64,000 bases of DNA, taken from the IMG/VR virus record IMGVR_UViG_3300046477_000550. One strand, given 5' to 3'. Below, one piece after another: positions 1-64,000 of the stretch. The position numbers were made by a program, and so were the translations under genes. Below the pieces are notes generated by a model, which saw nothing but the letters and a program-made list of their open reading frames with translations, made no database searches and had not been told where the DNA came from. The DNA is from a virus. Position 1 is the first letter of the stretch, and the number at the start of each line of letters is the position of its first letter.

Positions 1-393
1 TCCACCGCTGCCCGCCGGGGCCTTGTAGGCGGAGCGGGGGTCCCAGCCGTTGTCTCCGAGCCAGCCGTCGACGAGGTCGTCCATGTTGCAGTGGGCTTCG
101 TCGAGCGCCTTGGTGAGGTCGATGGCCGCCTTCCAGCGATCCGCCTCCCTGCTGGCCAACCCCTGGGCGATGTGCGTGGAGACGAGGGTGCGGGTGTCGT
201 CGTAGCGGCGGCGGAGCGAGAGGAGCGCCTCCCGCAGGTCCGCGGTCGCACCGGTCTGCTCCTCGTTGCGGGCGAGGGTGGCGTGGACTTGGGCGGCTGC
301 GAGCGCAGTGGTGGGATCGCCGTCGGGGGTGATGAATTCCTTGGCCGCCTGCTTGAGGAGCGCCTCGGCTTCGGCGCGGTGGTCGACGTTCAC
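1..393 (-). CDS. hypothetical early protein (C-terminus beyond window edge)
   Basis: GTG at 393 overlaps the RecT stop (GTGA). The frame is GC3-rich and open to position 1. Confidence 0.6.
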   Translation of the reverse strand, partial: MNVDHRAEAEALLKQAAKEFITPDGDPTTALAAAQVHATLARNEEQTGATADLREALLSLRRRYDDTRTLVSTHIAQGLASREADRWKAAIDLTKALDEAHCNMDDLVDGWLGDNGWDPRSAYKAPAGSGG

Positions 394-1265
394 GCGGCAC
401 CCGCCTTCTGGGCCGCGGCAGCACGCAGCTTGGCGGTGAGCTCACGGATGGCGCCCGCAGCAACGTGATCGAGGGGCGCCCCGAGCTCCTCGTAGGCGAG
501 GGCGTCGATGTCGTCGGCGATGCCCATCTCGTTGCCGAAGTCCCGGAGTTCACGGACTGCGGCGGTGTGCTCGTCGTCGGTGTCGACGTCGACGATGTCC
601 GAGCCGTGCGGCTGCGAGGCGGGCGCAGTCGGCGCGGTGAGGGCGGCGACGGACAGCGGGGCCCGCTTCTGCTGGACGACCTCCCCGTGGGTGTAGCCGT
701 CGAGTTCCTCGGCCGCATACGGCATGCCGTGCAGGACGTCCGCGGCGACCAGGCGGCAGATCTCACCGGTGGCCCGGTTGATCAGCATCGTCTTGGGCTG
801 CTTCTTCCACTGATCCTTGCCCAGCAGCCCCAGCCTCTGGGCGCGAGGGATGTCCCAGACGACTTCCTGCCACGCCTCCCCGTCCTTGCGGCGACCGCGC
901 ATGACGCAGTGCGTGTCGTCGGACTCGACCAGCTCGATCTCGTGGCCCTTCGACTGGAGCAGGCCGCGCATGGCGTGCGCCCGCAGGGCGGGCTGGCCCT
1001 GGATGACGTCGATGGACTTGAGCGAGGTCATCGGCTGAATGCCCAGCTCGTGTCCAGCGAGGATCACAGCGGTGACCTCGTCCGGCTTGCCGCGGTAGGC
1101 GCCGGCGAGGCTGGTGGTGGCGATGTTCGCGGAGATCTGGGAGATGGCGATGGCGTCGCGGGCCCACGCCTCCAGCTCCGACTCGGCCGGCTCGGGGCTG
1201 GCGTTGTAGGCGGCGACGACCGCGGCGGTTTCTTCGGCGCGGGTGGCGATCTCGTTCGAGGTCAC
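390..1265 (-). CDS. recT: RecT-family single-strand annealing recombinase
   Basis: Core sequence is RecT-like (GHELGIQPMTSLKSIDVIQGQPALRAHAMRGLL...KKQPKTMLINRATGE). GTG start overlaps the upstream stop. The longer ORF-track N-terminus is Arg-rich junk. Confidence 0.8.
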   Translation of the reverse strand: MTSNEIATRAEETAAVVAAYNASPEPAESELEAWARDAIAISQISANIATTSLAGAYRGKPDEVTAVILAGHELGIQPMTSLKSIDVIQGQPALRAHAMRGLLQSKGHEIELVESDDTHCVMRGRRKDGEAWQEVVWDIPRAQRLGLLGKDQWKKQPKTMLINRATGEICRLVAADVLHGMPYAAEELDGYTHGEVVQQKRAPLSVAALTAPTAPASQPHGSDIVDVDTDDEHTAAVRELRDFGNEMGIADDIDALAYEELGAPLDHVAAGAIRELTAKLRAAAAQKAGAA

Positions 1266-2122
1266 TTCAGGTATTCCTCTGCCTGTCGGATGGTGGCCCA
1301 GCTCGGCATTCCGATCTGGGGGATCTCGGTGACGGGGCCGGTCCAGTCGGGCCACTCGTCTTTGGCGGTGCACTCGGCGTAGCGGCGCAGGGCGACCTCG
1401 TTGCGCCCGCGGCCGATGTCCTGGTCCTGGTCCTTCAGTTCGCGGACCGTGACCAGGTAGGGGGCCTTCTTCGACTGGACGACGAAGAGGAACCGGCCCC
1501 CCTCCGGGGCGAGCCCTGCGGCCTCGACGCCGTCGAGGTAGAGGGCGCCTTGCTGGTGGTAGCTGTAGGACTCGATGGACTTGCTGAAGCCGTCCGGGCT
1601 GGCGTCCGCCGCGGTCTTCAGGTCGACCACGAGCGTTGTGTCGGGCCGCACCATGAGCCAGTCCGGGCGGACGCGGACGCGGACGCCGGTCTCCGGGTGC
1701 GTCCAGTAGATGGAGCGCTCCGGGATGCCGTTGCCGGGCGTGAACAGTGGTCCGGCCTGCGGGTGCTTCTGGACGGCCTCGGCCATGGCCTGCACCTGCT
1801 CGCCCTCATGGAAGAGCAGCGGTACGGCGCCGCTGGCGCGGATCTCGTCGCGCTCCTCGCGGGCGGCCTTGGTGCGCCAGTCGTCGTATTCGGTGACGAC
1901 GATCTCCTCGCCCTCCCCCAGGACGAGCTTGTGTGCGGCATGCCCGATGTCGAACTCCCGCTTGGGAGCGGCCGGGTGATCACGGTCGTACTTGAATTGG
2001 GCAGGGCAGCCCGGCGCGAGGAGGGCGCGCAGGCCGGTCGAGGAGATCGACGTGACGTCGGCGTGGTACGACTCGGCGGAGAGGCCGTCGACGATGGCGG
2101 GCGCTTCAACGGTGGTGGTCAT
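1262..2122 (-). CDS. PD-(D/E)XK exonuclease (RecE/Cas4-like partner of RecT)
   Basis: 286 aa with a D...DLK nuclease motif (VRPDWL...LVVDLKTAAD) and the YHQQGALY region typical of phage PDDEXK exonucleases. Translationally coupled to recT. Confidence 0.75.
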   Translation of the reverse strand: MTTTVEAPAIVDGLSAESYHADVTSISSTGLRALLAPGCPAQFKYDRDHPAAPKREFDIGHAAHKLVLGEGEEIVVTEYDDWRTKAAREERDEIRASGAVPLLFHEGEQVQAMAEAVQKHPQAGPLFTPGNGIPERSIYWTHPETGVRVRVRPDWLMVRPDTTLVVDLKTAADASPDGFSKSIESYSYHQQGALYLDGVEAAGLAPEGGRFLFVVQSKKAPYLVTVRELKDQDQDIGRGRNEVALRRYAECTAKDEWPDWTGPVTEIPQIGMPSWATIRQAEEYLK

Positions 2123-2412
2123 CGGCGCATCCCCCGCGCCGTGTTGTCGACGATGCGGGCGGCGCTCTCGCAGCCGGGAACGGTGCGGAGCGTGCTGGCG
2201 GTCCGGCCGAGGATGACGGCGGCGTAGGCGCCCATGAGGCGGTCAGCCTTGGCGTCCAACCAGCCACCGTCTTCCAGCGCGCTGCGCAGTGCAGCCTCGG
2301 CGTCGGCGCAGTCCTCGCAGTGGCCGTCCTTGGTGACGAACGGGCCGGCGGTGCCGCCGCAACCCCTGCACTGGAGTGGCGCCGCACGCTTTGTGGTGCT
2401 TTCGGTACTCAT
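2119..2412 (-). CDS. hypothetical zinc-ribbon protein
   Basis: 97 aa with CRGCGG...CEDC. Its stop overlaps the next gene start. Confidence 0.65.
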   Translation of the reverse strand: MSTESTTKRAAPLQCRGCGGTAGPFVTKDGHCEDCADAEAALRSALEDGGWLDAKADRLMGAYAAVILGRTASTLRTVPGCESAARIVDNTARGMRR

Positions 2413-2441
2413 GGGACTCGCTTTCGGGTGTCGTAATGGGC

Positions 2442-2486
2442 GGGCAGCTCGCCCCGGCCAGGGGGGTAGTGCGGGGCGAGCTGCCC
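2442..2486 (-). terminator. 15-bp perfect inverted repeat hairpin
   Basis: GGGCAGCTCGCCCCG (2442-2456) pairs with CGGGGCGAGCTGCCC (2472-2486), in the gap between two minus-strand genes. Confidence 0.5.
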
Positions 2487-2538
2487 TGGTGCGGCGCGGA
2501 GCGGGGGGCTCAACGCGCCGCGGCTATGGGGTTGTTGG

Positions 2539-2724
2539 TCAGCGGAGTTGGCGGATTCGGCTGGCAGTCACGCCGTACTCGGTGGCCAGACCCATGGGGC
2601 TCTCGCCCTCGCCGAGGCGGCGTGTGATCCCCGCGCGCTGCTCGGTGGTCAGCTTTCGCGGCTGCCAAGGGCCCCCTGGATCCGGGCTGCGCCTGTTCCA
2701 GGCTCGTTGCTGGTCATTGGCCAT
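2539..2724 (-). CDS. small HTH DNA-binding protein (sigma-70 region 4-like)
   Basis: 61 aa ending ...GESPMGLATEYGVTASRIRQLR. ATG overlaps the upstream stop (ATGA). Confidence 0.65.
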   Translation of the reverse strand: MANDQQRAWNRRSPDPGGPWQPRKLTTEQRAGITRRLGEGESPMGLATEYGVTASRIRQLR

Positions 2725-3266
2725 CACTCGGCCCCTGCCGCCGTGACGACCTTGTCGTGGGCTTCGTTGAAGTCCTCGGTGTCGAGGCCCATGAACGGCA
2801 CCCGGTACGTCATCGCGAGCAAGATGTCGTAGGCGCTGAACCGGTCGGCCTTGAACTCGTCGGCGGCGTCCTGGATGTCGGCGTCGGTGTAGGTGCCGTT
2901 GTTGCTGACGTCGCCGGGCATGTAGGCGCTGCCGGGCTGCTCGCACCAGGCATAGCTGAGCTTGGTGTACAGGTCGCGGGCCGTCTTGTTGGTGACGACG
3001 GCCTTGATGGTGTTGGTGTCCTGCGTCCAGTCGACGCCGGACTGGGTGAGAATCTCGACGCCCTTGAGGGCGTCTTCGCGGCGCATCGCTTCGGCGATGC
3101 CGAGGCCTTCGTGGTGGCCGATCCGCCAGCGGGCCGGACTGTTCAGGGACTGAATGGCGGGCATCCGGAACACGACGAGTCCGGGCGCGGCCTGGACGGC
3201 GTCGGGGACGGTGTACTGCTGCTCGCCGTGGATGGTCATCCTGTATTCGGTGGTCTCACCGATCAT
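2724..3266 (-). CDS. hypothetical early protein
   Basis: 180-aa ORF with balanced composition and high GC3. Confidence 0.75.
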   Translation of the reverse strand: MIGETTEYRMTIHGEQQYTVPDAVQAAPGLVVFRMPAIQSLNSPARWRIGHHEGLGIAEAMRREDALKGVEILTQSGVDWTQDTNTIKAVVTNKTARDLYTKLSYAWCEQPGSAYMPGDVSNNGTYTDADIQDAADEFKADRFSAYDILLAMTYRVPFMGLDTEDFNEAHDKVVTAAGAE

Positions 3267-3375
3267 CGGAACTCCTGGGATGCTGGTGTCGGATCCCCGG
3301 GCGTCTCAAGCGCTCGGGGCTTCTTGCGTTGTGGCGCCGGGTCCGGTGGCCTGTGTCATCCGCCGGCCCGGCGAG

Positions 3376-3693
3376 TCAGGCGGCGGCGAGTTCGGCTTCG
3401 GTGACGATCGGAATCGGCTGGGTGCGGACCACGTCGGCCTTCAGCCGCCGTTGCAGCTGCTCGATCTGTGAGTCGCGTTCCATCAACTGCCGGACCTGCC
3501 GCTGGATGAGCTGCTCGGCGAGGACCCGCTGCCCGTCGGAGATTTCGGCCTGGGCGGTGAGGGCCCGGCATCGGGCGGTGACCGCCATGAGGCGGCACCG
3601 GTACCAGGCGAGGTCGTCGGTGAGGTTCGCCAACTTCAGCCGCAGCACCACGTTGTCGGCGCCGGCGCGGCGCCTGCCGGTGCCGCGCTTCAC
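3376..3693 (-). CDS. hypothetical coiled-coil protein
   Basis: GTG at 3693 overlaps the upstream stop (GTGA). The C-terminal part is Gln/Arg/Leu heptad-like. Confidence 0.6.
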   Translation of the reverse strand: MKRGTGRRRAGADNVVLRLKLANLTDDLAWYRCRLMAVTARCRALTAQAEISDGQRVLAEQLIQRQVRQLMERDSQIEQLQRRLKADVVRTQPIPIVTEAELAAA

Positions 3694-4067
3694 GACGCCT
3701 CCTTGCGAAGGCGTTCGGCGGCCTCCCACAGGTTGGTGACGACGTCGTCGACGACGCGCTCGGCCTCGTCGTTCCAGCCGGGCGCCGGCTTGCTGACGGT
3801 CTCCTCCAGGGCGAGCACAGCCGCCTGCGCGAGGGGGCTGCCGGGGTGTTCCTCGGACGGCCAGGACGGCTTGCCGAAGACGGCGATGTTGATGGCGCCG
3901 ACGACGTCGACCGGGCATTCGGCGGGCTTGGTGCCCTCGTCGGCTTTGGCCTCGTCGTACAGGTAGCCCTTGTGGAGGCCGTTTTTCTCGACGATCTCGG
4001 CGGCCTTCTCGATGACGTCGGCGATCTCTGTCGTCTTCGGCTTGGTGTCGGTGTCGGTGTCAGGCAC
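3690..4067 (-). CDS. hypothetical early protein
   Basis: GTG at 4067 preceded by GGAGG. Acidic 125-aa product. Confidence 0.65.
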   Translation of the reverse strand: MPDTDTDTKPKTTEIADVIEKAAEIVEKNGLHKGYLYDEAKADEGTKPAECPVDVVGAINIAVFGKPSWPSEEHPGSPLAQAAVLALEETVSKPAPGWNDEAERVVDDVVTNLWEAAERLRKEAS

Positions 4068-4284
4068 GGTCGGCCTCCAGTCCGGTGCGGTCGATGTAGC
4101 CCGAGCGGTCGCTGTCGGCGAAGTCGCGGGCGGTGGCTTCGGCCCGGCTGAGTTCGGTGGCCGCGGCGAGAACCGCTTCCAGCTCGCGGATGCGGGCGTC
4201 GAGGCCGCGGATCGCATGCCGGGCGAGTGCGTTGACGAAGCCCGCGATCGGCGACCGGTACGGGGTCCCGGCGGTGGCGCTCAC
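4060..4284 (-). CDS. hypothetical early protein
   Basis: 74-aa ORF coupled to its neighbours. Confidence 0.6.
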   Translation of the reverse strand: MSATAGTPYRSPIAGFVNALARHAIRGLDARIRELEAVLAAATELSRAEATARDFADSDRSGYIDRTGLEADRA

Positions 4285-4532
4285 GAGGCGGCCCCTTCCG
4301 GCTGCTGCCGTGTGGCGGCGAGCCCGAGCACGTCGAGGAGTTCGAGCACCCCAGCCGCTACGGCCGGCTGCCGGGCGAGCTGCTTGCCGGCGAGCTTGGG
4401 CATGACGTCGTCCAGCGGATGCGGGTGCTCGGCGGCGATCCGGTCCGCGACATGCACGGCCGCGGCACGGGTCTGCCGGAAGGTGGGTGCGCTGACCGCC
4501 CCCACGGACTGGCCCAGCTCGCCGCCGCTCAC
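4281..4532 (-). CDS. hypothetical early protein
   Basis: GTG at 4532 overlaps the upstream stop (GTGA). The ORF-track N-terminal extension is Arg-rich junk. Confidence 0.6.
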   Translation of the reverse strand: MSGGELGQSVGAVSAPTFRQTRAAAVHVADRIAAEHPHPLDDVMPKLAGKQLARQPAVAAGVLELLDVLGLAATRQQPEGAAS

Positions 4533-4843
4533 GAGGCGGCCCCCCTGAGTGCGGCGAGCACGTCGGCCTCGCTGCGGCCCGGCTGGCGTTCCCACAAGGT
4601 CAGCGGCTCGTCGCCGGACCCGTCGGGGGCGCCGAGAGTGAGATGGCCGGTGAGCATGTCCAGAGCGAGGACGGTGGCGTTCTCGGCGCTGGTGCTGCTC
4701 TTGCCGGGTGTGAAGCCGGCGGCCCGGTCGATGGCGTCGGCGATCGGGGAGCGGAGCGGGTCCCAGCCCTCGACGTCGAGGATTGTGGCGGCCCTGGCGA
4801 GGGTGGCGGCCACCCGGGAGCGGGTCACGGACAGGGTCACCAT
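4529..4843 (-). CDS. hypothetical early protein
   Basis: ATG at 4843 overlaps the upstream TAA (TAATG). An alternative ATG lies at 4858. Confidence 0.6.
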   Translation of the reverse strand: MVTLSVTRSRVAATLARAATILDVEGWDPLRSPIADAIDRAAGFTPGKSSTSAENATVLALDMLTGHLTLGAPDGSGDEPLTLWERQPGRSEADVLAALRGAAS

Positions 4844-5016
4844 TACGCCGCCACCCATCCGGCATCGACGCGTGCGGCGTCGGCGCGGAGCAGGTATTCG
4901 CGGACCTGGGCGGGCGTCCAGTCGGCCTCGCGCGGCCCGAAGTCCACGTGGGCTTCCTCGTTGACGGCGATGAGCGCGTTCTCGACCGTGTCGGCGAGAC
5001 GGGCGGGGGCCTTCAT
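4843..5016 (-). CDS. hypothetical early protein
   Basis: 57 aa starting MKAPARL. ATG overlaps the upstream stop. Confidence 0.55.
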   Translation of the reverse strand: MKAPARLADTVENALIAVNEEAHVDFGPREADWTPAQVREYLLRADAARVDAGWVAA

Positions 5017-5318
5017 GCCGCCACCGCCGTCAGTGCGACCGGCGCCGGGACCGGGCTGGAGTAGGCGACCAGAGCGACCGTCACACCGGCGAACTCGGTG
5101 TCGGCGCGCATCGTGGTGCCGTCCGCGCGGGGATGGAACGACACCTCCTCGACGCCGATGACGAGGGCCTCCCGCCAGGCCTCGAAGTCGGCGAGCCCAC
5201 CGTGTAGATGGACGCTCACCCCGGCCGTCGACGGCACGATCTCGTCGGCGGGCAGCAGCGGGTGCTTGGCGATGAGGGCGTTGACGGCGGCGACAGACGT
5301 CGCGAGGTCGAGCAGCAT
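5013..5318 (-). CDS. hypothetical early protein
   Basis: 101-aa GC3-rich ORF in the coupled series. Confidence 0.65.
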   Translation of the reverse strand: MLLDLATSVAAVNALIAKHPLLPADEIVPSTAGVSVHLHGGLADFEAWREALVIGVEEVSFHPRADGTTMRADTEFAGVTVALVAYSSPVPAPVALTAVAA

Positions 5319-5569
5319 TACGCCTCCTGGGCGGTCGGGTAGGGGAAGGCGGGGACGCTGGCGTCGTCGTCGGCGTCGTAGAGCAGGTGCCGCATCTCGG
5401 CGCCCTCGCCGGATGTGGCGTGCTGGCCGTGGACACCGGCCTGCGGGTCGGCCAGCAGCAGACGGAGGCGTTCGGCTGCGGCGTCGACCTTCTGCCGGGC
5501 CACCAGGGCGGCCATGCGCTCGCGCAGCGTCGGCTCCGGGACGTCGAGGTCTTCGATCGGGCGGGTCAT
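5318..5569 (-). CDS. hypothetical early protein
   Basis: 83-aa ORF in the coupled series. Confidence 0.6.
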   Translation of the reverse strand: MTRPIEDLDVPEPTLRERMAALVARQKVDAAAERLRLLLADPQAGVHGQHATSGEGAEMRHLLYDADDDASVPAFPYPTAQEA

Positions 5570-6036
5570 GACGTGGCCGCTGTCAGGTCGTAGTGGCTGA
5601 TGACCACCTTGGTGACCGGCGTCAGGTGTCCCTCGGCGACCAGGGCTTCAAGGTCGGCGGTCGCTGTGCGCGTACCGGCCCAGCCGAATCCGGCCTGCTT
5701 CGCAGCGAAGGCCGCACGGTCTGGCGTCCAACCACCGCCCGGGTAGGCGCGGATGGCGTCGAGGAGAGAGGCGCGCCGGGCCGCCGTGGTCGCATCGCGG
5801 TCGATCCGCGCCTGCTGCCACTCCTCCTCGGTGACCGGGTCGATGTGAGTGAGGGCGATGTAGGCGCCGTGGCCCTCGACCCAGACGACGCCGTCGCCGC
5901 TGGCGGAGTGCAGGGCCTCGGTACGGGTGCGGGTGATCAGCATCTCGTCACTCGGGCCGCCATGCGGCCGGGCGCCGGGGTAGGCGAGCACCGGAGTGCC
6001 GACCGGGTGCAGGGAGTTGAAGGCCTCGGCGTTCAC
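5566..6036 (-). CDS. hypothetical early protein
   Basis: 156-aa ORF in the coupled series. Confidence 0.7.
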   Translation of the reverse strand: MNAEAFNSLHPVGTPVLAYPGARPHGGPSDEMLITRTRTEALHSASGDGVVWVEGHGAYIALTHIDPVTEEEWQQARIDRDATTAARRASLLDAIRAYPGGGWTPDRAAFAAKQAGFGWAGTRTATADLEALVAEGHLTPVTKVVISHYDLTAATS

Positions 6037-6410
6037 GCGGCACCGCCCAGCTCGACGAGACTCGGGTCCCAGCCCTCGGGGAACTCATCAGCGATCAAGT
6101 CCGTCAGCCACTCCGGGCGGTTGACGTAGCCCCAGCGCCCTTCGACTCGGCTGCGCTCCCAGCCGATCGACGTGATCGGCTTCCCGGCGTCCTCGGACTT
6201 GAGGCGGCGCGGGCCGATGACCGCGACGTGAACCCATTCGCGGGCTCCGCGCGGCGTCCCCTCCTCTCGATAGAAGTGCAGCTCCACACGGGCCGGGATG
6301 ACGACGCGACGGTTGGACGGGTCGGTCAGGTCGGGGTGACCCGACGCCGGGGTGACCAGATCGAGTCCGGTCACCCGGGTGAAGCTCTCAGGCAGGAAGG
6401 TGATCGTCAT
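6033..6410 (-). CDS. hypothetical early protein
   Basis: 125 aa starting MTITFLPESF. ATG overlaps the upstream stop. Confidence 0.65.
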   Translation of the reverse strand: MTITFLPESFTRVTGLDLVTPASGHPDLTDPSNRRVVIPARVELHFYREEGTPRGAREWVHVAVIGPRRLKSEDAGKPITSIGWERSRVEGRWGYVNRPEWLTDLIADEFPEGWDPSLVELGGAA

Positions 6411-6964
6411 GCCGTCACCGCCTTGGCGTGCTCTTCGGTCCAGCGGTTGCCGCACGCGCACCAGTGGCATCCGTCCAGCGGGTCCGGCGTCTTGTCGTAG
6501 TGCTGCGGCGTGGAGGTGGGCGGCTGGACGCCGTCGTACTCGTGGAGCCACTGGCCGAGGTTGCAGACGGTGGGCCGGTGCCACTCGCCGCGCTCGGACA
6601 GCCAGCCCATGGCCAGACGCTGTCCGGTAGTGGGGTGGGCGGTGACAGCAACGCAGTGGAAGTCGCTCCAGCCGTTGCGGTGGCTGTAGGAGTGGCCGGG
6701 CTCGAAGAAGTCCGGGGGCAACATCCGCAGGTTGTCCGGCCGGACCGCGCCGCGCTCCACCTTCGAGGCGAGCTGCCACAGCGGTGTCTCCTCGCGGGCC
6801 TTCTTCGTCAGCCAGGCGACGACATCCGCCTTGGGCAGCAGGTCCGCCTCGGCGAGTACCTCGGCGCGGCAGTCGTCCAGCTTCTCCCTCAGGTCGGCGA
6901 GGGTTCCGAGGGGCGCGGTGTTGGCCCGCCCGTACTCGTCGATCAGATCGTCGCGGGCGCTCAC
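6407..6964 (-). CDS. hypothetical early protein (C-terminal Cys/His cluster)
   Basis: 185 aa ending ...DGCHWCACGNRWTEEH. Confidence 0.7.
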   Translation of the reverse strand: MSARDDLIDEYGRANTAPLGTLADLREKLDDCRAEVLAEADLLPKADVVAWLTKKAREETPLWQLASKVERGAVRPDNLRMLPPDFFEPGHSYSHRNGWSDFHCVAVTAHPTTGQRLAMGWLSERGEWHRPTVCNLGQWLHEYDGVQPPTSTPQHYDKTPDPLDGCHWCACGNRWTEEHAKAVTA

Positions 6965-7569
6965 GCCGTCACCGCCTTGCGGCTAGCGTCCCAGCGGTCG
7001 ATGCCGAACAGCACTGCGTGGCAGGCGAACAGGAACTCCCAGGAGTAGTCCTCGAAGTCCTTCTCCCAGTCGTGAGGAATGCGGAGCCGGAAATCGCCGT
7101 GATCGAACGAGGCGACCGCGTACTCGGCCGTCCCTCGGTACTCCAGGTTGTGCTCGTCGGAGTCGAGAATCTGCCCCTTGACCGCCTCGACGGCGCCAGG
7201 GTGGTTGTTCTCAGCCCTGGCGGCCTCGTCCAGCACCCAGGCCCGGAACAGCTCCTCCGACCAGTCCTTGACGTCGCCCCGCCCAGCAGTCACCTTCTCC
7301 TGCCAGTAGCTGGGGTTGATGCCGCCGCTGCGCGATCCCCGGAACACGTCGAAGATGTCCTCGGTCGGATAGACCGAGAAGCCGAAGCTGAAGCCGTCAC
7401 CGCGCAGGAACACGTTGTGCGGCCACGTCAGCAGGTCGAAGCGGTAGAAGCCGCCCGTCGGATCGGCGAGCACGAGATGGCGGTACAGGCCGTCGTCGTG
7501 ACGGACCTCCAGCCGGTGGTTTCGCGTCTCTCGGGCGAACCGGGCGGCGGACTCGGGGTAGTTGGTCAT
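6961..7569 (-). CDS. hypothetical early protein
   Basis: 202-aa ORF with well-balanced composition. Confidence 0.75.
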   Translation of the reverse strand: MTNYPESAARFARETRNHRLEVRHDDGLYRHLVLADPTGGFYRFDLLTWPHNVFLRGDGFSFGFSVYPTEDIFDVFRGSRSGGINPSYWQEKVTAGRGDVKDWSEELFRAWVLDEAARAENNHPGAVEAVKGQILDSDEHNLEYRGTAEYAVASFDHGDFRLRIPHDWEKDFEDYSWEFLFACHAVLFGIDRWDASRKAVTA

Positions 7570-7847
7570 GCTGCACCGCCGTCAACCGTGGGGACGGTGA
7601 CCACCAAGTACTGAGTCCACGAGAAACGCTTCCGCTCCTCGAAGCGGGCCATCAGCCGCCACTCGCCCGGACGGAACTCGGACCAGTGGTACTCGCACTC
7701 GTCCTCTCCGCGAGACTTCGTTGCGCGGGTGGACGCCTCATCCTTGGCTGCCTCCAGAGACGAGGCCGCAGCGATCGGGACATTGCCGAGCATGACCACA
7801 TGAGTCACTGGCTCTGGCGTCTGGGATGATTGAGGCACGTGAAGCAC
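7566..7847 (-). CDS. hypothetical early protein
   Basis: 93-aa ORF in the coupled series. Confidence 0.6.
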   Translation of the reverse strand: MLHVPQSSQTPEPVTHVVMLGNVPIAAASSLEAAKDEASTRATKSRGEDECEYHWSEFRPGEWRLMARFEERKRFSWTQYLVVTVPTVDGGAA

Positions 7848-7945
7848 CTTTCGTTTCGTCTGTTCGTGAGGTGTGGATCGCGCGGCCTTTGGCCGCTGGC
7901 CCCGGCTGCCGGTGTGCGAACCGGCGGGTGGGGCCGTTTGGTGTT

Positions 7946-8257
7946 TCAGGCGGCGATGGGCCTGGCGTACTTGCTGGGCTTGACTTCGCCTTCGGCCCGG
8001 ATCTGGCGGATGTGGTCCGCGGTGAGCCGGGGGGAGCGGCCGACGTAGGTGAAGGGGATGCGGCGTTCCCGTATCGCCTCGACGACCCAGTTCTTAGTCA
8101 CGCCGAGCAGGGCGCCAGCCTCTTCCGGGGTGAAGCACTTGATCTCCAGCTCGGCTGCGGTGGGGGCCGTGTTCAGGCGCTCAACGGCTGCCGCAAGTTC
8201 CGCCAAGCGCAGAGTCAGAGTCGTCTCGGTGGGGGGATCCAGGTCGTTCCTGGTCAC
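7946..8257 (-). CDS. excisionase-family (HTH_17/MerR-like) DNA-binding protein
   Basis: Motif FTPEEAGALLGVTKNWVVEAIRERRIPFTYVGRSPRL. The N-terminus overlaps the cro-like ORF, so the start is uncertain. Confidence 0.65.
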   Translation of the reverse strand: MTRNDLDPPTETTLTLRLAELAAAVERLNTAPTAAELEIKCFTPEEAGALLGVTKNWVVEAIRERRIPFTYVGRSPRLTADHIRQIRAEGEVKPSKYARPIAA

Positions 8258-8441
8258 GGGGTGTCTCCTCGTGGGTGATTGCTTTGATGGGCACGTTCAG
8301 ACGCTTGGCGTAGAGGTGGAGGGTTCCGTCCCCTGCTCCCTGTTGGCCGTTCTCAATGCGGGAGAGGTAGCCGGGGTCTCGGCCAATGTCTTTGGCGAGA
8401 CGTTGAAGGCTGATCCCCCGTGCCTCGCGGATGGCCTTCAT
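8181..8441 (-). CDS. Cro-like XRE-family HTH regulator
   Basis: Begins MKAIREARGISLQRLAKDIGRDPGYLSRIENG. Divergent from the CI-like gene. Confidence 0.75.
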   Translation of the reverse strand: MKAIREARGISLQRLAKDIGRDPGYLSRIENGQQGAGDGTLHLYAKRLNVPIKAITHEETPRDQERPGSPHRDDSDSALGGTCGSR

Positions 8442-8722
8442 TGCGTCTCCGTTGGGTCTCACGAGACACAACGTAGACCCAAAGATGCAGCGAATGCAAG
8501 GTGTTGAGCTGGGTTCGTTGGGTGTTCGTCTGGATTCGTTGGGTGTCGCGTGACGTCTAGAGCGCAAAGCCGTGGCCAGAGATGCACGCAGTGCGCCGGA
8601 GCGCGAACGGGGCGCAAGCGCAATAAGGCGCTAACGAGGCAACAAAAAAGCCCCCCAAAGACCGATCAATCCTGGTCAATTAGGGGATTCAGTGGGTGCG
8701 TGTTGCCTAGCCGTGGTGCATC
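8442..8722. promoter_or_regulatory. cro/cI divergent intergenic switch region
   Basis: 281-nt gap between divergent HTH genes. It holds an AT-richer stretch, tandem operator-like repeats and a GTCTC-N2-GAGAC inverted repeat near 8455-8470. Confidence 0.7.
8511..8548 (+). repeat. two tandem operator-like repeats (core TTCGTTGGGTGT, 21-nt phasing)
   Basis: gggTTCGTTGGGTGTtcg at 8511-8528 and tggaTTCGTTGGGTGTcg at 8531-8548. Confidence 0.75.
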
Positions 8723-9277
8723 ATGGCCGTCATGACGAGGGATCTGAGCAAGCTCCAGTGGGGCCGGCTCGCAGACGCCATCCGGACGGCACGCGAAGCT
8801 CGCGGCCTCACGCAGCCCCAACTGGCCGAGCGCGCCGACGTCAGCGAAGGCAGTGTTCAGAACCTCGAAAGCGGCAAGCCGCGCAGCCGCATGCCCCAGA
8901 CGCTCTCGAAGATCGAGCCGCACATCGGGTGGGCGGAAGGGTCCGGCCGCCTGGTCCTCGACGGCGGCGACCCCGTCCCCGTCTCGGACGCGCCCGCCGA
9001 CAGTCACGCCGACACGGACGCGGACAGGCTGCGGCGCAAGTACTCACTGCGGATCGTCGACGAGCTGGTGTCCGATGATCCCCTGGTCGACTCCGCCGTC
9101 ATTCAGCTGCCCGGCGCCAACGGGGCCCGCATGACCGTCGTCGTGCACGGCAGCCGCGACGCCACGCCGCAGGAGATCCAGGACGCGCTGCTCGCCTGGC
9201 GCCGCACCGAGGAAGGCCTGCGCCGCCTCCCCGACGACGACGACAACGGCGACCCCCAAGCTGCCAACGGTTCGTAA
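8723..9277 (+). CDS. CI-like repressor (XRE HTH N-terminus plus C-terminal domain)
   Basis: Motif LADAIRTAREARGLTQPQLAERADVSEGSVQNLESG. Sits between cro and int. Confidence 0.75.
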   Translation: MAVMTRDLSKLQWGRLADAIRTAREARGLTQPQLAERADVSEGSVQNLESGKPRSRMPQTLSKIEPHIGWAEGSGRLVLDGGDPVPVSDAPADSHADTDADRLRRKYSLRIVDELVSDDPLVDSAVIQLPGANGARMTVVVHGSRDATPQEIQDALLAWRRTEEGLRRLPDDDDNGDPQAANGS

Positions 9278-9381
9278 TACCCCCTGCACAGATTGTGCAC
9301 AACCCCTCCCCCAACGCCCGAACCTGTGATGTCCTGTGCGGACCCGCAACGGAGGGCGCCCGCGTGGTCTTTGGGGGACCT

Positions 9382-9597
9382 ATGTGCCTGCGGGTTCAAC
9401 GCGTGACAGGGATGCCGTGCAACGTCGACATCTGGGTCGATGACGGCGTCGACTGCTTCACGATCTACATCGACAAGCAGCTGATCACCGAGCGGGGTGC
9501 GAGCGCCCTGCAGCGGATACTGCGCACCACCGCCGCCGGCTGGCAGCGTGTCGACGAGGGCGTGGTCCTGCGCACACTCAAGGCAGTCACTGGCTGA
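9382..9597 (+). CDS. hypothetical small protein
   Basis: GC3-rich ORF between cI and int. Start uncertain (ATG at 9382 or about 9412). Confidence 0.45.
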   Translation: MCLRVQRVTGMPCNVDIWVDDGVDCFTIYIDKQLITERGASALQRILRTTAAGWQRVDEGVVLRTLKAVTG

Positions 9598-9662
9598 TGG
9601 CCAAGATCCCCCAGGTCGTGCCAGAGTTCTGCCATTCGAGTGATCAATGCGCGAGGTGACCG

Positions 9663-10964
9663 ATGGCGCACGCGGAGAAGCGCACCTACGACAAGCGTGC
9701 ACGAAAGTGGCGCTGGCGCGGAAGGTACAAGAAGCCCGACGGCAGCTGGGGCTCCGTCTCCCGCGACGACAACAAGCAGCCGTTCTACACGGAGAAGGCC
9801 GCCGAGGACTTCGCCGCCGGCCTCGAAACCGACGTGCGCCGCAAGGTGTACCTCGACCCGAAGGACGGCCGCATCACGGTCGGCGAGTGGTCGGAGTTGT
9901 GGATCGAGTCGGTGGAGCTGGCCAACCGCAGCGACAAGACGTACCGGCAGCGCCTGCGGTCCGTGATCCTCCCCAGGTGGGAGGCGACCGCGATGGCCGA
10001 CGTGTCCGAAGTCGTCGTGAAGATCTGGGAGCAGCAGCTGCGTAAGCGGTACAAGCCCCGCTATGTCAAGTCGGTCATGTCGGTGATGCGGGTCATGTTC
10101 GACGACGCCGTCGCCTCGAAGGTCCGCGCCGACAACCCGGTCCCCACGCTGAAGGCGCGCCGTCGCGGCAAGTACAAGGGCAAGCCGAAGAAGGACGAAA
10201 CCGTCCTCGCGACCCCGCGCCAGGCCTTGCTGCTGGCCCGCAATGCCCGGGAGATGCGCGGCGTCGTCGGCTACGGCCTCGTCCTCACGATCGCCTACTG
10301 CGGGCTGCGCATATCGGAGGCGGCCGGCCTGCGCCGGGAACATCTGGTCCTCGAAGACCACGGGCAGGGCTTCCGGCTGCTGGTGGAGGAGCAGCACCAG
10401 TACGTCGACGGCAAGCCCGCCCAGGTCGATCCGAAGTACGGGAGTTCGGGCAGCATCATCCTGCCGCCGTTCCTCGCCGAGCTGCTGCGCGAGGTGCTGG
10501 CCTCGCACAAGTCGCCCTGGGTGTTTCCGTCGGCCAACGGCAAGAAGATGTCGACGTCTGCCTACTTCTACTCGGACATCTGGCGCCGCTGGGTGGATGG
10601 CCACACGGCCACACCCGACAAGCTCGGCCGCCCGGCGCGGCTCCCGGACATGAAAGCGGTCGCCGGGATCGAGGACATGGTGCCCCACGGGCTGCGCCAC
10701 AGCATGAAGACGTGGCTCGACGAGCTGAAGCACCCGCGGGTTGCGGTCGAGGAGCGGATGCGGCACGTTATCCCTGGAGTTGAGGGGACCTACAGCCACA
10801 CGACGCTGCCGATGGAGCTGGATATCGCGGCGGATCTGCAGAAGCTGTGGGAGGCCTCGGCGGGAGTGAAGGACCACCACCGGGAGTGGGAGGAGCCTCG
10901 CCCGCGGCGCTCGGAGCGCGGACCGAAAGTGGATCTCCCAGAAATCTCCCAGGACGAAGAATGA
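9663..10964 (+). CDS. int: tyrosine integrase
   Basis: 433 aa with the catalytic signature GLRISEA...HGLRHSMKTWL...GTYSH. Its 3' end faces a non-coding, palindrome-rich region. Confidence 0.9.
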   Translation: MAHAEKRTYDKRARKWRWRGRYKKPDGSWGSVSRDDNKQPFYTEKAAEDFAAGLETDVRRKVYLDPKDGRITVGEWSELWIESVELANRSDKTYRQRLRSVILPRWEATAMADVSEVVVKIWEQQLRKRYKPRYVKSVMSVMRVMFDDAVASKVRADNPVPTLKARRRGKYKGKPKKDETVLATPRQALLLARNAREMRGVVGYGLVLTIAYCGLRISEAAGLRREHLVLEDHGQGFRLLVEEQHQYVDGKPAQVDPKYGSSGSIILPPFLAELLREVLASHKSPWVFPSANGKKMSTSAYFYSDIWRRWVDGHTATPDKLGRPARLPDMKAVAGIEDMVPHGLRHSMKTWLDELKHPRVAVEERMRHVIPGVEGTYSHTTLPMELDIAADLQKLWEASAGVKDHHREWEEPRPRRSERGPKVDLPEISQDEE

Positions 10965-11164
10965 AGATCACGCAGGCGGGTTCAGGATCATCGCTCTACG
11001 CGTGTCCTGCTGCATGGAAAAGGGGGCCGCGCGACCTTGCGCAGACCCCCGTACCGCCCGCCTGAGACGATCCCCCGCGTCGCCCCAGACCCTTCGTTGA
11101 GTGCTCCTTACCTGCGACGATTCAGCGTCTCGCCAGTACAGCACCGGAACGCACTCGCGTTCGA

Positions 11165-11182
11165 CTGGATTCGTTGGGTGTC
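11165..11182 (+). repeat. third copy of the operator-like 18-mer CTGGATTCGTTGGGTGTC
   Basis: Identical to 8530-8547. Confidence 0.8.
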
Positions 11183-11234
11183 CGGTTGGGTCCGGCCCGG
11201 GTGGCCGTCTCCCAAACCGTCTCCCAAAACGAGC

Positions 11235-11266
11235 GCGCACCCCCAGTCTCTCGACTGGGGGTGCGC
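11235..11266 (+). terminator. 14-bp perfect stem hairpin downstream of int
   Basis: GCGCACCCCCAGTC-tctc-GACTGGGGGTGCGC. Confidence 0.6.
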
Positions 11267-11501
11267 TCGCGCCGGCCACCACAACGGAGGGCGCCCCACC
11301 GTGGCTCACCGGCACGTTCTGGGTGCCTGACCTTCCGTATTGCCTAACGGTTGCAGGTCAATGCGGTTGTTCACTCTTTCGAGTGAACACCTGTTCGAAT
11401 CTAGGACACTACATCGAGCCCTGCGGCATATGCCACACCCGCAAGGCTGCATGTGTGCATGGGGGTCGGAAGCGACAGTTTAGGTACTGACGCAAGATCA
11501 C

Positions 11502-11768
11502 TTGACCGAGACCGTTTGCCGGGTGCCAGCCCGCCGCAACGTCAGACCTGACTGGGTCCGCGTCCGCCAGATCGCCCTCGGCCGCCGCATCGCCGACCTC
11601 CGTCACGCCGCCGAACTCTCCCAGGAGGAATTAGGGAACCTCGCCGGCGTAGAACGGCGGACCGTGCAGCGGTATGAGAACGCGGTCACCGACCCGAGGT
11701 ACGCGGATCTGCTGCTCATCGCGCACGCGCTGCGAGTCCACGTGACAGACCTCCTCGGGGGCAGCTGA
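11502..11768 (+). CDS. XRE-family HTH regulator
   Basis: Motif LGRRIADLRHAAELSQEELGNLAGVERRTVQRYENA. Start uncertain (TTG 11502 or GTG 11523). Confidence 0.7.
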   Translation: MTETVCRVPARRNVRPDWVRVRQIALGRRIADLRHAAELSQEELGNLAGVERRTVQRYENAVTDPRYADLLLIAHALRVHVTDLLGGS

Positions 11769-11976
11769 ATAGGCAGCTCCGGCGGGGTCTGGGCCGGGCT
11801 ATCAACTATTAGTCAACAGGTAAACCCACGGTAAGGGAACCGTGCCCGATGCATATACCTGTGCGGAATCGGCGTACCCCATGTGAACATCTAGCCCACC
11901 GCGACCCTCTGGCCAGAGCGTTCCCGTTCGCGCCCCGTGTGACCCGTACCGCCGCACCGTCCACGGCGGCCGGGGG

Positions 11977-12291
11977 TCAGCGCGGCATCTGCCGGTACGC
12001 GTCGTCGCCCACCGCCTGATAGGCCCGCCACAGCTCCCCCGCGGTGTCGCAGGCGCTGCGGTCGAGGTCCCGGCATTCGTCGCAGGTGGTGGCGTGCGTG
12101 ACGTAGGCGCTCCAGGCCTGCTGGAGGGGGGTGAGCGTCCCGGCGCCGGAGGTTATGACGGGCGGCCGGGTTACCGGCTCGGGGGGTCCGTCTCTACGCT
12201 CTTCCATGGCGGCGCTCCACGTCGGTGTCGTCCACGCCCCCGGACTGCCGTGCGAGCGGTCGCGGGGGCTTCGTTTTAGCAGCTTAGACAT
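11977..12291 (-). CDS. hypothetical protein
   Basis: 104-aa ORF whose C-terminal half is well composed (CDECRDLDRSAC). Start may be an internal Met. Confidence 0.5.
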   Translation of the reverse strand: MSKLLKRSPRDRSHGSPGAWTTPTWSAAMEERRDGPPEPVTRPPVITSGAGTLTPLQQAWSAYVTHATTCDECRDLDRSACDTAGELWRAYQAVGDDAYRQMPR

Positions 12292-12302
12292 AGCATGCTA
12301 TG
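12289..12302. promoter_or_regulatory. 14-bp perfect palindrome CATAGCATGCTATG (candidate operator)
   Basis: Lies in an AT-rich divergent gap directly upstream of the GntR-like gene. Confidence 0.5.
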
Positions 12303-12313
12303 CCGTGCCTCGT

Positions 12314-12604
12314 ATGCGACATCTCGCGTGGCATGGGATGGCGTGTCACGTTGACGGTGTGATCGAATTCGAGGCGGATGTGCCCAGGTGGAAGCAGGTA
12401 GCCGCGGTGATCCGGCAGCGGATTGCCGACGGCACCTACCCGCCGCGCACGCGCGTGCCCTCGGTCATCCAGTTGAGTGCCGAGTTCGGCATCGCCCAGG
12501 CGACCGCACAGAAAGTGCATGGCGGGCTGCGGGATGAGGGGCTGATCTACACGGAGCCGGGGCTCGGGTCGTTCGTCGCCCGGCAGCCGCCCGCCGAGGG
12601 GTGA
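12314..12604 (+). CDS. GntR-like winged-helix regulator (DNA-binding domain only)
   Basis: Motif KQVAAVIRQRIADGTYPPRTRVPSVIQLSAEFGIAQATAQKVHGGLRDEGLIYTEPGLGSFV. Alternative start at 12338. Confidence 0.7.
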   Translation: MRHLAWHGMACHVDGVIEFEADVPRWKQVAAVIRQRIADGTYPPRTRVPSVIQLSAEFGIAQATAQKVHGGLRDEGLIYTEPGLGSFVARQPPAEG

Positions 12605-12663
12605 CATGCCGAAGCCCCGCGCGAGAATCGGGCGGGGCTTCGGGGTGAGCCGGAGCGTCACAC

Positions 12664-13047
12664 TCACAGGTCGGGGTCGATGGCGACGGCGGACTCGATG
12701 AAGCTGTCGAGTGCATCCCATCGTCGGCGCCCGGCCAGCCTCATGCGGGAGTTCTCCAAGGCTTCCGTCTCAATCCACCACGTTTCGCCGTCCCAGCGCG
12801 TGTCGGTGATGCGCACCCTGGTTTTGAGGAGTGGGCGCAGCGGCTCCCAGCACCACTGACTGTGGGTGTGGATTGGTGCGGGTAGCGGCGGGGCGGGGGT
12901 GCGTTCCTCGTCCTCATCGGCGAGATCGCGGCAGGCCGGGCAGGAGTCGGGGCGGACTGGGGTCATGTGGACGCAGCACTCGACACCGTCGTCGCGGACA
13001 TAGTGCACAGGCGGAACGAACGACGCGTGGCCCGGCTGTTCGGTCAT
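12664..13047 (-). CDS. hypothetical Cys-rich protein
   Basis: 127 aa starting MTEQPGH. Last gene of a 4-gene coupled operon. Confidence 0.65.
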   Translation of the reverse strand: MTEQPGHASFVPPVHYVRDDGVECCVHMTPVRPDSCPACRDLADEDEERTPAPPLPAPIHTHSQWCWEPLRPLLKTRVRITDTRWDGETWWIETEALENSRMRLAGRRRWDALDSFIESAVAIDPDL

Positions 13048-13286
13048 CAGACCTCGTCCTCGCTCTCGCGGTCGGCGACGTACTCGACACAGTTCGGACA
13101 GCCGCACAGGCTGCTGCCGTTGTAGGTGTCGGCGAGGCTGGCGTACTCGGCGGCACGACAGGCGGGCTCTTCGGCCGGATCGATGGCGCCAGGATTGTTG
13201 GTGCGGGCCGCGATGTGGGTGTCACGCTGGATGTCACGTTCGCGCTCTTCCGCCTCAGGGTCGCGTAGCTCGAAGTCGTCCGTCAC
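13047..13286 (-). CDS. hypothetical acidic protein with CGCPNC motif
   Basis: GTG at 13286 overlaps the upstream stop (GTGA). Confidence 0.55.
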   Translation of the reverse strand: MTDDFELRDPEAEERERDIQRDTHIAARTNNPGAIDPAEEPACRAAEYASLADTYNGSSLCGCPNCVEYVADRESEDEV

Positions 13287-13657
13287 GGCTTCCTTCCTCC
13301 TGCTCGCCTTGCGAGCATCCGGTTGTTGATCTGCTGCTTGGTGGGCGCGGTCCATGCGTGCCAGCCAACTGGCCATCGCCACTGGCGGGCGTGGCCGCGC
13401 TCCTCGATGCCGCACAGTCCGCAACCGTTCGGGCTGGCCGTTGCGGAACCGCCGCTGCCGTTGATCCGGCGGGCAGCCGTGAGAGCCACAGCATCGATGC
13501 CGGTCTCGAATCCTCTGGCATCACGAGCGGCGACAACAGCCCGCTCCTCGAAGAGTTCAGCGAACGGATCCGCCAAACCGGCCAGCGGCCCCCGCAGCTC
13601 AGGACCTACCTCACGTAGCGTCCGGGCTGCGGCGGCCAGTTCCAGGGCGACGCTCAC
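13283..13657 (-). CDS. hypothetical protein
   Basis: 124-aa ORF in a coupled operon, with CGLCG...H..W motifs. Confidence 0.6.
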   Translation of the reverse strand: MSVALELAAAARTLREVGPELRGPLAGLADPFAELFEERAVVAARDARGFETGIDAVALTAARRINGSGGSATASPNGCGLCGIEERGHARQWRWPVGWHAWTAPTKQQINNRMLARRAGGRKP

Positions 13658-14148
13658 GCCGCGTCGCCGAGGAGTCGGTCGATGGGTCCGGTGTAGGCGC
13701 GCATGCTGGCGAGGTTCTCATCGATGACGGCGGTGATGGCGTCGTTGGCGGCACCTTCCCAGTGGTCGAGGACTTCGGCTCGGCGGATGATCTCGCCGAG
13801 TTCCTGAAGGCGTTCGGTGTCCTCGCAGATGCCTTCCGCGAGGTCCCGGATCACCTTGGCGGCGATCTCGCGGGCGGCGAGCGCGGCAGGGCTCAACGCC
13901 TCCACCACATCCGGGAGCACGACGCCGTTCTCGTCGATGAGCACGAGGCTGTGGAAGCCGTAGCGGCCGAGGAGGTAGCGGCCGACGGGGCGTCCGTCTG
14001 CGAGTTCGAACAGTTCCTCGCGGCGAGAGCGGCGGATGCGGCGGGCGATGTCGCAGTGGTCGCCATCCGAGCAGTCGTCCGGGTGCGTCCAGTCGACGCT
14101 GCGCTCACCGTCGAACTCTGTGACGGTCAGGTGGTGCGGGTGTTCCAT
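13654..14148 (-). CDS. hypothetical protein
   Basis: 164 aa starting MEHPHHLTV. First gene of the operon. Confidence 0.65.
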   Translation of the reverse strand: MEHPHHLTVTEFDGERSVDWTHPDDCSDGDHCDIARRIRRSRREELFELADGRPVGRYLLGRYGFHSLVLIDENGVVLPDVVEALSPAALAAREIAAKVIRDLAEGICEDTERLQELGEIIRRAEVLDHWEGAANDAITAVIDENLASMRAYTGPIDRLLGDAA

Positions 14149-14224
14149 GGGATCTCCTTGGTGGCTTGCCACCATCATTGCGCATCCCTTTGACCGGTGG
14201 CAAGCCACCTGTCATGATTCGCAC

Positions 14225-14443
14225 ATGACCAGCGAAGAGGAACGCCGACGCCAGCACAGGCACCGCCACAAGCAGCGGGTCCTGCGCGGCATCGACGACG
14301 AGCTGGTCAACGACTTCGACGCCGCCGCACACGCGGCAGACGGCGACCGGAGCAGCATCACGCGGCAACTGTGGGAGTGGTTCGTCCGACGCGACGGCGC
14401 CGAGCTACCCGAGCGGCCCAACCCGCCCGAACAGACGCTCTGA
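14225..14443 (+). CDS. ribbon-helix-helix (CopG/Arc-like) protein
   Basis: Basic N-terminus followed by RVLRGIDDELVNDFDAAA...SSITRQLWEWFV. Confidence 0.55.
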   Translation: MTSEEERRRQHRHRHKQRVLRGIDDELVNDFDAAAHAADGDRSSITRQLWEWFVRRDGAELPERPNPPEQTL

Positions 14444-14462
14444 CAGTGGCCGCCGATAGACT

Positions 14463-14657
14463 TTGACCATGCCCACCACTCCCCCCACCCCGGGCTCTCT
14501 ACGCCCTGCCGCTGTGGTGAACGAGGAGATCCGCGCCCTCGTCGCCGCAGCGGGCTGCTGGCTGTACGGGGAGACGCGGCAGCGGTACGAGATGCTGCGA
14601 GACGAGTGGACGGTGGCGGTGGCGGCGGAGCGGGACGGGCTTGTTGAGGCGGCTTAG
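14463..14657 (+). CDS. hypothetical small protein
   Basis: 64-aa ORF located 20 nt after the RHH gene. Confidence 0.5.
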   Translation: MTMPTTPPTPGSLRPAAVVNEEIRALVAAAGCWLYGETRQRYEMLRDEWTVAVAAERDGLVEAA

Positions 14658-14841
14658 CGCCGTCCGGGTCCCGCCGTCGGACGGCCACAGGGGGTGGGCG
14701 CAGTACAGCTCTCCCGTTCAAGTCCGGCCGCCGCCGGACCCCAGCCCCCTGCTCTTGAGGGCGCACGCTGATCAGTCGCACGCGGGACGCCCCTGGGGCG
14801 AGGGTACTGGGGGCTATGCGCGCGCACGCCACGGAAGCGGC

Positions 14842-15054
14842 TCAGCTCTCCTCGACGGGCGGCCAGATGAAGTTGAGGACGCTGACGTGGCGCCGCGCAT
14901 CCAGTAGACGGTCAATGTCAGGGTGGTCCGGGCGTGCCCGCATGCTGTCGAGGTTTCCGTCGATCGACTCAACTGTGTCGACGTTGTAGGTGACCCCGTA
15001 GACGCCATCCATGACGAGCATGCCGTCGAGGCACCTCATGTAGTCGCTGGCCAT
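14842..15054 (-). CDS. hypothetical small protein
   Basis: 70 aa starting MASDYMRCLDG, preceded by GGGAGG. Confidence 0.55.
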   Translation of the reverse strand: MASDYMRCLDGMLVMDGVYGVTYNVDTVESIDGNLDSMRARPDHPDIDRLLDARRHVSVLNFIWPPVEES

Positions 15055-15133
15055 CGCGCTGCCTCCCTGATCGGTGACGCCCTCACTTCCTCTGACGTCA
15101 TACCGGCGAGATCGTCCGGCATAGGATCCCCCG

Positions 15134-15328
15134 GTGACCATCGACTTCCCTGCCGACCTGCTCGCCCTCGAAGCCCGCGCCTGGGAGGAGATCCAGGCCG
15201 GGCAGCTCACCGTGGAGACGGCGCAGGCCGTACATGAGGCCGTCAGCGCGTTCGCGGCCGAGGCCGGGCTGCGGCGGATCGACGTCGAGCTCGGGCTGAA
15301 GCAGCGGGTGCGGGGCGAGGCGGGCTGA
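15134..15328 (+). CDS. hypothetical small protein
   Basis: 64-aa helical ORF. Confidence 0.5.
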   Translation: MTIDFPADLLALEARAWEEIQAGQLTVETAQAVHEAVSAFAAEAGLRRIDVELGLKQRVRGEAG

Positions 15329-15335
15329 ACTACTA

Positions 15336-15370
15336 GTGATCTACCAGCTGATCCCAGACTGGTAGATCAC
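15336..15370. terminator. 12-bp perfect inverted repeat between convergent genes
   Basis: GTGATCTACCAG (15336-15347) pairs with CTGGTAGATCAC (15359-15370). Confidence 0.55.
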
Positions 15371-15477
15371 GGCATCCATTTGCAGAACCAGAGGTAGTCG
15401 ACGCCGTTCCAGAAGCCGTCGTATGACTCCTGCGCCCAGCGGGCCAGGAAGTCCCCCACCAAGCGGACGGTAGCCAT
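15367..15477 (-). CDS. 36-aa Trp-rich micro-protein
   Basis: GGAGG RBS then ATG. Product is MATVRLVGDFLARWAQESYDGFWNGVDYLWFCKWMP. GC3 is very high. Too short for the ORF track. Confidence 0.5.
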   Translation of the reverse strand: MATVRLVGDFLARWAQESYDGFWNGVDYLWFCKWMP

Positions 15478-15811
15478 CAGTCCTCCAAGTCGCGACGCCC
15501 CGCCCGGGCGCTGTACCGGACGAGGCGTCAATCGAGTAGCCACCAAAGATGGATGCTGGCCATGCTACGGGGCGCCACCGACAACGCGGGGTCAGCTGCG
15601 ATGTGCGTGCGCCCACCAGCGGCTGAGGTGAAGAGCGAGACGGCCGCGCCACGTTGCCGACAGGGCCCACTCAAGCTCCGCCCGGAGACGGGACACGTGA
15701 GCATCCACGCCGGCAGCAGCCAGAGCGGGCAGGTCGTCGACAGGGTGCGGGCGGTAGGTCACACCCCCAGGATGCCAGCCGGCCGCTGTCAGGCCCGGCA
15801 GCGTGACGCAC

Positions 15812-15839
15812 GAACGCCCCTCCCGGAGGAGAGGCGTTC
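15812..15839 (-). terminator. hairpin downstream of the recombinase operon
   Basis: GAACGCCCCTCC-cgga-GGAGAGGCGTTC, 12 bp with one mismatch. Confidence 0.4.
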
Positions 15840-16010
15840 GGTTACGTCCAGTGCCCGCGGTGGCGACCCCGGGATCGCCGACACCAGACGGTCAACACCA
15901 GTCTGGCAGAGCGCGGCCGGGAAAACTCACGGGCGGTGGGGGAAGTTGAGCGACCGCCTCGACGGGGGTTGCGAGGCGGCCGTAGGGCAAGTGTGGCACG
16001 GTGCGGTGGG

Positions 16011-17027
16011 CTACAGCCCGATGTCCTCGCTGGCGGCGTCGGTCCACTTGTCGGCTTCGCGGATGTATCCCCAGAAGGCGGGGCTGTTCTCGGCGTGCCC
16101 GGACTGGGCGCGGATCTTCTCTTCGCGTTTCCCGGCTTTGCGGCTGGTGGTGATGAATCCGGCGCGCATCGAGTGGCCGGTCAGCCGGACGGCGACGCCT
16201 GCGCGCTCGGCGTTGCGGGCGATGATTTCGCGGACGGCTTCGGGGGACAGGGCGCGGTCGCCCATGTGCCCCCAGACGTCGATGGGGAGGAAGGCGGGTC
16301 CGGCTGTGATGGCTGCGGCGGCGCGCCAGTTGAGCCATGCGCGGACGGGGCAGGTGTCGACGTTCTTGCCGTAGCTGACGACGACGTCTCGGGGTGGCCG
16401 TCCTTTCACGGCGGGTACGTGCACGTCGAGGCCCTGGCTGACGTGGACGATGGATTCGGCGCGGAGTTCGGCGACTTCGGCGGAGCGTCCGGCGATGCCG
16501 AAGGCCATGAGCCAGAGGGCTCGGTCGCGGAGTCCGGTGAGTCCGTCGGCGACGGTGTTGTTCATTTGCCGGAGTTGTTCGGGGGTGACGGCGGCGGCTT
16601 TGCCGCGTCCGCGCGCCATGCGTTCGGGGTCGTTCTTCAGCGGCTTGAGTGCTTGCCGGGCGGCGACGGTGGCCGCCTTGGGGACTTCAACGCCGAGCCC
16701 GCGCGCGGTGACGGTAACGCCGGTGATCCTCCGGTCGATGGATGTGGGTGCGGCGAGTTTGATGGTGTCGAGCCAGACGACGAAGCCGACGAGGTTGCCT
16801 CTGGTGACTGCGGTCGACGGCATGCGGTGGCCGGTGCGTTCGGCGAGCCAGTCGTGGAACTCTTCCCAGAGGCCCCAGTCGTTGGCGTAGCCGCGCTTCG
16901 TGTTGTGGGGGCGGATGGCGTCGAGGTGCTTGTCGGCTGCCTCTTCCATCGCGGCGAGGACGGCGAGCGTCGCAGCGTCGTAGACGGCCGGGGTGGCGTC
17001 CGGCTGGTGCGGAACGAGGTCGGTCAC
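16011..17027 (-). CDS. second tyrosine recombinase (Xer/integrase-like)
   Basis: 338 aa with motifs AGRSAEV...LTGHSMRAGF...FWGYIRE. GTG overlaps the upstream stop (GTGA). Confidence 0.85.
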   Translation of the reverse strand: MTDLVPHQPDATPAVYDAATLAVLAAMEEAADKHLDAIRPHNTKRGYANDWGLWEEFHDWLAERTGHRMPSTAVTRGNLVGFVVWLDTIKLAAPTSIDRRITGVTVTARGLGVEVPKAATVAARQALKPLKNDPERMARGRGKAAAVTPEQLRQMNNTVADGLTGLRDRALWLMAFGIAGRSAEVAELRAESIVHVSQGLDVHVPAVKGRPPRDVVVSYGKNVDTCPVRAWLNWRAAAAITAGPAFLPIDVWGHMGDRALSPEAVREIIARNAERAGVAVRLTGHSMRAGFITTSRKAGKREEKIRAQSGHAENSPAFWGYIREADKWTDAASEDIGL

Positions 17028-18157
17028 GGCCGCCCCGTCCCAGCGGCTGCGACCATCTGCCGCAGCCCGGCCACGACCGCAGCAGCGCGCTCCCGGTACA
17101 CGGGCTCGGTGTCGCTCTCCCGCAACGGCACAAGCCATCCCGGGTGATCGTGGGCGTACAGGTCCTCGGCGATCCGCTCCCGGAACGTGGCGAGATCGGG
17201 GCGACTGTCAGGCGGCGGCCACGGAAGCGGGCCACTGAACATGGCGGCGAGCTTCTCGTACAGGGTGGGGCCGTCAAGGTCGGGCAGCGGTGCACCCTCG
17301 GCGATCGGCGCGAGTACGTCCAGGTGCACCCGCGCTTCCGCCTCGTCGTGTGCTGCCTGTGCCTCTACGGCCAGGTCGTCCAGGTACTCGGCGGCCCTCT
17401 CCACGTCGTGATTGCCGCCCATGGAATGGATCTGCTGGGCGCACCAGCGGATGATGCCGGGACGGTCCGGGACAGGCGTCGTGTCGACCTGGGCGCGGGT
17501 GGAGAGGTCATGCAGGTAGTCGGCGGCGTCCTGTACCGCCGGGTCGTCGTCGACGGACCGCACTCGGTCGGCGCACCAGCGGATGACCGCCGAATGGTCG
17601 GTGCACTCTTGGGCGAGGGTCGCGGCGGCTCGCCCCTCTGATCGAAGGGATCGGATCTCGGCAACGAGCGCCGGAACCGCCGCCCGGGCGGCAGTAATGA
17701 ACTCGGCGTCCTCCCTCTGCCAGATGCGCCCGATGGACTCCTCTCGGACGTCGACCACTTCGGCAGGCTGGCCCTGCCTCCAGAGCCGCCAGGGCCCAGG
17801 CGTTGCGGCGCGGGCGACCGCCTCGTATTCACTTAGTTGCTGATCGGTGACGGCGCCATTTGCCGTCAGACGCACAACGACCTCACGCAGGCGAGCGCTC
17901 TCGGTCTCGGCCCGGTCGCCGCGCTCCTGCCACGCGAACCGCTCGGCAGCCATCTCTTGTCGCTGAGCGATGGACCGCCGGGTGACCTCGTTGGCCTCGT
18001 CGACCTCAACGTCGGCTACGGCCATCACGGCATCGATCAGGTCGGTCGGGCAGATGCCGCCTGTTACGGCATCCATGGCTGCGGCGTATCGCTTGCGGCG
18101 CCCTGCGGCGCTCATTCCGGGGGGCGTCTCTGCGTTCCTCAACGGGTTCTGGGCCAT
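17024..18157 (-). CDS. hypothetical protein with PGPW motif and an internal duplicated segment
   Basis: 377 aa. The duplicated pair is VIRWCADRVRS...AADYLHDLSTRAQ and IIRWCAQQIHS...AAEYLDDLAVEAQ. Translationally coupled to the recombinase. Confidence 0.75.
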   Translation of the reverse strand: MAQNPLRNAETPPGMSAAGRRKRYAAAMDAVTGGICPTDLIDAVMAVADVEVDEANEVTRRSIAQRQEMAAERFAWQERGDRAETESARLREVVVRLTANGAVTDQQLSEYEAVARAATPGPWRLWRQGQPAEVVDVREESIGRIWQREDAEFITAARAAVPALVAEIRSLRSEGRAAATLAQECTDHSAVIRWCADRVRSVDDDPAVQDAADYLHDLSTRAQVDTTPVPDRPGIIRWCAQQIHSMGGNHDVERAAEYLDDLAVEAQAAHDEAEARVHLDVLAPIAEGAPLPDLDGPTLYEKLAAMFSGPLPWPPPDSRPDLATFRERIAEDLYAHDHPGWLVPLRESDTEPVYRERAAAVVAGLRQMVAAAGTGRP

Positions 18158-18250
18158 GGCTAATTGTACCAATTTTTCGCCCGCGATACCGCATGTTATC
18201 GAGAGCTGTCACCGAGCCCGGCCACCCCAACCCTCATGCAGACTTGCGGC

Positions 18251-18412
18251 ATGACGACGTGTCGAACCTGCCGCCAGGACTACGACGAGACGGACGAGGT
18301 GGCCGTGAAGCGCCACACGGAGCCCATCGACTGCGGGCAGTCGTGCCGCTGCAACGGGAGGCCGGGCTGCTACTTCTGCGCGGGCTCGTTCTGCGTGTGC
18401 ATCTCGCACTGA
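18251..18412 (+). CDS. 53-aa cysteine-rich small protein
   Basis: MTTCRTCRQDYDETDEVAVKRHTEPIDCGQSCRCNGRPGCYFCAGSFCVCISH. Very high GC3. Convergent with rsr. Confidence 0.6.
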   Translation: MTTCRTCRQDYDETDEVAVKRHTEPIDCGQSCRCNGRPGCYFCAGSFCVCISH

Positions 18413-18431
18413 TGGGCCCAGGACGCAGCGA

Positions 18432-18459
18432 AGCCCCGTCCTCCGGAGAGGGCGGGGCT
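18432..18459. terminator. bidirectional hairpin between convergent genes
   Basis: AGCCCCGTCCTC-cgga-GAGGGCGGGGCT, 12 bp with one G-U pair. Confidence 0.55.
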
Positions 18460-18473
18460 GCTTCACGTTCGGG

Positions 18474-20147
18474 TCAGGCGGCGCGGTTCTCCCACGGCCA
18501 GGCAGCGTCACGGGACGCTTCGAGCAAGGGGATCATCCGGAAGGCGGCGTCGGTGAGCCCGCCGAACGTGTGCCGCTGTCCGTGACCGGATGGCGCATGC
18601 CCGGCCTGGTACCCGGCGAGATTCCAGGTGTAGAGCGGCGTCGTCTGCGGGATGGACTGGTCGACTTCGGCGTGGTCGTGCCCGGCCTGCTCGTCGGTGA
18701 CGATGACGACGCGGTCGTGGCCGTGGAACTCCTGCCGGAGTGCAGCCGCCGTGTCGGTGCCGCCGCCGAGGAACCAGCCGCCGTCCTTCCACTTCTTCAC
18801 GTCGCTGAGGAGCGATCCGCCGCGGGTGAGCGGGAACGCCTTCGTCTTCGCGCCCGGAGCGTCGTTCACGTAGTAGCGGGCGCTGGAGAAGGACACGACG
18901 TCGGCCGTGGCGCAGCGTCGGCCGAGGGCGATCCCGAACAGGGCCGCGGCGTCCCAGCGCATCAGTGACCCGTCCTTGGAGAACGCGTCGTCCATCGAGC
19001 TGGACGTGTCCACCAGGATCAGCGTCCGGCCGCCGAGCTGCGGAATGTTGGCGAGTGACGCGGTCAGCGCCTTCTCCAGTGCGTGACCCCACCGCAGGGA
19101 CGGCGCCGCGTTGAACGCGGAGTAGAACCGCATCGGCAACTGCCGGGACTTCGCGACCTGCTCCGGGTCAGCGAGCATCGACACGACCTGTGCCGCGACC
19201 TTGTCGGAAACTCCAGCCTCGTCGAAGTTGCGCAGGTTCCGCAGCCGGGCCATGAACGGCATCGACGGGATGACCGCCTCCCACGCGGCCTTGTCCATCG
19301 GGCCCTGGAGCCAGCCGGCCACTGCTTCCCAGGTCATCTCCGCCATCGCCAGACGTCCGGGCGCGTCCAGCAGGATGCGGCGCCGGTCGGCCACGGGGTG
19401 CGCCATCAGGTTCGCCCGCCACCGGATTGTCATCAGCGACTCGGAGATCTCTCCGTTGCGGCCGTGGCGGCGGTCGATCGCATGCCGGAACAGGTCGCCC
19501 TGCCACGCCTTGCCCGTAGCCGGGGCCGCATGCACGAGTTCGAGGACGTCGCCGAAGCGGTAGCCCTTGGTCGCGGTGTCGTATTTCAGCAACGACCGCT
19601 CCGAGTAGAGCCGCTGGACGGCGTCGGCGATGCCGCGCTTCACCGGCTTGGGCAGCTTGCGGCCGTAGCGGGACGTCCAGTAGCCGAGCAACTCCCCCGG
19701 CTCGTCAGGACGCTGGAGGACGACGTCGATGACGCGACGGTTCCAACCGCCGTTCGTGGACGCGTCGGCCGCAGTCTCGCGGTTCCATCCCGCAGGGTCC
19801 GCTCCCTTGTCGCCTTCGAGCCGCGCCTTCACGAACTCGGCCGCACCGACGATCGCCGCAGTCCGCATGTTCCCTTCGCCGCGCAGCCAGCCGAGCAGGC
19901 CGACCGTCCACTCGGGGTCTTCGACGGCGAGCTGCCGGACGAGCTGGGTGAAGCGGTCGTCGCGGTCGCCGCCCTTCTCGTAGAACGCGTCCTGGCCAAC
20001 GAAGTTGGAGACGGCGAGCAGGAACAGCTCGGAGCGCGCGTCCCGGAGATGCCCGGTGGCGCCCTGGTGGGTGAGGGTCCGCTCCCCGGTGGTGGTCACG
20101 GGCGAGTGGGCGGCGGGTCGGGTCGAGCGCGTGTTGAAGCGCGACAT
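18474..20147 (-). CDS. rsr: Ro60 orthologue Rsr (TROVE domain plus vWA/MIDAS)
   Basis: 557 aa. TROVE-like N-terminal two thirds, then a vWA domain with the MIDAS motif LILVDTSSSMDD. Start taken as ATG 20147 after GAGGGG. Flanked by Y-RNA-like elements. Confidence 0.85.
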   Translation of the reverse strand: MSRFNTRSTRPAAHSPVTTTGERTLTHQGATGHLRDARSELFLLAVSNFVGQDAFYEKGGDRDDRFTQLVRQLAVEDPEWTVGLLGWLRGEGNMRTAAIVGAAEFVKARLEGDKGADPAGWNRETAADASTNGGWNRRVIDVVLQRPDEPGELLGYWTSRYGRKLPKPVKRGIADAVQRLYSERSLLKYDTATKGYRFGDVLELVHAAPATGKAWQGDLFRHAIDRRHGRNGEISESLMTIRWRANLMAHPVADRRRILLDAPGRLAMAEMTWEAVAGWLQGPMDKAAWEAVIPSMPFMARLRNLRNFDEAGVSDKVAAQVVSMLADPEQVAKSRQLPMRFYSAFNAAPSLRWGHALEKALTASLANIPQLGGRTLILVDTSSSMDDAFSKDGSLMRWDAAALFGIALGRRCATADVVSFSSARYYVNDAPGAKTKAFPLTRGGSLLSDVKKWKDGGWFLGGGTDTAAALRQEFHGHDRVVIVTDEQAGHDHAEVDQSIPQTTPLYTWNLAGYQAGHAPSGHGQRHTFGGLTDAAFRMIPLLEASRDAAWPWENRAA

Positions 20148-20183
20148 GAAAAAGCCCCTCACGTGGAGGGGAGGTCCAGCAGT

Positions 20184-20327
20184 GGGTGCCCGAGATCAAG
20201 GTCGGCTGCGGAGACGAAGCGCTCTGGGCCGCTGAGCTACGGAAGCCGTCAGGCTCCCGACGGGATTCGAACCCGCGTCTCTCTCTTAGCAGGAGAAGTA
20301 TCCGCCGCCTGCGCACCGGGCACCCCC
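20184..20327 (-). ncRNA. YrlA-like Y RNA with a circularly permuted tRNA-like module
   Basis: Minus strand shows a terminal helix GGGTGCCCG/CGGGCACCC and a T-arm GCGGGTTCGAATCCCGT (20260-20276). A closed acceptor stem GGGAGCC-TGAC-GGCTTCC lies at 20241-20258 and a D-arm GCTCAGCGGCCCAGAGC at 20221-20237. Ends are approximate. Confidence 0.75.
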
Positions 20328-20333
20328 GATGCT

Positions 20334-20409
20334 GTGCCTCCCGAGATCAAAGACGGGACCGGTATCACTTTTCCAAAGAAGTAACCGGACCCTGCGCACC
20401 GGGAGGTGC
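20334..20409 (-). ncRNA. second, small Y-RNA-like hairpin (YrlB-like)
   Basis: Terminal helix CCTCCCG/CGGGAGG. Shares the motifs CCCGGTGCGCAGG (5' side) and TTGATCTCGGG (3' side) with the larger RNA. Ends are approximate. Confidence 0.55.
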
Positions 20410-20425
20410 ATGAAGTTGTGGCCCC

Positions 20426-20456
20426 ACTCTACTCAGCAAACCGTGTTGCTTGTCCA
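20426..20456 (-). promoter_or_regulatory. candidate promoter for the Y RNAs (TGGACA-N19-TAGAGT)
   Basis: Lower-GC patch immediately upstream of the small Y RNA. The spacer is longer than optimal. Confidence 0.25.
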
Positions 20457-20653
20457 GCAAGTTCCGCGACACCGGCCGCAGACGCGACGAAGCGCCCTCC
20501 ACCGCCCGGAGGCGGCGGAGGGCGCAGTCGTGCCGGTCAGAGGCAGACGAGTACGACGAGGTGCAGGAACAGATGCAGCACGGGGTCACCCCCTTCCAGC
20601 CGGGGCGGACAGGGCAACCGGCATGGAGGGGCAGCCGGTGGCGCGGGGGCCCG

Positions 20654-20866
20654 TCAGTCGTCCTCCTCATACGGCGGCAGGTCGGGCGACAGGAACGGGC
20701 TGATGCTGGGCGCCGGGACCGGCTGCGGGTCGAGGCGCCCCGCACGCTCCAGCGACCCGGCATCGGCCGCCGTGTCGTCGCGGCGCGGCTGGCGCGGGGC
20801 CGGTTCAACGGTGGGCGCCGCGGCGGCGGACCGCCCGGTGACGGCCACGGGTACTGCTCGGGGCAT
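20654..20866 (-). CDS. hypothetical 70-aa protein with acidic C-terminus
   Basis: AGGAGG RBS then ATG, high GC3. Overlaps the 3' end of the collagen-like gene. Confidence 0.55.
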   Translation of the reverse strand: MPRAVPVAVTGRSAAAAPTVEPAPRQPRRDDTAADAGSLERAGRLDPQPVPAPSISPFLSPDLPPYEEDD

Positions 20867-21536
20867 CGATCCTCCTGCGGGCGAGCGCGGCACTGAGCAC
20901 CAGCACTGCGGCTTCCGGGTTCGACGGGCTGGGTGTGGGGCTCGCCGGAGCGGGCGTGCACGTGTAGTGGGTGGAGCCGTCCGAGTCGGGCGTGCACGTG
21001 TAGGTGACGCCCGCCCCGTCCGTGTACGTCCAGCCGGACGGTGCCGGGCCGGTCGCGCCGGTGTCGCCCTTCTCGCCGCGGTCGCCCTGCGGGCCGACAG
21101 GTCCGGCCACGCCTGCCTCGCCCTGAGGTCCGGCGACCGTCGAGTCCGCCCCCGGCGGACCGGTCGGGCCAGCCACTGTCGAGTCGGCGCCCGGCTTCCC
21201 CGGGGACCCGGACGCGCCAGATGTGCCCGGCTTCGGCGTGATGGTGGGCGCCGGCTTACCCGACGCCCCCGTATCGCCCTGCGGTCCGCGCGGCCCGACG
21301 ACCGATGCGCCTGCCTCGCCGCGCGACCCGGGCGGTCCGGCGACCGGCTTATGCCCGAGGGACTGCACCTGCCGGGCGAGCGCGTCGCGGGCCTGGTTGG
21401 AGACCCGCAGGTCGTCGGAGAGGCCTTGCATCCAGATCGCCATGGTGGCGAAGGAGCCGACCGCGACGACTGTGACCGCCGCATACCGCAGATCGGCCTT
21501 GCGGCGTTCCTTCGCCGGGGATGCGTGTTCGCTCAC
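20805..21536 (-). CDS. membrane-anchored collagen-like (G-X-Y repeat) protein
   Basis: N-terminal TM segment (AAVTVVAVGSFATMAIW), then GPPGSRGEAG...GPQGDRGEKGDTGATGP repeats and a duplicated ADSTVAGP unit. Confidence 0.7.
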   Translation of the reverse strand: MSEHASPAKERRKADLRYAAVTVVAVGSFATMAIWMQGLSDDLRVSNQARDALARQVQSLGHKPVAGPPGSRGEAGASVVGPRGPQGDTGASGKPAPTITPKPGTSGASGSPGKPGADSTVAGPTGPPGADSTVAGPQGEAGVAGPVGPQGDRGEKGDTGATGPAPSGWTYTDGAGVTYTCTPDSDGSTHYTCTPAPASPTPSPSNPEAAVLVLSAALARRRIDAPSSTRGRHRAVRRRGAHR

Positions 21537-21880
21537 GAACCGGCCCCCCGCGACGAGAGGTACACCTGCAACAGCACGATGAGCACGGGCACGATCAGCG
21601 CGGAGAAGACGAGGCGTTTGTCGGCGCGCCGCTCATCTTCCCGCTTCCGGCGTTCCAGTTCGGCGTCCCGCTTCTCCGATGCCCGCTCGGCCTCGATCGC
21701 CGCCACCCTCTCGATGAGCGCGCGATGTACCGCGTCGGCGGCCCGCCGTTCCAGCTCGTACCGTTCGACGGACACCTTGGCGTCGAGCCGTTTGGCGACC
21801 TCCCGGAAGTCCTCTTTGAGGTCCAGGCGCATGGCCTCGATGCGGTGGGCGAGCTCGCCGTTCGTCGGATCGGTGGGCAC
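21533..21880 (-). CDS. lysis-cassette coiled-coil protein with C-terminal TM anchor
   Basis: 115 aa with a charged helical region, then LVFSALIVPVLIVLLQVYL. Confidence 0.65.
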   Translation of the reverse strand: MPTDPTNGELAHRIEAMRLDLKEDFREVAKRLDAKVSVERYELERRAADAVHRALIERVAAIEAERASEKRDAELERRKREDERRADKRLVFSALIVPVLIVLLQVYLSSRGAGS

Positions 21881-21897
21881 GTGCTACTCCGTCTGGC

Positions 21898-22272
21898 TCA
21901 GACGACGTCCTGTACGGGCCGGTTGGCCCGCGGCACGACGGCCGGGCTCGCCGGGGATACCTGGCCGCGGGTGATGAACATCAGGACGGCGAGGACCAGG
22001 CCGTTGATGGCTGCGGTCGTCGTGGGTGCGACGTTGTACCCAAACGCGGCCACGGCGGAGGCGATGGTGGCGACGAGGGTGGTGAAGGCTTGCACGGCGA
22101 TCGGCCGGGTCACCGCAGCGGCGATCGCGCCGAGGATCGCGGAGACACCGGCGACGGTCCAGCCCGCTTCGTTCTGGGTGAGGCCGACGTTGAACGTGAC
22201 GACGAGGCCGAGGATGGCGCTGAGGGAGTTCAGTGCCAGCGCGGGCTCTCGCCCGAAGATCAGGATCTTCAT
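21898..22272 (-). CDS. holin (multi-TM small membrane protein)
   Basis: 124 aa with about 4 hydrophobic segments, directly downstream of the endolysin. Confidence 0.7.
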   Translation of the reverse strand: MKILIFGREPALALNSLSAILGLVVTFNVGLTQNEAGWTVAGVSAILGAIAAAVTRPIAVQAFTTLVATIASAVAAFGYNVAPTTTAAINGLVLAVLMFITRGQVSPASPAVVPRANRPVQDVV

Positions 22273-22290
22273 GGGGTTCTCGTTTCTGGT

Positions 22291-23115
22291 TCAGGCGACG
22301 ACGGTGAAGCCGTGTCTCGCCGCGAGCTTGCTGAGGGACGTCTGGCCGGGGATGCCGTCGGCCGAGCTGCCGCTGTAGGAGCCGCCCGCCTTGGAGCGCT
22401 GCCATGCCTTGTAGGCGGTGACGGTGAGGCTGCCGAAGCTGCCGTCGACGTACTGCTGGTCGAGGAGGCCTTCGGCGTGCAAGGCCTTCTCGACGAGGAG
22501 GGTCTCCGCCCGGTAGGTGGCGTGGCCCTGCGCGGCCGACGGGTCCTTCTTCGCCGCGGCCACCACGTGGGCGACGCTGACCTTCGGCTTGGCGGCGGGC
22601 TTGGGGGTGGGCGTGATGCCGAGGATCGCCTTGGCGCGCGCGATGATCGCAGGTCGCTGCGCCTTGATCGCGTCGCCGGGGCATCCGGTGTGGCCGCCCC
22701 AGGCTGCGCCGCCCATGCCGTGCCAGCCGAGGCCCTTGCCGTTGGGGTCGTCGATCGACTGGAGCGGCACCGCGTACTCGGTGTGCAGCCACGCGAGCAG
22801 GTGCGCGGCGTTCTCGACCTGGGAGGCGGTGAGAGCGGCCGGAACGAACCCTTCGTTCTCGATCGACACCCAGTGACTGTTGCCGTCAGCCTCTGCCCAG
22901 GCTCGATCCTTGGTGTCGACGAGCTGGCGCAGGCCGCCGGTCTTCGGGTTGAGGAAGTGGCTGGACGCCTGCGACTTGGGGTTCTTGAACCAGGCCTCCG
23001 ATCCGGCTTCGGTGCCCTGCTGGATGTGAAGGAGGAGGCCACGGACCTCGACCATGCCGTCGACGCGCTTGTTCGGGGTGGGGCCAATGAAGGTGGCCCC
23101 GGGCATGAGCGCCAT
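22291..23115 (-). CDS. endolysin: N-acetylmuramoyl-L-alanine amidase (PGRP/Amidase_2) plus PG_binding_1 domain
   Basis: Motifs GNSHWVSIENEG, GHTGCPG and a C-terminal LVEKALHAEGLLDQQYVDGSFGSLTVTAYKAWQ. Start ATG 23115 after GGAG. Confidence 0.85.
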   Translation of the reverse strand: MALMPGATFIGPTPNKRVDGMVEVRGLLLHIQQGTEAGSEAWFKNPKSQASSHFLNPKTGGLRQLVDTKDRAWAEADGNSHWVSIENEGFVPAALTASQVENAAHLLAWLHTEYAVPLQSIDDPNGKGLGWHGMGGAAWGGHTGCPGDAIKAQRPAIIARAKAILGITPTPKPAAKPKVSVAHVVAAAKKDPSAAQGHATYRAETLLVEKALHAEGLLDQQYVDGSFGSLTVTAYKAWQRSKAGGSYSGSSADGIPGQTSLSKLAARHGFTVVA

Positions 23116-23117
23116 GG

Positions 23118-24065
23118 TCAGGCTCCGTTCGCGTTGTTGCTGGGCGCCCACGGCCGCATCAGATCCGCCAACTCCTGGGCAGCAACAGCCGCCTCAGCCA
23201 GTCGAGGATTCGGAGCAGGAGTGGGCGCGGGAGGAGGGGTCGGCACCGGGACGGGCTGGGGCTGCGGCACGGGGTTGGCGGCGCCGGTCAGCGCCGCGAA
23301 GTCCGTGCCGAGGGTGTACAGGTCGAATCCGGAGATGTCCTTGCCGGACTTCGGGTCGATCATGTCGGGGGTGACGATGACCCAGCCCTCGTCGAAGTAC
23401 TTCCGGAAGAACGCCCAGGTCAGCTTCTGGACGGCACCCCAGGTGACGCACTCCAGTTCGGTCTCGTCGTAGGCGCCGACGGTGACGCAGTGGCCGTCCC
23501 TCGGTGCGGGCGCGCCCTTGACGACGTCCCACCGCTGCCCGTTGTTGAACTGGCTCATCGCGTAGTCGGGGAAGTTGAACCCGCAGTAGATCTGCCCGAA
23601 CAGGGTGATGGCCTGCTTGACCTGGGTCTGGTTGGACAGGTCGACCTTGGCGAAGGCGACGATCTTCTCGCCGAGGAAACCGTGCTTGCGCCAGTAGTCG
23701 AGGACGTCCTGACAGACCGCGCCCTGGTCGGTGTTCGGGTCGGTGGGGTCGTATCCGGTGATCGCCGTGTAGAAGGCGAGCGCCTGGGCGGTGTCGACCT
23801 TCAGGACGGTGCCCTGATTGACGTACACGTCGCCGATCCGCTTGTGAGCCACACCCGCACAGGTGCAGTCGCCGGCAACATCGTTCCCAAGCATCCCCCA
23901 GGCGCTGGCGGGAACCGGGTTGAGCCAGTCCGCCGAGGCGGGCGGGGCGGGCAGTGCGACGGCGTAGTTGCCGAACGCGAGGTGCAGCCGGGCAGGTTCG
24001 GCCGGACGCCGACCGCCCCGGAAGATGATGGTCAAGGGTGGCTCCGAGAGGGCGCGTTGGGGCAT
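23118..24065 (-). CDS. putative papain-like cysteine peptidase (second lysin)
   Basis: GNDVAGDCTCAGVAH nucleophile-like motif with a downstream DGHCVTVGAYD, and a Pro-rich C-terminal linker. Start uncertain. Confidence 0.55.
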   Translation of the reverse strand: MPQRALSEPPLTIIFRGGRRPAEPARLHLAFGNYAVALPAPPASADWLNPVPASAWGMLGNDVAGDCTCAGVAHKRIGDVYVNQGTVLKVDTAQALAFYTAITGYDPTDPNTDQGAVCQDVLDYWRKHGFLGEKIVAFAKVDLSNQTQVKQAITLFGQIYCGFNFPDYAMSQFNNGQRWDVVKGAPAPRDGHCVTVGAYDETELECVTWGAVQKLTWAFFRKYFDEGWVIVTPDMIDPKSGKDISGFDLYTLGTDFAALTGAANPVPQPQPVPVPTPPPAPTPAPNPRLAEAAVAAQELADLMRPWAPSNNANGA

Positions 24066-24111
24066 GCGAAAGGCCCGCGCACCATGCACGGGCCTCGGGG
24101 TGACGGTGGGG

Positions 24112-24372
24112 TCAGACGAAGACGGGCGGAACGGCCGCCAGGTCGGTCACGTAGCTGATCTGGTTGACGTCCGTCTTCTGGATGGTGATCTGCGCCGACG
24201 TTCCGGCAGGTGTCGCCACCCCGCGCAGCGCCGACAGCAGCGCCAGGGCCGTCGTGTCGTCGACGCCCGACTCGCCCCACAGTGTGAATGATCCGCTGGA
24301 CTCGGCGCCGGTCGCATTCTTCGTGAACCCGACAGTGAAGTCGTAGCGGGTCTGATCGTTGTTGCTGCTCAC
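24112..24372 (-). CDS. hypothetical tail-region protein
   Basis: 86-aa ORF between the fibre-like gene and the lysis genes. Confidence 0.6.
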   Translation of the reverse strand: MSSNNDQTRYDFTVGFTKNATGAESSGSFTLWGESGVDDTTALALLSALRGVATPAGTSAQITIQKTDVNQISYVTDLAAVPPVFV

Positions 24373-24388
24373 AGGACTCCTCGCTTAG

Positions 24389-24919
24389 TCAGCTGGAGAT
24401 CCGCCACAGGGACATGGTGGTCAGGATCGCGTTGGTTGTGGACGTGGCCAGCGTGCTGCCCGAGTTCTGCCACGCCGCCAGCTCGACGTAGTCGCCCACC
24501 GCCATCTGCACCATCGTTGCCGTGAACACGCTGGTGCCGTTGCTGCCTGAGGCAGCCGACTGCACGGCCGACCCGGTGACACCGACCCCGTTCAGGAACA
24601 CCTGTAGCGTGCGCGTGCCGGTCGCGTTGGAGGCGAAGCACACGGAGCCGGTGACGATGTACAGGCCCGCGGTCTGGGCCGTGTAGCGGGACGTGTTGGT
24701 GGTGGTGGAGTGGCCGCCGTCGCTGTCGACGATTTCGGTGTCGAGGGTGAGGACCGCGGATGTGGTGGTGCTGGTGAAGGACTGCCCGGTGCTGGCGTAG
24801 CCCTTGAAGCGGACCGGTGCGAACAGGTAGTTGAGGCCACCCAGGATGTTGGCGTTCCACAGGGCGCTGGTGTTGAAGTTTCCGGGGACTTCGGTCGGGA
24901 CGCTCGGGATGGTGGCCAC
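24389..24919 (-). CDS. tail fibre-like protein (C1q/TNF-like beta-sandwich)
   Basis: 176 aa, Ser/Thr/Gly-rich beta pattern ending ...GDYVELAAWQNSGSTL. Confidence 0.6.
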   Translation of the reverse strand: MATIPSVPTEVPGNFNTSALWNANILGGLNYLFAPVRFKGYASTGQSFTSTTTSAVLTLDTEIVDSDGGHSTTTNTSRYTAQTAGLYIVTGSVCFASNATGTRTLQVFLNGVGVTGSAVQSAASGSNGTSVFTATMVQMAVGDYVELAAWQNSGSTLATSTTNAILTTMSLWRISS

Positions 24920-24928
24920 AGGCCCTCC

Positions 24929-27900
24929 TCAGTAGGCGAAGGCCGTGTAATCGAACCGGCTCGACTGGTCGTAGGTGGTGGGGTCGGTGACTCCGGCCGG
25001 AAGCGGCTCGCAGATGATGTCGGCCGCCGTGTGGGCTTTGGTGGTGGCGGCGGTCAGGGTGATGACCGCCGTGGTCCAGCCCGGGGACGTGGCACCGACA
25101 CTGAGAACCGTCACCGTCTCCTGGTTGGCGGTGTTCTGGCCGAGCACCAGCGTCTGGCCGGGGCCGAGCTGGGTCGCGAGCGGGTTGGTGGTGTCGGCCG
25201 ACGCGTTCACCGTGATCGACGTGACGCCTGACGACGGCGACGTGGCGAATGTGGTGTGCCACGCGGCGAAAACCCCGTAAGAGGTGAGGTCCGCCGGAGA
25301 GCACTGGAGCGTGCACCAGGCGTCGCCGTCGTTGCCGAAGTCCCACTGGATGTTCTCGGCGAAGCAGTCCACCTGGATAGTCGGCAACCCGGGCGGCCGG
25401 CGCATCACCCGGACCCGGGTGCCGAGTTCCAGGCTCAGGCAGACCGCCCACAGCGCGGGGTTCGCGGACGGGTGCAGTTTGATGGAGCTGACGCGGGTGG
25501 CGGGCGCTTTGTAGCGGGAGAGCAGGTATCCGGCCGCGTCCTGGCATTCGGAAGTGCTGGTCGAGTTGATGGTGCGGGTCAGAGTCCTCGGGAAGTAGTT
25601 CGCAATCGAGGTGGCGTCGGTGTTGTAGAAGTTCTGGCCGCTCGACTCCTGGGTGACCGTGATCTGGTTCGACAGGTGCGTGCTGTCGAAGTCCAGCGTC
25701 ACTTCCTCGTAGGGCCACTCGCCTGCCGACGTGTTCTCGCCGAACGTGTACATCGGGACCATGGAGTTGTAGCGACCGGAGCGGGCCTTGAACTGGACAG
25801 TCCCGGCCCGGTCGACGAAGTGGGCGCCGTTCTCTGTATCGACGACGGCCTGCAACGCCGACATGGCGTCCTGGCCGTCGAGGTTCGCCGGACCCATGCT
25901 TGCCGTCAGTCCGGTCTGCAGCGACGAGGCGCCGCTGAAGCCCGCGTAGCGCAGGATGCGGGCGTAGCGGGCGTTCGTCGACTCTCCGGAGCAGGAGGAC
26001 TTCCACGCTGAGTACAAGTTACCCATGGCCGTCGACGACAGTTGCGTGGGAAATTCTGCCGCGAACGCGAGGTCGCCCTTGTAGTTGAAGGTGGTGCCGT
26101 TGCCGACGGTGATGTCGACAAAACCTCCCAGATTGTCGCCGACGAGCCCGCTCGGCATCGTTGCCGGGTTGACGCTGCCGAACGCCCAGGTGGTGCCGTC
26201 CAGTGACAGCCGGAATGTTGCACTTGCCGCGTCGTAGCCGAAGATCGCAAGATGCCAGTCGCCGTTCACGACGTTCACGGCGCCGGGAAAATCGAGTGCC
26301 ACGCTGGCTCCGGTGGGACCGTAGAGCCACACCTGGAGCAGGCTGCCGCTGGTGATCACGAGATACAGCTGCGAGCCGGACGGGTTTCCGCTCGCGCGCT
26401 GCGAGTCCATCGACGACCACAGTGTCGCGTGTGCGGTCGGCACGGGCCCCGTGTATTTGAAGGCCAGCATGCGCGAGTACGAGCCGCTGTTGGCGGGCCC
26501 GGCGATCCCGGCGCTGGTCAGTTTGATGAAGGTGGCGCCGCCGGTGATGAGGACGGTGCCGGGATTCGAGTTGTTGAATGTGGCAACGGTTCCGCTGGAT
26601 CCCGTGTAGAGACCAGTCGCATCCGTGGCCGTGATCGAGCTCCCGAACACCAGCGACCCGGCGCCGTATTTGCTGACGGCGAGCTGTGCGGCCGGATTGT
26701 TGCCCGTCCAGTCCGTCACCGCCACGGAACCGGCGGGGTCATCCAGCTTGTACACGAACCGCGGCGAATTCGCGTTGATCTCCTGCGTGAGCGGATCCGA
26801 CAACGTCTGCTGCGAGAGCAGCGAAAACGTGTCGACCGCGGTCGGCTGCACGACGCCGTAGGTGCCGGACATGTCCCACGACGACGGCCAGCGTTCCGTC
26901 CAGCCCGCATACACCGGGAACCAGACGCCGGGCGCCGTCCAGGTGGTGGCCGTGGCGCCCTTCTCCAGCTGCCAGCCATCTACCTGGATGCTGCAGGTGG
27001 CCGCAGCCGCGGACGTGTCCAGTGCGAGGCCGCAGTTCATGGCTCCGGCCCCGGCCGGCAGCGTGAACGTTGCCGTGAATGTCGTCCAGGCTGCGGTCGC
27101 CGACCCGGTCAACGTTGCCGGGGTGCCGAAGTTGAGGGTGTTGGTGCTCACGGACGTGTAGTTGCCGATGAAGGCGCGAACCGCGAGCGTCGTCGCCGGG
27201 GTGATGTTCCTCGCCCGCAGCTGCACGGTGTACGTCTGACCAGGGAGCGCCGACCAGCGGGGCGTGTACACGATGCGTGTCGACCCGGCGGTGGCGTTGG
27301 GCACGCTGAACTGCATGACCGTCGAGCCCTGCCAGGCCGTCGCCGAGGAGACGAAGCTGCCGCCCGTACTGTCGCTGATGGAGAAAATGTCCGGGCCGGT
27401 CACGCCCTGCGGAATGGCGCCGAGCGCATAGCCGCCCAGGTCGCCCGCGGTGGCCATGACCTGGTCGAGCACGTTGCGGGTGGCTGGCCACTGGGCGCGA
27501 CGCCGGTAGGGCTGGTAGGGGGCGATGTGCCCGTACCAGGGGCCGGCCGCGTTGGTGGGGTCCAGGGCCGCGTCTGTGTTGGCGAGTGTCAGCGATGCTT
27601 CGCCGGTTCGTACCTGGTCGATTTCGTACTGCCGCCCCCGGGATACGGTCACGGTCTGCCGGGTGCGGTCGGAGACTTCGACATACCTGTCGAGTGGCTG
27701 GGTGCCCCCGTTGGCGTTCCAGAAAGCACCCCAACCGTCTTCGATGAGCGGCCAGTTCAGGTTGGGCATGCTGGGTGCCGACGTGGTGGTGTTGACGTGG
27801 TCGATGTAGGCGAACTGGCCTGCGGTTTCGGTGGCGTAGTAGCCGGTGACGAACTGGAACTTCGTGGCGGTCGCCGCCCAGGTGTAGGCGATAGTCGCGC

Positions 27901-28378
27901 GGGTGGTCCACGTGTACGCGTCCGGCGACGTGGCGAACACGAAACTGCCGGAGACCTCCTGGATGCGCCACCAGGCGTAGCTATAGGCGTCGTAGGCGGC
28001 GGCCGACGCGGCGATCGTGATGGTGCTGTTGACGGCGGCGTTGACGACCCGGGCCTGGAACACCCCGCCGGAAACGAAGAGGCTGGCTTTGTTGTTGGCG
28101 TCGAGGAGCACCTCGAAGAACGTCTCAGTGCTGCCGTTCCCCACCGGGGTGGGTACGACGCGCGCGTAGATCCCGTTCGGGTTGGCTGAGGTGGCGGAGG
28201 TCGCGTCCCAGGGGGTAGAGGCGAGCGAGTAGTAGTTCGTGGTGCACGACACCGCCACCCGGTCCAGCACGGTGTCGACCTGGACGTTCGGGCTGGCCGA
28301 GGATGCGTTCCACAGGGTCGTGTTGAGCGCTGCCGCGCCGAACGTGTCGGCGAGCGTGGACAGCTTCGGGTTCGCCAC
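24929..28378 (-). CDS. large minor tail protein
   Basis: 1149 aa directly after the tape measure gene. Has an N-terminal LamG-like region and a Thr/Ala/Gly-rich beta composition. Confidence 0.85.
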   Translation of the reverse strand: MANPKLSTLADTFGAAALNTTLWNASSASPNVQVDTVLDRVAVSCTTNYYSLASTPWDATSATSANPNGIYARVVPTPVGNGSTETFFEVLLDANNKASLFVSGGVFQARVVNAAVNSTITIAASAAAYDAYSYAWWRIQEVSGSFVFATSPDAYTWTTRATIAYTWAATATKFQFVTGYYATETAGQFAYIDHVNTTTSAPSMPNLNWPLIEDGWGAFWNANGGTQPLDRYVEVSDRTRQTVTVSRGRQYEIDQVRTGEASLTLANTDAALDPTNAAGPWYGHIAPYQPYRRRAQWPATRNVLDQVMATAGDLGGYALGAIPQGVTGPDIFSISDSTGGSFVSSATAWQGSTVMQFSVPNATAGSTRIVYTPRWSALPGQTYTVQLRARNITPATTLAVRAFIGNYTSVSTNTLNFGTPATLTGSATAAWTTFTATFTLPAGAGAMNCGLALDTSAAAATCSIQVDGWQLEKGATATTWTAPGVWFPVYAGWTERWPSSWDMSGTYGVVQPTAVDTFSLLSQQTLSDPLTQEINANSPRFVYKLDDPAGSVAVTDWTGNNPAAQLAVSKYGAGSLVFGSSITATDATGLYTGSSGTVATFNNSNPGTVLITGGATFIKLTSAGIAGPANSGSYSRMLAFKYTGPVPTAHATLWSSMDSQRASGNPSGSQLYLVITSGSLLQVWLYGPTGASVALDFPGAVNVVNGDWHLAIFGYDAASATFRLSLDGTTWAFGSVNPATMPSGLVGDNLGGFVDITVGNGTTFNYKGDLAFAAEFPTQLSSTAMGNLYSAWKSSCSGESTNARYARILRYAGFSGASSLQTGLTASMGPANLDGQDAMSALQAVVDTENGAHFVDRAGTVQFKARSGRYNSMVPMYTFGENTSAGEWPYEEVTLDFDSTHLSNQITVTQESSGQNFYNTDATSIANYFPRTLTRTINSTSTSECQDAAGYLLSRYKAPATRVSSIKLHPSANPALWAVCLSLELGTRVRVMRRPPGLPTIQVDCFAENIQWDFGNDGDAWCTLQCSPADLTSYGVFAAWHTTFATSPSSGVTSITVNASADTTNPLATQLGPGQTLVLGQNTANQETVTVLSVGATSPGWTTAVITLTAATTKAHTAADIICEPLPAGVTDPTTYDQSSRFDYTAFAY

Positions 28379-28429
28379 CGGGCACCGCCAATCCGGCGCC
28401 CGGTGGCGCCCTCGAACGTGTCTGCTGGG

Positions 28430-31400
28430 TCAGCGCTTGTAGGCGGCGTATGTCGTGGAGTTGCGCATGCCGAGCTTGAGCATCGACGACTCGACGACGT
28501 CCCGCAGATTTCGTTCCGTCATGACGTGGCCCTCGACAGTGAGGTGGAGGTGGTTGTGGACCACCGCTCCGCCCCCGCCGCCCGCCACGGCGAGGCCGGC
28601 ACCCCCGAACCCTCCTTCCCCCACCACGGAACTCGCCAGCCGGCCGATGGCCCGCGTGGCGTGCTCGGCGCCGCTGTCGACCCCCTTGGCGAGGCCTTGC
28701 GGGATCCAGGTTCCGATCTCCGCGAATACGGTGCTGGGGGACTTGATGCCGAGGGCCTTCTTGATGGCCTTCTCCATAGATTTGGCGATCTTCATCATCT
28801 GCTTCTCGATCGCCTTCTCCTGCGACTGCAAGCCCTTGACGAGACCCTGGGCGGCCTTGATTCCGGCCCCATACATACTGTCCGCAACGGCCTTCCCTGC
28901 ACTGGTGGCAGCAGACTTGGTGGTGTTGTTCAGGCTGTTGATCTGCTTGATCTGGGACGCCGACGCGTTCTGGAGCGCCGCCGCGGTGGCCCCGCCCTGG
29001 TCCACGCCGGCCGCCGCGATCTGTGCGATCAGATCGGAGGACAGCCCCTTCTTCTTCAGAGCCTGCAACTCGGCCGCGAACTGCACGGCCTTGGCCATCT
29101 GGTCGCGCATTTTGTTGACGACGTCCTGCGCGGTCAGCGCGAAGCCTTCCTGGGGGGCGTCGGTGACGATGGAGAAGCCCTGCATGACGCCGTCGGCAAC
29201 CGACTTGACCTCGTCGGACCATTCCTTCTGGAGGGTGGCCAGCCTGGTCTGCGCCGACTTCAGCTTCGCGGCGACACTGTCCCTCTTGGCCGCGAGGCCG
29301 CGCAGGATCTTGTCTTCCTTGTGGGCGTAGCTCTCAAGGCGCTTGATGGCCTTCTCGTGAGAAGCCACCCACTTGTTGGAGACGCCCTTGTGGCCCTTCT
29401 GGTCGGCGACCTTGTTGTAGGTCTGGATGAGCAGCGACTCGATGCGCCGCGTTGCGGCCTTCACCTTCGCCATCGACCCGGTGAGGCCGTCGACGAGGCC
29501 CTCGTTGATGTAGATGCCGAGGCTGCGGAACACTTTCGACGGAGAGCTGATACCCATGGCGCTCTTGAAGGCACTGACTGCGCCGTGCGCGATGTTGGAC
29601 AGCACTGACGACACGGAGACCGATTTGATGCCGCTTATCAGACCTTCGATCAGGGCCCGTCCCGCGCTGGTCAGCAGGTTGGCGAAACTGGAGCCCACAT
29701 GCCGGAGCAGCGAGACCGTGTCGCTCATCTGCTGGCCGACCAGCTTCTTCAGGTCGCCCCAGACCCGGGACCACTTGCCGGTGATCAGATCGAGAACCAG
29801 GCCGATCGTGTTCAGCACCAGGTGCATCGCGGTCGTCGTGATGCCGGAGATGAGCGCCCAGGCCGTTTTCACGGTGGCCCCGACGACGCGCCACGTCGAC
29901 TTCCAGGACGACGCCAGGATCGACAGCATCGGCCGCATGACGTTCGTCCACCAGGTTTTCGCGATCAGCCCGACGGCTCCGAAGGCGACCTTGGCGATCG
30001 TTTCGATCTGCGCGCCGTGGACCTTCCACCAGGCGGTCAGGTCCGCGATCCGGGCCTTCACCCACGCGATCACGTTCGTGTTGAACCAGTGGACGAGCGT
30101 CTGTACGCCCTTGACCATCGAGTTCCAGGCGCCGACGAAGGTCTGCTTGTGCGCGGTGAACCATGTCACCAGTGCTTGGAAGCCCCGCTTGATGAGCGGG
30201 AGCACGCTGGTCACGAACCAGCGGACGACTGTTGCTGTGGCCTGCCAAGCCACCTTGAAGACGGTGCCCAGAACGCGGGCGAGATCGTTGACGATCCGGC
30301 GGAACGTTGCGAAGTGGTTGTAGGCGTATACGAGGGCCGCGCCCACGGCCATGATTCCGGCCGCGATCAGCAACTCCGGCCCCAGGGCCGCGTACAGGGC
30401 ACCCCCGAGGGCGATGACCGCTGCGACCAGGGTGGTGCCCAGCGCGCCCGCGAGGGCCATCACGGCACCCTTGTGCTGCGACAGCCAGGTCACCCCGGTG
30501 CGGATCCAGCCGAGGAACGTCTGCACATAGGGCAGCAGCATCGTGCCGAGGCGGATGCCCATGTTGACCAGGGCGGCCTCGGTCTGCTGCAGCTGAGTGC
30601 GGAACGTCTTCTGCGTCTTCGCCCACGATGCGTCGAACGCTGATTCCTTCGACGCCTTCTGGATGTCCCCGAACTTGGTCTTCAGACCGTCCAGGTTCTG
30701 CATCAGCGACATGATCGCCTTGTCGCTGCGGCCACCGCCGAAGATCTTCGCCAGGACCGAATCCGCCTCCGTGCCGCTGACCCCGGCCTTCTCCAGCGAC
30801 GTCTTCAGATCGGTGAGCGCCACGTAGAGGCCGTCAGGCTTCTTCAAGTCCATGGCCAGCCGGTTCTGCGTGATCCCGGCCTTTTCCATCGCCGACTGCA
30901 TCGCCGCGCTCGACGCATGCACATCCGTCGATGCCACACCGAGCGCCGTCAGCATTTTCGTGGCCTTCTGCGACGGCGTGGTCATCATCGAGATGCCCAT
31001 CGTCAACCGCGTCGCCGCAACCTCCGCGCTGTTGCCGCGGTCCGTCAGGTAGGCGAGGCCGGAACCCATCGAGTTGACGGAGATCCCCATCTGCGCGGCC
31101 GTCGGCGCCCAGTTCTTGATGGACTCGTTGAAGTCCTGGAAACGCATGTCGCCCTGGCCGACGATGGCATTCAGGCTGGCCATCGTCTGCTTCGCCGACG
31201 TCGCCGGGAAGTTGAACGCCTTCATCACGCTGGATAGCGAGTAGGTGGTGTCCTCCAGCGACGCGCCGGAGATCTTCGCCTCCTTCGCGGACTCCGTCAC
31301 CACCGCCAGCGCCGACTTCAAGTCCAGGCCGGCGGAGATCGGGTGGTAGAGGGCCTCGGCCATCTGCGTGCCCGTGAAGCCGACCTGGGTGCCGAGCTTC

Positions 31401-31705
31401 AGCACCTGCTCGTTGAGCTGAGAGGAGGTCAGCCCAACCTTCTTCAGCTGGTCGTTCGTCAGCCCGGCCGCCGTCTGGAGGCGGGTCATGTGCTCCTGGA
31501 AGTTGGCGGCGGCCTTCACCGATGCGACGCCGATCGCGATCGTTGCCGCACCGGCGATCATGCCGAACCCGGCGAGTTTCTTGAACGCGCCGCCCATACG
31601 GGAGGTGGCGGCCTCGCCCTCGGCGGCGGCCCCCTTCATGCCCGCCTTGAAGGGGGCAGTCACCGCGCGGAGGACTACGTAGAGGTCTCCGACTTCACTG
31701 CCCAT
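28430..31705 (-). CDS. tail tape measure protein
   Basis: 1091 aa with a helical Ala/Lys/Gly-rich sequence and a central multi-TM-like stretch. Sits after the G/GT genes. Confidence 0.9.
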   Translation of the reverse strand: MGSEVGDLYVVLRAVTAPFKAGMKGAAAEGEAATSRMGGAFKKLAGFGMIAGAATIAIGVASVKAAANFQEHMTRLQTAAGLTNDQLKKVGLTSSQLNEQVLKLGTQVGFTGTQMAEALYHPISAGLDLKSALAVVTESAKEAKISGASLEDTTYSLSSVMKAFNFPATSAKQTMASLNAIVGQGDMRFQDFNESIKNWAPTAAQMGISVNSMGSGLAYLTDRGNSAEVAATRLTMGISMMTTPSQKATKMLTALGVASTDVHASSAAMQSAMEKAGITQNRLAMDLKKPDGLYVALTDLKTSLEKAGVSGTEADSVLAKIFGGGRSDKAIMSLMQNLDGLKTKFGDIQKASKESAFDASWAKTQKTFRTQLQQTEAALVNMGIRLGTMLLPYVQTFLGWIRTGVTWLSQHKGAVMALAGALGTTLVAAVIALGGALYAALGPELLIAAGIMAVGAALVYAYNHFATFRRIVNDLARVLGTVFKVAWQATATVVRWFVTSVLPLIKRGFQALVTWFTAHKQTFVGAWNSMVKGVQTLVHWFNTNVIAWVKARIADLTAWWKVHGAQIETIAKVAFGAVGLIAKTWWTNVMRPMLSILASSWKSTWRVVGATVKTAWALISGITTTAMHLVLNTIGLVLDLITGKWSRVWGDLKKLVGQQMSDTVSLLRHVGSSFANLLTSAGRALIEGLISGIKSVSVSSVLSNIAHGAVSAFKSAMGISSPSKVFRSLGIYINEGLVDGLTGSMAKVKAATRRIESLLIQTYNKVADQKGHKGVSNKWVASHEKAIKRLESYAHKEDKILRGLAAKRDSVAAKLKSAQTRLATLQKEWSDEVKSVADGVMQGFSIVTDAPQEGFALTAQDVVNKMRDQMAKAVQFAAELQALKKKGLSSDLIAQIAAAGVDQGGATAAALQNASASQIKQINSLNNTTKSAATSAGKAVADSMYGAGIKAAQGLVKGLQSQEKAIEKQMMKIAKSMEKAIKKALGIKSPSTVFAEIGTWIPQGLAKGVDSGAEHATRAIGRLASSVVGEGGFGGAGLAVAGGGGGAVVHNHLHLTVEGHVMTERNLRDVVESSMLKLGMRNSTTYAAYKR

Positions 31706-31788
31706 CGCGGGTGCACCCCTCTTCCCTCAGGCCGATCAGGAGAGGTGTGGCGCAGGCGGGTGCAGCGAAGAGCGCCGGGCCGGCGGGG

Positions 31789-32253
31789 CTAGAACACGCG
31801 GCCCCATGCCGAGCCGTACAGCCGGTTGTAGATCGTCACCGCGCTGATGCGGCAGGCGAACTCGGCCGCCGGCTTCAGCCACGGATAGGTGGCCCCATTC
31901 CTGAGGCCGGTCTCCAGGTAGTAGCCGTACTTGTCGGCCGGCGTGGGGCGGGTCCCGTAGGGCGGGGTGAAGCCGAGCGTGGGTCCGACTTTCGTGATCC
32001 AGCCGAAGCCGTACTTCTCGATCGGCGTGTGCCCAATGGACTTCTTGAGCGTTCCCGAGATGACCGCGGGCCCGGCGCCGGGGTGGGCCGGGGTTTTGGT
32101 GCCGTACCTATGTCTGCCGACGGAGGCGTTGATGCGGGCCTGGCGTTCGACGGCGAGGGCGAGCGGTTCGAGCGCCAGGCGGGTGCGTGCGTCGCCCTCG
32201 ACGGCGAGTTTCGCGAACCCGGCGGTGAAGACGCCTGGCCTGAGTTCCGTCAC
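31789..32253 (-). CDS. HK97 gp10-like tail-completion family protein (unusual position)
   Basis: GTG at 32253. The GPAVISGTLKKSIGH segment resembles the gp10 family. Lies between GT and the tape measure. Confidence 0.5.
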   Translation of the reverse strand: MTELRPGVFTAGFAKLAVEGDARTRLALEPLALAVERQARINASVGRHRYGTKTPAHPGAGPAVISGTLKKSIGHTPIEKYGFGWITKVGPTLGFTPPYGTRPTPADKYGYYLETGLRNGATYPWLKPAAEFACRISAVTIYNRLYGSAWGRVF

Positions 32254-32266
32254 TCGGTCACCCCGT

Positions 32267-32922
32267 CTACGGCTGGCGTTGGGCCTTGGTGCGCTCGCGC
32301 TGCGCCTGTCGTTCCTCGTGCTCGGCGGCCATGTTGAGGAAGTCGAGGGCGTATCGGCGCACATACCAGGGGGTGGCCTGCAGCTCGTCCCATGACCAGC
32401 CCATGCGTTTCATCAGCAGGAAGTCGGACCATTCGGCCGGGGCTGTGTCGCCGCCCCACGTGCCCTCGATGATGGACTCAACGGGGATGAGGACGTCCTC
32501 GTAGTACGGCGAGCCCGGCCCTACTGAGGGTTTGTGACGCGCTGCACCTCATCCATGAGGCGGCCGAGGATGGCCATGGGGAGGCGGCCGACAGCGTCGG
32601 GAGTGACCTTGCCGAAACGTTGCTGGGTGCCGATGCCGAGGCTCGCGAAGAGGGCTTCCGGGTCGGCGTCGGCGTCGACTTCCAGGGCGTCGGCGGGGTC
32701 GAAAACTTCGTAGACCTTCCAGGCGACGATCAGACCGGCCAGGAGTTTGTAGCTGGCCGCCAGGCCGTCCTTCGGGTTGAGGGGCTCACCCTTGTCGTTG
32801 AGCGGGACGTCCTCAGGGGAGAGCATGTCGGGGGGCAGGAGCTGCGGGTTCTTGATGAGGACGCTGACGTCGTCGCCGAGTTCGGGGAATGTCAGCAGCC
32901 TGTAGGGCTCGGTGTAGCTCAC
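32267..32922 (-). CDS. tail assembly chaperone -1 frameshift product (GT-like)
   Basis: Slippery heptamer A_AAC_CCT (32533-32527) lies just before the TAG. The -1 frame is open, GC3-rich (33 of 36 codons checked), lacks its own start, and ends at TAG 32267-32269. Confidence 0.7.
32521..32922 (-). CDS. tail assembly chaperone (G-like)
   Basis: AAGGAG RBS then GTG at 32922. Acidic 133 aa. Sits between the major tail and tape measure genes. Confidence 0.75.
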   Translation of the reverse strand: MSYTEPYRLLTFPELGDDVSVLIKNPQLLPPDMLSPEDVPLNDKGEPLNPKDGLAASYKLLAGLIVAWKVYEVFDPADALEVDADADPEALFASLGIGTQQRFGKVTPDAVGRLPMAILGRLMDEVQRVTNPQ

Positions 32923-33014
32923 GGTGGTTCTCCTTGCGGGTGAGGACGTTGAGGGCGTAGACCCTGGCCGTGCCGCGACGCCCTCATGCGCGGGCACGGC
33001 CAGGGAGTTACTGA

Positions 33015-34178
33015 TCAGTAAGCAGCGGCGGTGTAGTTCTTCAGCACGGCCTGCACCGAACCCGAGTCGGTGGCGTTGTAGATGCCGTTGATCGAGAAGT
33101 CGGCCGCCACATAGGTGCCACTGATGTCCGGCTTGCCCTTCGACCAGCCGCCCTGTGTCGTCGTCAGCGTCAGCGACGACCCGTTCGCATCGACACCGGC
33201 GCCGACCGGGGCGGTGAGCGCCATCGTCGTCGGGTTGCCCTGCAGGGCCTGCAGGTAGAGGTTGTAGTCGACGTCGGACTCGTAGATCGCCTTGTAGGTG
33301 ATGTCCGCGTCGAGGACGCCGGAGAACACCTCACGCGGCTGCTGCGTGCCGTTACTCGCATGGATGGCCTCGATGGGCCGCTTCAGCGCCAGCTCGTAGG
33401 ACAGGCCGCGCGTCGAGGTGGCGCCCGCATTGGTCATGGCGAACTGCCAGCCCAGCAGCGGCGCAGGCTGCGAGAACGCGGGCGTGAACGGGCCCGCCTG
33501 GATGGCAGGGATCCACCCCATGTACTTGGCGCTGCAGGTGACGATGCCCTTCGGGTCCACCTTGAGGCTGACGTCGGAGAGCATGCAGCCGGTGTAGCCC
33601 CACGCCTCCAGCACGTTCGACTCGGTGATCGAGTACGTCGGCTTCGCGACGGTCGCCGACTGCTTGAACGTGTGCGTCGTCTGCGAGACGACCGCCACGG
33701 CCGAGGTGTGGGCATACGTCAGGCCGGTGGCGGGGGTGGCGATGGGGATCGTGTACGGGCCGGACCCGGTGGGGGTGCCGGTGGTGGCGTACTCGATCTT
33801 CGTACCGGTGTCGATCATGATGGTGGAGCCGAGAGGAATCGACGCCGCCACACTGATCGATGTGGCCCCGGCGATCGTCGAGGCGGACAGGGTCGTCGAG
33901 ATGCCCGCCGACACGGTGTCCGGCCCGATGATCCGCAGGGCGTAGCCGAGCGCGTCCGGGTAGCCGTTGAACTCAAGGTCGACCGTCGAGTCCCCGGCGC
34001 CCTGGTAGAGGCCCTGCAGGTTGGAGTCGTTGCTGCGGTACGACGTGTCCTGCAACTGGTCGTAGTTGATCTCGGGGTCGATTTTCGTGCAGGCCAGGAA
34101 GTACGAGGGCGTCACCCACGTGCCCTGCACAGTCTCCTTCGCGAGGCCCACATATCCGAGCCGTCCCAGCAGCGTCAC
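33015..34178 (-). CDS. major tail protein
   Basis: 387-aa beta-rich ORF immediately upstream of the chaperone genes. Confidence 0.7.
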   Translation of the reverse strand: MTLLGRLGYVGLAKETVQGTWVTPSYFLACTKIDPEINYDQLQDTSYRSNDSNLQGLYQGAGDSTVDLEFNGYPDALGYALRIIGPDTVSAGISTTLSASTIAGATSISVAASIPLGSTIMIDTGTKIEYATTGTPTGSGPYTIPIATPATGLTYAHTSAVAVVSQTTHTFKQSATVAKPTYSITESNVLEAWGYTGCMLSDVSLKVDPKGIVTCSAKYMGWIPAIQAGPFTPAFSQPAPLLGWQFAMTNAGATSTRGLSYELALKRPIEAIHASNGTQQPREVFSGVLDADITYKAIYESDVDYNLYLQALQGNPTTMALTAPVGAGVDANGSSLTLTTTQGGWSKGKPDISGTYVAADFSINGIYNATDSGSVQAVLKNYTAAAY

Positions 34179-34435
34179 CGCGACTCACCTTCGTCCTTCG
34201 TGTCGGTGTCCGCGGTGGTGGTGCGCTTCCTGGTGGGCTTCGGCGTCTCGTCGGCCTTCGCCTCGGCCTTCGGCGCCTCGACTGCCGTCCAGCCGTCGAG
34301 GAGCGCCGGGAAGGTGGCCTCGTCGCCCGGCAGGACGGCGTAGGCCGGGTGGCCTTCGGTCTCGGCGACGTTGTAGATGTAGGGGGTGGTGTTGCGCTGC
34401 CGCACCGGAGGCGGCGTCTCTTCGGACTCGGGCAC
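34175..34435 (-). CDS. hypothetical head-tail region protein
   Basis: 86-aa ORF coupled to the major tail gene. Confidence 0.6.
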   Translation of the reverse strand: MPESEETPPPVRQRNTTPYIYNVAETEGHPAYAVLPGDEATFPALLDGWTAVEAPKAEAKADETPKPTRKRTTTADTDTKDEGESR

Positions 34436-34510
34436 GGGGGCTCCTCGCGGACATCTGCGGGCATGAAAAAGGGCCCCCGCGAGGCGAGAGCCAGAAGGAA
34501 GGGCGCCGGG

Positions 34511-35002
34511 TCAGGACGTGTAGTCCTGGTCGTCCGCCTGGTAGGTGATCGAGCACGTCAGGTCGGCGTTCGCCTGGATGGTCTGTTCCGGGTCCGCGAA
34601 GACGACGTTGATCGTCGTCGGATCCTCGGCGACGGACAGGAATCGCGCCCCGTGGGTCTTGTCCTGGAACAGGCCCGACACGCGCTGGATGACCAACTCA
34701 ACGGCGACATCCAGGTCGGCCTGAACGGACTCGGCCTGCCCGGACGACGAGGTTTGCGGCCAGACGATCTGCAGCTCGAACCCGTAATGGTTGATCTTCC
34801 GGTTGAAGCCGAAACGCTCCGCTACGATCGATCGCCGCAGCACGTACAGGGACCGGCGCCGCTTGGCCGGAGTGCGCGGGCGACGCGCCTGCACCACATC
34901 GAACGGGCCGCCGTATGCCGCCAGCAGCCCAGGCAGACCGTCGGCAGCGTCGTAGGCGGCCAGCCATGCTGCCTCGCGGTCCACGGCATCCGCTGAACTC
35001 AC
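34511..35002 (-). CDS. head-tail joining protein (assigned by position)
   Basis: 163-aa ORF between the capsid and tail genes. Confidence 0.6.
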   Translation of the reverse strand: MSSADAVDREAAWLAAYDAADGLPGLLAAYGGPFDVVQARRPRTPAKRRRSLYVLRRSIVAERFGFNRKINHYGFELQIVWPQTSSSGQAESVQADLDVAVELVIQRVSGLFQDKTHGARFLSVAEDPTTINVVFADPEQTIQANADLTCSITYQADDQDYTS

Positions 35003-35015
35003 CAGGCACCCCCGC

Positions 35016-35684
35016 TCACGTGCGCTGGTAGTTGCAAAGGATCTTTTCCGCCTGCGCGGCTAGCGCCCCCTGGTCGTGAGAGAACTGCGTCCCGGCCGGG
35101 TCGATCTCACCGAGCGCGAGGACGGCGGCCTGCAACTTGCCGGCCCGCCCCAGATCCGCCGGGACGGTGGTGTAGCCGCCGTCGTAAACGGTTCGGATCA
35201 GGGAGCCGAGCGGGAGGAACGTGCCGAGCGTGAACCAGATGTGCCCGGAGTCCGGCTCGGCGCCGATCAGCGACGCGGCATTCATGATCTGCGAGCCGCC
35301 GTATGACCGCAGAATGGTGACCTGCAGGCCGGAGTAGGTCCACATGTCCGGGTAGCGGCCGGCGAACTCGTTGAGCCACACGTGCCGGACCTGGTCGCCA
35401 GCACCGAGCGCATTGGAGTACGACCTGCCGAGAGTCCCCTGAAGGTCCATGGGGAGGTTCGCGGCATCGGTGTACTCATCCGGGTCGATGCCCGTCGCCC
35501 TGTGAGTCTCCGGCAGGCCCGTGAAAGGCGCCAGGCGGCGTCCGCACATGCCCTCACACTGCCGGGTGGACTCGATCATCAACTGATCGAGGGCGTCCGC
35601 ACTGTAGTCGCGGACCAGGTCGGCGAACTGCCCGGTCTGCATGTCCGCCGAGGTCGCAAGCGGGACCGGAGAGTCCGCGGCCAT
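35016..35684 (-). CDS. head-tail connector/adaptor (assigned by position)
   Basis: 222-aa ORF. Confidence 0.6.
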   Translation of the reverse strand: MAADSPVPLATSADMQTGQFADLVRDYSADALDQLMIESTRQCEGMCGRRLAPFTGLPETHRATGIDPDEYTDAANLPMDLQGTLGRSYSNALGAGDQVRHVWLNEFAGRYPDMWTYSGLQVTILRSYGGSQIMNAASLIGAEPDSGHIWFTLGTFLPLGSLIRTVYDGGYTTVPADLGRAGKLQAAVLALGEIDPAGTQFSHDQGALAAQAEKILCNYQRT

Positions 35685-35687
35685 CGG

Positions 35688-36041
35688 CTACTCCTCGACA
35701 GAGGCAGGCTTGCGGGCGGCCGTCTTCTTCGCCGCGGTCTTCTTCGCTGCAGGCTTCGCCTCGGGCTCGGCGGGCGGCGCGTCCGGGTCGATCTCAGAGA
35801 TCTCCGGGTTCATGTCCGGCTCGACCGGCGATTCCGGGTCGTCGTCGACCGGCGGTTCCGGGTCGGTGTCGTCGGGCGCCGAATCGTCCTCAGCGTCCGG
35901 CAGTACGAGGGTGAACCCGCCGTCGGGGATGGCGAGGAGTTCCTCAGCCTCCTCGTGCGGCATGTCGACGACTGCGCCGTCTTCGTCCCAGGCGTGACCG
36001 AACGAGTCGCTGCCCGCCCGGTCCTTGCGGATGAGCGGCAT
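35688..36041 (-). CDS. hypothetical acidic/Pro-rich protein with Lys-rich tail
   Basis: 117-aa ORF after the capsid gene. Confidence 0.6.
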   Translation of the reverse strand: MPLIRKDRAGSDSFGHAWDEDGAVVDMPHEEAEELLAIPDGGFTLVLPDAEDDSAPDDTDPEPPVDDDPESPVEPDMNPEISEIDPDAPPAEPEAKPAAKKTAAKKTAARKPASVEE

Positions 36042-36105
36042 GAGCGCGCTCCTTTCGGCGTTGGGACGGTGGCGCGCAGCCGTGTGCCGCGCGCCACCGT
36101 GGGAG

Positions 36106-37482
36106 TCAGCTCGTCAGCGACGAGGAGACGCGGCTGATCCGGCCCGTGTACTTCGGCGCCCGCACCGCGAGCGCGCAGTCCGAGACGATCGCGTAGGGCA
36201 TCTGGTCCGGGGCGGACGTCGTCGGATACACATCCAAGGGCTCCAGCTCTCGGACGTAGGGCCGCAGCAGGAACTGGGGGTCGCGGGCGATGAGGTAGAT
36301 GTTCTCCGACCCCGCCGCCTGCGGCTTCATGGCCGCATTGGTGCCCACGTAGGCGGCCGGGATGTTGGCGGGAACGGTGGAGCCGTTCTTCGGGGTGAGC
36401 TTCGCGCCGTCGTCGAGGATCGACGTCGTGAGGATCGGCGTGACACCGTCCGCAGCGATACCGACGGTGGCGTCGACGTAGCCGAGGAACGTCTCCGCAG
36501 TCGTCGCCGTGGACCGGAACACCTTGTACAGGTTCGGCTGCGCGCCGTCGTAGCCGCCCGGCGTCGAGAACGACAGGGTGACCGTCGACGTGGCGCCCGT
36601 GGTGGTCTGGGAGACCTCGACGGACGGCAGGATCTCGCCCTGGCGGGCGATGACCGGCGCGATCTGGTAGTAGTACGTGGCCGCGGCCAGAGTGCCGCCG
36701 GTGGTGGCGGTCGCCGTGGTGACCGCACCCATCTGGTAGGACCGCGCCGACAGGAACGAGCTGGTCACCATCGGGATACCCCGGTAGGCCTGCACGTTGA
36801 GACCCGCGGCGACCTCGGTGGGGCTGAGGTAGCGCTGGTTGGCGATGGCGAGCTGCGCGATGCGCGACTCGGCGGTGGAGGACATGACGAACATCCAGCC
36901 CGGACCGTTGATCTTCATGGCGGCCTGCTGCTCCACCATGTCGATGAGCTTGTCGAGCCAGCCCAGCGACAGCGAGGCGTTCGCGGCGTCGGCCGCGTTC
37001 TGGGTGCCGCCGGAGAACGTGGACACGAGGCTGTCGAGGCCGTCGAACTGCGGGTAGCCGCCCAGCGACGTGGACCCGGAGTTGCCCCACAGGACGGCGT
37101 TCTCGATGTCCCAGTACAGGCCCTGGATGGAGCCCTCGATCTCCTGCGCCCGCAGGTCCCCGGCAAGTCCGCGGGTGACGGCCTGCGCGTAGCCGGTGAC
37201 GGCGCCGACGGACTGCAGGTTGCGGATCGTGAACTGGTTCTGCACGTAGGTCGAGTTGGTGACCGGGCGGGCCCCGCCGTCGGACACGAAGCCGCCTGCC
37301 GCGCGGGCGGTGCGCTGGTTGAAGTAGTAGACGTTGGAGTCCCACTTGCGGGTGGGGATGGCCCGCACGAGGGGGGCGTAGCGCCGCTGGTACTCCAGCA
37401 GCATCGGGTCGACGATGGTCGGGGTGAGGGCGGCTGCGCCTGCGGCGGTCAGCGCCTCGCGGAGTTCGGCCTGGCTGGGCAT
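36106..37482 (-). CDS. major capsid protein
   Basis: 458 aa starting at ATG 37482 after GGAAGG. Position and composition fit an actinophage major capsid protein. Confidence 0.8.
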   Translation of the reverse strand: MPSQAELREALTAAGAAALTPTIVDPMLLEYQRRYAPLVRAIPTRKWDSNVYYFNQRTARAAGGFVSDGGARPVTNSTYVQNQFTIRNLQSVGAVTGYAQAVTRGLAGDLRAQEIEGSIQGLYWDIENAVLWGNSGSTSLGGYPQFDGLDSLVSTFSGGTQNAADAANASLSLGWLDKLIDMVEQQAAMKINGPGWMFVMSSTAESRIAQLAIANQRYLSPTEVAAGLNVQAYRGIPMVTSSFLSARSYQMGAVTTATATTGGTLAAATYYYQIAPVIARQGEILPSVEVSQTTTGATSTVTLSFSTPGGYDGAQPNLYKVFRSTATTAETFLGYVDATVGIAADGVTPILTTSILDDGAKLTPKNGSTVPANIPAAYVGTNAAMKPQAAGSENIYLIARDPQFLLRPYVRELEPLDVYPTTSAPDQMPYAIVSDCALAVRAPKYTGRISRVSSSLTS

Positions 37483-37609
37483 GGTGTTGCCTTCCGGCAG
37501 TGGTGGGTATGGCGAAGCCCCGCGCACGGGGTGCGGGCGGGGCGGCGTGACCATCTCTGCCGAGCGGCACCAGCAGACGGCTGGCGGTCAGGTGGGGCGG
37601 GGCTGCGCG

Positions 37610-39451
37610 TCAGGCACGGTCTCCGAGAATGGCGCTCACGGTCGCCGGGGAGACGTGCGTGCGGAACTCCTCGTCGGTGTACTCGTGGAGCGGCTTCGCG
37701 GGCCAGCCCTCAGGGAGGCCCGCACCGGCGACCGGCGCAGTGTGCTCGGTGACCGGGGCGACGAGACCCTTGCGGGCCGGCCCGCCGGTCGCTTCGACGT
37801 GCTCCTGCACGGCCTTCGGCAGGGCGGCGGCGAGACCTTCGGAGACGAGGCGGCTGATGCGCTGCTCTTCGGTCTCGGCCACCTCCGCCGCAGCCGGGGC
37901 CGCGGCCTCGACGACGGTGTCGGCCGCCGGAGCGGACTCGGTGGTGGGTGCCGGAACGGCGGCCGGGGTGACGGCGGCGAGGAGCTGCTTGAACTGGTCG
38001 TCGGTCAGGTGGACCCCACCAGCGGCGGGGGCGGCGGCCGTGTCGGCTGCCGGGGTGGTGGACTCCGCCATGGCGGGCTCCTCTTCCTGGGTGGGGGTTT
38101 CGGCGACCGGTGAATCCGGCGCCGGAGTCTGGGTGCCGCCGTCGGCCAATCCAGCGGCAACAGCCGAACCGCTCTCGGCGAGTTGCACAGTCGGCGACTC
38201 AACGGCGGTCTCCATCGCGTCGTCGTCCTCGCCCATGCAGTGCACGCACTGGCCCTCGGCGCACTCGCACGGGCAGGCGCCAGGCGTCTCGGGGATCGCG
38301 CAGCCGCAGTCGCACGGGCACGGGGCGCCCGCGGCGGTCGCCGGTTCGTCGCCGTCCGGCGAACCCGGGGTGTCGACGTCGCCGTCCATGTCCGGGTCGA
38401 TGTTCGCCAGGGTCTGGGCGGCACCGGCCATCGCAGCGCGGCCGACGGCGTCGAGGTCGTGGGGGTCGAGCGAGTACGAGGAGACGGTGACCGTGGTCGG
38501 CCCGTTCGTCAGCGACACGTACAGGTTTCCGGCATCACCGGAGTCCATGCCCCAGCACTCGGCGAGAGCCTCGGTCACCTGGATGGCGGGCTCGATCAGC
38601 CAGCCCTCTTGGGTGTCGACCGTGACGCCGAACTTCTTCAGGGCCTTGACGATGCGCTGCTTGATCCGCTTGAGCTGGGCGGAAGTGTAGTCGCGGGCGT
38701 TATCGGCCTGCCCGATGTACGCCCATGCGGCTTTCGCCTTGGCCTTACTGGAGATGTCGTAGCGCTGCTTCTTGTCGGACTGGTAGCCCGGGTCGGCGTA
38801 GGCGGTGCTGTCTCCGGATAGGCCTGAGCCGCGCTTCGACACGGCCGGAGTGTCGGCCTCGGTCGTGGTGGTCACCAGCGCCTCCTGTACTGACTCATGG
38901 ATCAGCACCCGTCCGTCGGATGCCGTCTCCGCCGGGGCGCTGGCGGCCTCCGCGGGGGTGAATGTGTCGACCTGAGCGCCGGGCACGCCGGGCTTCCTCG
39001 TGAAATCAAGCCCATCGAGTTCCAAGTCGTCACTGGTCTCAACGGGCGAGCCGTCTGGTCCCGGCTCCCGCCGCACCTTTCCCACCCACGCCCCGCGGAT
39101 CGACACTCCGCGCAGGAACGGCGGCCCGTCGGTGTCGTCGACGAGAGCGGCGATCGTCTGGCCCGCCACCGTATTCACCAGGTCCGCGGTGTACTTCGCC
39201 GATCCGTCCTCCGCGAGGGTGACCGACGTGAGTCGACCGGCGATCTGCGTGGAATCGTCGTCGGCTGCATGGTGGGTGAGCATCGCCAGGGGCATCGAGC
39301 CCTCGTCGATGCGCTCTCGGGCCCGCTGTACGGCCTTCGCGATGTTCTCGACGGTGTAGAGGCGCCGGTTGCGGCTGATGCCGGGTACGAGCGCGGTCCC
39401 GGAGATGGTGCCGATCCGGCGCCCCATGATGCGTGCGGCCACTGCGGTCAC
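37610..39451 (-). CDS. capsid maturation protease / scaffold fusion
   Basis: GTG overlaps the upstream stop (GTGA). N-terminal prohead-protease-like region (GTALVPGISRNRRLYT...). C-terminal Ala/Pro/Glu-rich scaffold-like region with a Cys-rich insert. Confidence 0.65.
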   Translation of the reverse strand: MTAVAARIMGRRIGTISGTALVPGISRNRRLYTVENIAKAVQRARERIDEGSMPLAMLTHHAADDDSTQIAGRLTSVTLAEDGSAKYTADLVNTVAGQTIAALVDDTDGPPFLRGVSIRGAWVGKVRREPGPDGSPVETSDDLELDGLDFTRKPGVPGAQVDTFTPAEAASAPAETASDGRVLIHESVQEALVTTTTEADTPAVSKRGSGLSGDSTAYADPGYQSDKKQRYDISSKAKAKAAWAYIGQADNARDYTSAQLKRIKQRIVKALKKFGVTVDTQEGWLIEPAIQVTEALAECWGMDSGDAGNLYVSLTNGPTTVTVSSYSLDPHDLDAVGRAAMAGAAQTLANIDPDMDGDVDTPGSPDGDEPATAAGAPCPCDCGCAIPETPGACPCECAEGQCVHCMGEDDDAMETAVESPTVQLAESGSAVAAGLADGGTQTPAPDSPVAETPTQEEEPAMAESTTPAADTAAAPAAGGVHLTDDQFKQLLAAVTPAAVPAPTTESAPAADTVVEAAAPAAAEVAETEEQRISRLVSEGLAAALPKAVQEHVEATGGPARKGLVAPVTEHTAPVAGAGLPEGWPAKPLHEYTDEEFRTHVSPATVSAILGDRA

Positions 39452-39843
39452 CTTCCGATCAGCGCGATGGATGCCTGCGGGTAGACCGGGTTGGTGCCGC
39501 CGAGGGTCCAGGTGACGCGGCCCAGGTTCGGGAGGACCATGGCCGCCGTGCTGGGCATGTGGAGTCCGGCGAACGCGGAGGCACGCCCGGCCGATGTGGT
39601 CATCTGTGTGATCTTCGCGATGGCCGGATACCAGTTGCCGTCGGGGTCCTGCACGTCGAGTCCGACGTCGAGCGTGGGGGTCGTGCCGGTCGGCGTACCG
39701 ACAACTGCGACGGCGAGCCACACATCGCTGATGTCGGTCAGGCTGATGACCGGGCCGTTCGTTGTGGCGGCGCCGGACAGGGTGGGCGGCGTGCCGGATG
39801 GGGTCAGGTTCCACAAGACCCGGGCCGGGCGGTAGATGCTCAT
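39448..39843 (-). CDS. hypothetical head-module protein
   Basis: 131-aa beta-rich ORF. Confidence 0.65.
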   Translation of the reverse strand: MSIYRPARVLWNLTPSGTPPTLSGAATTNGPVISLTDISDVWLAVAVVGTPTGTTPTLDVGLDVQDPDGNWYPAIAKITQMTTSAGRASAFAGLHMPSTAAMVLPNLGRVTWTLGGTNPVYPQASIALIGR

Positions 39844-39856
39844 CGGGGTCTCCAGG

Positions 39857-41323
39857 TCATGTGAACCAGGCGGCGAAGTGGCCGAGGTCGACGGATGCGG
39901 ATACGAAGCACCGGCATCGCGGGTGCGCGGGCCACTCCGGCAGGTCGCCGGGCGCCCACGGATTTCCGGCTTCGTTGGCCTCGCAAGCCGGACAGACGCG
40001 GCCGTCGCCGACTGACAGCCAGTCGCAGGTCAGTACGCCTTCGGACTGGTACAGGGCGAGCGCTCCCCCGGCGGCTGCGCTGGTGATGGCCCAGTCGGTG
40101 ATGAAGCCGACGTCGTCGTCCGGATCGTCTTCGTCGGGGGTGAGAGCGTCTTCGGCGGCGTCGGTCATGGTGTCGCGGTCGTCGCCACGGTCGGCGCTCT
40201 GCTGAAGGATCCGGGCGAGCGAGGCTTCTGCTCGCCGGATGAGGCGGGTGAGCCATGTGTCCACGGCTGCGCCTGCGTCGTCGAGGCGTTGCACGTCCTG
40301 GTAGGCGTCGGCGAAGGCGGCGTTCCAGTCGAGGCCTGCGCGTCCTGCCTGCTCGGCGGCGACGGCCACAGCGTTGACCATGCCCTCGGCGTGGCCTGCA
40401 TTGAGGGCGTCCCGGAGTGCGGCGCGGAGGGTGTGCCATGCGGGGAGGTTGGGGAGCGCGGCGAGCATGGCGGTTGCGGCCAGGGCTGCGGCGGTCTTCT
40501 GATCGTCGCTGTTGGCTTCGGTGAGTCCGACGCTGCGGCGGAAACTGTCGACGGTGGCGGTGATCGCGTCGCGGTCGACGAGTTGCCGCCAGGCGTCGGC
40601 GACGATCCGGGTGTGCTCGCGCAGTTTCTCCTCGCGGCGCCGGAAGAGGAGCGCCCACATCCCTTCGAGCTTGCCGAGGTCAACGGCGACTTCGAGGATG
40701 CGCGGATCGTCGGCATACTCGATCGCGGTCTGGACGGCGGCGGTGCTCGCGGCCTTCACTCGTTCCGTGAGCGGGCCTCCCGAGGCGGCCCACCCGGCAG
40801 CGAACGCCTCCCGCGCCGGGGCCGCGATGGGATGTTCCAGTGGGCTGTCGGTGCGGTCGGCGCCGTGGACTGCGGCCAGCGCGGCGAATTCCACCGGGGT
40901 AGCTTCGAGGCGGTCGAGAGGTGACGGCTCGTCGGCGGCGATGTAGGTCACGGTCATGTGGGCGCAATAGCCGTGGTCTCGCGGGATCTGGATGCCTCGT
41001 TCGGCGAGTGCGTCCAGGGTGTCGCGCCGCAGGTCTTCGAGGTCGGACGAGTCGATGAGAGCGACGATGACGTCCTTGTCACCGCCGGTGAAGCGAGCCA
41101 GTCCGGAGATCTGCGCCTTGACCGGCTTGCGGGCCGCCAGCTCTGCGACGACCTCGCGGAACTCGTCGCCATCAATGTCGTCCGCATCACCGAGGTAGAC
41201 GACCGTGACGTGCATTTCGTCGGGCGGGAGGCCGCCTTCGACTGCCAGCTTCTCGGCGACTTCGGGCGGCGGATAGAGGGCGATCATGCAGCCGTCGGAG
41301 TAGTCCGGGGATGTCACGGCCAC
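39857..41323 (-). CDS. 2H phosphoesterase (LigT-like) :: MuF/SPP1 gp7-like head morphogenesis fusion protein
   Basis: N-terminus has two H-x-T-x motifs (HVTVVY, HMTVTY). C-terminus has the MuF-type RVCPACEANEAGNPW...HPRCRC motif. Lies directly after the portal gene. Confidence 0.75.
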   Translation of the reverse strand: MAVTSPDYSDGCMIALYPPPEVAEKLAVEGGLPPDEMHVTVVYLGDADDIDGDEFREVVAELAARKPVKAQISGLARFTGGDKDVIVALIDSSDLEDLRRDTLDALAERGIQIPRDHGYCAHMTVTYIAADEPSPLDRLEATPVEFAALAAVHGADRTDSPLEHPIAAPAREAFAAGWAASGGPLTERVKAASTAAVQTAIEYADDPRILEVAVDLGKLEGMWALLFRRREEKLREHTRIVADAWRQLVDRDAITATVDSFRRSVGLTEANSDDQKTAAALAATAMLAALPNLPAWHTLRAALRDALNAGHAEGMVNAVAVAAEQAGRAGLDWNAAFADAYQDVQRLDDAGAAVDTWLTRLIRRAEASLARILQQSADRGDDRDTMTDAAEDALTPDEDDPDDDVGFITDWAITSAAAGGALALYQSEGVLTCDWLSVGDGRVCPACEANEAGNPWAPGDLPEWPAHPRCRCFVSASVDLGHFAAWFT

Positions 41324-41405
41324 CCCCTACCGTCAGCCGACTCGCTTCTTGATGAGCGGGAGGACGTCCTTTGCCCGCAGCGGGTGCGGGGGTTCCGGTG
41401 GCGGT

Positions 41406-42950
41406 TCAGGCGGCGTGCTCATCGACACCACCTCCCGGCAGTGATTCGAGCGCCTCACACAGGCGGCGCCGGTACAGGTCGCGGGCGGACTCGCGGGGTG
41501 GGTCGGCGCCCGGCGGCGGCTGACCTGCGGCCACCGCCTGCAACTGGGGCGGAACTGGGACCGGTTCCGGCTTCTGGACCGTTACCGGTTCGCCGTGTGC
41601 CGGGTCGGCCGGTTCCAAGGCGGTGCCACGCAGCTTGTTGGCGATGTTCGCCTTGCTCGCAGCGTCCATGTCCGCCCACTTGACCAGGTTTTCCCGGTCC
41701 ACGAGCACGGCCTGGTCGCCACCGTCGACGGCAGGTTCGCCAATGTCGGCGCGGTAGCGGTCGAGCGTCCAGGAGCCGTTACGGAGCCGTGTGTCGCGGA
41801 TCTTCTCGACGGTCTCACTGTCGCGCATGTCGACATCACGGAACTTCAGCTTCCAGCCCTCGACGCCGAACCCGTTCTTCGCCAGGTGGAAGTTGAGGGC
41901 TTCCAGGACCAGTTCGGCGAGCGGCTGGCAGGTGTTGAGCATGAAGGTGCGGTCCTGCGCCTCACCCGTTCCGCCACCCAAGTTGCCGCTTTCGATGATG
42001 CCGACCTTCGACGGGGGCACACCGTAGGAGGCGATGATCTCGTCGCGCTTCTGGTTGAGGAACGCCAGGTAGTCCATGGTGCGGGACTGCGACAGCTCAT
42101 CGACTGTCGCGCCGCCCTTGGTGTTGATCGGGTTGCCGATGTTGCGGGGTCCGATGTTGCGCTGTTGATACTGCGCGTTCCACCGGTTGATGTCCCCCGG
42201 CGAGGCCCCGGCCGGGTGGTCCACGTGCAGGACCGGCGGGCAGCCCTTCCGGAAGATCTCCTTCGACGTAGCAGCCGAGAAAAGCCACGACACGATCGGC
42301 AGCATCGCGGCCTGCGTCGGGCTGACACCGAACACCCCGGAGCGCGGCGAATCCAGCGAGATGTGGATGACGTCGCGCGGCTCGAACGTGGCCCGCTGGC
42401 CCAGCTCGGTCACCTGCACATAGCTGGTGATCGTGCCGTGCTCGTCGGCGATCGGCAGCATCGACGGGCAGTCCAGCGAATACAGGGCCACCGGCTGCTT
42501 ACCGACCCACACCACCTCAATGAACGCGTCACCGAAGACGAGGAGGTCGGTGATGACGCCGCGGAGGATCTGCCGGATGTTCTCCCGCGGATTGCAGTAG
42601 CCGATCATCCGCTCCAGCAGCAGCACCTGCTGCGGCTTGTCCGGCTGCTCGTCGTCGCCTTCACCGTCATCGGTATCCCAGTCGGTGACGAGACCGCCCG
42701 CGGTGATGGTGCGGGAGATGGCGTTGACGGACGCCCACGACCAGGGGCAGGCGAGATAGGCCTCGTAGAGCTGGTTGAGCGTCGAGCGGCGGTCGGACTG
42801 GGTGGCCGCGCCGATGCCCTGGTTGGATTCGGTGAGGCCGCCGGGGCTGATGCCGTACTCGTAGCCCGCACGTTCCGGAAGCTTCGCCGGGGCGGTCTCC
42901 AGTACTTCGTCGCTGGAGCGCAGGCCGTTCCACCAGGTGCGCAGACTCAT
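41406..42950 (-). CDS. portal protein
   Basis: 514 aa coupled to the terminase (ATGA overlap), with portal-like length and sequence. Confidence 0.85.
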   Translation of the reverse strand: MSLRTWWNGLRSSDEVLETAPAKLPERAGYEYGISPGGLTESNQGIGAATQSDRRSTLNQLYEAYLACPWSWASVNAISRTITAGGLVTDWDTDDGEGDDEQPDKPQQVLLLERMIGYCNPRENIRQILRGVITDLLVFGDAFIEVVWVGKQPVALYSLDCPSMLPIADEHGTITSYVQVTELGQRATFEPRDVIHISLDSPRSGVFGVSPTQAAMLPIVSWLFSAATSKEIFRKGCPPVLHVDHPAGASPGDINRWNAQYQQRNIGPRNIGNPINTKGGATVDELSQSRTMDYLAFLNQKRDEIIASYGVPPSKVGIIESGNLGGGTGEAQDRTFMLNTCQPLAELVLEALNFHLAKNGFGVEGWKLKFRDVDMRDSETVEKIRDTRLRNGSWTLDRYRADIGEPAVDGGDQAVLVDRENLVKWADMDAASKANIANKLRGTALEPADPAHGEPVTVQKPEPVPVPPQLQAVAAGQPPPGADPPRESARDLYRRRLCEALESLPGGGVDEHAA

Positions 42951-44469
42951 GGGGCTTCCACCGTCCCCCCGGCGCGCGGCGCGTCATCGTCGTCGAACCA
43001 CCAGGCGTCATCGTTCGGTGCGGTCTCCGCGGGGCGGACGGCCATCGTCGGGCCAAGCGGCTGCAGCACCTCGCCGATGGGCGCGGTCGGAACGTCGTCG
43101 AGGATGACGAATTCCGGGCCGGTGCCGAGGTTGGACAAGAGATAGCGAACAGCGTCGCTCGCATGATCATCTGCTGTGGTGTCGGCGTCCTCGGGGTCGC
43201 CCTTGGTGGCGTGCGGCAGGTTCGACAGCTCCCGGTACAGCTCGGTGACCGTCGAGAACATGTGCAGCTTCGGGCAGGTCGTCCAGCCGTGAGCCCGGTG
43301 GTGCGCACAGGCGGGCGCCTCGCCGAGGTAGGAGTGGACTCGCTGCCAGCCGTTGACGCGGCTCCCGGCGCCCTTGCCGGCCGGGGAGAGGTGTACGCCG
43401 TTGTCGGCGTACACCGAGGAGATCGGTTTGGCGTCGCCGCGGGTGGCCCACATGGCGTCGTCGGCGTACCGCACGGCGACATGTTCGCCGTCGGCTTCCG
43501 CTGCGAGGATCTGCTTGGCCTGCTCGTTTTCGCCGATGCCCCGCTGGTATATCTCCCGGTAGACCCAGACACGGCCGTCTTCGTCAACGGCTGCCCACAG
43601 GACAGCCCAGGGGGCGCTGAAGCCCCAGTCGATGCCGTTGTACCGCCGCCACGAGGCGGGCAGTGCGATCGGCTCGATGACGTGCCGGTCGCGCTTCAGC
43701 TCGGGGAACATCATTCCGGCGAACACGTCCCAGTCACCGTCCAGGAAGGCGGAGCGGAGTTTGCCGTCGAGGGCTTGGAGGTCTTGGGCGTACTCGGGGT
43801 TGACGTGCGGGTTGTCGGACAGCTTGGACGGGATGAAGCGCACGGTGCGGTTGCGGATGTCGGTGACGACGTTCGCCCCGTAGTTCGTGGGCTCGATATA
43901 GCGGGCCTTGACCGCGCCGTGGCCGGGGCCTCCCGGGTTGGTTCCGGAGCGGATCCCGAGGACGGGGATGTCGCGGCGGCCGGAGCGGAGGCGGGACTCC
44001 AGGAAGGAGCACACGTCGGGCGGGGTCAGGGTCCGCTCGTCGAAGATGAGCAGCTGGTACTGGCCGCCCTGACGCCGGGTGGCGTCCTGGACAGTCTCGG
44101 CATACCGGAACATGATCAGGCTGCCGTTCGGGAACCGCAGCTCGTACTCGGTACCGTTCCAGCGAGCCCCAAGATCCTTCGCGAAGTTGAGGTTGACCAA
44201 CTCGGCGATGAGCGACTCTTTCAGCTCGCCGTAGGTGCGGCGGAAGGCGCCGACGCGCAGCCCCGGGTACTGCATACACTCCCGGATCGCGTGCGCGGTC
44301 AGCGCCCTACTTTTCCCCCACCAGCCGCCCCACCGAACAGCACATCGAACTCGGTCGCGGCGTGGAACTCGTGCTGCTTCGGTGTCGGTATGTAGCCGAG
44401 CTGCCCGAATACGTCCTTCGGCTCGAAGGCCTGGGCTGCGAACTCAGCCCATTCGAGGGTGGCGGACAT
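42947..44469 (-). CDS. terminase large subunit, interrupted: needs a -1 shift at 44317-44311
   Basis: The N-terminal 56 codons (AAGGAGG RBS, ATG 44469) end ...FGGAAGGGKVGR-stop. The -1 frame continues GGGKSRALTAHAIRECMQYPGLRV... into the 442-aa ORF 42947-44275. Confidence 0.8.
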
Positions 44470-44485
44470 CCGCAGCCTCCTTGCT

Positions 44486-45157
44486 TCAGGCCGAGGCGAG
44501 CGCCCGCAGATGCCTGGGGACAATCTCGGGAACGCGGGCTTGCTGCTCCGTTGTCAGCTGGAGGTCGCCGAGGATCGCTCGGATGGCCTGCGCGATCAGG
44601 GCGCCCTGCGACTCCGCCAGCCGGATCCGCCGCTCTTCGATGCCGGCCTTGATGGCTTGGGAGCACACCGTGACGAGGTGCGAGCGTTCCTGCTGGTAGA
44701 GCTTCAGCCACACGTTGGGGACGGCTTCCGAGGTGGTTCCGTAGTCCTCCCCGCCCGACTTCTCCTTGGTGATGCCCCAGACGAGGGGATGCCCAGTGTC
44801 CGTTCCGGCAACGACTGTGGCGGATTCGATCTCTTGCACGCGTTCGCGGAGCCATGCGACATGGCCGGCGGTCCACTGCACTTCGTCCAGCAAGGCTTCG
44901 CTGGCCGTGGTTTCGATCTTGCGGCCGTAGGTTTCCACGAGCACCCGGGCCTTCTCCTCGGTGAGCCGTTCCTCGGCCTTGGCGAGGTTCTGAGGCGCCA
45001 TTCCGCCATGGTTTTTACACACGTTCTGGCCGCGCATCGCGATCTGCCCGCACTGGTCGCCAGTGTTTTTGCGTCCCCAGCAGCGGCGTTGCCCGCTGGG
45101 GCGGAGTTCTTCGAAGCCTTCCGGTAGCTGGCGGCCCCACCCTCTGTCGGTGGCCAT
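44486..45157 (-). CDS. terminase small subunit (N-terminal Zn-ribbon type)
   Basis: CWGRKNTGDQCGQIAMRGQNVCKNHGG motif, which I recall as common in actinophage small terminases. Immediately upstream of TerL. Confidence 0.65.
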   Translation of the reverse strand: MATDRGWGRQLPEGFEELRPSGQRRCWGRKNTGDQCGQIAMRGQNVCKNHGGMAPQNLAKAEERLTEEKARVLVETYGRKIETTASEALLDEVQWTAGHVAWLRERVQEIESATVVAGTDTGHPLVWGITKEKSGGEDYGTTSEAVPNVWLKLYQQERSHLVTVCSQAIKAGIEERRIRLAESQGALIAQAIRAILGDLQLTTEQQARVPEIVPRHLRALASA

Positions 45158-45609
45158 CACGCGCCGCCGGTCTGCCAGTGCGCGGGCAGGGAGGAGGCAG
45201 GCTCGGGCTCGGCGACGGGCTCGGGCGGCGCTTCGGCGGTGCAGTCGCAGCCGTGCATGCCGTCCCCATTGGGGGCGGTGCAGCGGGCCTCGTGGACGAG
45301 CGCGGCATCGTCCATGGTGATCGCATGCTCCGCGCAGGCGTACACAGTGCGGGTGTCGTCGGAGCCGTCGGGTAGCGGCGGGAAGACGGGCGGCGGGAGC
45401 TGCTTGTCGGCCAGCAGTAGCGCCTGCTCGCGGCGCTCCCGCTCCAGGCGGACATGCTCGGCGAGTTCGTCGTCGGTCAGACGGCGCCGCCAGTTGACGA
45501 CCGCAGTGTCGCCGCATGCACCACAGACGGGCCCGGTCGGCGCGGCCGGGGCTACCGCTTCAAGGGCTGGGGCCGGTGCAGGATCGGGCTTCGGGTTGAG
45601 GGCGTCCAT
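45157..45609 (-). CDS. hypothetical Cys-rich protein
   Basis: 150 aa with CGACGD...CAEH...CDC motifs. Coupled to TerS (ATGA). Confidence 0.65.
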   Translation of the reverse strand: MDALNPKPDPAPAPALEAVAPAAPTGPVCGACGDTAVVNWRRRLTDDELAEHVRLERERREQALLLADKQLPPPVFPPLPDGSDDTRTVYACAEHAITMDDAALVHEARCTAPNGDGMHGCDCTAEAPPEPVAEPEPASSLPAHWQTGGA

Positions 45610-45619
45610 GCCGGCCTCC

Positions 45620-45940
45620 TTACGTGACGGTGAGCTGCCCGATCGGGATGACGGGCTGCTCTGGGTTGTCGGTGATGCGGATGAAGATCGCGTACATGCC
45701 AGGGGTCAGTGTCGGGCCGGTACTGCCAGGGCCGATCAGAACTTGCGCCCGGTAGGCGGTGCTGCCCGAGATCGGGCCGGTGCCGTCCCAGCCGCCCGGA
45801 TACCAGGTCACGGGGCGTCCGGACACTTCGGTGAACGCGAACTCGACGGTGTCGCCGGTCGGGTTGTACGGCTCGCCCTGCATGCTGGCCTTGACTGCGG
45901 CCTCAACGAATTCGCGGGAGGAGCGGTCGATTCGCTGCAC
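45620..45940 (-). CDS. hypothetical Ig-like/beta protein
   Basis: 106-aa ORF. Confidence 0.6.
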   Translation of the reverse strand: MQRIDRSSREFVEAAVKASMQGEPYNPTGDTVEFAFTEVSGRPVTWYPGGWDGTGPISGSTAYRAQVLIGPGSTGPTLTPGMYAIFIRITDNPEQPVIPIGQLTVT

Positions 45941-45959
45941 CCGGCTCCCCCTCTCCTGT

Positions 45960-47210
45960 TCAGTTGTCGGCGTCCCAGCGGGTCCCCGTCAGCTGTGGTT
46001 GCCACCGGCCGGGCCGATCCGAGGCGGCCCAGCCCGGGCCGATGAGTTCGGCCTGCCACCGGGCGGGCCCGTCCTCGGCATCCCACCGGAGGTGAGGGCC
46101 GGTGACGTGGAACAGCGGGGCGGCCTGCCCCCCGGCCTGCCCCCCGGTCGGTACGGCGCCGGTGAATGCCCCGCCGCGGATGGGCAGCAGGCGCCGCCGA
46201 TGCGACCGGACAAACGGCACGGGCCACGCCGCCGCCTGTGCCTGCTGAAGCACGGGGGCGGCTATCCGGCCCCGTCGTGCCGCCGCCACGCGGGTTGCCC
46301 GCCGCGACAGCCACGCGGGCACCCATGCGGGTGCGGTAGGCGCTACGCCGGCGGGCGCGATCCTGGTGAACATGCCGCGGCGTGCCGGGGCCACGCGTCG
46401 TGCAGGCTGCCTGTACGGGGCCTGTACGGGCGGTACGGGACCGGTCGGAGCGGGTGTGGGGGTGAAGTAGTCGCTGCGTCGCCCGCACAGGGGGCGTGGG
46501 CGACGCGCGGACAGGTATCCGGGCGGCGCGGGCTGCTGTGCGGGAGCGGCTGCGGGCTGGGGCGTCCAGGTGAACCGGCCGCGGCGAAGGAACGCCAGCC
46601 GGATGCGCGGGCGGACCGGCTGCGGTGCGGCAGCCGGGGCAGTGCCGGCGGGCGGCACGGGTAGAAAGATGCCGCGGCGCCCACCTGTGGAACGCAGACG
46701 GCTCCGGGAGACCGTACCGGGCGCCCAGGCCGGGGTGGCGGGTGCTGCTACTTGGGGCGGGGTCCAGGTGAACTCGCCCCGGCGTGCGAACAGGGCCCGC
46801 AGGCGCGGGCGCGACATCTGCGGCACCGTCGACGGCTGGGTGGGCGCTGCTGTCGGGGGTGTCCAGGTGTAGTGGCCCCGCTGGGCGGGGAGTGAGCGGC
46901 GGCGCGCGGAGGGCGCCCGGACTGGCGGTGCCGGGGTGAGCCATGGCGGGTCGAAGTAGTCCCGGCGCCGGACTTGGACCAGCCGGACCGTTACGCGCCG
47001 GATGAAGCCGGGGACGGCGGCCGGCGCAGCCGGGGCGGACGGCGGGGGCGGTGCGGTGAAGGAGCGGCCTCGCCGGAGCCACAGAGCCCGGGGGCGCCGC
47101 CCCTCGACGAAAGCCGGAGCCCAGGGCGGCACCTGGGCCGTCTGCTGGGCTGGAGGAACGTATTGGAATCTGCCGCGGCGGACATAAGGGCCGCGCCACC
47201 GCCGCGACAT
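45960..47210 (-). CDS. Arg/Pro-rich tandem-repeat protein
   Basis: 416 aa with about 10 copies of the degenerate unit RRG-x-F-(T)W-TPP...AP. The C-terminus carries RW(D/Q) repeats. An alternative frame is also open. Confidence 0.55.
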   Translation of the reverse strand: MSRRWRGPYVRRGRFQYVPPAQQTAQVPPWAPAFVEGRRPRALWLRRGRSFTAPPPPSAPAAPAAVPGFIRRVTVRLVQVRRRDYFDPPWLTPAPPVRAPSARRRSLPAQRGHYTWTPPTAAPTQPSTVPQMSRPRLRALFARRGEFTWTPPQVAAPATPAWAPGTVSRSRLRSTGGRRGIFLPVPPAGTAPAAAPQPVRPRIRLAFLRRGRFTWTPQPAAAPAQQPAPPGYLSARRPRPLCGRRSDYFTPTPAPTGPVPPVQAPYRQPARRVAPARRGMFTRIAPAGVAPTAPAWVPAWLSRRATRVAAARRGRIAAPVLQQAQAAAWPVPFVRSHRRRLLPIRGGAFTGAVPTGGQAGGQAAPLFHVTGPHLRWDAEDGPARWQAELIGPGWAASDRPGRWQPQLTGTRWDADN

Positions 47211-47217
47211 GGGCTAT

Positions 47218-47685
47218 CTACTCCTCGTACTCGACGGCCAGGACCAGGGAGTGGTTCGCGGGCAGCGCGGTGACCCGGTTGACGAAGACGAGCGGGTTGG
47301 CGGTGCCGACGTCGGAGAGGAACTCCTCCATCAGTTCCCACGGCAGGTCGACGCCGCTCTGGGAGTTGAACGCGACCCGGAAGGCGTCCGCGGCGGCGAG
47401 CGTGGGGGCGACGGACCAGACCGTGTCCAGGCCGGTGATGCCGGACGCCCCGGAGCGGGGATCGAGCCGCTGCCCGGTGACGGTAGTGCTGGCGGTGCCG
47501 CGTGCGGTGCCGCGGTTGATGGCCACCACGACTTGCTGCGAGGTGATCGAGCCGGACGCGACGGCGATACCGAGGGTGACTCGCCGCAGCTTGCAGGCGA
47601 CGGCCGCGGCGGGCACGAGTGCGGCGAAGGCCGTGTCGACGGCGAGCGCCGCCGCGGACGTCACCTGCGCGTTGTAGCGGGCCAT
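47218..47685 (-). CDS. hypothetical beta-rich protein
   Basis: 155 aa starting MARYNAQV. Confidence 0.65.
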   Translation of the reverse strand: MARYNAQVTSAAALAVDTAFAALVPAAAVACKLRRVTLGIAVASGSITSQQVVVAINRGTARGTASTTVTGQRLDPRSGASGITGLDTVWSVAPTLAAADAFRVAFNSQSGVDLPWELMEEFLSDVGTANPLVFVNRVTALPANHSLVLAVEYEE

Positions 47686-47696
47686 TGCGGTCCCTT

Positions 47697-48266
47697 CTAG
47701 AAGTAGCTGCCGTATTGGCTGAGCGTGCTGGGGGTTTTGGTGGCGCTGCCGGCGGACACGTCCGCGCCGGTGAAGTCGTCGAACTTCAACAGGGGCGACG
47801 ATTCGGCGCGGAGGCCGGTGCTGGTTCCGGTCGTAACAGCCGTGTTGGTGACGGTGACGCGGGCGACGTTGTTGACGTAGCCGGTGATCGTCGAGCCGAC
47901 GGCCTGGACCTTGGCGATGTCGCCTGCGACGGCCGCCCCGGCGAAGGAGCCGATGCTGGTGAAGCTGCCGCCGACGTTCGAGAAGAGCACCCACGAGGTG
48001 CCGTCATTTCTCCACAAGTAGCCCTGCGTGAAGCCGGTGTTGCCGCGACACCACACGCCGTGGGAGACGGCGCCGGTGGCGGCGATCGTGGTCTGTGCCG
48101 AGTTGTCGTTGGTGGCCATCGCGGTGGCGGCACGGATGACGATCGTGCCGCCTGCGCTGCCCGGGGAGAGCTGATTGGAGACGATCGTCCAGAGGCCGGT
48201 CCCGTCAACCCAGCCCGCTCCGGGTGCGCCGTTGGCCCGGTTGAAGTCGTCGGTGAAGGTGGTCAC
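47697..48266 (-). CDS. LamG/ConA-like lectin-fold protein
   Basis: GAGGAGG RBS then GTG at 48266. The TTFTDDFNRANG...GYLWRNDGTSWVLF pattern resembles the N-terminus of the 1149-aa minor tail protein. Confidence 0.65.
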   Translation of the reverse strand: MTTFTDDFNRANGAPGAGWVDGTGLWTIVSNQLSPGSAGGTIVIRAATAMATNDNSAQTTIAATGAVSHGVWCRGNTGFTQGYLWRNDGTSWVLFSNVGGSFTSIGSFAGAAVAGDIAKVQAVGSTITGYVNNVARVTVTNTAVTTGTSTGLRAESSPLLKFDDFTGADVSAGSATKTPSTLSQYGSYF

Positions 48267-48300
48267 GACGGCCTCCTCGGGTGGGGCGCCGCGTGGCGGG

Positions 48301-48453
48301 TCAGTGGTGTTGCAGCGTGTGCACGGTCGTCGGCAGCAGCCAGAAGGCGAGCCCCGCGTAGGCCATGCGGTCGCGGTGCGGAACGCTCGCCGGGAGCAGC
48401 GCGGCGAGGACCAGGAGGACGAAGCCGAAGCTGTAGCAGACGATTTCGAGCAC
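48301..48453 (-). CDS. small membrane protein
   Basis: 50 aa, GGAG then GTG, with one or two TM segments. Confidence 0.5.
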   Translation of the reverse strand: MLEIVCYSFGFVLLVLAALLPASVPHRDRMAYAGLAFWLLPTTVHTLQHH

Positions 48454-48467
48454 GGCATCTCCAGGTG

Positions 48468-48635
48468 TCAGCGGCGCCGGATGCTGCGCCAGGCGTGCGG
48501 AACGTCGACGACGAGCAGGCAGCCGACCGCGCACAGTCCGAGCGGCAGCACGACGACGCCGACGGGGACGACTTCGAGCAGCAGGAAGACGAACAGGCAG
48601 GCGGCGGTGAAGGCGAGGCGGGAGCGGGGGCGCAT
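48468..48635 (-). CDS. small membrane protein
   Basis: 55 aa, MRPRSRLAFTAACLFVFLLLEVVPVGVVVLPLGLCAVGCLLVV... Confidence 0.5.
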   Translation of the reverse strand: MRPRSRLAFTAACLFVFLLLEVVPVGVVVLPLGLCAVGCLLVVDVPHAWRSIRRR

Positions 48636-48650
48636 GGTCACCGCCCGTCG

Positions 48651-48722
48651 TTGGCCCGGCAGGACTTGAACCTGCAACTCGCGGCTGGGGGCCGCTGCTC
48701 TGCCGTTTGAGCTATCGGGCCA
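48651..48722 (-). tRNA. non-canonical tRNA-like gene (5-nt or C33 anticodon loop; Gly-CCC-like at best)
   Basis: Acceptor TGGCCCG/CGGGCCA, D-arm GCTC-AAACGGCA-GAGC and T-arm GCAGG-TTCAAGT-CCTGC look normal. The anticodon arm is GCGGC-CCCCA-GCCGC, and there is an extra nucleotide at positions 8-9. Confidence 0.55.
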
Positions 48723-48774
48723 AAGCGACCGCCGGTTCGCGGGGCGAAGATCCGCGACTAACCGGCGACCACCC

Positions 48775-48859
48775 GAGGACGCTCTAGGCCACTGAGCTAC
48801 CAGCAGGCCGCGCGCGGCCCTTTCTGTGGCTGGACGGGATTTGAACCCGCGCCTTCCCC
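48775..48859 (-). ncRNA. circularly permuted tRNA-like element, paralogous to the tRNA-like module of the Y RNA at 20.2 kb
   Basis: Minus-strand order: GGGGA, AGGC, T-arm GCGGG-TTCAAAT-CCCGT, CCAGC, GC hairpin GGCCG-CGCG-CGGCC, GCTGG, TA, D-arm GCTC-AGTGGCCTA-GAGC, G, TCCTC. A 38-nt nested hairpin follows at 48730-48767. Confidence 0.6.
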
Positions 48860-48863
48860 TACG

Positions 48864-48937
48864 TTGGCCCGCCAGGTCTCGAACCTGGCGCCTCCGCCTT
48901 ATCAGGACGGCGCTCTAACCAGATGAGCTACGGGCCA
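48864..48937 (-). tRNA. tRNA-Ile (GAU), no encoded CCA
   Basis: Clean cloverleaf: acceptor TGGCCCG/CGGGCCA, D-arm GCTC-ATCTGGTTA-GAGC, anticodon arm CCGTC-CTGATAA-GGCGG, T-arm CCAGG-TTCGAGA-CCTGG. Confidence 0.85.
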
Positions 48938-49044
48938 CCACTGTCTATCGGCTTCGTCCAGGCTAGCTGTTGCCCGACCCTGGGCTGATCGGTTTCCTGG
49001 TTCCGCCGTCGGCCGCGACCCTCGACGCGGCGGACGGCGGACGA

Positions 49045-49416
49045 CTATGCGCGGCCTTGGCCGTAGCGCCGCATCGACTTCTCGACGGAGTCCCGCAGCG
49101 TGCCCTCGTCGATGACGCGGCCCTCAACGTGCACGGTCACGGTGGCGTCCGGGTGGGGCGGGAGGTCGCGCGCTGCCCGGTAGGCGTTGATGCTCTTCTC
49201 GCCGGAGACGACCTGCTCGAAGGTGACGGAAGCCTCGCGCGCCTGCCGGTTGTGCTGCACCAACTCACAGACCGGGCAGTGTTCGACGCCGACGTGCAGG
49301 ACGAAGGCGTGACCGCACTCCTGGCACGCCCCTTTGAGGATCTCCCCCGGGAGCGGCTGGTACGTACAGAGTGCGGGCTGCTCAGCGTCGGCCATCACGG
49401 GCTCCTCGCTGCTCAT
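49045..49416 (-). CDS. hypothetical zinc-ribbon protein
   Basis: 123 aa with CQECGH...CPVC. ATG overlaps the upstream stop (ATGA). Confidence 0.65.
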   Translation of the reverse strand: MSSEEPVMADAEQPALCTYQPLPGEILKGACQECGHAFVLHVGVEHCPVCELVQHNRQAREASVTFEQVVSGEKSINAYRAARDLPPHPDATVTVHVEGRVIDEGTLRDSVEKSMRRYGQGRA

Positions 49417-49628
49417 GCGACGGCGTGTACGCGGCCAGCGCGTTCCCGGGTGGCCTTCTCGGCCTGGAGGACGTCCATGGCCCGATAGCGGGGCCAGCCG
49501 CGCCGGTTGACCGGCTTGATCTTGCCGCGCCGCTTCCACTGGTAGATGACGTCGGTGGTGACGCCCGCCGCTTCGGCGGCCTCGGCAGTGGTCCAGATGG
49601 CGTGTTCCAGGTCGCAGTCGAGGAGCAT
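49413..49628 (-). CDS. excisionase-family (HTH_17) DNA-binding protein, first gene of the late-side operon
   Basis: Motif WTTAEAAEAAGVTTDVIYQWKRRGKIKPV. GAGGAGG then ATG at 49628 (the ORF track starts at GTG 49634). Confidence 0.7.
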   Translation of the reverse strand: MLLDCDLEHAIWTTAEAAEAAGVTTDVIYQWKRRGKIKPVNRRGWPRYRAMDVLQAEKATRERAGRVHAVA

Positions 49629-49652
49629 GGCCACCTCCTCAGGGAACGCGAA

Positions 49653-49682
49653 CAGGCCCCGAGCTGGGGGCTACGGGGCCTG
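49653..49682 (-). terminator. 9-bp GC hairpin in the leader of the late-side operon
   Basis: CAGGCCCCG-N12-CGGGGCCTG, located between a candidate promoter and the RBS at about 49640. Confidence 0.45.
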
Positions 49683-49709
49683 CTTTAGAGCATGATCGGC
49701 GTGGCCCAA

Positions 49710-49738
49710 ATCTGACACAGATTGGCCTATTAGGTCAA
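49710..49738 (-). promoter_or_regulatory. candidate promoter TTGACC-N17-TCAGAT
   Basis: Lies in the lowest-GC patch of this region. The -35 element overlaps the stop codon of the upstream gene. Confidence 0.35.
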
Positions 49739-50448
49739 GCGGCTGCCACCGACTTGTACTGCTGGGCCAACTTGCCGGTGTGTTCCAGATACTCCCCAGG
49801 CGTGAGCAGTGTCTGACAGTTGATGTTCCGGCACTCGATGTAGTCGTCGCCGTCGGTGCGGAAAAGGGTGAGCAACTCGCAGCGCGGGCACGGGATTCGG
49901 TGGTGTTCCAGGCGCGCGTCCCGGCGGGTGAAGCGCTGCGCTGCGCGGTGCCAACTGCCGATCTGCGCGGCCGGATTGCCGGACAGCCGGTCGTGGACTT
50001 CGGCGGCGAGCGGGTGCTCGACGAGCGCCCACGTGAGCTGCGCGGTCAGGAACCGTGTGACACCGGTGACGTCGCCGCCCTCCGTGCCGCGCCCAGGCCG
50101 AACGCGGAAGCGTCGCAGCTCGCGGATGTCGTCCTCCAACTCCAGCAAGCCGCCCACGATGTGGTCGATGAGGATCCGTGAGGCTTGTCCGGGCCACGCC
50201 GGGATTGAGGTGCGGCCGATCATGCCGGTCGTCTTCGCGGCCGTGCCGTACACGGCTTCCAGGCTGACGGCGACGACGAGTTCGGGGAGTTCGGCGAGCT
50301 GGCTGTGGGCGCGGTTCGTGCAGCGGTCGCAGTGGACGGGCTGGCCCCAGGTGACGGGGACGTCGTGTTCGGCGCCGGTGGCGGCGAGTTGGGCTTCGGC
50401 CTTACGCCAGCCGTTGTTGCACGACCCCGGGCACGGCGCTGGGGTCAC
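49735..50448 (-). CDS. hypothetical protein with two zinc-ribbon motifs
   Basis: 237 aa from GTG 50448 (GTGA overlap), with CDRC and CPRC...CRNINC motifs. Confidence 0.7.
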   Translation of the reverse strand: MTPAPCPGSCNNGWRKAEAQLAATGAEHDVPVTWGQPVHCDRCTNRAHSQLAELPELVVAVSLEAVYGTAAKTTGMIGRTSIPAWPGQASRILIDHIVGGLLELEDDIRELRRFRVRPGRGTEGGDVTGVTRFLTAQLTWALVEHPLAAEVHDRLSGNPAAQIGSWHRAAQRFTRRDARLEHHRIPCPRCELLTLFRTDGDDYIECRNINCQTLLTPGEYLEHTGKLAQQYKSVAAA

Positions 50449-50600
50449 CGTCCACTCTCCATGCCTGCGGCAAGAACGGCTATGACGATCTGCATGGCCT
50501 GCGCCTCGCTGAATCCGGCGCCGACGTAGGAGAGGAACACTTCGTGGAGTTGGGCGGCGCCTGCGGCGAGTTCGGTGAGCGGGTCCTGGGGATCGGGCAT
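50445..50600 (-). CDS. hypothetical small protein
   Basis: 51 aa starting MPDPQDPLTEL. Confidence 0.5.
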   Translation of the reverse strand: MPDPQDPLTELAAGAAQLHEVFLSYVGAGFSEAQAMQIVIAVLAAGMESGR

Positions 50601-50677
50601 GACGCGTCTCCCGGTGTGCGTGAGGGTTCTGCACCCCATTGTGCACACTCAGCGTGACAACGGCGGGGTTCCGTGAC

Positions 50678-51022
50678 TCACAGCACCGGCGCGTAGCGCC
50701 CGGCCCTGAGTTCCTCGCGCAGCATGAACTCCCGCAGCCACGCCGGGTTCCGGCGGCTCTCGACCTGAAGTACCCGGGAGACCTGCGCGCGGTTGCATGG
50801 GTCGGTGAGGGCGCGGGCGATCTCCTCGTCGGCCAGTGCGGGTTCGGGCCGGCTGATCCATCCCCAGGCTGTGGGTTCGGTTTCGGTGTGGGTGTCGGCG
50901 TTGTCCAGCCACCAGTCGAGGCAGTCATGGCAGACGTGCAGGGTGGTTGCGGCCGGGCTGGTGGTCAGCCATGCGACGGCCGGACCGCAGGCGCCGAGCT
51001 GCATGTAGCAACGGGCGGTCAT
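50678..51022 (-). CDS. hypothetical protein
   Basis: 114-aa ORF. Confidence 0.6.
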   Translation of the reverse strand: MTARCYMQLGACGPAVAWLTTSPAATTLHVCHDCLDWWLDNADTHTETEPTAWGWISRPEPALADEEIARALTDPCNRAQVSRVLQVESRRNPAWLREFMLREELRAGRYAPVL

Positions 51023-51354
51023 CGCGTCTCCCCCTCGGTCGGGAGGTGCCGTCCGCTCGGGTCCGAGTAGAGGATCTCAACGCGCCCGTCTGGCGTGACG
51101 TGGGTGAACGAGTTCGCGGCGGCGTGTTCGTAGGTGGCACACCACATGTCGATCTCGCTGCGGCGCATGCTGTGGGGGAAGTCGACGACTCCGGCCCGCT
51201 CGCCGTTGCTTGGCCCGAAAAATCGCCGCAGGCCGATGGCGAGTTCGGCGGCCGTGCCGGGCTTCGGCTCGATGCCGAACAGCTCATACTCCAGGACGGC
51301 GATCGCGAGCCGGTCCGCGCGGCGCGGGGGCGGCTTCCGCCACGGCCACTTCAC
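51019..51354 (-). CDS. hypothetical protein
   Basis: GTG at 51354 overlaps the upstream stop (GTGA). Confidence 0.6.
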   Translation of the reverse strand: MKWPWRKPPPRRADRLAIAVLEYELFGIEPKPGTAAELAIGLRRFFGPSNGERAGVVDFPHSMRRSEIDMWCATYEHAAANSFTHVTPDGRVEILYSDPSGRHLPTEGETR

Positions 51355-51806
51355 GTCGTCTCCCCGGCCTGGGTGTTGCTCTCGGCGGGCGCCTGTCCGC
51401 CTCCGGAGCAGGCGATGAGGAGCGGCGTGCTGTAGGGCCACATGTGCGGCGGGATCATGCCGTCCGTCAAGCGGATGGATTCGCCGCATCCCGTACAGCG
51501 GCCGAAGGCTTCAGGAGGCCTCTCAGCGGTACCAGTGGCGGCCTCCCGAGCCTCGGTGCGCACCAGCCACGGGGCCATCGGGGTCGCGGCGATCTCGGTG
51601 ATGTAGACGGCTCGCGCCGGGCAGTCGGGGCAGGCGACGTCGAGCACCGGCCTGCCGGGCACGGCGAACGTCCGCAGTACCCAGCGTCGGGGCCCGGTCT
51701 TCCGCCGTTCACGGACGCGCCGGGACGGGGACTGGCGGCGCGCGCTGGTCTGGCTCGGGTGCAGGCAGAGGGCGACGCCGTCGCCGAGCGGGGTGTACGT
51801 GGTCAT
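51351..51806 (-). CDS. hypothetical Cys-rich protein
   Basis: 151 aa with CPDCP...CTGCG. Confidence 0.65.
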   Translation of the reverse strand: MTTYTPLGDGVALCLHPSQTSARRQSPSRRVRERRKTGPRRWVLRTFAVPGRPVLDVACPDCPARAVYITEIAATPMAPWLVRTEAREAATGTAERPPEAFGRCTGCGESIRLTDGMIPPHMWPYSTPLLIACSGGGQAPAESNTQAGETT

Positions 51807-52021
51807 CGGGGCACTTCCGGGTCGATGAGGTCGGCAGCGTAGTCCGCGCCGTCCGTGGCGTGTGCCGGGTAGTCGGCGTTCCGAATCTGCTCGGCAAGCT
51901 CGCGGGCCACGGCGTCGTAAACACGCTGAGCCGTACCGTCACCGCGCTGCCAATACTCTCCGGCAAGGTCTTCGATCTGATCCAGTGCGGTGGTCGTATC
52001 GCGGGGATCTCGGTAGACCAT
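51803..52021 (-). CDS. hypothetical small protein
   Basis: 72 aa starting MVYRDPRD. Start abuts the upstream stop (TGATG). Confidence 0.55.
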   Translation of the reverse strand: MVYRDPRDTTTALDQIEDLAGEYWQRGDGTAQRVYDAVARELAEQIRNADYPAHATDGADYAADLIDPEVPR

Positions 52022-52452
52022 CAGCTCGTCGCCTCCCCGGTCCAGCCCCAGCCCTCGGCGAGGTTGCTGACGTGGCGTTCGACACGCTCGTCTCGTCCGC
52101 AGGTGCAGTCCTGGTTGCCGTCGCGGTCTCCGTTGTCGGCGGCGGCGAGACAGCTGTACCAGGAGTCTTCGCACACGTCGTGCTTCTCGGCGAGCAGGTC
52201 GCCGAGCATCTTTCGGTCGGCGGCGATCCGGCGCAGGACGGCAGCCGGGGAGTTGGCGACCACGAAGGCGCCGATCTCCGGGTGGTAGATGGTCGCAAGC
52301 GTGTTGCCGTTGTTCAGGTCGCGGATCTCGTGGACCAGCTCGTCGTACTCCCAGTGCGGCGACCAGGCGCGTTCTGCTGCCGCTTCCGCGTCGCGCTGGG
52401 CCGCGTCCATGGCCTCCCGCAGCCGCACCACCATGCGGTCTGTGTCCGTCAT
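52021..52452 (-). CDS. hypothetical protein
   Basis: 143-aa ORF with balanced composition. Confidence 0.7.
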   Translation of the reverse strand: MTDTDRMVVRLREAMDAAQRDAEAAAERAWSPHWEYDELVHEIRDLNNGNTLATIYHPEIGAFVVANSPAAVLRRIAADRKMLGDLLAEKHDVCEDSWYSCLAAADNGDRDGNQDCTCGRDERVERHVSNLAEGWGWTGEATS

Positions 52453-52566
52453 CGTCGCTTCACCGCCAAGACAAAGGACGGCGCGTCAGAAGCCAGATCG
52501 TGCTGCAGATGAGGCCACACACGCAGAACCCGGTCAGAGCCCCGAACCACCAGTCCGTCGTCACCG

Positions 52567-52854
52567 CTACCTCCCCAGCGTGCACAGGACGTGCAGCGCG
52601 GCGCGGAAGTCGTCGTCGGTTGGCGTGCCGCCCGCACGGTCGCCCTGCACCTCGTGCACGGCCTCGATGGCGCGCTCACGGCCGATACCGACGGCAGCCG
52701 CGCGCACAAGGTAGGAGTCCGCTGCCACTGCGAGCTTCAACGTCTCCGTGACGGCTGACGCAAGCGGGGCCAGCATCAGACCCGCGCTCGCGGCGGCAAG
52801 GCGCGGAAGGTCGTCGATCACATGCGGACGCTGGTCCGCTGGCAACTTGCTCAC
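52567..52854 (-). CDS. hypothetical protein
   Basis: GTG at 52854 overlaps the upstream stop (GTGA). Confidence 0.55.
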   Translation of the reverse strand: MSKLPADQRPHVIDDLPRLAAASAGLMLAPLASAVTETLKLAVAADSYLVRAAAVGIGRERAIEAVHEVQGDRAGGTPTDDDFRAALHVLCTLGR

Positions 52855-53027
52855 CGTTCCGCCTCCAGAATCGTGCCGTCCTCGGCGATGACGCACGCCT
52901 TGCGGAACAGCCGCGTGTGCTTGTGCCGCACGACGGCATGCGCGCACCCGGTATTCGGGCACCACGGGTCGGGAGGATTCCCGGCCCCGTACATCAGCGC
53001 GTCGTCGACAGCATCCCAGCCGCTCAT
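52851..53027 (-). CDS. hypothetical small protein
   Basis: 58 aa starting MSGWDAVDD, with an ATGA overlap. Confidence 0.5.
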   Translation of the reverse strand: MSGWDAVDDALMYGAGNPPDPWCPNTGCAHAVVRHKHTRLFRKACVIAEDGTILEAER

Positions 53028-53221
53028 CCCTGCTCCGCCCACTCGAACCGGATTCCGGCCGCGCGCATCTCCGGCGGCAGCAGCCCCGTCAACTCGTCGG
53101 CCATCGCCGGAAGCGCCTCGTCGAGCCACGCCCGGTACGCGGCCTCACGGGCGCGACCCTCCCGGCACGCCTCGTCGAGGGTGGCGAGGGAGTCGTTCAG
53201 CGAGTCGGGGTAGGCGGTCAC
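53024..53221 (-). CDS. hypothetical small protein
   Basis: 65 aa, with a GTGA overlap. Confidence 0.5.
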   Translation of the reverse strand: MTAYPDSLNDSLATLDEACREGRAREAAYRAWLDEALPAMADELTGLLPPEMRAAGIRFEWAEQG

Positions 53222-53562
53222 GTCTGCTCCCGAGGCGGGACATCCCCGTACTTCCGCTGCCATTCGTCGTCTTGGACGCCGAGCCCGTACTCGTGCATGG
53301 TGCGGTCGCAGACGACATCGGTGTACGCCTTGTCGATCTGCTCAATGGTGCGCCCCATGGTGCGGGCGATCCTTTCCGGGTCGCTGGGCCACTCCGTGTG
53401 CTGCGCCAGGTAGTCGAAGTCCTTCAGGCGCCGCTCGTAGTGGTACTGAAAGTCGGCGCACTGCCTGGCGAGTGCCTGGACGAGCTGGGCGAAGTGGTGC
53501 GCAGGATCGCCCTCCCTGTAGAGGCGGCCGGATGCTGGGTGGGAGTAGCCGGAATCGCTCAT
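53218..53562 (-). CDS. hypothetical protein
   Basis: 114-aa ORF. Confidence 0.7.
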   Translation of the reverse strand: MSDSGYSHPASGRLYREGDPAHHFAQLVQALARQCADFQYHYERRLKDFDYLAQHTEWPSDPERIARTMGRTIEQIDKAYTDVVCDRTMHEYGLGVQDDEWQRKYGDVPPREQT

Positions 53563-53586
53563 GCCGTCAGTATGCAGCGCGGCCGG

Positions 53587-54093
53587 TCACGCCCCGTTGG
53601 GATTCCTCGGTGGGCAGCACATCGGCCACGGGCAGTCGGCTGCGATGTGGTAGTCGCCACGGCACAGGCAGTCCGTACAGCCGCCGAGCAGGCCACGCCG
53701 CCCGAGTCGCCGCGCCTTCGCCAGGAACAGGCGCTCCGGCAGCAGGCCCACCTCTACTTCGAGGGCCTCCTGCACCTTCCACCGGAGCCGCCACACAGAC
53801 CCGTTCGTCGACCCGTCGTAGCCAGGCGTCCGCCGAACCGCGTCCAAGAACACGTCATCGGCGATGTCCTTGCACTGCATGCGACGGCCGTCGACCATGC
53901 GGATCGACGGCGGCTCCGGCTGCGGCTCGGGCGCAGGAACATCCGGACGCGGAAGCCACAACGCGCCCGACCGCCAGAAGACCGACATCGGCACCGGGTC
54001 CACGACGACAGGGTCCATGACCGCCAGTATGCGACCGCCCCGCGACGCCCCGCTCAGCAAAACGGCCCCACCCGAATCGGGCAGGGCCGTCAC
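53587..54093 (-). CDS. hypothetical Cys-rich protein
   Basis: 168 aa ending CTDCLCRGDYHIAADCPWPMCC. Start may be internal. Confidence 0.6.
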   Translation of the reverse strand: MTALPDSGGAVLLSGASRGGRILAVMDPVVVDPVPMSVFWRSGALWLPRPDVPAPEPQPEPPSIRMVDGRRMQCKDIADDVFLDAVRRTPGYDGSTNGSVWRLRWKVQEALEVEVGLLPERLFLAKARRLGRRGLLGGCTDCLCRGDYHIAADCPWPMCCPPRNPNGA

Positions 54094-54103
54094 ATCGCCG
54101 TCG

Positions 54104-54694
54104 CTACTCCCAGCCGCCGGTGAAGTTGGAACTCAGCTGGGCGTCGCAGATGTTGTAGCCACCCGACGCGTGCCCCGTCTTCGTCTTCCCGCCGATCGTG
54201 ATCGAGCAGTGGATGTCGCCCGACCCTTGCAACTGGGCGTTGACGTTGAAGTACATCGCACCCTTGGCCAACGGCAGCGTCGCAGTGAACTTGCCGTCCT
54301 TGAACGCGCCCTTGCGGGTGTCCGAGTCGGAGCCGTAGCCGATGTCGAGCGGCCCGAGCGCGCCGGCCGGGGCGGTACCCCACACCTTGAAGGTGACGAC
54401 ATCGGCCGGCTTGCTGGTCTTCGCGCCGCCGACCTTCGCCTTGCCGCTGCCGCTGCCGCTGGCGCTGTGGGTTGCGGTGGTGGTACTCGGGCTGCTGCTG
54501 GTCTTGTTGCTGCTGCCGCCGCTGTTGACGGCTGCGGCGATGACGCCGATGGCGACGAGCAGTCCGACGATGCCGAGGCATCCGAACCCGATGATTTTCC
54601 CGGCGCTGCGGCCTTTCGGCGGCGGGGGCGGGGCGCCCCATGCGGGTTGTTGCGGTCCGCCCCATTGCGGCTGCTGCGGATGCTGCTGGCTCAT
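54104..54694 (-). CDS. membrane-anchored secreted protein (Gln/Pro-rich N-terminus, one TM, beta domain)
   Basis: 196 aa starting MSQQHPQQ, with a TM segment IIGFGCLGIVGLLVAIGVIAAAV. Confidence 0.7.
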   Translation of the reverse strand: MSQQHPQQPQWGGPQQPAWGAPPPPPKGRSAGKIIGFGCLGIVGLLVAIGVIAAAVNSGGSSNKTSSSPSTTTATHSASGSGSGKAKVGGAKTSKPADVVTFKVWGTAPAGALGPLDIGYGSDSDTRKGAFKDGKFTATLPLAKGAMYFNVNAQLQGSGDIHCSITIGGKTKTGHASGGYNICDAQLSSNFTGGWE

Positions 54695-54831
54695 GCCGTC
54701 CCCCGTTGATGCTGTCCGTCCGAGGTGGGCGAATGTAGTGGATGTGAGCGCGGCGTAAAGGTGATGCGAGCGACCTGTGACACGAACGGGACGAACGGAT
54801 GTGGGGCGCACTGACGGCCAGCGCTAGCCGA

Positions 54832-55038
54832 CTACAGCTCCGGCGTCTCCACGTGCGCGGCTTGGATCTCGATTTCGACCCCGAGCCGCTGAAGCTTGCT
54901 GCCCCAGGAGACGGAGACCGTGACGGGCTCGCTGCCGTTGGCGCCGGACCGCATGGCGTCCTGGACGAACGCGGCCAGCTCGTCGAGGGTCATGACCTGC
55001 CCCTTGGGGGCCTTGTGCTCGATCTTTTTGAGGGACAT
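54832..55038 (-). CDS. hypothetical small protein
   Basis: 68 aa, with AGGAGG 9 nt upstream of ATG 55038. Confidence 0.6.
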   Translation of the reverse strand: MSLKKIEHKAPKGQVMTLDELAAFVQDAMRSGANGSEPVTVSVSWGSKLQRLGVEIEIQAAHVETPEL

Positions 55039-55043
55039 GCGGC

Positions 55044-55295
55044 TCATCCTCCTGCACGTAGGGCGCCAACTGGCGCTTCCGATGATGCGACAGCCCGCGC
55101 GCATCCCCGGCATTCGCCGACCGCCCCGACGACGTACCCGCCGGCAAGCAGCCCGCTCTTCCCGCAGGCGGCGTGCAGCACCCGCCACCACTCCTGCTCC
55201 TCGGGCCGGCGGACGTGGTGCCCGGTGCGGCCGTTCTCGAACCGGACGCCCGGGATCGGGAACTCGTCGGCCAGCGTCGGAGCGGGGGCAGTCAC
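55044..55295 (-). CDS. hypothetical protein
   Basis: 83 aa, with a GTGA overlap. Confidence 0.5.
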   Translation of the reverse strand: MTAPAPTLADEFPIPGVRFENGRTGHHVRRPEEQEWWRVLHAACGKSGLLAGGYVVGAVGECRGCARAVASSEAPVGALRAGG

Positions 55296-55648
55296 CACTG
55301 ACCTCCCATGTGGGAGAGACCGCTGGTCGCGCGGTCGAGGGCGACCCCGGCTTTCGCGAGGAGTTGGCGGGCTTCGTTCAACTCCTGCCGGGCCTTCTCC
55401 GCCTCTTCGCGCACGTCGCTGCCGTTGTCCATGCGGATGGTGTCGGCGTCCCGCATGGCGCGGAGTTCGCCCCAGATCTGTTCGATGGCTTGCGGCATGC
55501 CCCACACGGCCTGCTTGATCTCATTGATGGTGCTGTAGATCTGGGAGGGCTCCTCGAAGGCGCCGCCGCCGATGGTGCGGTGGTTGAGGGCCCGGGTCTC
55601 CTCGGCCACGCTTCGGGCGATGGCGGCGGGTTCGCGGTTCAGGTCCAT
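55292..55648 (-). CDS. hypothetical helical protein
   Basis: 118-aa ORF. Confidence 0.7.
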   Translation of the reverse strand: MDLNREPAAIARSVAEETRALNHRTIGGGAFEEPSQIYSTINEIKQAVWGMPQAIEQIWGELRAMRDADTIRMDNGSDVREEAEKARQELNEARQLLAKAGVALDRATSGLSHMGGQW

Positions 55649-55655
55649 GAGTTCC

Positions 55656-55829
55656 TCAGCAGTAGTAGTGATCGGTCGGGTCGTCGGGCTCGTCGTCCCA
55701 GTCGCGGTCGGCCCAGTGCGCGTCGTCGTACCGGGCGGCTTCGGCCGGGGTTTCGTCCCAGTCCCGCGCCTCGGGTTCGGTCGGCGGCTCCGGGACGGGC
55801 GCCGGGGCGGGCTCGGGCGGGGCGGTCAC
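55656..55829 (-). CDS. hypothetical acidic 57-aa protein
   Basis: GTG overlaps the upstream stop and GC3 is very high. Too short for the ORF track. Confidence 0.5.
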   Translation of the reverse strand: MTAPPEPAPAPVPEPPTEPEARDWDETPAEAARYDDAHWADRDWDDEPDDPTDHYYC

Positions 55830-56368
55830 TGAACGTCCTCTGCTTCGGCGGGGTTGGTGACGGTGACGCCGTCGCGGGTGCGGGACAGAACGCGGTCGTA
55901 GGTGCGCTTGGGGTCGTCCCGGCCGCCTCCGCCGCCGTCGAGGGTGAGCGTCTTCTTGTTGACGCGCTTCACGCGGTAGGTGTCGGCGTGAGTCTCAAAG
56001 GTGCGGACGGTGACGATGTCGCCGACCTGGAAGTCGGCGGGTTCCCATGGGCGGGACCGGGTGGCGACGGTGTCGGCTATCGCGGCCCGCGCGTCGGCGT
56101 CCGCCTTCGCCCACTTCGCTTTCGCCTGGGCGCGTTCGGCGGCCTTGTAGGCGTCGATGGCACGCTCGGAGGCGGCGTCGGCACGGTCCTTGTCGCGCCG
56201 GGCGCTGCGGTAGGAGTGGTGACCGCGAAGGAGGGGCTGACCACCAGCGAACCGGCCGTACATGCCGCGCGCGCGCTCACTCCGCTGTTGCGCTTCGACT
56301 GAGAGTCGGTCGGCCTGCTGCTGGAGTTGTTCTGCTTTGAGCTGCTTGGGCGTCTTCTCTTCGGCCAT
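55826..56368 (-). CDS. DUF3560-like protein (recollection; common on actinobacterial plasmids and ICEs)
   Basis: AGGAGA then ATG 56368. Has GHHSYRSARRDKDRA and a C-terminal GDIVTV...YRVKRVNKKTLTL. Confidence 0.6.
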   Translation of the reverse strand: MAEEKTPKQLKAEQLQQQADRLSVEAQQRSERARGMYGRFAGGQPLLRGHHSYRSARRDKDRADAASERAIDAYKAAERAQAKAKWAKADADARAAIADTVATRSRPWEPADFQVGDIVTVRTFETHADTYRVKRVNKKTLTLDGGGGGRDDPKRTYDRVLSRTRDGVTVTNPAEAEDVQ

Positions 56369-56379
56369 CAGCGGTTCTC

Positions 56380-56655
56380 CTATCGGTTGAGGCCGGGCAG
56401 GTCGCCCCAGCCGTGTACGAGGCCGGGGTTGCAGGCGGCCAAGGTCTTGTTCGCGGTACAGAGTCGGGCGTGCAGCCGTATCGCCGCTTCGGCGCGCACC
56501 TCGGCGGTGCAGGCGGCCAGCGTCCGCCCGGTGAGCAGCCTGCCGCAGAGCCCGGCCTCGTCGACGGCTTCGAGCACGTGGGCGGGGAGTTGCCGGGCGG
56601 CGAGGTCGGCGACCGCATCCGGGACGGGGATGGTGCGCGGCGGGCGGGCGATCAC
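56380..56655 (-). CDS. hypothetical protein
   Basis: 91-aa ORF. Confidence 0.55.
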   Translation of the reverse strand: MIARPPRTIPVPDAVADLAARQLPAHVLEAVDEAGLCGRLLTGRTLAACTAEVRAEAAIRLHARLCTANKTLAACNPGLVHGWGDLPGLNR

Positions 56656-57098
56656 GGCTTGGTCTCCGCTCGCTCCAGCCAGAAACCGTCACTGTGCTCG
56701 TCGCGGTAGCGGCGGCCAATCTCCCAGCCGTTCAGGCGGGCCAGGTCCTGCCACGTCCACCGCAGCCCAAGGGATGCCCAGCCGTCCTCGGGCCGGTTCA
56801 TCAGGTACAGCCGACCGTCATGCGGGTGGACGCGGACCAGGATGCGGTTGTCGAGTGACTGCAAGTCCAGCGGTGCCGCCTGGAAGATCGGGCACGTTTC
56901 GCACTTTCCGTCGGCGATGCACGGCCCGTATCCGCCGTACCCGGCCCGTCGGGTGTCCTGCGACTCGACGAGGTGGCTGTAGTCGCGGGGACGCAGCGCG
57001 CACTGGTCGCCCGCGAGAGATCCGAGCGCGATGCGGTTCCAGCCCTGCCCGTCGGGGCCGCCGTTGCGGTGGCTGGGCGCCGGAAGGTAGATCGGCAT
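56652..57098 (-). CDS. hypothetical protein
   Basis: 148-aa ORF. Confidence 0.7.
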   Translation of the reverse strand: MPIYLPAPSHRNGGPDGQGWNRIALGSLAGDQCALRPRDYSHLVESQDTRRAGYGGYGPCIADGKCETCPIFQAAPLDLQSLDNRILVRVHPHDGRLYLMNRPEDGWASLGLRWTWQDLARLNGWEIGRRYRDEHSDGFWLERAETKP

Positions 57099-57262
57099 CA
57101 GGGGGTTCCGCCCTCGTCGAGGAGTTGGTCGATAAGGGCGCGGGCGAGTTCGGCGTTTCCGTCGTAGTAGATGGTCAGAGCGTGCTCAATGACGGGGCGG
57201 ACGCTCGGGGCGACATCGGGGCGGCTCTGCTCGCGGTGCTTGTTGTCGATGGTGTCGGCCAT
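57098..57262 (-). CDS. hypothetical small protein
   Basis: 54 aa starting MADTIDNKH. Confidence 0.5.
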   Translation of the reverse strand: MADTIDNKHREQSRPDVAPSVRPVIEHALTIYYDGNAELARALIDQLLDEGGTP

Positions 57263-57330
57263 GGCGATCTCCTCGGCGTCGGCGGCAATTCGGTGGTGGG
57301 GCCCGGCCTCGAAAGGCCGGGCGGGGCGGG

Positions 57331-57651
57331 TCAGAAGTTCGGGTCCCGCCGGGGGCACTTGGCGTGGTGCTCGTCGGTGACCCACTTGACCGACGTGACG
57401 GGGGCGCCACAGTCGGTGCACTCGGCGGGGAAGATGGCGATGGTGTCGAGGAACTCGGGGTCGGCGATCCGGACGATCCGCATGAGGAGTCCGCTGCGGT
57501 CGGTGGCGTGCCACTCGTCGATGTCTTGACCGGTGATCTGGGCCTGCTCGATGCCGATCTCGGCGTCTTCGACGGTGTCGTATCCCCAGAAGCTGCCGTA
57601 GTTGTCGAAGTTGACGACGTTCGTCCAGTCGATGCGGGCCTTGGTCTTCAT
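57331..57651 (-). CDS. hypothetical protein, first gene of the 57.6-to-49.7 kb operon
   Basis: 106 aa, GGGGAG then ATG, with a C-terminal CTDCG...HHAKC. Confidence 0.7.
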   Translation of the reverse strand: MKTKARIDWTNVVNFDNYGSFWGYDTVEDAEIGIEQAQITGQDIDEWHATDRSGLLMRIVRIADPEFLDTIAIFPAECTDCGAPVTSVKWVTDEHHAKCPRRDPNF

Positions 57652-57693
57652 GTGAATCTCCCCTGGCTTGCCGTCCTTGGCGATGACTCCATA

Positions 57694-57793
57694 GTTGCAT
57701 CCTCATGTTGCATCGTCAAGAGGTCTCGCAAGGTGACAACTGGAAGATGCATCGCTAGGGTGCCTAGTGAAGATGCGACAGGACGTGGCATCC
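57694..57793. promoter_or_regulatory. divergent promoter region with an array of GATGCATC-type half-sites
   Basis: GTTGCATC at 57694 and 57707, palindromic GATGCATC at 57746, GATGCGAC at 57772, GTGGCATCC at 57785. AT-richer than the flanks. Confidence 0.55.
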
Positions 57794-57801
57794 TTATGGG
57801 C

Positions 57802-58089
57802 ATGACCGCGACCGAGAAGAAGCAGCAGGCAGCGCGCGAAAGGCTCGACGAGCTCGCCTCGGCGTTCGTCAAGGCCGAGGAGCAGCTGGAGACCGCGCGT
57901 ACCGCCCTGAACGAGGGCATCGTCGACGTCCTCAAGGCCCGGACCCTGGGCCCATCGGAGGTCACGCGCCACGTCCCCTACGAGCGCCAGCACGTCGGAC
58001 GCATCTCCAAGGCGGCAGGCATCCCACCCCTGCGCGAACGGACCGTCGTCAGCGCCAAAAGGGCTGCGCCAGAGCCGCCCCCCGAGTAG
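57802..58089 (+). CDS. putative regulator (helical, basic C-terminus)
   Basis: 95 aa starting MTATEKKQQAARERL. The only plus-strand gene at this divergent node. No clear HTH recognised. Confidence 0.6.
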   Translation: MTATEKKQQAARERLDELASAFVKAEEQLETARTALNEGIVDVLKARTLGPSEVTRHVPYERQHVGRISKAAGIPPLRERTVVSAKRAAPEPPPE

Positions 58090-58142
58090 CCCGCTTCCCG
58101 ATTCCCGCCCCGCTCCCCCACCGCCCGCGCCACACTGCCGAC

Positions 58143-58307
58143 ATGACGCTCAGGTTCACGGTCCAGGGCGACGACGAGGCGGAGACGGCCGAGGGCTACC
58201 AGCTGCTGCTGTCGCTGGGCCTCACGCCCCACATGCCGCCGAAATGCCTCACCGACGGGCGATGGATGGCGCGCCGTACCCGATACGACGAAAGCCCCGG
58301 CCGATGA
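58143..58307 (+). CDS. hypothetical 54-aa protein
   Basis: ATG at 58143 with high GC3. Too short for the ORF track. Confidence 0.45.
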   Translation: MTLRFTVQGDDEAETAEGYQLLLSLGLTPHMPPKCLTDGRWMARRTRYDESPGR

Positions 58308-58317
58308 TGGTCGGGGC
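58294..58317. terminator. hairpin between convergent genes
   Basis: GCCCCGGCC-gatgat-GGTCGGGGC. Confidence 0.45.
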
Positions 58318-58332
58318 CCTGCCGTTGTCTGA

Positions 58333-58578
58333 TCAGGCGCCCGCCGCTCCCTTCGCTGCGACCGCGTCGGCCCGCCAGTTGGCGAGGGACTCGGCGCCGT
58401 AGGTGAGGGCGAGAATCCCGGCGAGGGCGGTGAGCGCCGCCGGGACCGCGGCGACAATCTCCGGCACGCCAACCGCCATCAGGGCGACGGTCACGGCGTA
58501 TCCGGCCGACAGCGACGGGGCGAACACGGCGACCGCGATGAACAGTCGGGCGATCGGGCCTAGCTCGGGATGGAACAT
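58333..58578 (-). CDS. small multi-TM membrane protein (Spd-like by position)
   Basis: 81 aa, almost entirely hydrophobic. Confidence 0.6.
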   Translation of the reverse strand: MFHPELGPIARLFIAVAVFAPSLSAGYAVTVALMAVGVPEIVAAVPAALTALAGILALTYGAESLANWRADAVAAKGAAGA

Positions 58579-58594
58579 GGCGGGGCTCCTAGGG

Positions 58595-59047
58595 CTAGTT
58601 GTTGACGTTGGTCTTGCCGAACCACTTCTGGTGGACGTGGACTTCCTTGCGGACGGAGGCCGGCCCGCGGGAGCCGAGGTTGGCGGCGAGGAGGACCAAG
58701 CCGAGGAGGATGGCGAATCCGCTGGTGCCCATGAGGGCGATACCGGCGAACATCTGGCCGGCGCCGAAGCCGACTCCAGCGCCGGCGGCACCGATGCCGA
58801 AGCCGGTGGCGAGGATCTTTTGGGCCTGCGGGTCGACGAGCGGAATAGGCGTGAGGTCCCGAACCGGCTGCGGCTGCATGGCGGCCGGGACCTGCGATTT
58901 CCGCATGGGCACCATCTGGCCGTAGGCGTCCGGCACGTAGACGACGGGGTCACGGTCGTCGTACAGCTCGATTTCGGCGGACTGGTACTGCCGCTGCCCG
59001 TCGGGGGCGGCGTAGCGCTGGTACCGCTCAGGCAGCGGACTGGGCAT
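58595..59047 (-). CDS. membrane protein (Spd-like by position)
   Basis: 150 aa with a Gly-rich TM region GFGIGAAGAGVGFGAGQMFAGIALMGTSGFAILLGLVLL. Confidence 0.65.
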   Translation of the reverse strand: MPSPLPERYQRYAAPDGQRQYQSAEIELYDDRDPVVYVPDAYGQMVPMRKSQVPAAMQPQPVRDLTPIPLVDPQAQKILATGFGIGAAGAGVGFGAGQMFAGIALMGTSGFAILLGLVLLAANLGSRGPASVRKEVHVHQKWFGKTNVNN

Positions 59048-59078
59048 CAGGTCGGGTCTCCTTCGGGCCGGGGTGGGT

Positions 59079-59696
59079 TCAGTTCCAGGGGGCGGCGTTG
59101 CGCTGGCCGCGAATCCAGGCGGTGAGGCGGGTGTCGTCGACGGTGGTTATGCCGACGCGTTCGGCGAACTCGCGGGCGTCTTTGGTGAAGTGGGAGGTGG
59201 TGACGACGGCCGCCCTCTGGCAGCGGTGGATGTCGCGGTAGGTGCCGTTGACGCACTGCACGTCTCCGGATTTGACGTTGTTGCCGATGGCGTACCGCTT
59301 GGCCTGAATGAGGATCCGGTGCTGTGACCTGCTCCAGGGCTGCCACCAGATCGCGTCGGGGGTGGTGGCGAGGACGTCGGCGGCAAGGTCTCCGGCGCCG
59401 CCGACGACCTGCACGTCGGTGCATCCGTCGCGGCGGCACAGGTCGGCGATGTAGTGCTCGAACTGGCCGGCCGACAGACGGTGGGGGTCGGTGGCGCCGG
59501 ATAGGCGTGGCCGTCGTCGCAGTAGAGATCGCAGCCGCTTTCGGAATGCGACCGCGGGGACGAGCACGAGCGCGCCGACCGTGAGGGTGATGACGAGGTG
59601 GTCGGCGACCCACTGTGCGGCGACGATCGCGAGCACGACGAAGACGACGACGGGCCACAGGCTGGTGCGGGTCGCGTGGCGGTTGGCTGCGGACAT
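59079..59696 (-). CDS. membrane-anchored Mrr-like restriction endonuclease-fold protein
   Basis: Two N-terminal TM segments, then GAGDLAADVL...ILIQAKRY (D...QxK of the PD-(D/E)xK fold). Confidence 0.65.
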   Translation of the reverse strand: MSAANRHATRTSLWPVVVFVVLAIVAAQWVADHLVITLTVGALVLVPAVAFRKRLRSLLRRRPRLSGATDPHRLSAGQFEHYIADLCRRDGCTDVQVVGGAGDLAADVLATTPDAIWWQPWSRSQHRILIQAKRYAIGNNVKSGDVQCVNGTYRDIHRCQRAAVVTTSHFTKDAREFAERVGITTVDDTRLTAWIRGQRNAAPWN

Positions 59697-59707
59697 GGTG
59701 GGCCCCT

Positions 59708-61942
59708 TCAGTGGTTGACGAGCTGGTAGGTGCCGCGACTGCCGGCGGGTTCGACGTGTCCGGCCTGGTGGAGGTCACCCATGACGTTGTTGATGCTGCC
59801 GGGGGCGACGTCGGGCATCCGCTTGCGGACGTCCCTGAGGGCCATGGGTCCGTCGGCGAGGAGGTCGAGGATGCGGTCCTTGATGCTGCCGGCGGAGGGC
59901 TCGTCGTCGTCGTCGAGGAAGTCGCGGTAGGCCGCGTCGCCGTCCTCAGCCCCGGAGTCGAGGTCCCCGGCGAGGAGCGCTTCGGCGTGGGGTAGCCAGC
60001 GGGCGTAGGCATCCCGGAAGACGCGGTCCTCTTCCGGGGTGAGGGTGGGCGTGGGCGCCGATTCCATGAGGGCGATGAGACCCGGGTAGGTCTTGTCCAC
60101 CTTGCGGGCCTTGAAGACCCGGGAGAGGAAGAGGACGCCGCCCTGGATGATGTTGGCCATGCCTGCGGTGATCGGACCGTTCTTTGCCTCCTCGCCGCTG
60201 AAGGCGGCGTCGATGTCGCTGCCGGTTTTGAAGTAGCGCTGGATCGGGTCGAGGGTGACGCCGGGCGGGAGTACTCCGTCGGTGGCCATGTGCTGGGTTG
60301 TGCTGCTGTTTGTCCTGCCCAGCCAGACCGTGCCGTTTTTCGCGTTGGCGCGGATCTTGTCCTTGTCGCCGAGTTCAGCCAAGTGGATGTTCTGGGCGGC
60401 GAAGCGGATGCCCTTGCCGAGCTTGCGGCCGGTTGCCTGGGCATCGCTGACGAGGCCGGACACCCAGTTGCGGAAGGCGCGGGGGACGTCTGCATCGGAG
60501 GACAGGATCCGGTTGAGCTCGTCGAAGGTGCCGTTGACCAGGGCCCACGGTTTGCCGATCTCGAAGGAGCCCCAGCCGTTGGCGGCGGAGATCTTCTCCC
60601 GGTAGGCGCCGAGTTCGTTGAAGGCGGCGAGGGTCGCGCCGGTGGCTGCGATGCCTTTGCCGAAGTGGCAGACGCGGCCGTCGGCCTCAGGCAGGGACAT
60701 GCCGTTCTGGGCGTCGGCGACGATGGATACGACGCCGGAGAGCCGTTCGGCGACGAGCACGGTGAGCAGGGCTACCGACTTGCCGGCTCCCATGGCGCCG
60801 ACGAAAAGGTCGGTGACCGCACCCATCTCGGGGTCGTACAGCGCCATGCGGGCGGGGCGGCCGTCGTGACGGACGCCGATCTGAATGGTGCCGTCGGTAC
60901 GCATGGTGAGGTCTTCGGCGGTGGCTTCGCGGACCTCCATCAGCGGATGGTTCTTGTAGATGGAGATGATGCCGTCGCCGAGGCCATCGGTTTCGACCAT
61001 GACCAGCGACTTGTCCTTGTAGCCGATGGCGCGGGTGATCTGCGTCTGGTTCAGCTGGATCATCTGACCGTCGGGAGCGGTGACGCGCAGAGCGGTGCGG
61101 TTGAGTTCGGTCTTGTAGCCGGTGAGGTGCATGCCAGCGGCGCCCCCGTTGGGGCGGGCCAGCCGCTCGTAGAAGAGGCGCTCGGCCGGGTTCTGCTGCG
61201 CCTGCTCGACGGCGTCGAGGGTGGGCCGGGCGGTGAGCAGCTTGCGTCCGGGGCCGGAGCCTTTGATGAGGCTCAATGTGACGGTGCCGGGCGGCAGGTC
61301 GAAGACGGCGGCCAGCGCGGTCGCGTTGAGGTCGGGGACGGCTTCACCGGCTGGGGCGACGACGATGCCCCAGAAGTCGGGGTGCCGGGCGTCGTACTGG
61401 GTGACGGTGGTCAGCAGCGTGCTGCTGGTGGACCGGGCGTCGGCCCACTGCCGCGTCCGGTGCGCGCCGTAGGTGGCGAGCGGTGCGGCCTCCAGGGCGG
61501 GGATTTCCGCCGAAGCGTTCGGGAGTGCATCGGGCATCAGGTTGGTGGAGTGGGTGAGCGGCACGGTGGCCGCCATGAGCGCGCCCCATCCGGCGGGCAG
61601 CACGTACTCCCACCAGGGGGCGCCGGGGTGGAGCAGGTCGGCGAGGTAGACGAGGGCGCCGGTCAGCGGCGGCACGACACGCTGGGCGGCGCGCAGGAAC
61701 CCTGAGTGGCCTTCCGGGTGCTCCCACTTGCCGTACAGCCAGGCGAACGAGCCGATGGCGACACCGGCGGCGCCGAGGTGGGCGGGCCACCAGCCGTCAT
61801 GCTGGGGGGTGACGGTGATGCCGAGGGTGGCCGCACCGTAGAGGAGGCGCTCGAAGCGGGCACGGCGCCGGATGCTGCGGGCGGGAACGAGCCGCGGGCC
61901 GTCGTGTACGGCCAGGTCGGGCGTCTTGTCGGTGACGGCCAC
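59708..61942 (-). CDS. traB: TraB-type FtsK/SpoIIIE dsDNA translocase
   Basis: 744 aa with N-terminal TM segments, Walker A VGAMGAGKS and a C-terminal winged-helix-like tail (MALRDVRKRMPDVAPGSINNVMGDLHQAGHV). Confidence 0.8.
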   Translation of the reverse strand: MAVTDKTPDLAVHDGPRLVPARSIRRRARFERLLYGAATLGITVTPQHDGWWPAHLGAAGVAIGSFAWLYGKWEHPEGHSGFLRAAQRVVPPLTGALVYLADLLHPGAPWWEYVLPAGWGALMAATVPLTHSTNLMPDALPNASAEIPALEAAPLATYGAHRTRQWADARSTSSTLLTTVTQYDARHPDFWGIVVAPAGEAVPDLNATALAAVFDLPPGTVTLSLIKGSGPGRKLLTARPTLDAVEQAQQNPAERLFYERLARPNGGAAGMHLTGYKTELNRTALRVTAPDGQMIQLNQTQITRAIGYKDKSLVMVETDGLGDGIISIYKNHPLMEVREATAEDLTMRTDGTIQIGVRHDGRPARMALYDPEMGAVTDLFVGAMGAGKSVALLTVLVAERLSGVVSIVADAQNGMSLPEADGRVCHFGKGIAATGATLAAFNELGAYREKISAANGWGSFEIGKPWALVNGTFDELNRILSSDADVPRAFRNWVSGLVSDAQATGRKLGKGIRFAAQNIHLAELGDKDKIRANAKNGTVWLGRTNSSTTQHMATDGVLPPGVTLDPIQRYFKTGSDIDAAFSGEEAKNGPITAGMANIIQGGVLFLSRVFKARKVDKTYPGLIALMESAPTPTLTPEEDRVFRDAYARWLPHAEALLAGDLDSGAEDGDAAYRDFLDDDDEPSAGSIKDRILDLLADGPMALRDVRKRMPDVAPGSINNVMGDLHQAGHVEPAGSRGTYQLVNH

Positions 61943-61983
61943 GGTGGTGTCCTCCTTCAGGTCAGGTCAGGTCAGGGTGCGGG

Positions 61984-62496
61984 TCAGTAGACTTCGTTGA
62001 ACTGGGCTTTCGGCTGCTTTACGCCGCCGGGCAGGGCCTTGACGGTTTCGTGGATGCCGCCGTACTCGGACTGGTGGGCGTCACGGACGCCGTTGGCGTT
62101 GGCTTCCATGCCGTCGGCGGCGTTGGCAACTTCGCCGGAGGCTTCGGCAACCCGGTCGAAGGCGGCGGCGACCTCAAGAGCCTGGGCCTGGAAGCGGGCG
62201 TCGACGCCGGCCTGGGCGAGGTGTCCGGCGAGGCGTCGGGCACGCTGCGCGTCGTGGTGCATGCGCGCCTTGAGGAGGTGCAGCTGCTCCTTGAGGATGG
62301 CGGCCGCGGCGGCGAGGGCCATGATGCGCAGGGCGAGGGTGACGAAGTTGAGGATGCCGCTGATGGCGCCTCCCCAGCTCATCCGCTGGGGCTGGTTGTT
62401 TCCAGTGGCGGCCGGGAGGTTGTCGCTGTCTGCGGCGGCAGCTTCGGCGCCGGTCTGGACGGAAGTGGGTTCGATCGCGTTACTGTCGTCGCTCAT
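61984..62496 (-). CDS. hypothetical protein with a central TM segment
   Basis: 170 aa starting MSDDSNAIEP. The ORF-track upstream extension is Arg-rich junk. Confidence 0.65.
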   Translation of the reverse strand: MSDDSNAIEPTSVQTGAEAAAADSDNLPAATGNNQPQRMSWGGAISGILNFVTLALRIMALAAAAAILKEQLHLLKARMHHDAQRARRLAGHLAQAGVDARFQAQALEVAAAFDRVAEASGEVANAADGMEANANGVRDAHQSEYGGIHETVKALPGGVKQPKAQFNEVY

Positions 62497-62507
62497 CGTC
62501 GTCTGCC

Positions 62508-64000
62508 TCAGGTCTGGTTGTGGATCGGCGCGGAGGGGGTGGTGAGGCCGGCGTCGGCGGTGGCCTGGGTGATGGGCCGGTAGGTGTCGTTGAGGTCGTT
62601 GTCTGCGGTCTCGGACTGTTCTGCTGCTTCGAGGGAGGAGACCTGCATTTCGTCGGACATGCGGGCGACCAGGTCCATGGACTCGGCCATGCGGGCCATC
62701 GCGCCGGAGAACAGCGGGCCGATGAGGTTGTGGTTGACGGCGAGGTCTTCGGCGAACAGGGCGAGGATGTCGCGGAGTTTGCGGCCGCGGTCGGCGAGCT
62801 TGGCGGCCTGGTCGTGGGTTTTGAATCCGTCGTCCTTGAAGTCGCCGTATTCGTCGAGGGCGTCGTCGAGGTTGATTTCGGTGGCGTGTTGGGCGTCCAT
62901 GTGGCGGGCGGCGGTGATGATGCCGTGGCCGGTGCGGGCGGCCTGGTTGCGGGCCTTCGCGATGCGGCGGTCGGGCTTGGCGGGGGGCATGGCGATGGGC
63001 TCCTTGGGGCGGGTGGTGCCGGGGCGGGGCGGGTTCACGGTCGGTGCGGTGTCGAGGGCGGCCGGACCGTTCTTGGGCAGCGCCGGAGTGCCGGTGCCGA
63101 GCGCGTCGGGTTCCCACCGTTTGGCCTGCGCGCCCGGATAGTCGTCGCGTTCGACGGTGATGGTGGCGGCTGCCTGGCCGGCGGCCTGGCCTGCGTTCTG
63201 GAAGGGGCTGCGGCGCGTCCGGCCCGCCGATCCGCCAGGGGCTCCGGCGCTGCCGGTGCCGGTGTTGGTGCCGGTCGGGCCCGTGGTGCCGCCGAAGCAG
63301 CCGCCGTTCTTCCGGGTGCGGGCGCGGGCGTTCGCCCACCACGCGCCGGCCTTCCGTCCGGCATTCCTGAACCGTTTGTTCTTCCGCCGACTGCCGCTTC
63401 CCGTCGCGCCGGGGGCCGCGCCTGGCTTCTTCGGCTTGTTCAGGTTGACCTTCGGCGTACCGCCGTTGCCCGTCTTCGACTTTCCGTTCTTCGGGGCGGA
63501 CCAGATGGGCGGGGTGACCGTTTGACGGCGGCGCTTCAGCCGTTTGCGGGCGGCCCGGTGTGCAGCCTTCCGCAGCGCCTGGGCCAGCGTGGTGCGTCCG
63601 GCGGCCTGCGTGTTGCTCTTCCCTGCGGCGGCCCCCGGAGTGGCGCTGCCGGGCCGGCCCGGAGCCTTCGTCAGGTTGACCTTGGCGGGCTGCCCGGGGG
63701 CGCCCGTCGGGTTCTTCGGCGCGTTCTTCTGGCTCTTCTGGCCGCTGCCCCACAGGGCGGGGGTGGCTCCGCCCTGCTTCTGCCGCTTCTTCCAGCGGCG
63801 CGCCGCGGCCTTCTGGGTGTCCTTCTTCAGTGCGGCGCCCAGCCCGGTCCTGCCCGAGCCGCTGTCGCTGCCGCCGTCAAGCTGCTTGCGGCGCTGCTTG
63901 TCCAGGCCGGCCTTCGATCCGGCCTGCGAGTTATGGAGCGGACTCTTCTTCGGCTTCGGCCCGACGGTGGTGTCGGGCTTCTTCGGCTTCGGGCCTGCAC
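62508..64000 (-). CDS. large basic low-complexity repeat protein (N-terminus beyond window edge)
   Basis: The frame is open from 62508 to 64000. It has Lys/Arg/Gly/Pro-rich repeats (GRT-x-L-xx-AL-[KR]K...KRxxQ...W) and a helical acidic C-terminal domain. An internal GTG at 63038 is an alternative start. Confidence 0.5.
   Translation of the reverse strand, partial: AGPKPKKPDTTVGPKPKKSPLHNSQAGSKAGLDKQRRKQLDGGSDSGSGRTGLGAALKKDTQKAAARRWKKRQKQGGATPALWGSGQKSQKNAPKNPTGAPGQPAKVNLTKAPGRPGSATPGAAAGKSNTQAAGRTTLAQALRKAAHRAARKRLKRRRQTVTPPIWSAPKNGKSKTGNGGTPKVNLNKPKKPGAAPGATGSGSRRKNKRFRNAGRKAGAWWANARARTRKNGGCFGGTTGPTGTNTGTGSAGAPGGSAGRTRRSPFQNAGQAAGQAAATITVERDDYPGAQAKRWEPDALGTGTPALPKNGPAALDTAPTVNPPRPGTTRPKEPIAMPPAKPDRRIAKARNQAARTGHGIITAARHMDAQHATEINLDDALDEYGDFKDDGFKTHDQAAKLADRGRKLRDILALFAEDLAVNHNLIGPLFSGAMARMAESMDLVARMSDEMQVSSLEAAEQSETADNDLNDTYRPITQATADAGLTTPSAPIHNQT

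What the first reader, a model, noticed from the sequence alone, without database searches (positions are those of the whole stretch)
48651..48937. Phage tRNA cluster: one genuine tRNA plus a circularly permuted tRNA-like element paralogous to the Y-RNA module
Only the tRNA-Ile(GAU) at 48864-48937 folds canonically.

The gene at 48651-48722 has good acceptor, D and T arms. Its anticodon arm, however, is GCGGC-CCCCA-GCCGC (a 5-nt loop, or a 7-nt loop with C33), and it has an extra nucleotide at positions 8-9.

Between them, at 48775-48859, the order is: 3' anticodon-stem strand, T-arm, acceptor stem closed by a GC hairpin, D-arm, 5' anticodon-stem strand.

Its T-arm and D-arm are near-identical to those of the Y RNA at 20.2 kb. 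The T-arm region CGCGGGTTC-R-AATCCCGTC matches at 19 of 20 positions. The D-arm region GTAGCTCAG-Y-GGCC-Y-AGAGCG matches at 20 of 22 positions. The two are therefore paralogues.

This copy lacks the Ro-helix motifs and is followed by a nested 38-nt hairpin (48730-48767). tRNA finders would not report it.

It could be a second effector-type tRNA mimic, a decoy for tRNA-targeting host nucleases or modification enzymes, or a processing scaffold. ATC is the common Ile codon in GC-rich hosts. That argues against simple codon supplementation as the role of the Ile tRNA.
Basis: seen in the sequence. Interest (0 to 1): 0.8.

Follow-up and report, generated by a model that had tools for sequence, protein, structure and literature searches.

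The report
Stand-alone Y-RNA-type tRNA mimic between tRNAs
Between two tRNA genes of a temperate Streptomyces-type phage lies a 141-base RNA gene folding like a tRNA with rearranged ends, related to the tRNA-like part of bacterial Y RNAs but lacking their Ro-protein docking stem, and its function is unknown.

Summary
All features are on the minus strand. tRNA-Ile(GAU) at 48864-48937 is canonical. The gene at 48651-48722 is a damaged tRNA-Trp orthologue. The 141 nt between them (48863-48723) fold as anticodon-like stem, T arm, closed acceptor arm and D arm, followed by a long 3' hairpin.

This layout is already known: it is the tRNA-like domain of YrlA-type Y RNAs. The element's arms are closer to Streptomyces-phage YrlAs than to any of 653 tRNAs. 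Its only hits among 50,697 phage records are to Gordonia phage VanLee, in a YrlA beside a Ro-like gene.

It differs from every described YrlA. It has no terminal Ro/Rsr-binding helix, no V arm and no UACUUC motif. It lies 28.5 kb from the phage's own rsr-YrlA-YrlB locus. It is flanked exactly by tRNAs.

One orthologue was found, in a mosaic relative. It is 91% identical, against 51-68% for the flanking non-tRNA sequence. All 11 substitutions spare base pairing (P about 0.03). The upstream tRNA there is a different one. Closer relatives lack the whole cassette.

Best reading: a YrlA-derived, Rsr-independent tRNA mimic released by tRNA processing. Its function is inferred only. It is a new variant of a known kind, rare, and of moderate interest.

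The parts
49003..49040 (-). Terminator-like hairpin directly after the stop codon (49045-49047) of the upstream 116-164 aa zinc-finger-like gene. It marks the upstream edge of the tRNA cassette.
   Evidence: Read from the sequence. The hairpin is conserved with changed stem sequence in L090. It is present in relatives that lack the cassette: L231 matches 100% over 63 nt and L232 matches 82%.
48938..49002 (-). Cassette leader. It holds a possible -10 element, TAGCCT at 48960-48965 (TAGTCT in L090), inside the only conserved block, ACAGCTAGYCTG.
   Evidence: Alignment A2. The leader is 51% identical overall. The sigma-70 consensus scan found nothing, so a promoter here is inference only.
48864..48937 (-). 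Canonical tRNA-Ile(GAU). No CCA is encoded.
   Evidence: ARAGORN. Rfam tRNA at 60.3 bits.
48723..48863 (-). The whole inter-tRNA RNA, 141 nt: a permuted cloverleaf plus a 3' hairpin. It is the predicted product after the 3' end of tRNA-Ile and the 5' end of the downstream tRNA are matured.
   Evidence: Sub-threshold Rfam YrlA match, 30.5 bits, local E = 2e-4. 90.9% identity to the L090 orthologue. 44 pairs, 100% paired in both sequences. The processing boundaries are inferred.
48855..48859 (-). GGGGA. It corresponds to the 3' strand of a tRNA anticodon stem and pairs with UCCUC at 48775-48779.
48834..48850 (-). T arm, GCGGG-UUCAAAU-CCCGU. It is preceded by a 4-nt variable loop, AGGC.
48800..48833 (-). 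Closed acceptor-like arm. It has a 5-bp stem CCAGC/GCUGG, an A-rich internal loop CACAGAAA, and a 6-bp GC hairpin at 48805-48820.
   Evidence: The G.U closing pair becomes A-U in L090. Read on the plus strand, the hairpin at 48806-48819 followed by CTTTCT scores as terminator-like.
48781..48797 (-). D arm, GCUC-AGUGGCCUA-GAGC. It is preceded by U8-A9 equivalents and followed by a G26 equivalent.
   Evidence: The D loop GGCCYAGAGCG is characteristic of Streptomyces-phage YrlAs.
48775..48779 (-). UCCUC. It corresponds to the 5' strand of a tRNA anticodon stem.
48723..48774 (-). Long 3' hairpin of about 20 bp with an AGU bulge and apical loop AUCUUCGCC. It abuts nucleotide 1 of the downstream tRNA.
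   Evidence: Three one-sided, wobble-compatible changes against L090. No significant similarity to Ro-helix strands.
48651..48722 (-). Degenerate tRNA, orthologue of tRNA-Trp(CCA). The cloverleaf body is intact. There is an extra nucleotide between the acceptor and D stems, and the anticodon loop is shortened from CUCCAAA to CCCCA. ARAGORN calls it Gly(CCC).
   Evidence: The sequence is identical in two independent Logan assemblies, so this is not a sequencing error.
20185..20324 (-). For reference: the phage's Rsr-linked YrlA. It has the terminal helix motifs CGGUGCGCAGG and UUGAUCUCGGG, a UACUUC motif with V arm, and the T, acceptor and D module.
   Evidence: Custom model score 67.4 bits.
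20337..20406 (-). For reference: a second, YrlB-like Y RNA with the same helix motifs and no tRNA-like module.
   Evidence: The same tandem arrangement occurs in the Streptomyces loci L188-L190.
18474..20162 (-). For reference: the rsr (Ro60/TROVE) gene, immediately downstream of the two Y RNAs.
   Evidence: Pfam TROVE, E = 1.8e-14. PHROG 850, E = 3.5e-50.

Best explanation
The element is a stand-alone descendant of the tRNA-like domain of a YrlA-type Y RNA, carried inside an accessory cassette with the order leader, tRNA, mimic, tRNA.

**Shown**
- It keeps the YrlA-type T arm, closed acceptor arm and D arm.
- It keeps every nucleotide of the class-I tRNA tertiary core.
- It has no Ro/Rsr-binding terminal helix, no V arm and no anticodon loop.
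- It is conserved, with its pairing intact, in the one orthologue found, although the upstream tRNA there is a different one.

**Inferred**
- The cassette is transcribed as one precursor.
- The enzymes that mature the flanking tRNAs release a 141-nt RNA running from 48863 to 48723. Cleavage after the tRNA-Ile discriminator sets its 5' end. RNase P cleavage at the 5' end of the downstream tRNA sets its 3' end.
- The RNA folds into an L shape, stabilised by the 3' hairpin.
- It acts through the D/T elbow and tRNA body as a tRNA mimic that does not need to be tethered to Rsr.
- Having no anticodon loop and no free CCA end, it would be a ligand that can be neither decoded nor cut in an anticodon loop. 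It could occupy whatever factor recognises the YrlA or tRNA body. It might thereby compete with YrlA, or soak up tRNA-binding enzymes or nucleases.
For: **Family link**
- Rfam YrlA scores the element 30.5 bits (local E = 2e-4). That is higher than the 25.7 bits it gives the genuine Rsr-adjacent YrlA of the same window.
- A custom model built from 52 Rsr-linked YrlA modules scores the element 52.8 bits and its orthologue 55.7 bits.
- In a nearest-neighbour test, the 20 best matches to its arms are all YrlAs, scoring 35-46 of 56. The best of 653 tRNAs scores 34-35.
- The only hits among 50,697 phage records are two copies of the Gordonia phage VanLee genome. The match lies in a YrlA upstream of a Ro-like gene, where it is mis-annotated as tRNA-Arg.

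**Structure**
- The MFE fold of the L090 copy reproduces the permuted cloverleaf.
- In the window copy, the cloverleaf lies 2.3 kcal/mol above the MFE.
- The tRNA core equivalents U8, A14, G15-C48, G18, G19, U54, U55, C56, A58, G26-A44 and G22-G46 are all present, as read from the sequence.

**Constraint**
- The RNA is 90.9% identical to L090. The leader is 51% identical, the upstream hairpin 68% and the downstream tRNA 81%.
- The differences are 11 transitions and one 2-nt indel in a loop. Seven substitutions fall in unpaired positions. Four fall in stems, and all four keep the pair.
- The probability that 11 random transitions break no pair is 0.03.

**Independence from flanks**
- The upstream tRNA is Ile in the window and an initiator-like Met in L090.

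**Loss of Rsr docking**
- The motif pairs are exact only at 20.2-20.4 kb.
Against: - Only two independent sequences exist. There is no double-sided compensatory change, so the structural support is suggestive rather than strong.
- The element is rare. Strict-pattern scans of IMG/VR, GTDB representative genomes and JGI metagenomes found one orthologue and no others.
- Five related phage contigs lack the whole cassette, so it is dispensable.
- The neighbouring tRNA-Trp is decaying in the window. This shows that the cassette is not under uniformly strong selection.
- The whole-RNA folding energy is not better than shuffles, z = -1.0.
- Expression, processing, stability and any binding partner are all unobserved.
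- The custom model scores tandem-tRNA junctions as high as true YrlAs. The model scores alone therefore do not prove membership.
Confidence: 0.5

Rival explanations
1. The element is a non-functional relic. An illegitimate recombination between a YrlA gene and a tRNA array, helped by near-identical T arms, left a truncated YrlA module in the spacer. It looks conserved only because the cassette moved between phages recently.
For: - It is rare: two lineages only.
- The cassette is absent from close relatives.
- The adjacent tRNA-Trp is degenerating in the window.
- It has lost the Ro helix, the V arm and the UACUUC motif.
- There is no compensatory double change.
Against: - The element is the best-conserved piece of the cassette. 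It is 90.9% identical, against 51-68% for the adjacent non-tRNA segments and 81% for the downstream tRNA. A recent whole-cassette transfer would leave all of these equally similar.
- The upstream tRNA has been replaced while the element was kept.
- None of 11 substitutions breaks a pair, P = 0.03.
- All tRNA-core positions are intact.
Confidence: 0.25
2. The element is still a complete Y RNA that binds the phage or host Rsr through a non-canonical helix. That helix would form either by pairing of the 3' part of the upstream tRNA with the 3' flank, as the Rfam alignment draws it, or from the 3' hairpin, making the RNA a whole-molecule circular permutation of YrlA.
For: - Rfam aligns 48745-48886 end to end with the YrlA model, with a GGUUCG/CGGAUC outer helix.
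- The pairwise alignment with the 20.2 kb YrlA extends weakly into both flanks.
- The hairpin contains a CGAA and a GCGGAU-CUUC string that resembles the YrlA string GCGGAUACUUC.
- The phage encodes Rsr.
Against: - In L090 the upstream tRNA is a different one, and the proposed pairing is not conserved in register.
- The clade's invariant motifs are absent.
- Similarity of the hairpin strands to Ro-helix strands is at chance level, p = 0.25-0.72 and p about 0.09.
- The outer-helix strand is sequestered in a much stronger local hairpin.
Confidence: 0.1
3. The element acts in cis on the tRNA operon, not in trans. It could be a structured spacer that guides or times RNase P and 3'-end processing. 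It could be a partial terminator or attenuator ahead of the second tRNA. It could be a terminator for antisense transcription.
For: - It is bounded exactly by tRNA ends.
- A 20-bp GC-rich hairpin ends 1 nt before the downstream tRNA and is followed by UUU.
- On the plus strand, the inner hairpin plus a T-run is the only terminator-like site in 900 bp. Its T-run is better in L090.
Against: - A spacer or terminator does not need a complete tRNA tertiary core, nor YrlA-specific D- and T-arm sequences.
- tRNA arrays elsewhere in the fetched loci have spacers of 5-100 nt with no such element.
- GC3 analysis supports no plus-strand gene nearby.
Confidence: 0.08
4. The element is a permuted tRNA gene. 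Its transcript would be circularised or ligated and then opened at the acceptor arm to give a functional tRNA, as in Cyanidioschyzon. Alternatively, it is an attP-type copy of a host tRNA 3' half.
For: - The gene order, 3' half, linker, 5' half, is that of permuted tRNA genes.
- The acceptor arm carries an insertion where an intervening sequence would lie.
- The phage is temperate: it has an integrase at 9663-10964.
Against: - Joining the ends gives no plausible 7-nt anticodon loop with U33.
- Only 5 of the 7 acceptor pairs can form.
- The scanned window ORFs gave no RtcB or other RNA-ligase family hit. That bacteria lack a splicing endonuclease is background knowledge, not something tested here.
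- The arms are of YrlA type, not like any tRNA.
- The integrase is 38 kb away.
- The element lies between two complete tRNA genes.
Confidence: 0.03

Closest known systems
YrlA (Rfam RF02553), the tRNA-like bacterial and phage Y RNAs (Chen et al. 2014, PMC4201824; Wang et al. 2018, 10.1101/312249)
   Same: - Same permuted order: T arm, closed acceptor stem-loop, D arm, with the anticodon-stem equivalent formed by the flanks.
- Near-identical T-arm and D-arm sequences, including the actinophage-specific D loop GGCCYAGAGCG.
- Same tRNA tertiary-core nucleotides.
- The acceptor-stem sequence CCAGCC/GGCUGG is shared with YrlAs in L043 and L101.
- Extended acceptor arms also occur in some Rsr-linked YrlAs, for example L050 and L238.
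   Different: - No terminal helix formed by the 5' and 3' ends, and no Rsr-binding motif.
- No V arm and no UACUUC motif.
- A short 4-nt variable loop, as in a class-I tRNA.
- A long 3' hairpin in place of the terminal helix.
- It lies 28.5 kb from rsr and directly between two tRNA genes.
- By design, Chen et al. discarded hits overlapping annotated tandem tRNA genes and reported only sequences within 4 kb of rsr.
Mycobacterium smegmatis YrlA, processed by RNase P and the CCA-adding enzyme (PMC4201824)
   Same: - An actinobacterial YrlA module handled by tRNA-maturation enzymes.
- It shows that this fold can enter the tRNA-processing pathway.
   Different: - There, RNase P cuts inside a 7-bp acceptor stem of an Rsr-bound RNA.
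- Here, the acceptor stem is 5 bp plus an internal loop.
- Here, the inferred cuts are at the flanking genuine tRNAs.
mascRNA/MALAT1 and MEN-beta tRNA-like RNAs
   Same: - A tRNA-like small RNA of unknown function, released from a longer transcript by tRNA-processing enzymes.
   Different: - They are eukaryotic and in normal, non-permuted order.
- They are unrelated in sequence. The Rfam mascRNA hits in the window, about 17 bits, are noise lying on the tRNA-Ile and on the YrlA.
Stable non-tRNA RNAs encoded in the phage T4 tRNA cluster (species 1 and 2, rnaC/rnaD). This is from my own recollection and was not checked here.
   Same: - Small stable RNAs co-transcribed with phage tRNAs and excised by the same processing.
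- Their function is still unknown.
   Different: - No sequence or structural relationship was tested.
- T4 is unrelated, and those RNAs are not YrlA-like as far as I know.
Circularly permuted tRNA genes of Cyanidioschyzon merolae, and two-piece (permuted) tmRNA genes
   Same: - The 3' half of the tRNA-like fold is encoded before the 5' half.
   Different: - Those are matured into molecules with a free acceptor end that function in translation.
- Here the acceptor arm is closed.
- No anticodon loop can be reconstituted.
- ARAGORN's tmRNA search finds nothing.

Membership tests
YrlA / bacterial Y RNA (RF02553) | tRNA-like module in the order T arm, closed acceptor stem-loop, D arm, with the family's conserved arm sequences | tested here: met
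   - Rfam alignment.
- Custom model at 52.8 bits.
- Arms nearest to YrlAs, not to tRNAs.
- The only INPHARED hits are to a YrlA beside a Ro-like gene.
YrlA / bacterial Y RNA (RF02553) | Score at or above Rfam's gathering threshold (69 bits) | tested here: not met
   - The element scores 30.5 bits.
- The genuine Rsr-adjacent YrlA of the same window scores only 25.7 bits.
- None of 10 other loci passes.
- The threshold is therefore uninformative for this clade.
YrlA / bacterial Y RNA (RF02553) | Terminal helix formed by the 5' and 3' ends and carrying the Ro/Rsr-binding motif. The general form is GNCGAAN0-1G. In this clade the invariant strings are CGGUGCGCAGG and UUGAUCUCGGG. | tested here: not met
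   - The two motifs occur together as exact minus-strand pairs only at 20.19-20.40 kb.
- The hairpin strands are not significantly similar to the Ro strands.
- The helix proposed by Rfam is not conserved in L090.
YrlA / bacterial Y RNA (RF02553) | Encoded next to an rsr (TROVE) gene; within 4 kb in Chen et al. 2014 | tested here: not met
   - rsr is at 18474-20162, 28.5 kb away.
- No TROVE gene is present in the L090 locus.
- The L090 contig is not among the 80 best Rsr-encoding viral contigs. This last point is inconclusive.
YrlA / bacterial Y RNA (RF02553) | V arm with the YUAY/UACUUC region upstream of the T arm. It is present in all 64 Rsr-linked modules collected, because the collection filter required it. 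| tested here: not met
   - Compare the 64 sequences with CGUAGGGGAAGGC in the element.
- The UACUUC-type motif was one of the criteria used to collect the 64, so its universality among them is not an independent finding.
YrlA / bacterial Y RNA (RF02553) | Physical binding to Rsr and stabilisation by it | not testable with these tools
   Needs RIP, gel shift or similar experiments.
Canonical tRNA (RF00005) | Cloverleaf in normal 5'-to-3' order, with an anticodon loop and a free acceptor end | tested here: not met
   - ARAGORN finds nothing at 48723-48863.
- Rfam finds only a 21-nt T-arm fragment at 14.4 bits.
Canonical tRNA (RF00005) | Conserved tertiary-core nucleotides: U8, A14, R15-Y48, G18, G19, T54-A58, C56 and G26 | tested here: met
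   Read directly from the sequence, using the arm assignment.
Permuted tRNA gene (Cyanidioschyzon type) | 3' half before 5' half, such that circularisation restores a 7-nt anticodon loop and a 7-bp acceptor stem | tested here: not met
   - The order of halves is met.
- The flanks CGUA and GGGUGGU give no U33-containing loop.
- Only 5 acceptor pairs form.
tmRNA, including two-piece permuted forms | tRNA-Ala-like acceptor and T domain plus a tag reading frame | tested here: not met
   - ARAGORN's tmRNA search of the window finds none.
- There is no Rfam tmRNA hit.

The most novel reading that the evidence does not exclude
The RNA is the first example of a YrlA-type tRNA mimic that has been freed from Rsr. 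It would be made as part of a tRNA operon and released by RNase P and 3'-end processing. It would work as a body-only tRNA decoy that cannot be cleaved, having no anticodon loop and no CCA end.

Its target would be one of two things:
- the still-unidentified factor that recognises the conserved D and T stems of YrlA;
- host tRNA-targeting defence nucleases or toxins.

If the second, the cassette, with its unusual anticodon loops, together with the phage's Rsr-YrlA-YrlB locus, would form one tRNA-damage counter-defence toolkit. For context, see PMC10264068, PMC11555353 and PMC7790460.
Probability: 0.15. Interest if true: 0.75.

Novelty: new variant of a known kind. Interest (0 to 1): 0.45.

Why it matters
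What the tRNA-like domain of YrlA does is an open question. Its D and T stems are almost invariant, and the literature proposes that they bind an unknown factor (10.1101/312249).

A natural version of that domain with no Ro-binding stem, which appears to be under constraint, would show that the domain can matter on its own. It would also give a clean reagent for finding its partner: a 141-nt RNA that should not bind Rsr.

The finding also exposes two annotation blind spots:
- The published YrlA survey excluded, by design, hits overlapping annotated tandem tRNA genes and hits more than 4 kb from rsr (PMC4201824).
- tRNA finders mis-call YrlA 5' halves as tRNAs. Examples are ARAGORN's "tRNA-Ser" in the window and the annotated "tRNA-Arg" of phage VanLee.

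If the relic explanation is right, the finding is a minor curiosity about recombination between Y RNA genes and tRNA genes.

Tried and rejected
1. **Full-length Y RNA using the tRNA-Ile T arm as its outer helix (the Rfam alignment).** Rejected. The upstream tRNA is different in L090 and the pairing is not conserved.
2. **Whole-molecule circular permutation of YrlA, with the 3' hairpin as a closed Ro helix.** Sequence similarity is at chance level. A second idea, that the 3' region is the 5' part of a following Y RNA, gave p of about 0.09. It is unsupported.
3. **attP or a tRNA 3'-half copy.** The integrase is at 9663-10964, 38 kb away.
4. **Recent duplication of this phage's own YrlA.** The nearest neighbours are YrlAs of other phages.
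5. **Origin from an ordinary tRNA.** The best of 653 tRNAs scores below 20 YrlAs.
6. **Search for more orthologues.**
   - Three IMG/VR pattern scans, one GTDB scan and one metagenome scan were run.
   - One protein-anchored viral scan, one protein search with six contig look-ups and two blastn searches of INPHARED were also run.
   - Together they yielded one orthologue (L090) and two contigs identical to the window (L229, L230).
   - Exact-match patterns would miss diverged copies.
7. **Whether L090's phage has rsr.** Its contig is not among the 80 best of 223 viral hits. This is inconclusive, because the rest of that contig could not be read.
8. **Custom covariance model as a discriminator.** It scores tandem-tRNA junctions as high as YrlAs, as Chen et al. 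warned.
9. **Thermodynamic z-scores.** They are uninformative, at -1.0 and 0.0.
10. **Sigma-70 promoter scan.** It found no site, as expected for a high-GC actinophage.
Full report
**What is in the sequence**

All features lie on the minus strand. ARAGORN reports tRNA-Ile(GAU) at 48863-48937 and an irregular tRNA at 48650-48722. Rfam gives them 60.3 and 44.6 bits.

The irregular tRNA has an intact acceptor stem, D arm and T arm. It has three nucleotides between the acceptor and D stems, and the anticodon arm GCGGC-CCCCA-GCCGC.

Nothing is called in the 141 nt between the two genes. Read 5' to 3' on the minus strand, that stretch is:
- CGUA;
- GGGGA;
- AGGC;
- the T arm GCGGG-UUCAAAU-CCCGU;
- CCAGC;
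- an A-rich loop, CACAGAAA;
- a GC hairpin, GGGCCG-CGCG-CGGCCU;
- GCUGG;
- UA;
- the D arm GCUC-AGUGGCCUA-GAGC;
- G;
- UCCUC;
- a helix of about 20 bp with an AGU bulge, which ends one base before the downstream tRNA.

With that arm assignment, every nucleotide of the class-I tRNA tertiary core is present. These are the equivalents of U8, A9, A14, G15-C48, G18, G19, G22-G46, G26-A44, U54, U55, C56 and A58.

**Context**

The window is a 69% GC temperate siphophage-type genome:
- portal at 41406-42950;
- large terminase at 42947-44275;
- tape-measure protein at 28430-31705;
- integrase at 9663-10964.

At 18474-20162 it encodes a TROVE/Ro60 (Rsr) protein. Two Y RNAs lie immediately upstream of rsr. 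One is a YrlA with a tRNA-like module, at about 20185-20324. The other is YrlB-like, at about 20337-20406. Each is framed by the strings CGGUGCGCAGG and UUGAUCUCGGG. As paired minus-strand matches, these strings are exact only there. Streptomyces chromosomes and soil contigs show the same arrangement of YrlB, YrlA and rsr.

**What the element is**

A local Rfam search gives a full-length but sub-threshold YrlA match at 48745-48886: 30.5 bits, E = 2e-4, against a gathering score of 69. The undoubted YrlA beside rsr scores only 25.7 bits. The Rfam threshold is therefore not informative for this clade.

I collected 64 Rsr-linked YrlA modules from viral, genomic and metagenomic loci. Two tests used them:
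- *Custom model.* A covariance model built from 52 of the modules scores the window's YrlA at 67.4 bits, the element at 52.8 bits and its orthologue at 55.7 bits. That model also scores tandem-tRNA junctions highly, as Chen et al. warned (PMC4201824). It is therefore not sufficient on its own.
- *Nearest neighbours.* This test is more telling. The 20 best matches to the element's two arms are all YrlAs, scoring 35-46 of 56. The best of 653 distinct tRNAs scores 34-35. The closest YrlAs, in L043 and L101, even share the acceptor stem CCAGCC/GGCUGG.

There is independent support. The only blastn hits of the 141-nt RNA among 50,697 phage records are two copies of the Gordonia phage VanLee genome. 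The match lies 225 nt upstream of a "Ro-like RNA binding protein" gene. It is a YrlA whose 5' half is annotated there as tRNA-Arg.

[quoted passage not shown] The permuted architecture is thus the known YrlA domain, not a new fold.

**How it differs from described YrlAs**

- It has no terminal helix formed by its 5' and 3' ends, and neither invariant motif of its clade.
- It lacks the V arm and the UACUUC motif, which were present in (and required by the filter for) all 64 Rsr-linked modules.
- It has a 4-nt variable loop and a clean 5-bp anticodon-like stem, so it is more tRNA-like than YrlA.
- It carries a long 3' hairpin.
- It is 28.5 kb from rsr and sits exactly between two tRNA genes.

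I tested whether the 3' hairpin is a disguised Ro helix. Its strands are no more similar to the Ro strands than random window segments are, with p = 0.25-0.72. A weaker idea, that the 3' region is the 5' part of another Y RNA, gave p of about 0.09.

The outer helix drawn by Rfam uses the T arm of tRNA-Ile. It cannot be general, because the orthologue has a different upstream tRNA.

**Comparative evidence**

Pattern scans of IMG/VR found one orthologue, L090, in IMGVR_UViG_2541046981_000004. The order there is an initiator-like tRNA-Met(CAU), then the element, then a canonical tRNA-Trp(CCA). This shows that the window's odd tRNA is a degenerate tRNA-Trp. Its anticodon loop went from CUCCAAA to CCCCA, and it gained one extra base at positions 8-9.

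The two phages are mosaic relatives. Identity across the cassette is:

| Segment | Identity |
|---|---|
| Upstream terminator hairpin | 68% |
| Leader | 51% |
| Upstream tRNA (not orthologous) | 58% |
| The element | 90.9% |
| - its module | 92.9% |
| - its 3' hairpin | 87% |
| Downstream tRNA | 81% |

The differences within the element are 11 substitutions, all transitions, and one 2-nt indel in a loop. All 44 proposed pairs are standard pairs in both sequences. Four pairs change on one side only and stay paired. None changes on both sides. Eleven random transitions would leave all pairs intact with probability 0.03.

RNAfold's minimum-energy structure of the L090 copy is the proposed permuted cloverleaf. 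For the window copy, that fold lies 2.3 kcal/mol above the minimum.

Strict-pattern scans of 185,579 representative genomes and of the JGI metagenomes returned only Rsr-linked YrlAs and one tandem tRNA. Two Logan assemblies carry a sequence identical to the window.

Five related contigs keep the upstream gene. Those checked by blastn (L231-L233) also keep its terminator hairpin. All five lack the whole cassette. The cassette is therefore an accessory insertion of about 350 bp, running from about 49000 to 48650.

**Most likely mechanism**

The following is shown:
- a YrlA-derived tRNA-like module with an intact tRNA core;
- no Rsr-docking helix;
- conservation, with structure preserved, across a swap of the neighbouring tRNA.

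The following is inferred from established tRNA biology:
- The cassette is transcribed from its own leader. The only conserved block there contains TAGCCT/TAGTCT, but no consensus promoter was found.
- Cleavage after the tRNA-Ile discriminator sets the 5' end of the element. No CCA is encoded, so an RNase Z-type cut is expected.
- RNase P cleavage at the 5' end of the downstream tRNA sets its 3' end. This releases a 141-nt RNA.
- That the damaged tRNA-Trp keeps an intact body fits a continuing role as a processing signal.

Beyond that, the proposal is that the RNA acts as a free tRNA-body mimic, through the same D/T surface that is nearly invariant in YrlAs. It has no anticodon loop and no CCA end. 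It could therefore occupy a tRNA-body-binding or YrlA-binding factor without being decoded or cut in an anticodon loop. This last step is speculation.

tRNA-Ile(GAU) reads the phage's dominant Ile codon: 272 ATC, 10 ATT and 4 ATA. Rare-codon supply is therefore not an obvious role for the cassette. Phage tRNAs as counter-measures to tRNA-targeting defences are a documented alternative (PMC10264068, PMC11555353).

**Rivals**

- *Young relic of recombination between YrlA and a tRNA array.* This is the main rival. It is favoured by the element's rarity, its dispensability and the decaying neighbour. It is disfavoured by the conservation gradient and the substitution pattern.
- *Cryptic Rsr-binding Y RNA.* Less likely, for the reasons given above.
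- *Purely cis-acting spacer or terminator.* Less likely, because such an element would not need a complete tRNA core.
- *Permuted tRNA gene, or attP remnant.* Least likely.

**Verdict**

The paralogy with the Y RNA module is supported and sharpened. The kind of element is known (the YrlA tRNA-like domain). This Rsr-helix-less copy, embedded between tRNAs, is a new variant that published surveys excluded by design (PMC4201824). The evidence for function rests on two sequences. I rate interest at 0.45.

Noticed in passing
window 20251-20324 (-); also L297 362-433 (Gordonia phage VanLee gene 125): tRNA finders and annotators mis-call the 5' half of YrlA as a tRNA. ARAGORN reports a "tRNA-Ser(GCU)" inside the window's YrlA. 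The VanLee GenBank record annotates "tRNA-Arg(tct)" 225 nt upstream of its Ro-like gene. Both are the V-arm and T-arm part of a Y RNA.
   Followed up: partly
window 20337-20406 (-): A second, YrlB-like Y RNA lies just upstream of YrlA. It is a simple long hairpin framed by the same CGGUGCGCAGG and UUGAUCUCGGG strings. The same tandem arrangement occurs in Streptomyces chromosomes (L188-L190) and in soil contigs (L191, L193, L194).
   Followed up: partly
17 Streptomyces-type YrlA flanks, listed: The segment that Rfam aligns to the GNCGAA motif (GGCGGAUAC) covaries with the 3' strand. Examples are GCGGA/UCCGC, GGGGA/UCCCC, AUCCU/AGGAU and AUCCG/CGGAU. It is therefore a helix, not a motif. The truly invariant strings in this clade are CGGUGCGCAGG, UACUUC and UUGAUCUCGGG. 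This may explain why Rfam's YrlA model scores these RNAs far below its threshold.
   Followed up: partly
window 48651-48722 (-): The orthologue of tRNA-Trp(CCA) has a 5-nt anticodon loop and one extra base between the acceptor and D stems. It otherwise keeps a perfect tRNA body. The sequence is identical in two independent Logan assemblies. It is either a pseudogene or a non-decoding tRNA-shaped processing signal.
   Followed up: partly
L090 3194-3267 (-): The upstream tRNA of the orthologous cassette looks like an initiator. It has the anticodon CAU, three G-C pairs at the bottom of the anticodon stem, and a mismatched 1-72 pair (A.C). However, it has C33 instead of U33. Together with the window's damaged Trp loop, the tRNAs of this cassette show unusual anticodon loops.
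   Followed up: no
window 48806-48819 (+), then CTTTCT; L090 equivalent GGCCGCGTGCGGCC, then TTTTCT: Read on the plus strand, the inner hairpin of the acceptor-like arm followed by a T-run looks like an intrinsic terminator. It is the only such site in 900 bp. The T-run is longer in the orthologue. GC3 analysis supports no plus-strand gene nearby.
   Followed up: no
L231 3336-3420; L232 2387-2560; L233-L236: Related phage contigs keep the upstream gene, and those checked by blastn (L231-L233) also keep its terminator hairpin. All pass straight to the next gene. The tRNA-mimic-tRNA cassette is a presence/absence polymorphism of about 350 bp.
   Followed up: yes
L014 3162-3206, L019 8355-8397, L030 10179-10242, L064 2718-2985: Other viral contigs carry YrlA-like modules beside or inside tRNA clusters, with no TROVE gene detectable in the fetched locus (up to 10 kb downstream). 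Unlike the element studied here, they keep terminal stems, and L019 has a GUCGAAAG motif. L064 has two tandem Y-like RNAs framed by GCUACUG...UUACAC and CGACUCGC. Y RNAs not linked to rsr may be more common than the published survey, which required proximity to rsr, could show.
   Followed up: partly
window 59079-59696 (-); L235 4569-5402 (-): The phage encodes an Mrr-type restriction endonuclease domain protein (Pfam Mrr_cat, E = 2e-22). A related contig carries an IS605 OrfB/Cas12f-like TnpB gene near the position where the cassette would be.
   Followed up: no

Follow-up and report, generated by a model that had tools for sequence, protein, structure and literature searches.

An SCP2-type transfer operon on a temperate Streptomyces phage points to possible spread by both virions and DNA pumping

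The window, by which we mean the whole stretch of 64,000 nucleotides of viral DNA analysed here, holds a complete morphogenesis module of a tailed phage and, contiguous with it, a module for double-stranded-DNA transfer of the Streptomyces type. This had been proposed in a sequence-only reading of the stretch, and homology and synteny with the plasmid SCP2 now support it. From gene content and a structure model, we consider it fairly likely that this is an SCP2-type transfer operon on a temperate Streptomyces phage, which can probably spread both by virions and by direct pumping of DNA from hypha to hypha. Published accounts present conjugation and viral transfer as alternatives, each the strategy of its own kind of element (PMC12282955). 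The plasmid-phage pZL12 already provides a precedent for such a system.

Results

Judged by its genes, the element appears to be a temperate siphovirus-like phage of at least 85 kb. Its phage part has the following features:

7946-8257, minus strand: excisionase-like gene (lysogeny module, 7946-10964)
8723-9277, plus strand: HTH regulator (lysogeny module)
9663-10964, plus strand: tyrosine integrase (lysogeny module)
16011-17027, minus strand: second tyrosine recombinase
20654-44469, minus strand: complete morphogenesis and lysis module of a tailed phage, collinear with relatives
21898-22272, minus strand: holin
22291-23115, minus strand: endolysin
28430-31705, minus strand: tape measure
33015-34178, minus strand: tail tube
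36106-37482, minus strand: SU10-type capsid
37610-39451, minus strand: protease
39857-41323, minus strand: MuF/2H-phosphoesterase
41406-42950, minus strand: portal
42947-44469, minus strand: TerL, in two frames
44486-57651, minus strand: early or middle region from the tra block to the terminase (small genes, PHROG matches, a MerR/Xis-like gene, a DNA-binding protein, DUF3560, DUF6221, two tRNAs)

A complete TerL requires a -1 frameshift, and the production of virions is therefore not certain. The structural module (20654-44469) is collinear with 19 IMG/VR contigs and with pAmyja1 (Amycolatopsis japonica, NZ_CP008954.1, 92.5 kb), whose packaging, head and tail genes are 25-75% identical (TerL 73%, portal 59%, capsid 63%). 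Since pAmyja1 is circular, this phage lineage can exist as a circular plasmid. Unlike the window element, pAmyja1 has no homologue of the tra cassette, and its early genes differ. Relatives of the structural module are circular plasmids or are labelled plasmid by their source (Kitasatospora sp. CMC57, 97.9 kb).

The transfer block and the genes next to it are as follows:

57796-58307, plus strand: two small genes (97 and 54 aa), convergent with the tra block; phrog_34713 at 6e-19
58333-58578, minus strand: 81-aa protein, two or three TM segments; final gene in the block
58595-59047, minus strand: 150-aa protein, C-terminal half hydrophobic and Gly/Ala-rich; no family match
59079-59696, minus strand: Mrr / type IV restriction-type nuclease, 205 aa (Pfam Mrr_cat 2e-22; PADLOC mREase_IV 8e-9)
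59708-61942, minus strand: major transfer protein of SCP2 TraA type, 744 aa, predicted FtsK-fold P-loop motor with a C-terminal winged helix
61984-62496, minus strand: small SCP2 TraB-type protein, 170 aa, one TM helix (residues 48-66)
62508-64000, minus strand: basic Gly/Pro/Lys/Arg-rich protein, last 496 codons of 739 aa, pI 11.3, one TM helix

ORF and codon analysis found the described block genes all present and intact, with strong Streptomyces-type codon bias and on the same strand as the phage genes, as the sequence-only reading had stated. Positions 58333-64000 are the downstream half of a transfer operon of ~13 kb that is truncated by the window edge; overlapping relative contigs extend it ~7.6 kb further, to about window-equivalent 71.65 kb. 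The gene for the basic protein leaves the window and ends at window-equivalent 64727, and it is found at full length in contigs L002 and L093. Both this protein and the small TM protein downstream of it had been recognised from the sequence.

The order of the basic Gly-rich TM protein, the small TM protein TraB and TraA is homologous and collinear with SCP2.23c, traB and traX/traA of SCP2 from Streptomyces coelicolor (AL645771.1). With SCP2.24c included, four consecutive genes correspond. The identities are 29% for SCP2.24c (outside the window), 41% for SCP2.23c (E 2e-45, over an acidic C-terminal domain of ~260 aa in the basic protein), 43% for traB and 33-50% for the translocase. The translocase is 33% identical over residues 28-256 and 50% over residues 250-730 (E 9e-140; 44.5% overall), and its domain plan is the same. 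The TraB-type protein also has a 68%-identical orthologue in NZ_CP107756.1, which PGAP names 'conjugal transfer protein TraB'. Homologues of traB and SCP2.23c lie beside TraA in the same order and orientation in at least 25 of 28 genome loci, and the SCP2.23c-like protein is kept upstream of TraB/TraA in all relatives compared. SCP2 differs from the window element in being a 31-kb plasmid without phage genes, in having its translocase annotated as two ORFs (traX and traA), and in the absence of the two small hydrophobic genes and of a TM-anchored Mrr nuclease next to traA.

The 744-aa TraA gave no match in Pfam (including PF01580 FtsK_SpoIIIE), NCBIfam or PDB sequences. It has a Walker A motif, GAMGAGKS, at residue 382 and a Walker B DE at residues 474-475, both invariant in 19 homologues. 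With its AlphaFold2 model (pLDDT 70), Foldseek retrieved the FtsK motor (6T8G/2IUS) and TcpA at E ~1e-8 and a TM score of ~0.5 on the target. Residues ~687-741, modelled with pLDDT 82-90, matched winged-helix structures, and the C-terminus gave a weak profile match to the RPA32 winged helix. TraA is 30% identical (E 2e-66) to a plasmid protein whose end is an FtsK_gamma domain, and some TraA relatives have an extra domain of this type. The N-terminus is weakly hydrophobic (Kyte-Doolittle maximum ~1.0), with four helices predicted in residues 21-126. The predicted fold and the homology with SCP2 TraA suggest that the protein is an FtsK-type motor with a C-terminal winged helix. The sequence-only reading had described a membrane-anchored FtsK/SpoIIIE ATPase with a winged-helix tail; the motor fold, Walker motifs and winged helix are borne out, but sequence profiles lend the family name no support and the membrane anchor is a candidate one. 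It had also named the protein a TraB translocase. The protein is instead of SCP2 TraA type, not of pSVH1/pIJ101 TraB type, and the SCP2-type TraB is encoded by the 170-aa gene upstream.

Downstream of TraA, the 205-aa protein has two strong TM helices (residues 13-31 and 33-51), in agreement with its earlier description as a TM-anchored Mrr-like protein. Its gene follows TraA in many relatives (the copy in contig L025 is 95% identical) and none was detected next to SCP2 traA; it appears to be an accessory of phage-linked tra cassettes. The two small hydrophobic proteins expected after it exist. The label 'Spd-like' did not hold, since neither matched anything in Pfam, NCBIfam, PHROGs or PADLOC, including any known SpdA/SpdB family, and the SpdB_C-type protein of the operon (366 aa, precomputed PF27079 HTH_SpdB_C match) lies beyond the window at window-equivalent 65.9-67.0 kb. 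Homologues of the 150-aa protein come after TraA in L015, L025, L030, L034 and L036, and the protein may be a candidate spread or pore accessory. The 81-aa protein is 97% identical in L025, and the similarity between L025 and the window ends just past its gene, which marks the downstream boundary of the conserved cassette.

The plus-strand pair at 57796-58307 parts the block from the early phage genes, and the tra block is thus its own transcription unit. A homologue of the 54-aa gene adjoins different FtsK-like cassettes in two relatives of the phage backbone (L083 and L085). We assign the pair to the phage backbone, in which it marks a 'tra slot'.

No host gene or att junction was recognised in the 14-kb interval between the tra block and the phage module, and this interval is syntenic in related IMG/VR viral contigs. 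The earlier statement that no att site, tRNA target or host gene separates the two parts is therefore supported for att junctions and host genes. Two tRNA genes do lie there (48650-48722 and 48863-48937); synteny spans them in relatives, and they are thus internal to the phage. All known assemblies of the element come from metagenomes or read archives, which would be compatible with a joining of phage and tra block by mis-assembly. This is very improbable. From 49708 to 64000, a stretch that includes the junction, the window is matched at 100% identity by a JGI contig of 66.6 kb and a Logan contig of 20.5 kb, so that three assemblies agree on the junction. The JGI contig corresponds to window-equivalent 10 to 76.7 kb, which would put both modules on it, and in L025 the same cassette is likewise followed downstream by small phage-like genes.

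TraA relatives at 59% identity or more form one clade and usually adjoin a phage terminase-portal-capsid operon. A neighbour-joining tree placed all phage-linked TraA proteins, that of the window included, in one clade separate from SCP2 TraA. The cassette was directly upstream of TerS/TerL, portal and capsid genes in 8 of 10 IMG/VR loci. The same held for 7 of 12 loci in species-representative genomes whose TraA reaches at least 59% identity, and no SCP2-like locus (TraA 43-49%) had phage genes within 10 kb. The longest contig measured 86-99 kb in 33 of the 55 TraA homologue clusters whose longest contig exceeded 50 kb. Many close relatives are on contigs of this size or on circular plasmids of the pZL12/pSLE1 plasmid-phage family, to which the structural genes beside their cassettes belong. 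For example, the circular 93.7-kb plasmid NZ_CP107756.1, which carries ParAB, has the same cassette directly upstream of TerS/TerL, portal and capsid.

At this locus, relatives of the window's own backbone bear other FtsK-like cassettes. That of L085 encodes a 593-aa protein matching PF01580 (2e-12), that of L089 a DUF2637 protein with a 718-aa P-loop protein, and that of L092 a 715-aa protein 29% identical to pZL12.71c together with an Mrr homologue. The window's cassette, for its part, is kept across three unrelated phage backbones.

We asked whether the two parts might be accidental neighbours, that is, an AICE or plasmid fragment with SCP2-type tra genes inserted in or beside an integrated prophage, the parts being independent and the tra genes serving their original element or decaying. 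The sequence-only reading had proposed to check whether tra block and structural genes occur together, and the answer is divided. The window's TraA type and its SU10-type capsid type were found together nowhere else in PLSDB, IMG/VR or the protein-cluster lists, as such an insertion would predict. L054 (30.7 kb), the nearest capsid relative whose contig reaches far upstream of the capsid, gave no TraA match. NZ_CP107756.1 shares with the window no more than the tra genes, an endolysin and one further gene, and the separate, convergent transcription of the block would also fit. Yet the genes of the block are all intact with full codon bias, and no integrase, att repeat or host gene flanking it was found within the window. 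The other cassettes at the same locus in backbone relatives argue for a selected slot and not a chance insertion, and the TraA clade is usually phage-linked. We therefore regard accidental neighbourhood as unlikely. On these two last grounds, transfer cassettes are a regular, exchangeable part of such phages. The particular TraA-capsid pairing in the window appears to be a recent mosaic, and the linkage of phage and transfer cassette seems to be general even so.

Discussion

The proposed phage with an SCP2-type transfer operon has a counterpart in pZL12/phiZL12 (GQ919031, 90,435 bp), likewise a large Streptomyces element, in which a complete tailed-phage module and an FtsK-like transfer locus share one strand. 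The FtsK-like gene pZL12.71c and its neighbours lie directly upstream of the terminase, so that pZL12 was aptly named as a precedent. Zhong and colleagues reportedly showed that pZL12 has plasmid replication and conjugal transfer and also yields infectious virions. That study (Zhong et al. 2010) is cited in PMC3583192 and PMC4487206, the former describing the transfer locus as experimentally characterised. The family includes pSLE1, NZ_CP107756.1 and about 30 other Streptomyces plasmids of 85-94 kb, some of which have an SCP2-type cassette at 60-68% identity. The cassette adjoins the terminase in this family and is set apart from it by 14 kb of early genes in the window, and the structural genes of the window have no detectable similarity to those of the family. 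The matches are weak ones of lysis and tail-fibre genes and one small regulator, the translocases being 25% identical. pZL12.71c is of another translocase type, and tblastn of the window TraA against a phage collection including pZL12 gave no match. ParAB and DciA of the pZL12 family were not seen in the window element. By this comparison, the window element is not a member of the pZL12 family proper but would work like one.

In the proposed mechanism, a circular double-stranded form of the element (plasmid prophage or excised copy) would be the substrate, and a TraA ring would assemble at the hyphal membrane. The winged helix of TraA would bind a site in cis (clt), and unprocessed double-stranded DNA would be pumped into the neighbouring hypha. 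The adjacent membrane proteins may aid pore formation and spread through septa, and the TM-anchored Mrr-like nuclease may be an accessory, possibly for exclusion or defence. The element would then spread in two ways, as virions and by translocation of DNA from cell to cell, as reported from experiments on pZL12. In canonical Streptomyces systems, as outlined in PMC3583192, one protein binds repeated clt motifs and then pumps double-stranded plasmid DNA. [quoted passage not shown] The window TraA shares the FtsK-like motor and C-terminal winged helix with pSVH1 TraB, pIJ101 Tra and pWTY27 TraA, and differs from them in giving no Pfam FtsK_SpoIIIE match, with no clt repeats found in the window. 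The search for clt-like repeats that had been suggested found no convincing cluster of short (7-9 bp) repeats at 57.3-64 kb or in the rest of the window, the operon itself lying partly outside the window.

The description 'candidate phage-plasmid' stands as far as virion genes and a transfer locus are on one element. Its plasmid part fared less well: a check for rep and par genes found none in the window or its ~21 kb of extensions (L006, L093 and L095), ~85 kb in all, and the integrase, excisionase and second recombinase are present. Integrase and excisionase point to integration. A circular transfer substrate is therefore assumed. Near-identical TraA proteins are on contigs of 96.7 and 102.6 kb, and the ends of the known pieces of the element do not overlap. 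PMC5431353 describes PhiNon1 of Nonomuraea gerenzanensis as an actinobacterial phage element that is both a self-replicating circle and integrated at a tRNA gene, so that integrase and plasmid state can coexist. The description of PhiNon1 there reports no transfer genes.

Tra/Spd systems of Streptomyces are well established to serve in intramycelial spread. The pump might act within the phage's own life cycle, moving or segregating the prophage or plasmid genome in the mycelium (for instance across vegetative cross-walls or into spore compartments) in place of a partition system and with no transfer between strains. Neither the lack of a par gene in ~85 kb nor the presence of the cassette on three unrelated backbones is at odds with this; both would favour it. 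ParAB does occur, however, in relatives with the same cassette, and the homologous SCP2 genes are transfer genes (PMC3583192). We consider a solely internal role improbable, and internal and between-strain roles are not exclusive.

Beyond the window element, we tentatively suggest, at somewhat less than even likelihood, that FtsK-like double-stranded-DNA transfer cassettes belong to the regular, interchangeable equipment of large temperate Streptomyces phages and phage-plasmids from several unrelated lineages, with three or more translocase types being shuffled among three or more structural backbones. If so, a sizeable, largely unrecognised class of actinobacterial viruses would routinely be transmitted in two ways: as virions, and by contact-dependent pumping that moves the prophage or plasmid genome from one hypha to another and within hyphae.

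AICEs such as pSAM2 and SLP1 are similar in having a tyrosine integrase with an excisionase, an FtsK-like double-stranded-DNA translocase and small membrane proteins. They are about 9-24 kb in size and are not known to carry virion genes. Unlike in AICEs, the integrase of the window element lies ~50 kb from the tra genes, within a phage.

The transfer block and its boundaries

The window has a G+C content of about 69%, and scoring by third-position G+C and codon usage placed nearly all of its genes on the minus strand. A sequence-only reading had described transfer genes from 58333 to the window end as contiguous with the phage genes and on the same strand. This description was correct in substance, and we located all genes of the block on the minus strand.

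Genes of the transfer block and of its junction with the phage
63998..62508, minus: basic Gly/Pro/Lys/Arg-rich protein, last 496 codons (full length 739 aa)
62496..61984, minus: 170-aa protein with one TM helix
61942..59708, minus: 744-aa protein (TraA)
59696..59079, minus: 205-aa protein with two TM helices and an Mrr_cat nuclease domain (Pfam 2e-22)
59047..58595, minus: 150-aa hydrophobic protein
58578..58333, minus: 81-aa hydrophobic protein
57796-58307, plus: two small genes converging on the end of the block

Beyond the two plus-strand genes, phage genes resume on the minus strand. A scan of the convergent junction for sigma-70 promoters and intrinsic terminators gave nothing, which is the expected outcome for Streptomyces. 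The window shows 100% identity across 49708-64000 with one contig from JGI (L093/L095) and one from Logan (L002), both of which extend it. Past the window end, the next upstream members of the operon are a 73-aa gene (29% identity to SCP2.24c of the Streptomyces coelicolor plasmid SCP2), a 182-aa gene (precomputed Pfam 'TraA-like'), a 366-aa gene (precomputed PF27079 HTH_SpdB_C) and about 15 small genes. A divergent HTH_31 regulator gene, at about 71.65 kb in window numbering extended past the ends, bounds the operon.

The 150-aa and 81-aa hydrophobic proteins, which had been called Spd-like, match no Spd family. The search for clt-like repeats that the sequence-only reading had suggested, covering direct and inverted repeats, tandem repeats and clustered 7-9-mers, yielded nothing convincing.

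The TM-anchored Mrr, or type IV restriction-type, nuclease (59079-59696) is a recurrent companion of phage-linked tra cassettes (relatives L008, L009, L011, L013, L015, L017, L025, L028-L031, L034, L036, L037 and L092), and none was detected next to SCP2 traA. We offer it for study as a conserved membrane-anchored accessory gene, with transfer or exclusion as candidate roles.

Identity of the 744-aa protein

Searches of Pfam, NCBIfam, PHROGs, PADLOC and PDB sequence profiles assigned no motor domain or family to the 744-aa protein, and tblastn against 50,697 phage records gave zero matches. Only fold comparison and tblastn against plasmids were informative. The latter matched 141 records, almost all from Streptomyces and SCP2 among them; the SCP2 match spans 'traX' and 'traA: major plasmid transfer protein'. 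The Walker A (GAMGAGKS) and Walker B (DE) motifs are invariant across 19 homologues with 46-76% identity. In fold comparison, the AlphaFold2 model (mean pLDDT 70) hit the FtsK motor (6T8G, 2IUS) and the conjugation coupling protein TcpA with E values of about 1e-8, and its last ~60 residues match winged-helix domains. The 744-aa protein further shares 30% identity (E 2e-66) with a plasmid protein which PGAP names FtsK because of an FtsK_gamma domain at its end. Of the earlier description as a membrane-anchored FtsK/SpoIIIE protein with a C-terminal winged helix, the fold and the winged helix are seen in the model. The N-terminal 130 residues are helical but weakly hydrophobic, which leaves membrane anchoring plausible only.

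The gene order in SCP2 is SCP2.24c, SCP2.23c ('glycine-rich protein'), traB and traX/traA. The 739-aa, 170-aa and 744-aa proteins of the window match SCP2.23c, traB and traX/traA at 41%, 43%, and 33-50% identity, respectively, and the order is kept. By homology and gene order, the block is a predicted transfer module of the SCP2 type.

The temperate phage in the rest of the window

Outside the block lies a temperate tailed phage, whose genes were identified by PHROG matches.

Phage genes of the window
42947-44469, minus: terminase large subunit (TerL)
Head: portal; MuF/2H-phosphoesterase fusion; protease
Capsid: major capsid protein, SU10 type (PF17236 in relatives)
Tail: tail tube; tape measure; 1149-aa minor tail protein; collagen-like fibre
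Lysis: holin and endolysin
Recombination: RecT and RecE-like exonuclease
7946-10964: excisionase-like gene, HTH regulator and tyrosine integrase
16011-17027: second tyrosine recombinase

The 14 kb separating the terminase from the block contain small genes, several with phage-family matches, and two tRNA genes. The synteny of related viral contigs spans this interval, and it showed neither a recognisable host gene nor an att junction, in agreement with the earlier claim that neither separates the block from the phage. The same claim had denied a tRNA target there; tRNA genes are in fact present. Genes for tRNA Gly(ccc) (48650-48722) and Ile(gat) (48863-48937) lie on the minus strand, intergenic in the phage early region, and the related contig L085 has a tRNA at the equivalent position. 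These tRNAs are phage-encoded and do not mark an integration junction.

TerL is in two frames, split exactly at Walker A (44299-44322, minus strand, within 42947-44469). The split site, GGT GGG GGA AAA GTA GGG CGC TGA, holds the -1 slippery heptamer G_GGA_AAA, and reading on after a -1 shift gives ...GGAAGGGKSRALTAH... and a protein of full length. The out-of-frame version is kept in the independent IMG/VR contigs L055, L058 and L063 (74-82% identity over the aligned stretch); an in-frame version is found in L054, L061, L064 and L066, and the TerL of pAmyja1, a circular Amycolatopsis japonica plasmid, is a single gene. The split reflects either programmed frameshifting or slippage, or else a recurrent homopolymer error.

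About 1 kb (46253-47218) has no confident gene call and carries short tandem repeats at 46121, 46409 and 46901. It adjoins a 189-aa gene (47697-48266) whose homologue in contig L084 has 593 aa. This may represent a fibre-like gene that has decayed or been rearranged.

Cassette relatives on different phage backbones

A protein search with TraA gave 209 homologues (E <= 0.001), almost all of them unnamed Streptomyces proteins. Among the best 120, the longest contig is above 50 kb in 55 clusters, and in 33 of these it measures 86-99 kb. The closest complete record is the circular plasmid NZ_CP107756.1 (93.7 kb). It encodes ParAB, a DciA-family protein, ERF and an integrase, and its cassette lies directly upstream of the TerS, TerL, portal and capsid genes. 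The cassette has this position in 8 of 10 IMG/VR loci as well, and the arrangement recurs in 7 of 12 species-representative genome loci with TraA at least 59% identical. No SCP2-like locus (43-49% identical TraA) lies within 10 kb of phage genes. The phage-linked TraA proteins form one clade in a neighbour-joining tree, apart from the SCP2-like ones. In Streptomyces sp. NPDC008150 and LUP47B, the cassette is found with a third structural type (Terminase_6N and Phage_capsid_4). The three phage backbones are intermixed within the TraA clade, from which it follows that the cassette has moved between phage backbones.

The structural genes of NZ_CP107756.1 share 63-85% identity with their counterparts in pSLE1, a plasmid whose authors report high homology and synteny with pZL12 (PMC4487206). 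TerL of this type was found in pZL12 and in 34 Streptomyces or Kitasatospora plasmids, all but one of which (33/34) are 84.8-94.1 kb. Membership of the window in the pZL12 family, assumed from contigs of about 90 kb, was rejected, as the structural genes are unrelated; NZ_CP107756.1 shares with the window only the cassette, the endolysin and one other gene. In contrast, the packaging, head and tail module of pAmyja1 is collinear with that of the window, but pAmyja1 has no such cassette. The module of the window is also collinear with that of 19 IMG/VR contigs, which gave no hit in two TraA scans.

A tra slot in backbone relatives

A homologue of the early DNA-binding gene of the window (49735-50448) is present in ten IMG/VR contigs, several of which share the terminase and portal too. 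Where the upstream sequence is long enough, these contigs have other large P-loop proteins at the site, and in the orientation, of TraA of the window.

Proteins at the TraA position in backbone relatives
L083: 702-aa protein related to those of L089 and L085
L085: 593-aa TM protein (PF01580 FtsK_SpoIIIE, 2e-12), adjoining a 309-aa TM protein
L086: 693-aa protein with GAMGAGKT
L089: DUF2637 membrane protein (7e-34) and 718-aa P-loop protein
L092: 715-aa protein, then an Mrr homologue (59% identity)

In L085, a homologue of the boundary gene of the window (58143-58307) lies just beside the 593-aa protein. BLASTP links among these P-loop proteins are weak, yet they form a connected web; hhalign of the TraA profile against the L083 and L085 proteins was not significant. 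The gene order in pZL12 is pZL12.73c (membrane protein), 72c, 71c (FtsK/SpoIIIE-like, 725 aa), 70c, pZL12.69, TerS and TerL, with pZL12.69 as the one opposite-strand gene between pZL12.70c and TerS. Because the 715-aa protein of L092 is 29% identical (E 1e-37) to pZL12.71c, a pZL12-type translocase resides in a window-type backbone, and the SCP2-type translocase resides in a pZL12-type backbone. We call the locus a 'tra slot'. We argue that the combination of phage and translocase is selected, with the window as a mosaic instance, and the translocase swap is the strongest argument for this.

Two proposed transfer routes in one element

Comparative evidence supports the window element as a hybrid of a virion route and an FtsK-type transfer route. 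The sequence-only reading had proposed both routes with pZL12 as precedent; the proposal gains from our comparisons, except that the translocase is of the SCP2 TraA type and the element lies outside the pZL12 family. This kind of element has been known since 2010, when pZL12 reportedly showed that conjugative and virion routes are possible in one element. What is new is a second, unrelated phage lineage with such a cassette, together with evidence of cassette swapping among lineages. Such cassettes are present on dozens of 86-99 kb Streptomyces replicons, involve three or more phage backbones and are exchanged between these, which suggests that two-route elements are widespread and not a curiosity. 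In reviews of plasmid mobility (PMC12282955), conjugative plasmids and phage-plasmids stand as two contrasting strategies, each with its own cost, host range and limits on size. An element having both routes would escape this trade-off, and the window provides a second, unrelated lineage for testing the two-route idea.

Plasmid or integrated state

About 85 kb of the element is known (-8.2 to 76.7 kb in extended window numbering), with no recognisable rep, par or host gene. The ends of L006 (8.2 kb leftward) and L093/L095 (12.7 kb rightward) do not overlap, neither extension has a rep or par gene, and a metagenome scan toward a closing circle or such genes found nothing. The element does have an integrase and an excisionase, and the plasmid state proposed by the sequence-only reading is putative. 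Near-identical TraA proteins are on JGI contigs of 96.7 and 102.6 kb. Capsid relatives are found on contigs or plasmids of 92-98 kb and also on contigs of 170 kb to 9 Mb, and therefore the phage lineage seems to include both plasmid and integrated forms. PhiNon1 of Nonomuraea takes both forms (PMC5431353).

The sequence TCTCCCA (or its complement) occurs four times within 290 bp (10934-11220), in a stretch that takes in the final 30 bp of the integrase gene and continues immediately downstream of it. These copies are candidate arm-type or attP-associated repeats.

Other genes of the element

DUF6197 proteins are encoded twice in the left arm of the window (3690-4067 and 4529-4843; precomputed Pfam hits, L006). 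The family also includes SCP2.19c (in L022), directly downstream of SCP2 traA, and a protein of L083 (3576-4085) beside the 702-aa translocase-like gene; it is common to Streptomyces transfer regions and these phages.

A gene for a Ro60/TROVE and VWA protein lies at 18474-20147 on the minus strand (Pfam TROVE 1.8e-14, phrog_850). It is preceded by a tRNA-like element, which ARAGORN called tRNA-Ser(gct) (20251-20324, minus strand); the Rfam tRNA model scored below threshold, and 20199-20308 gave a sub-threshold match to Rfam YrlA (Y RNA-like; 25.7 bits, E 0.003). The region 18474-20324 is probably a phage-borne module of Ro and a Y-RNA-like element.
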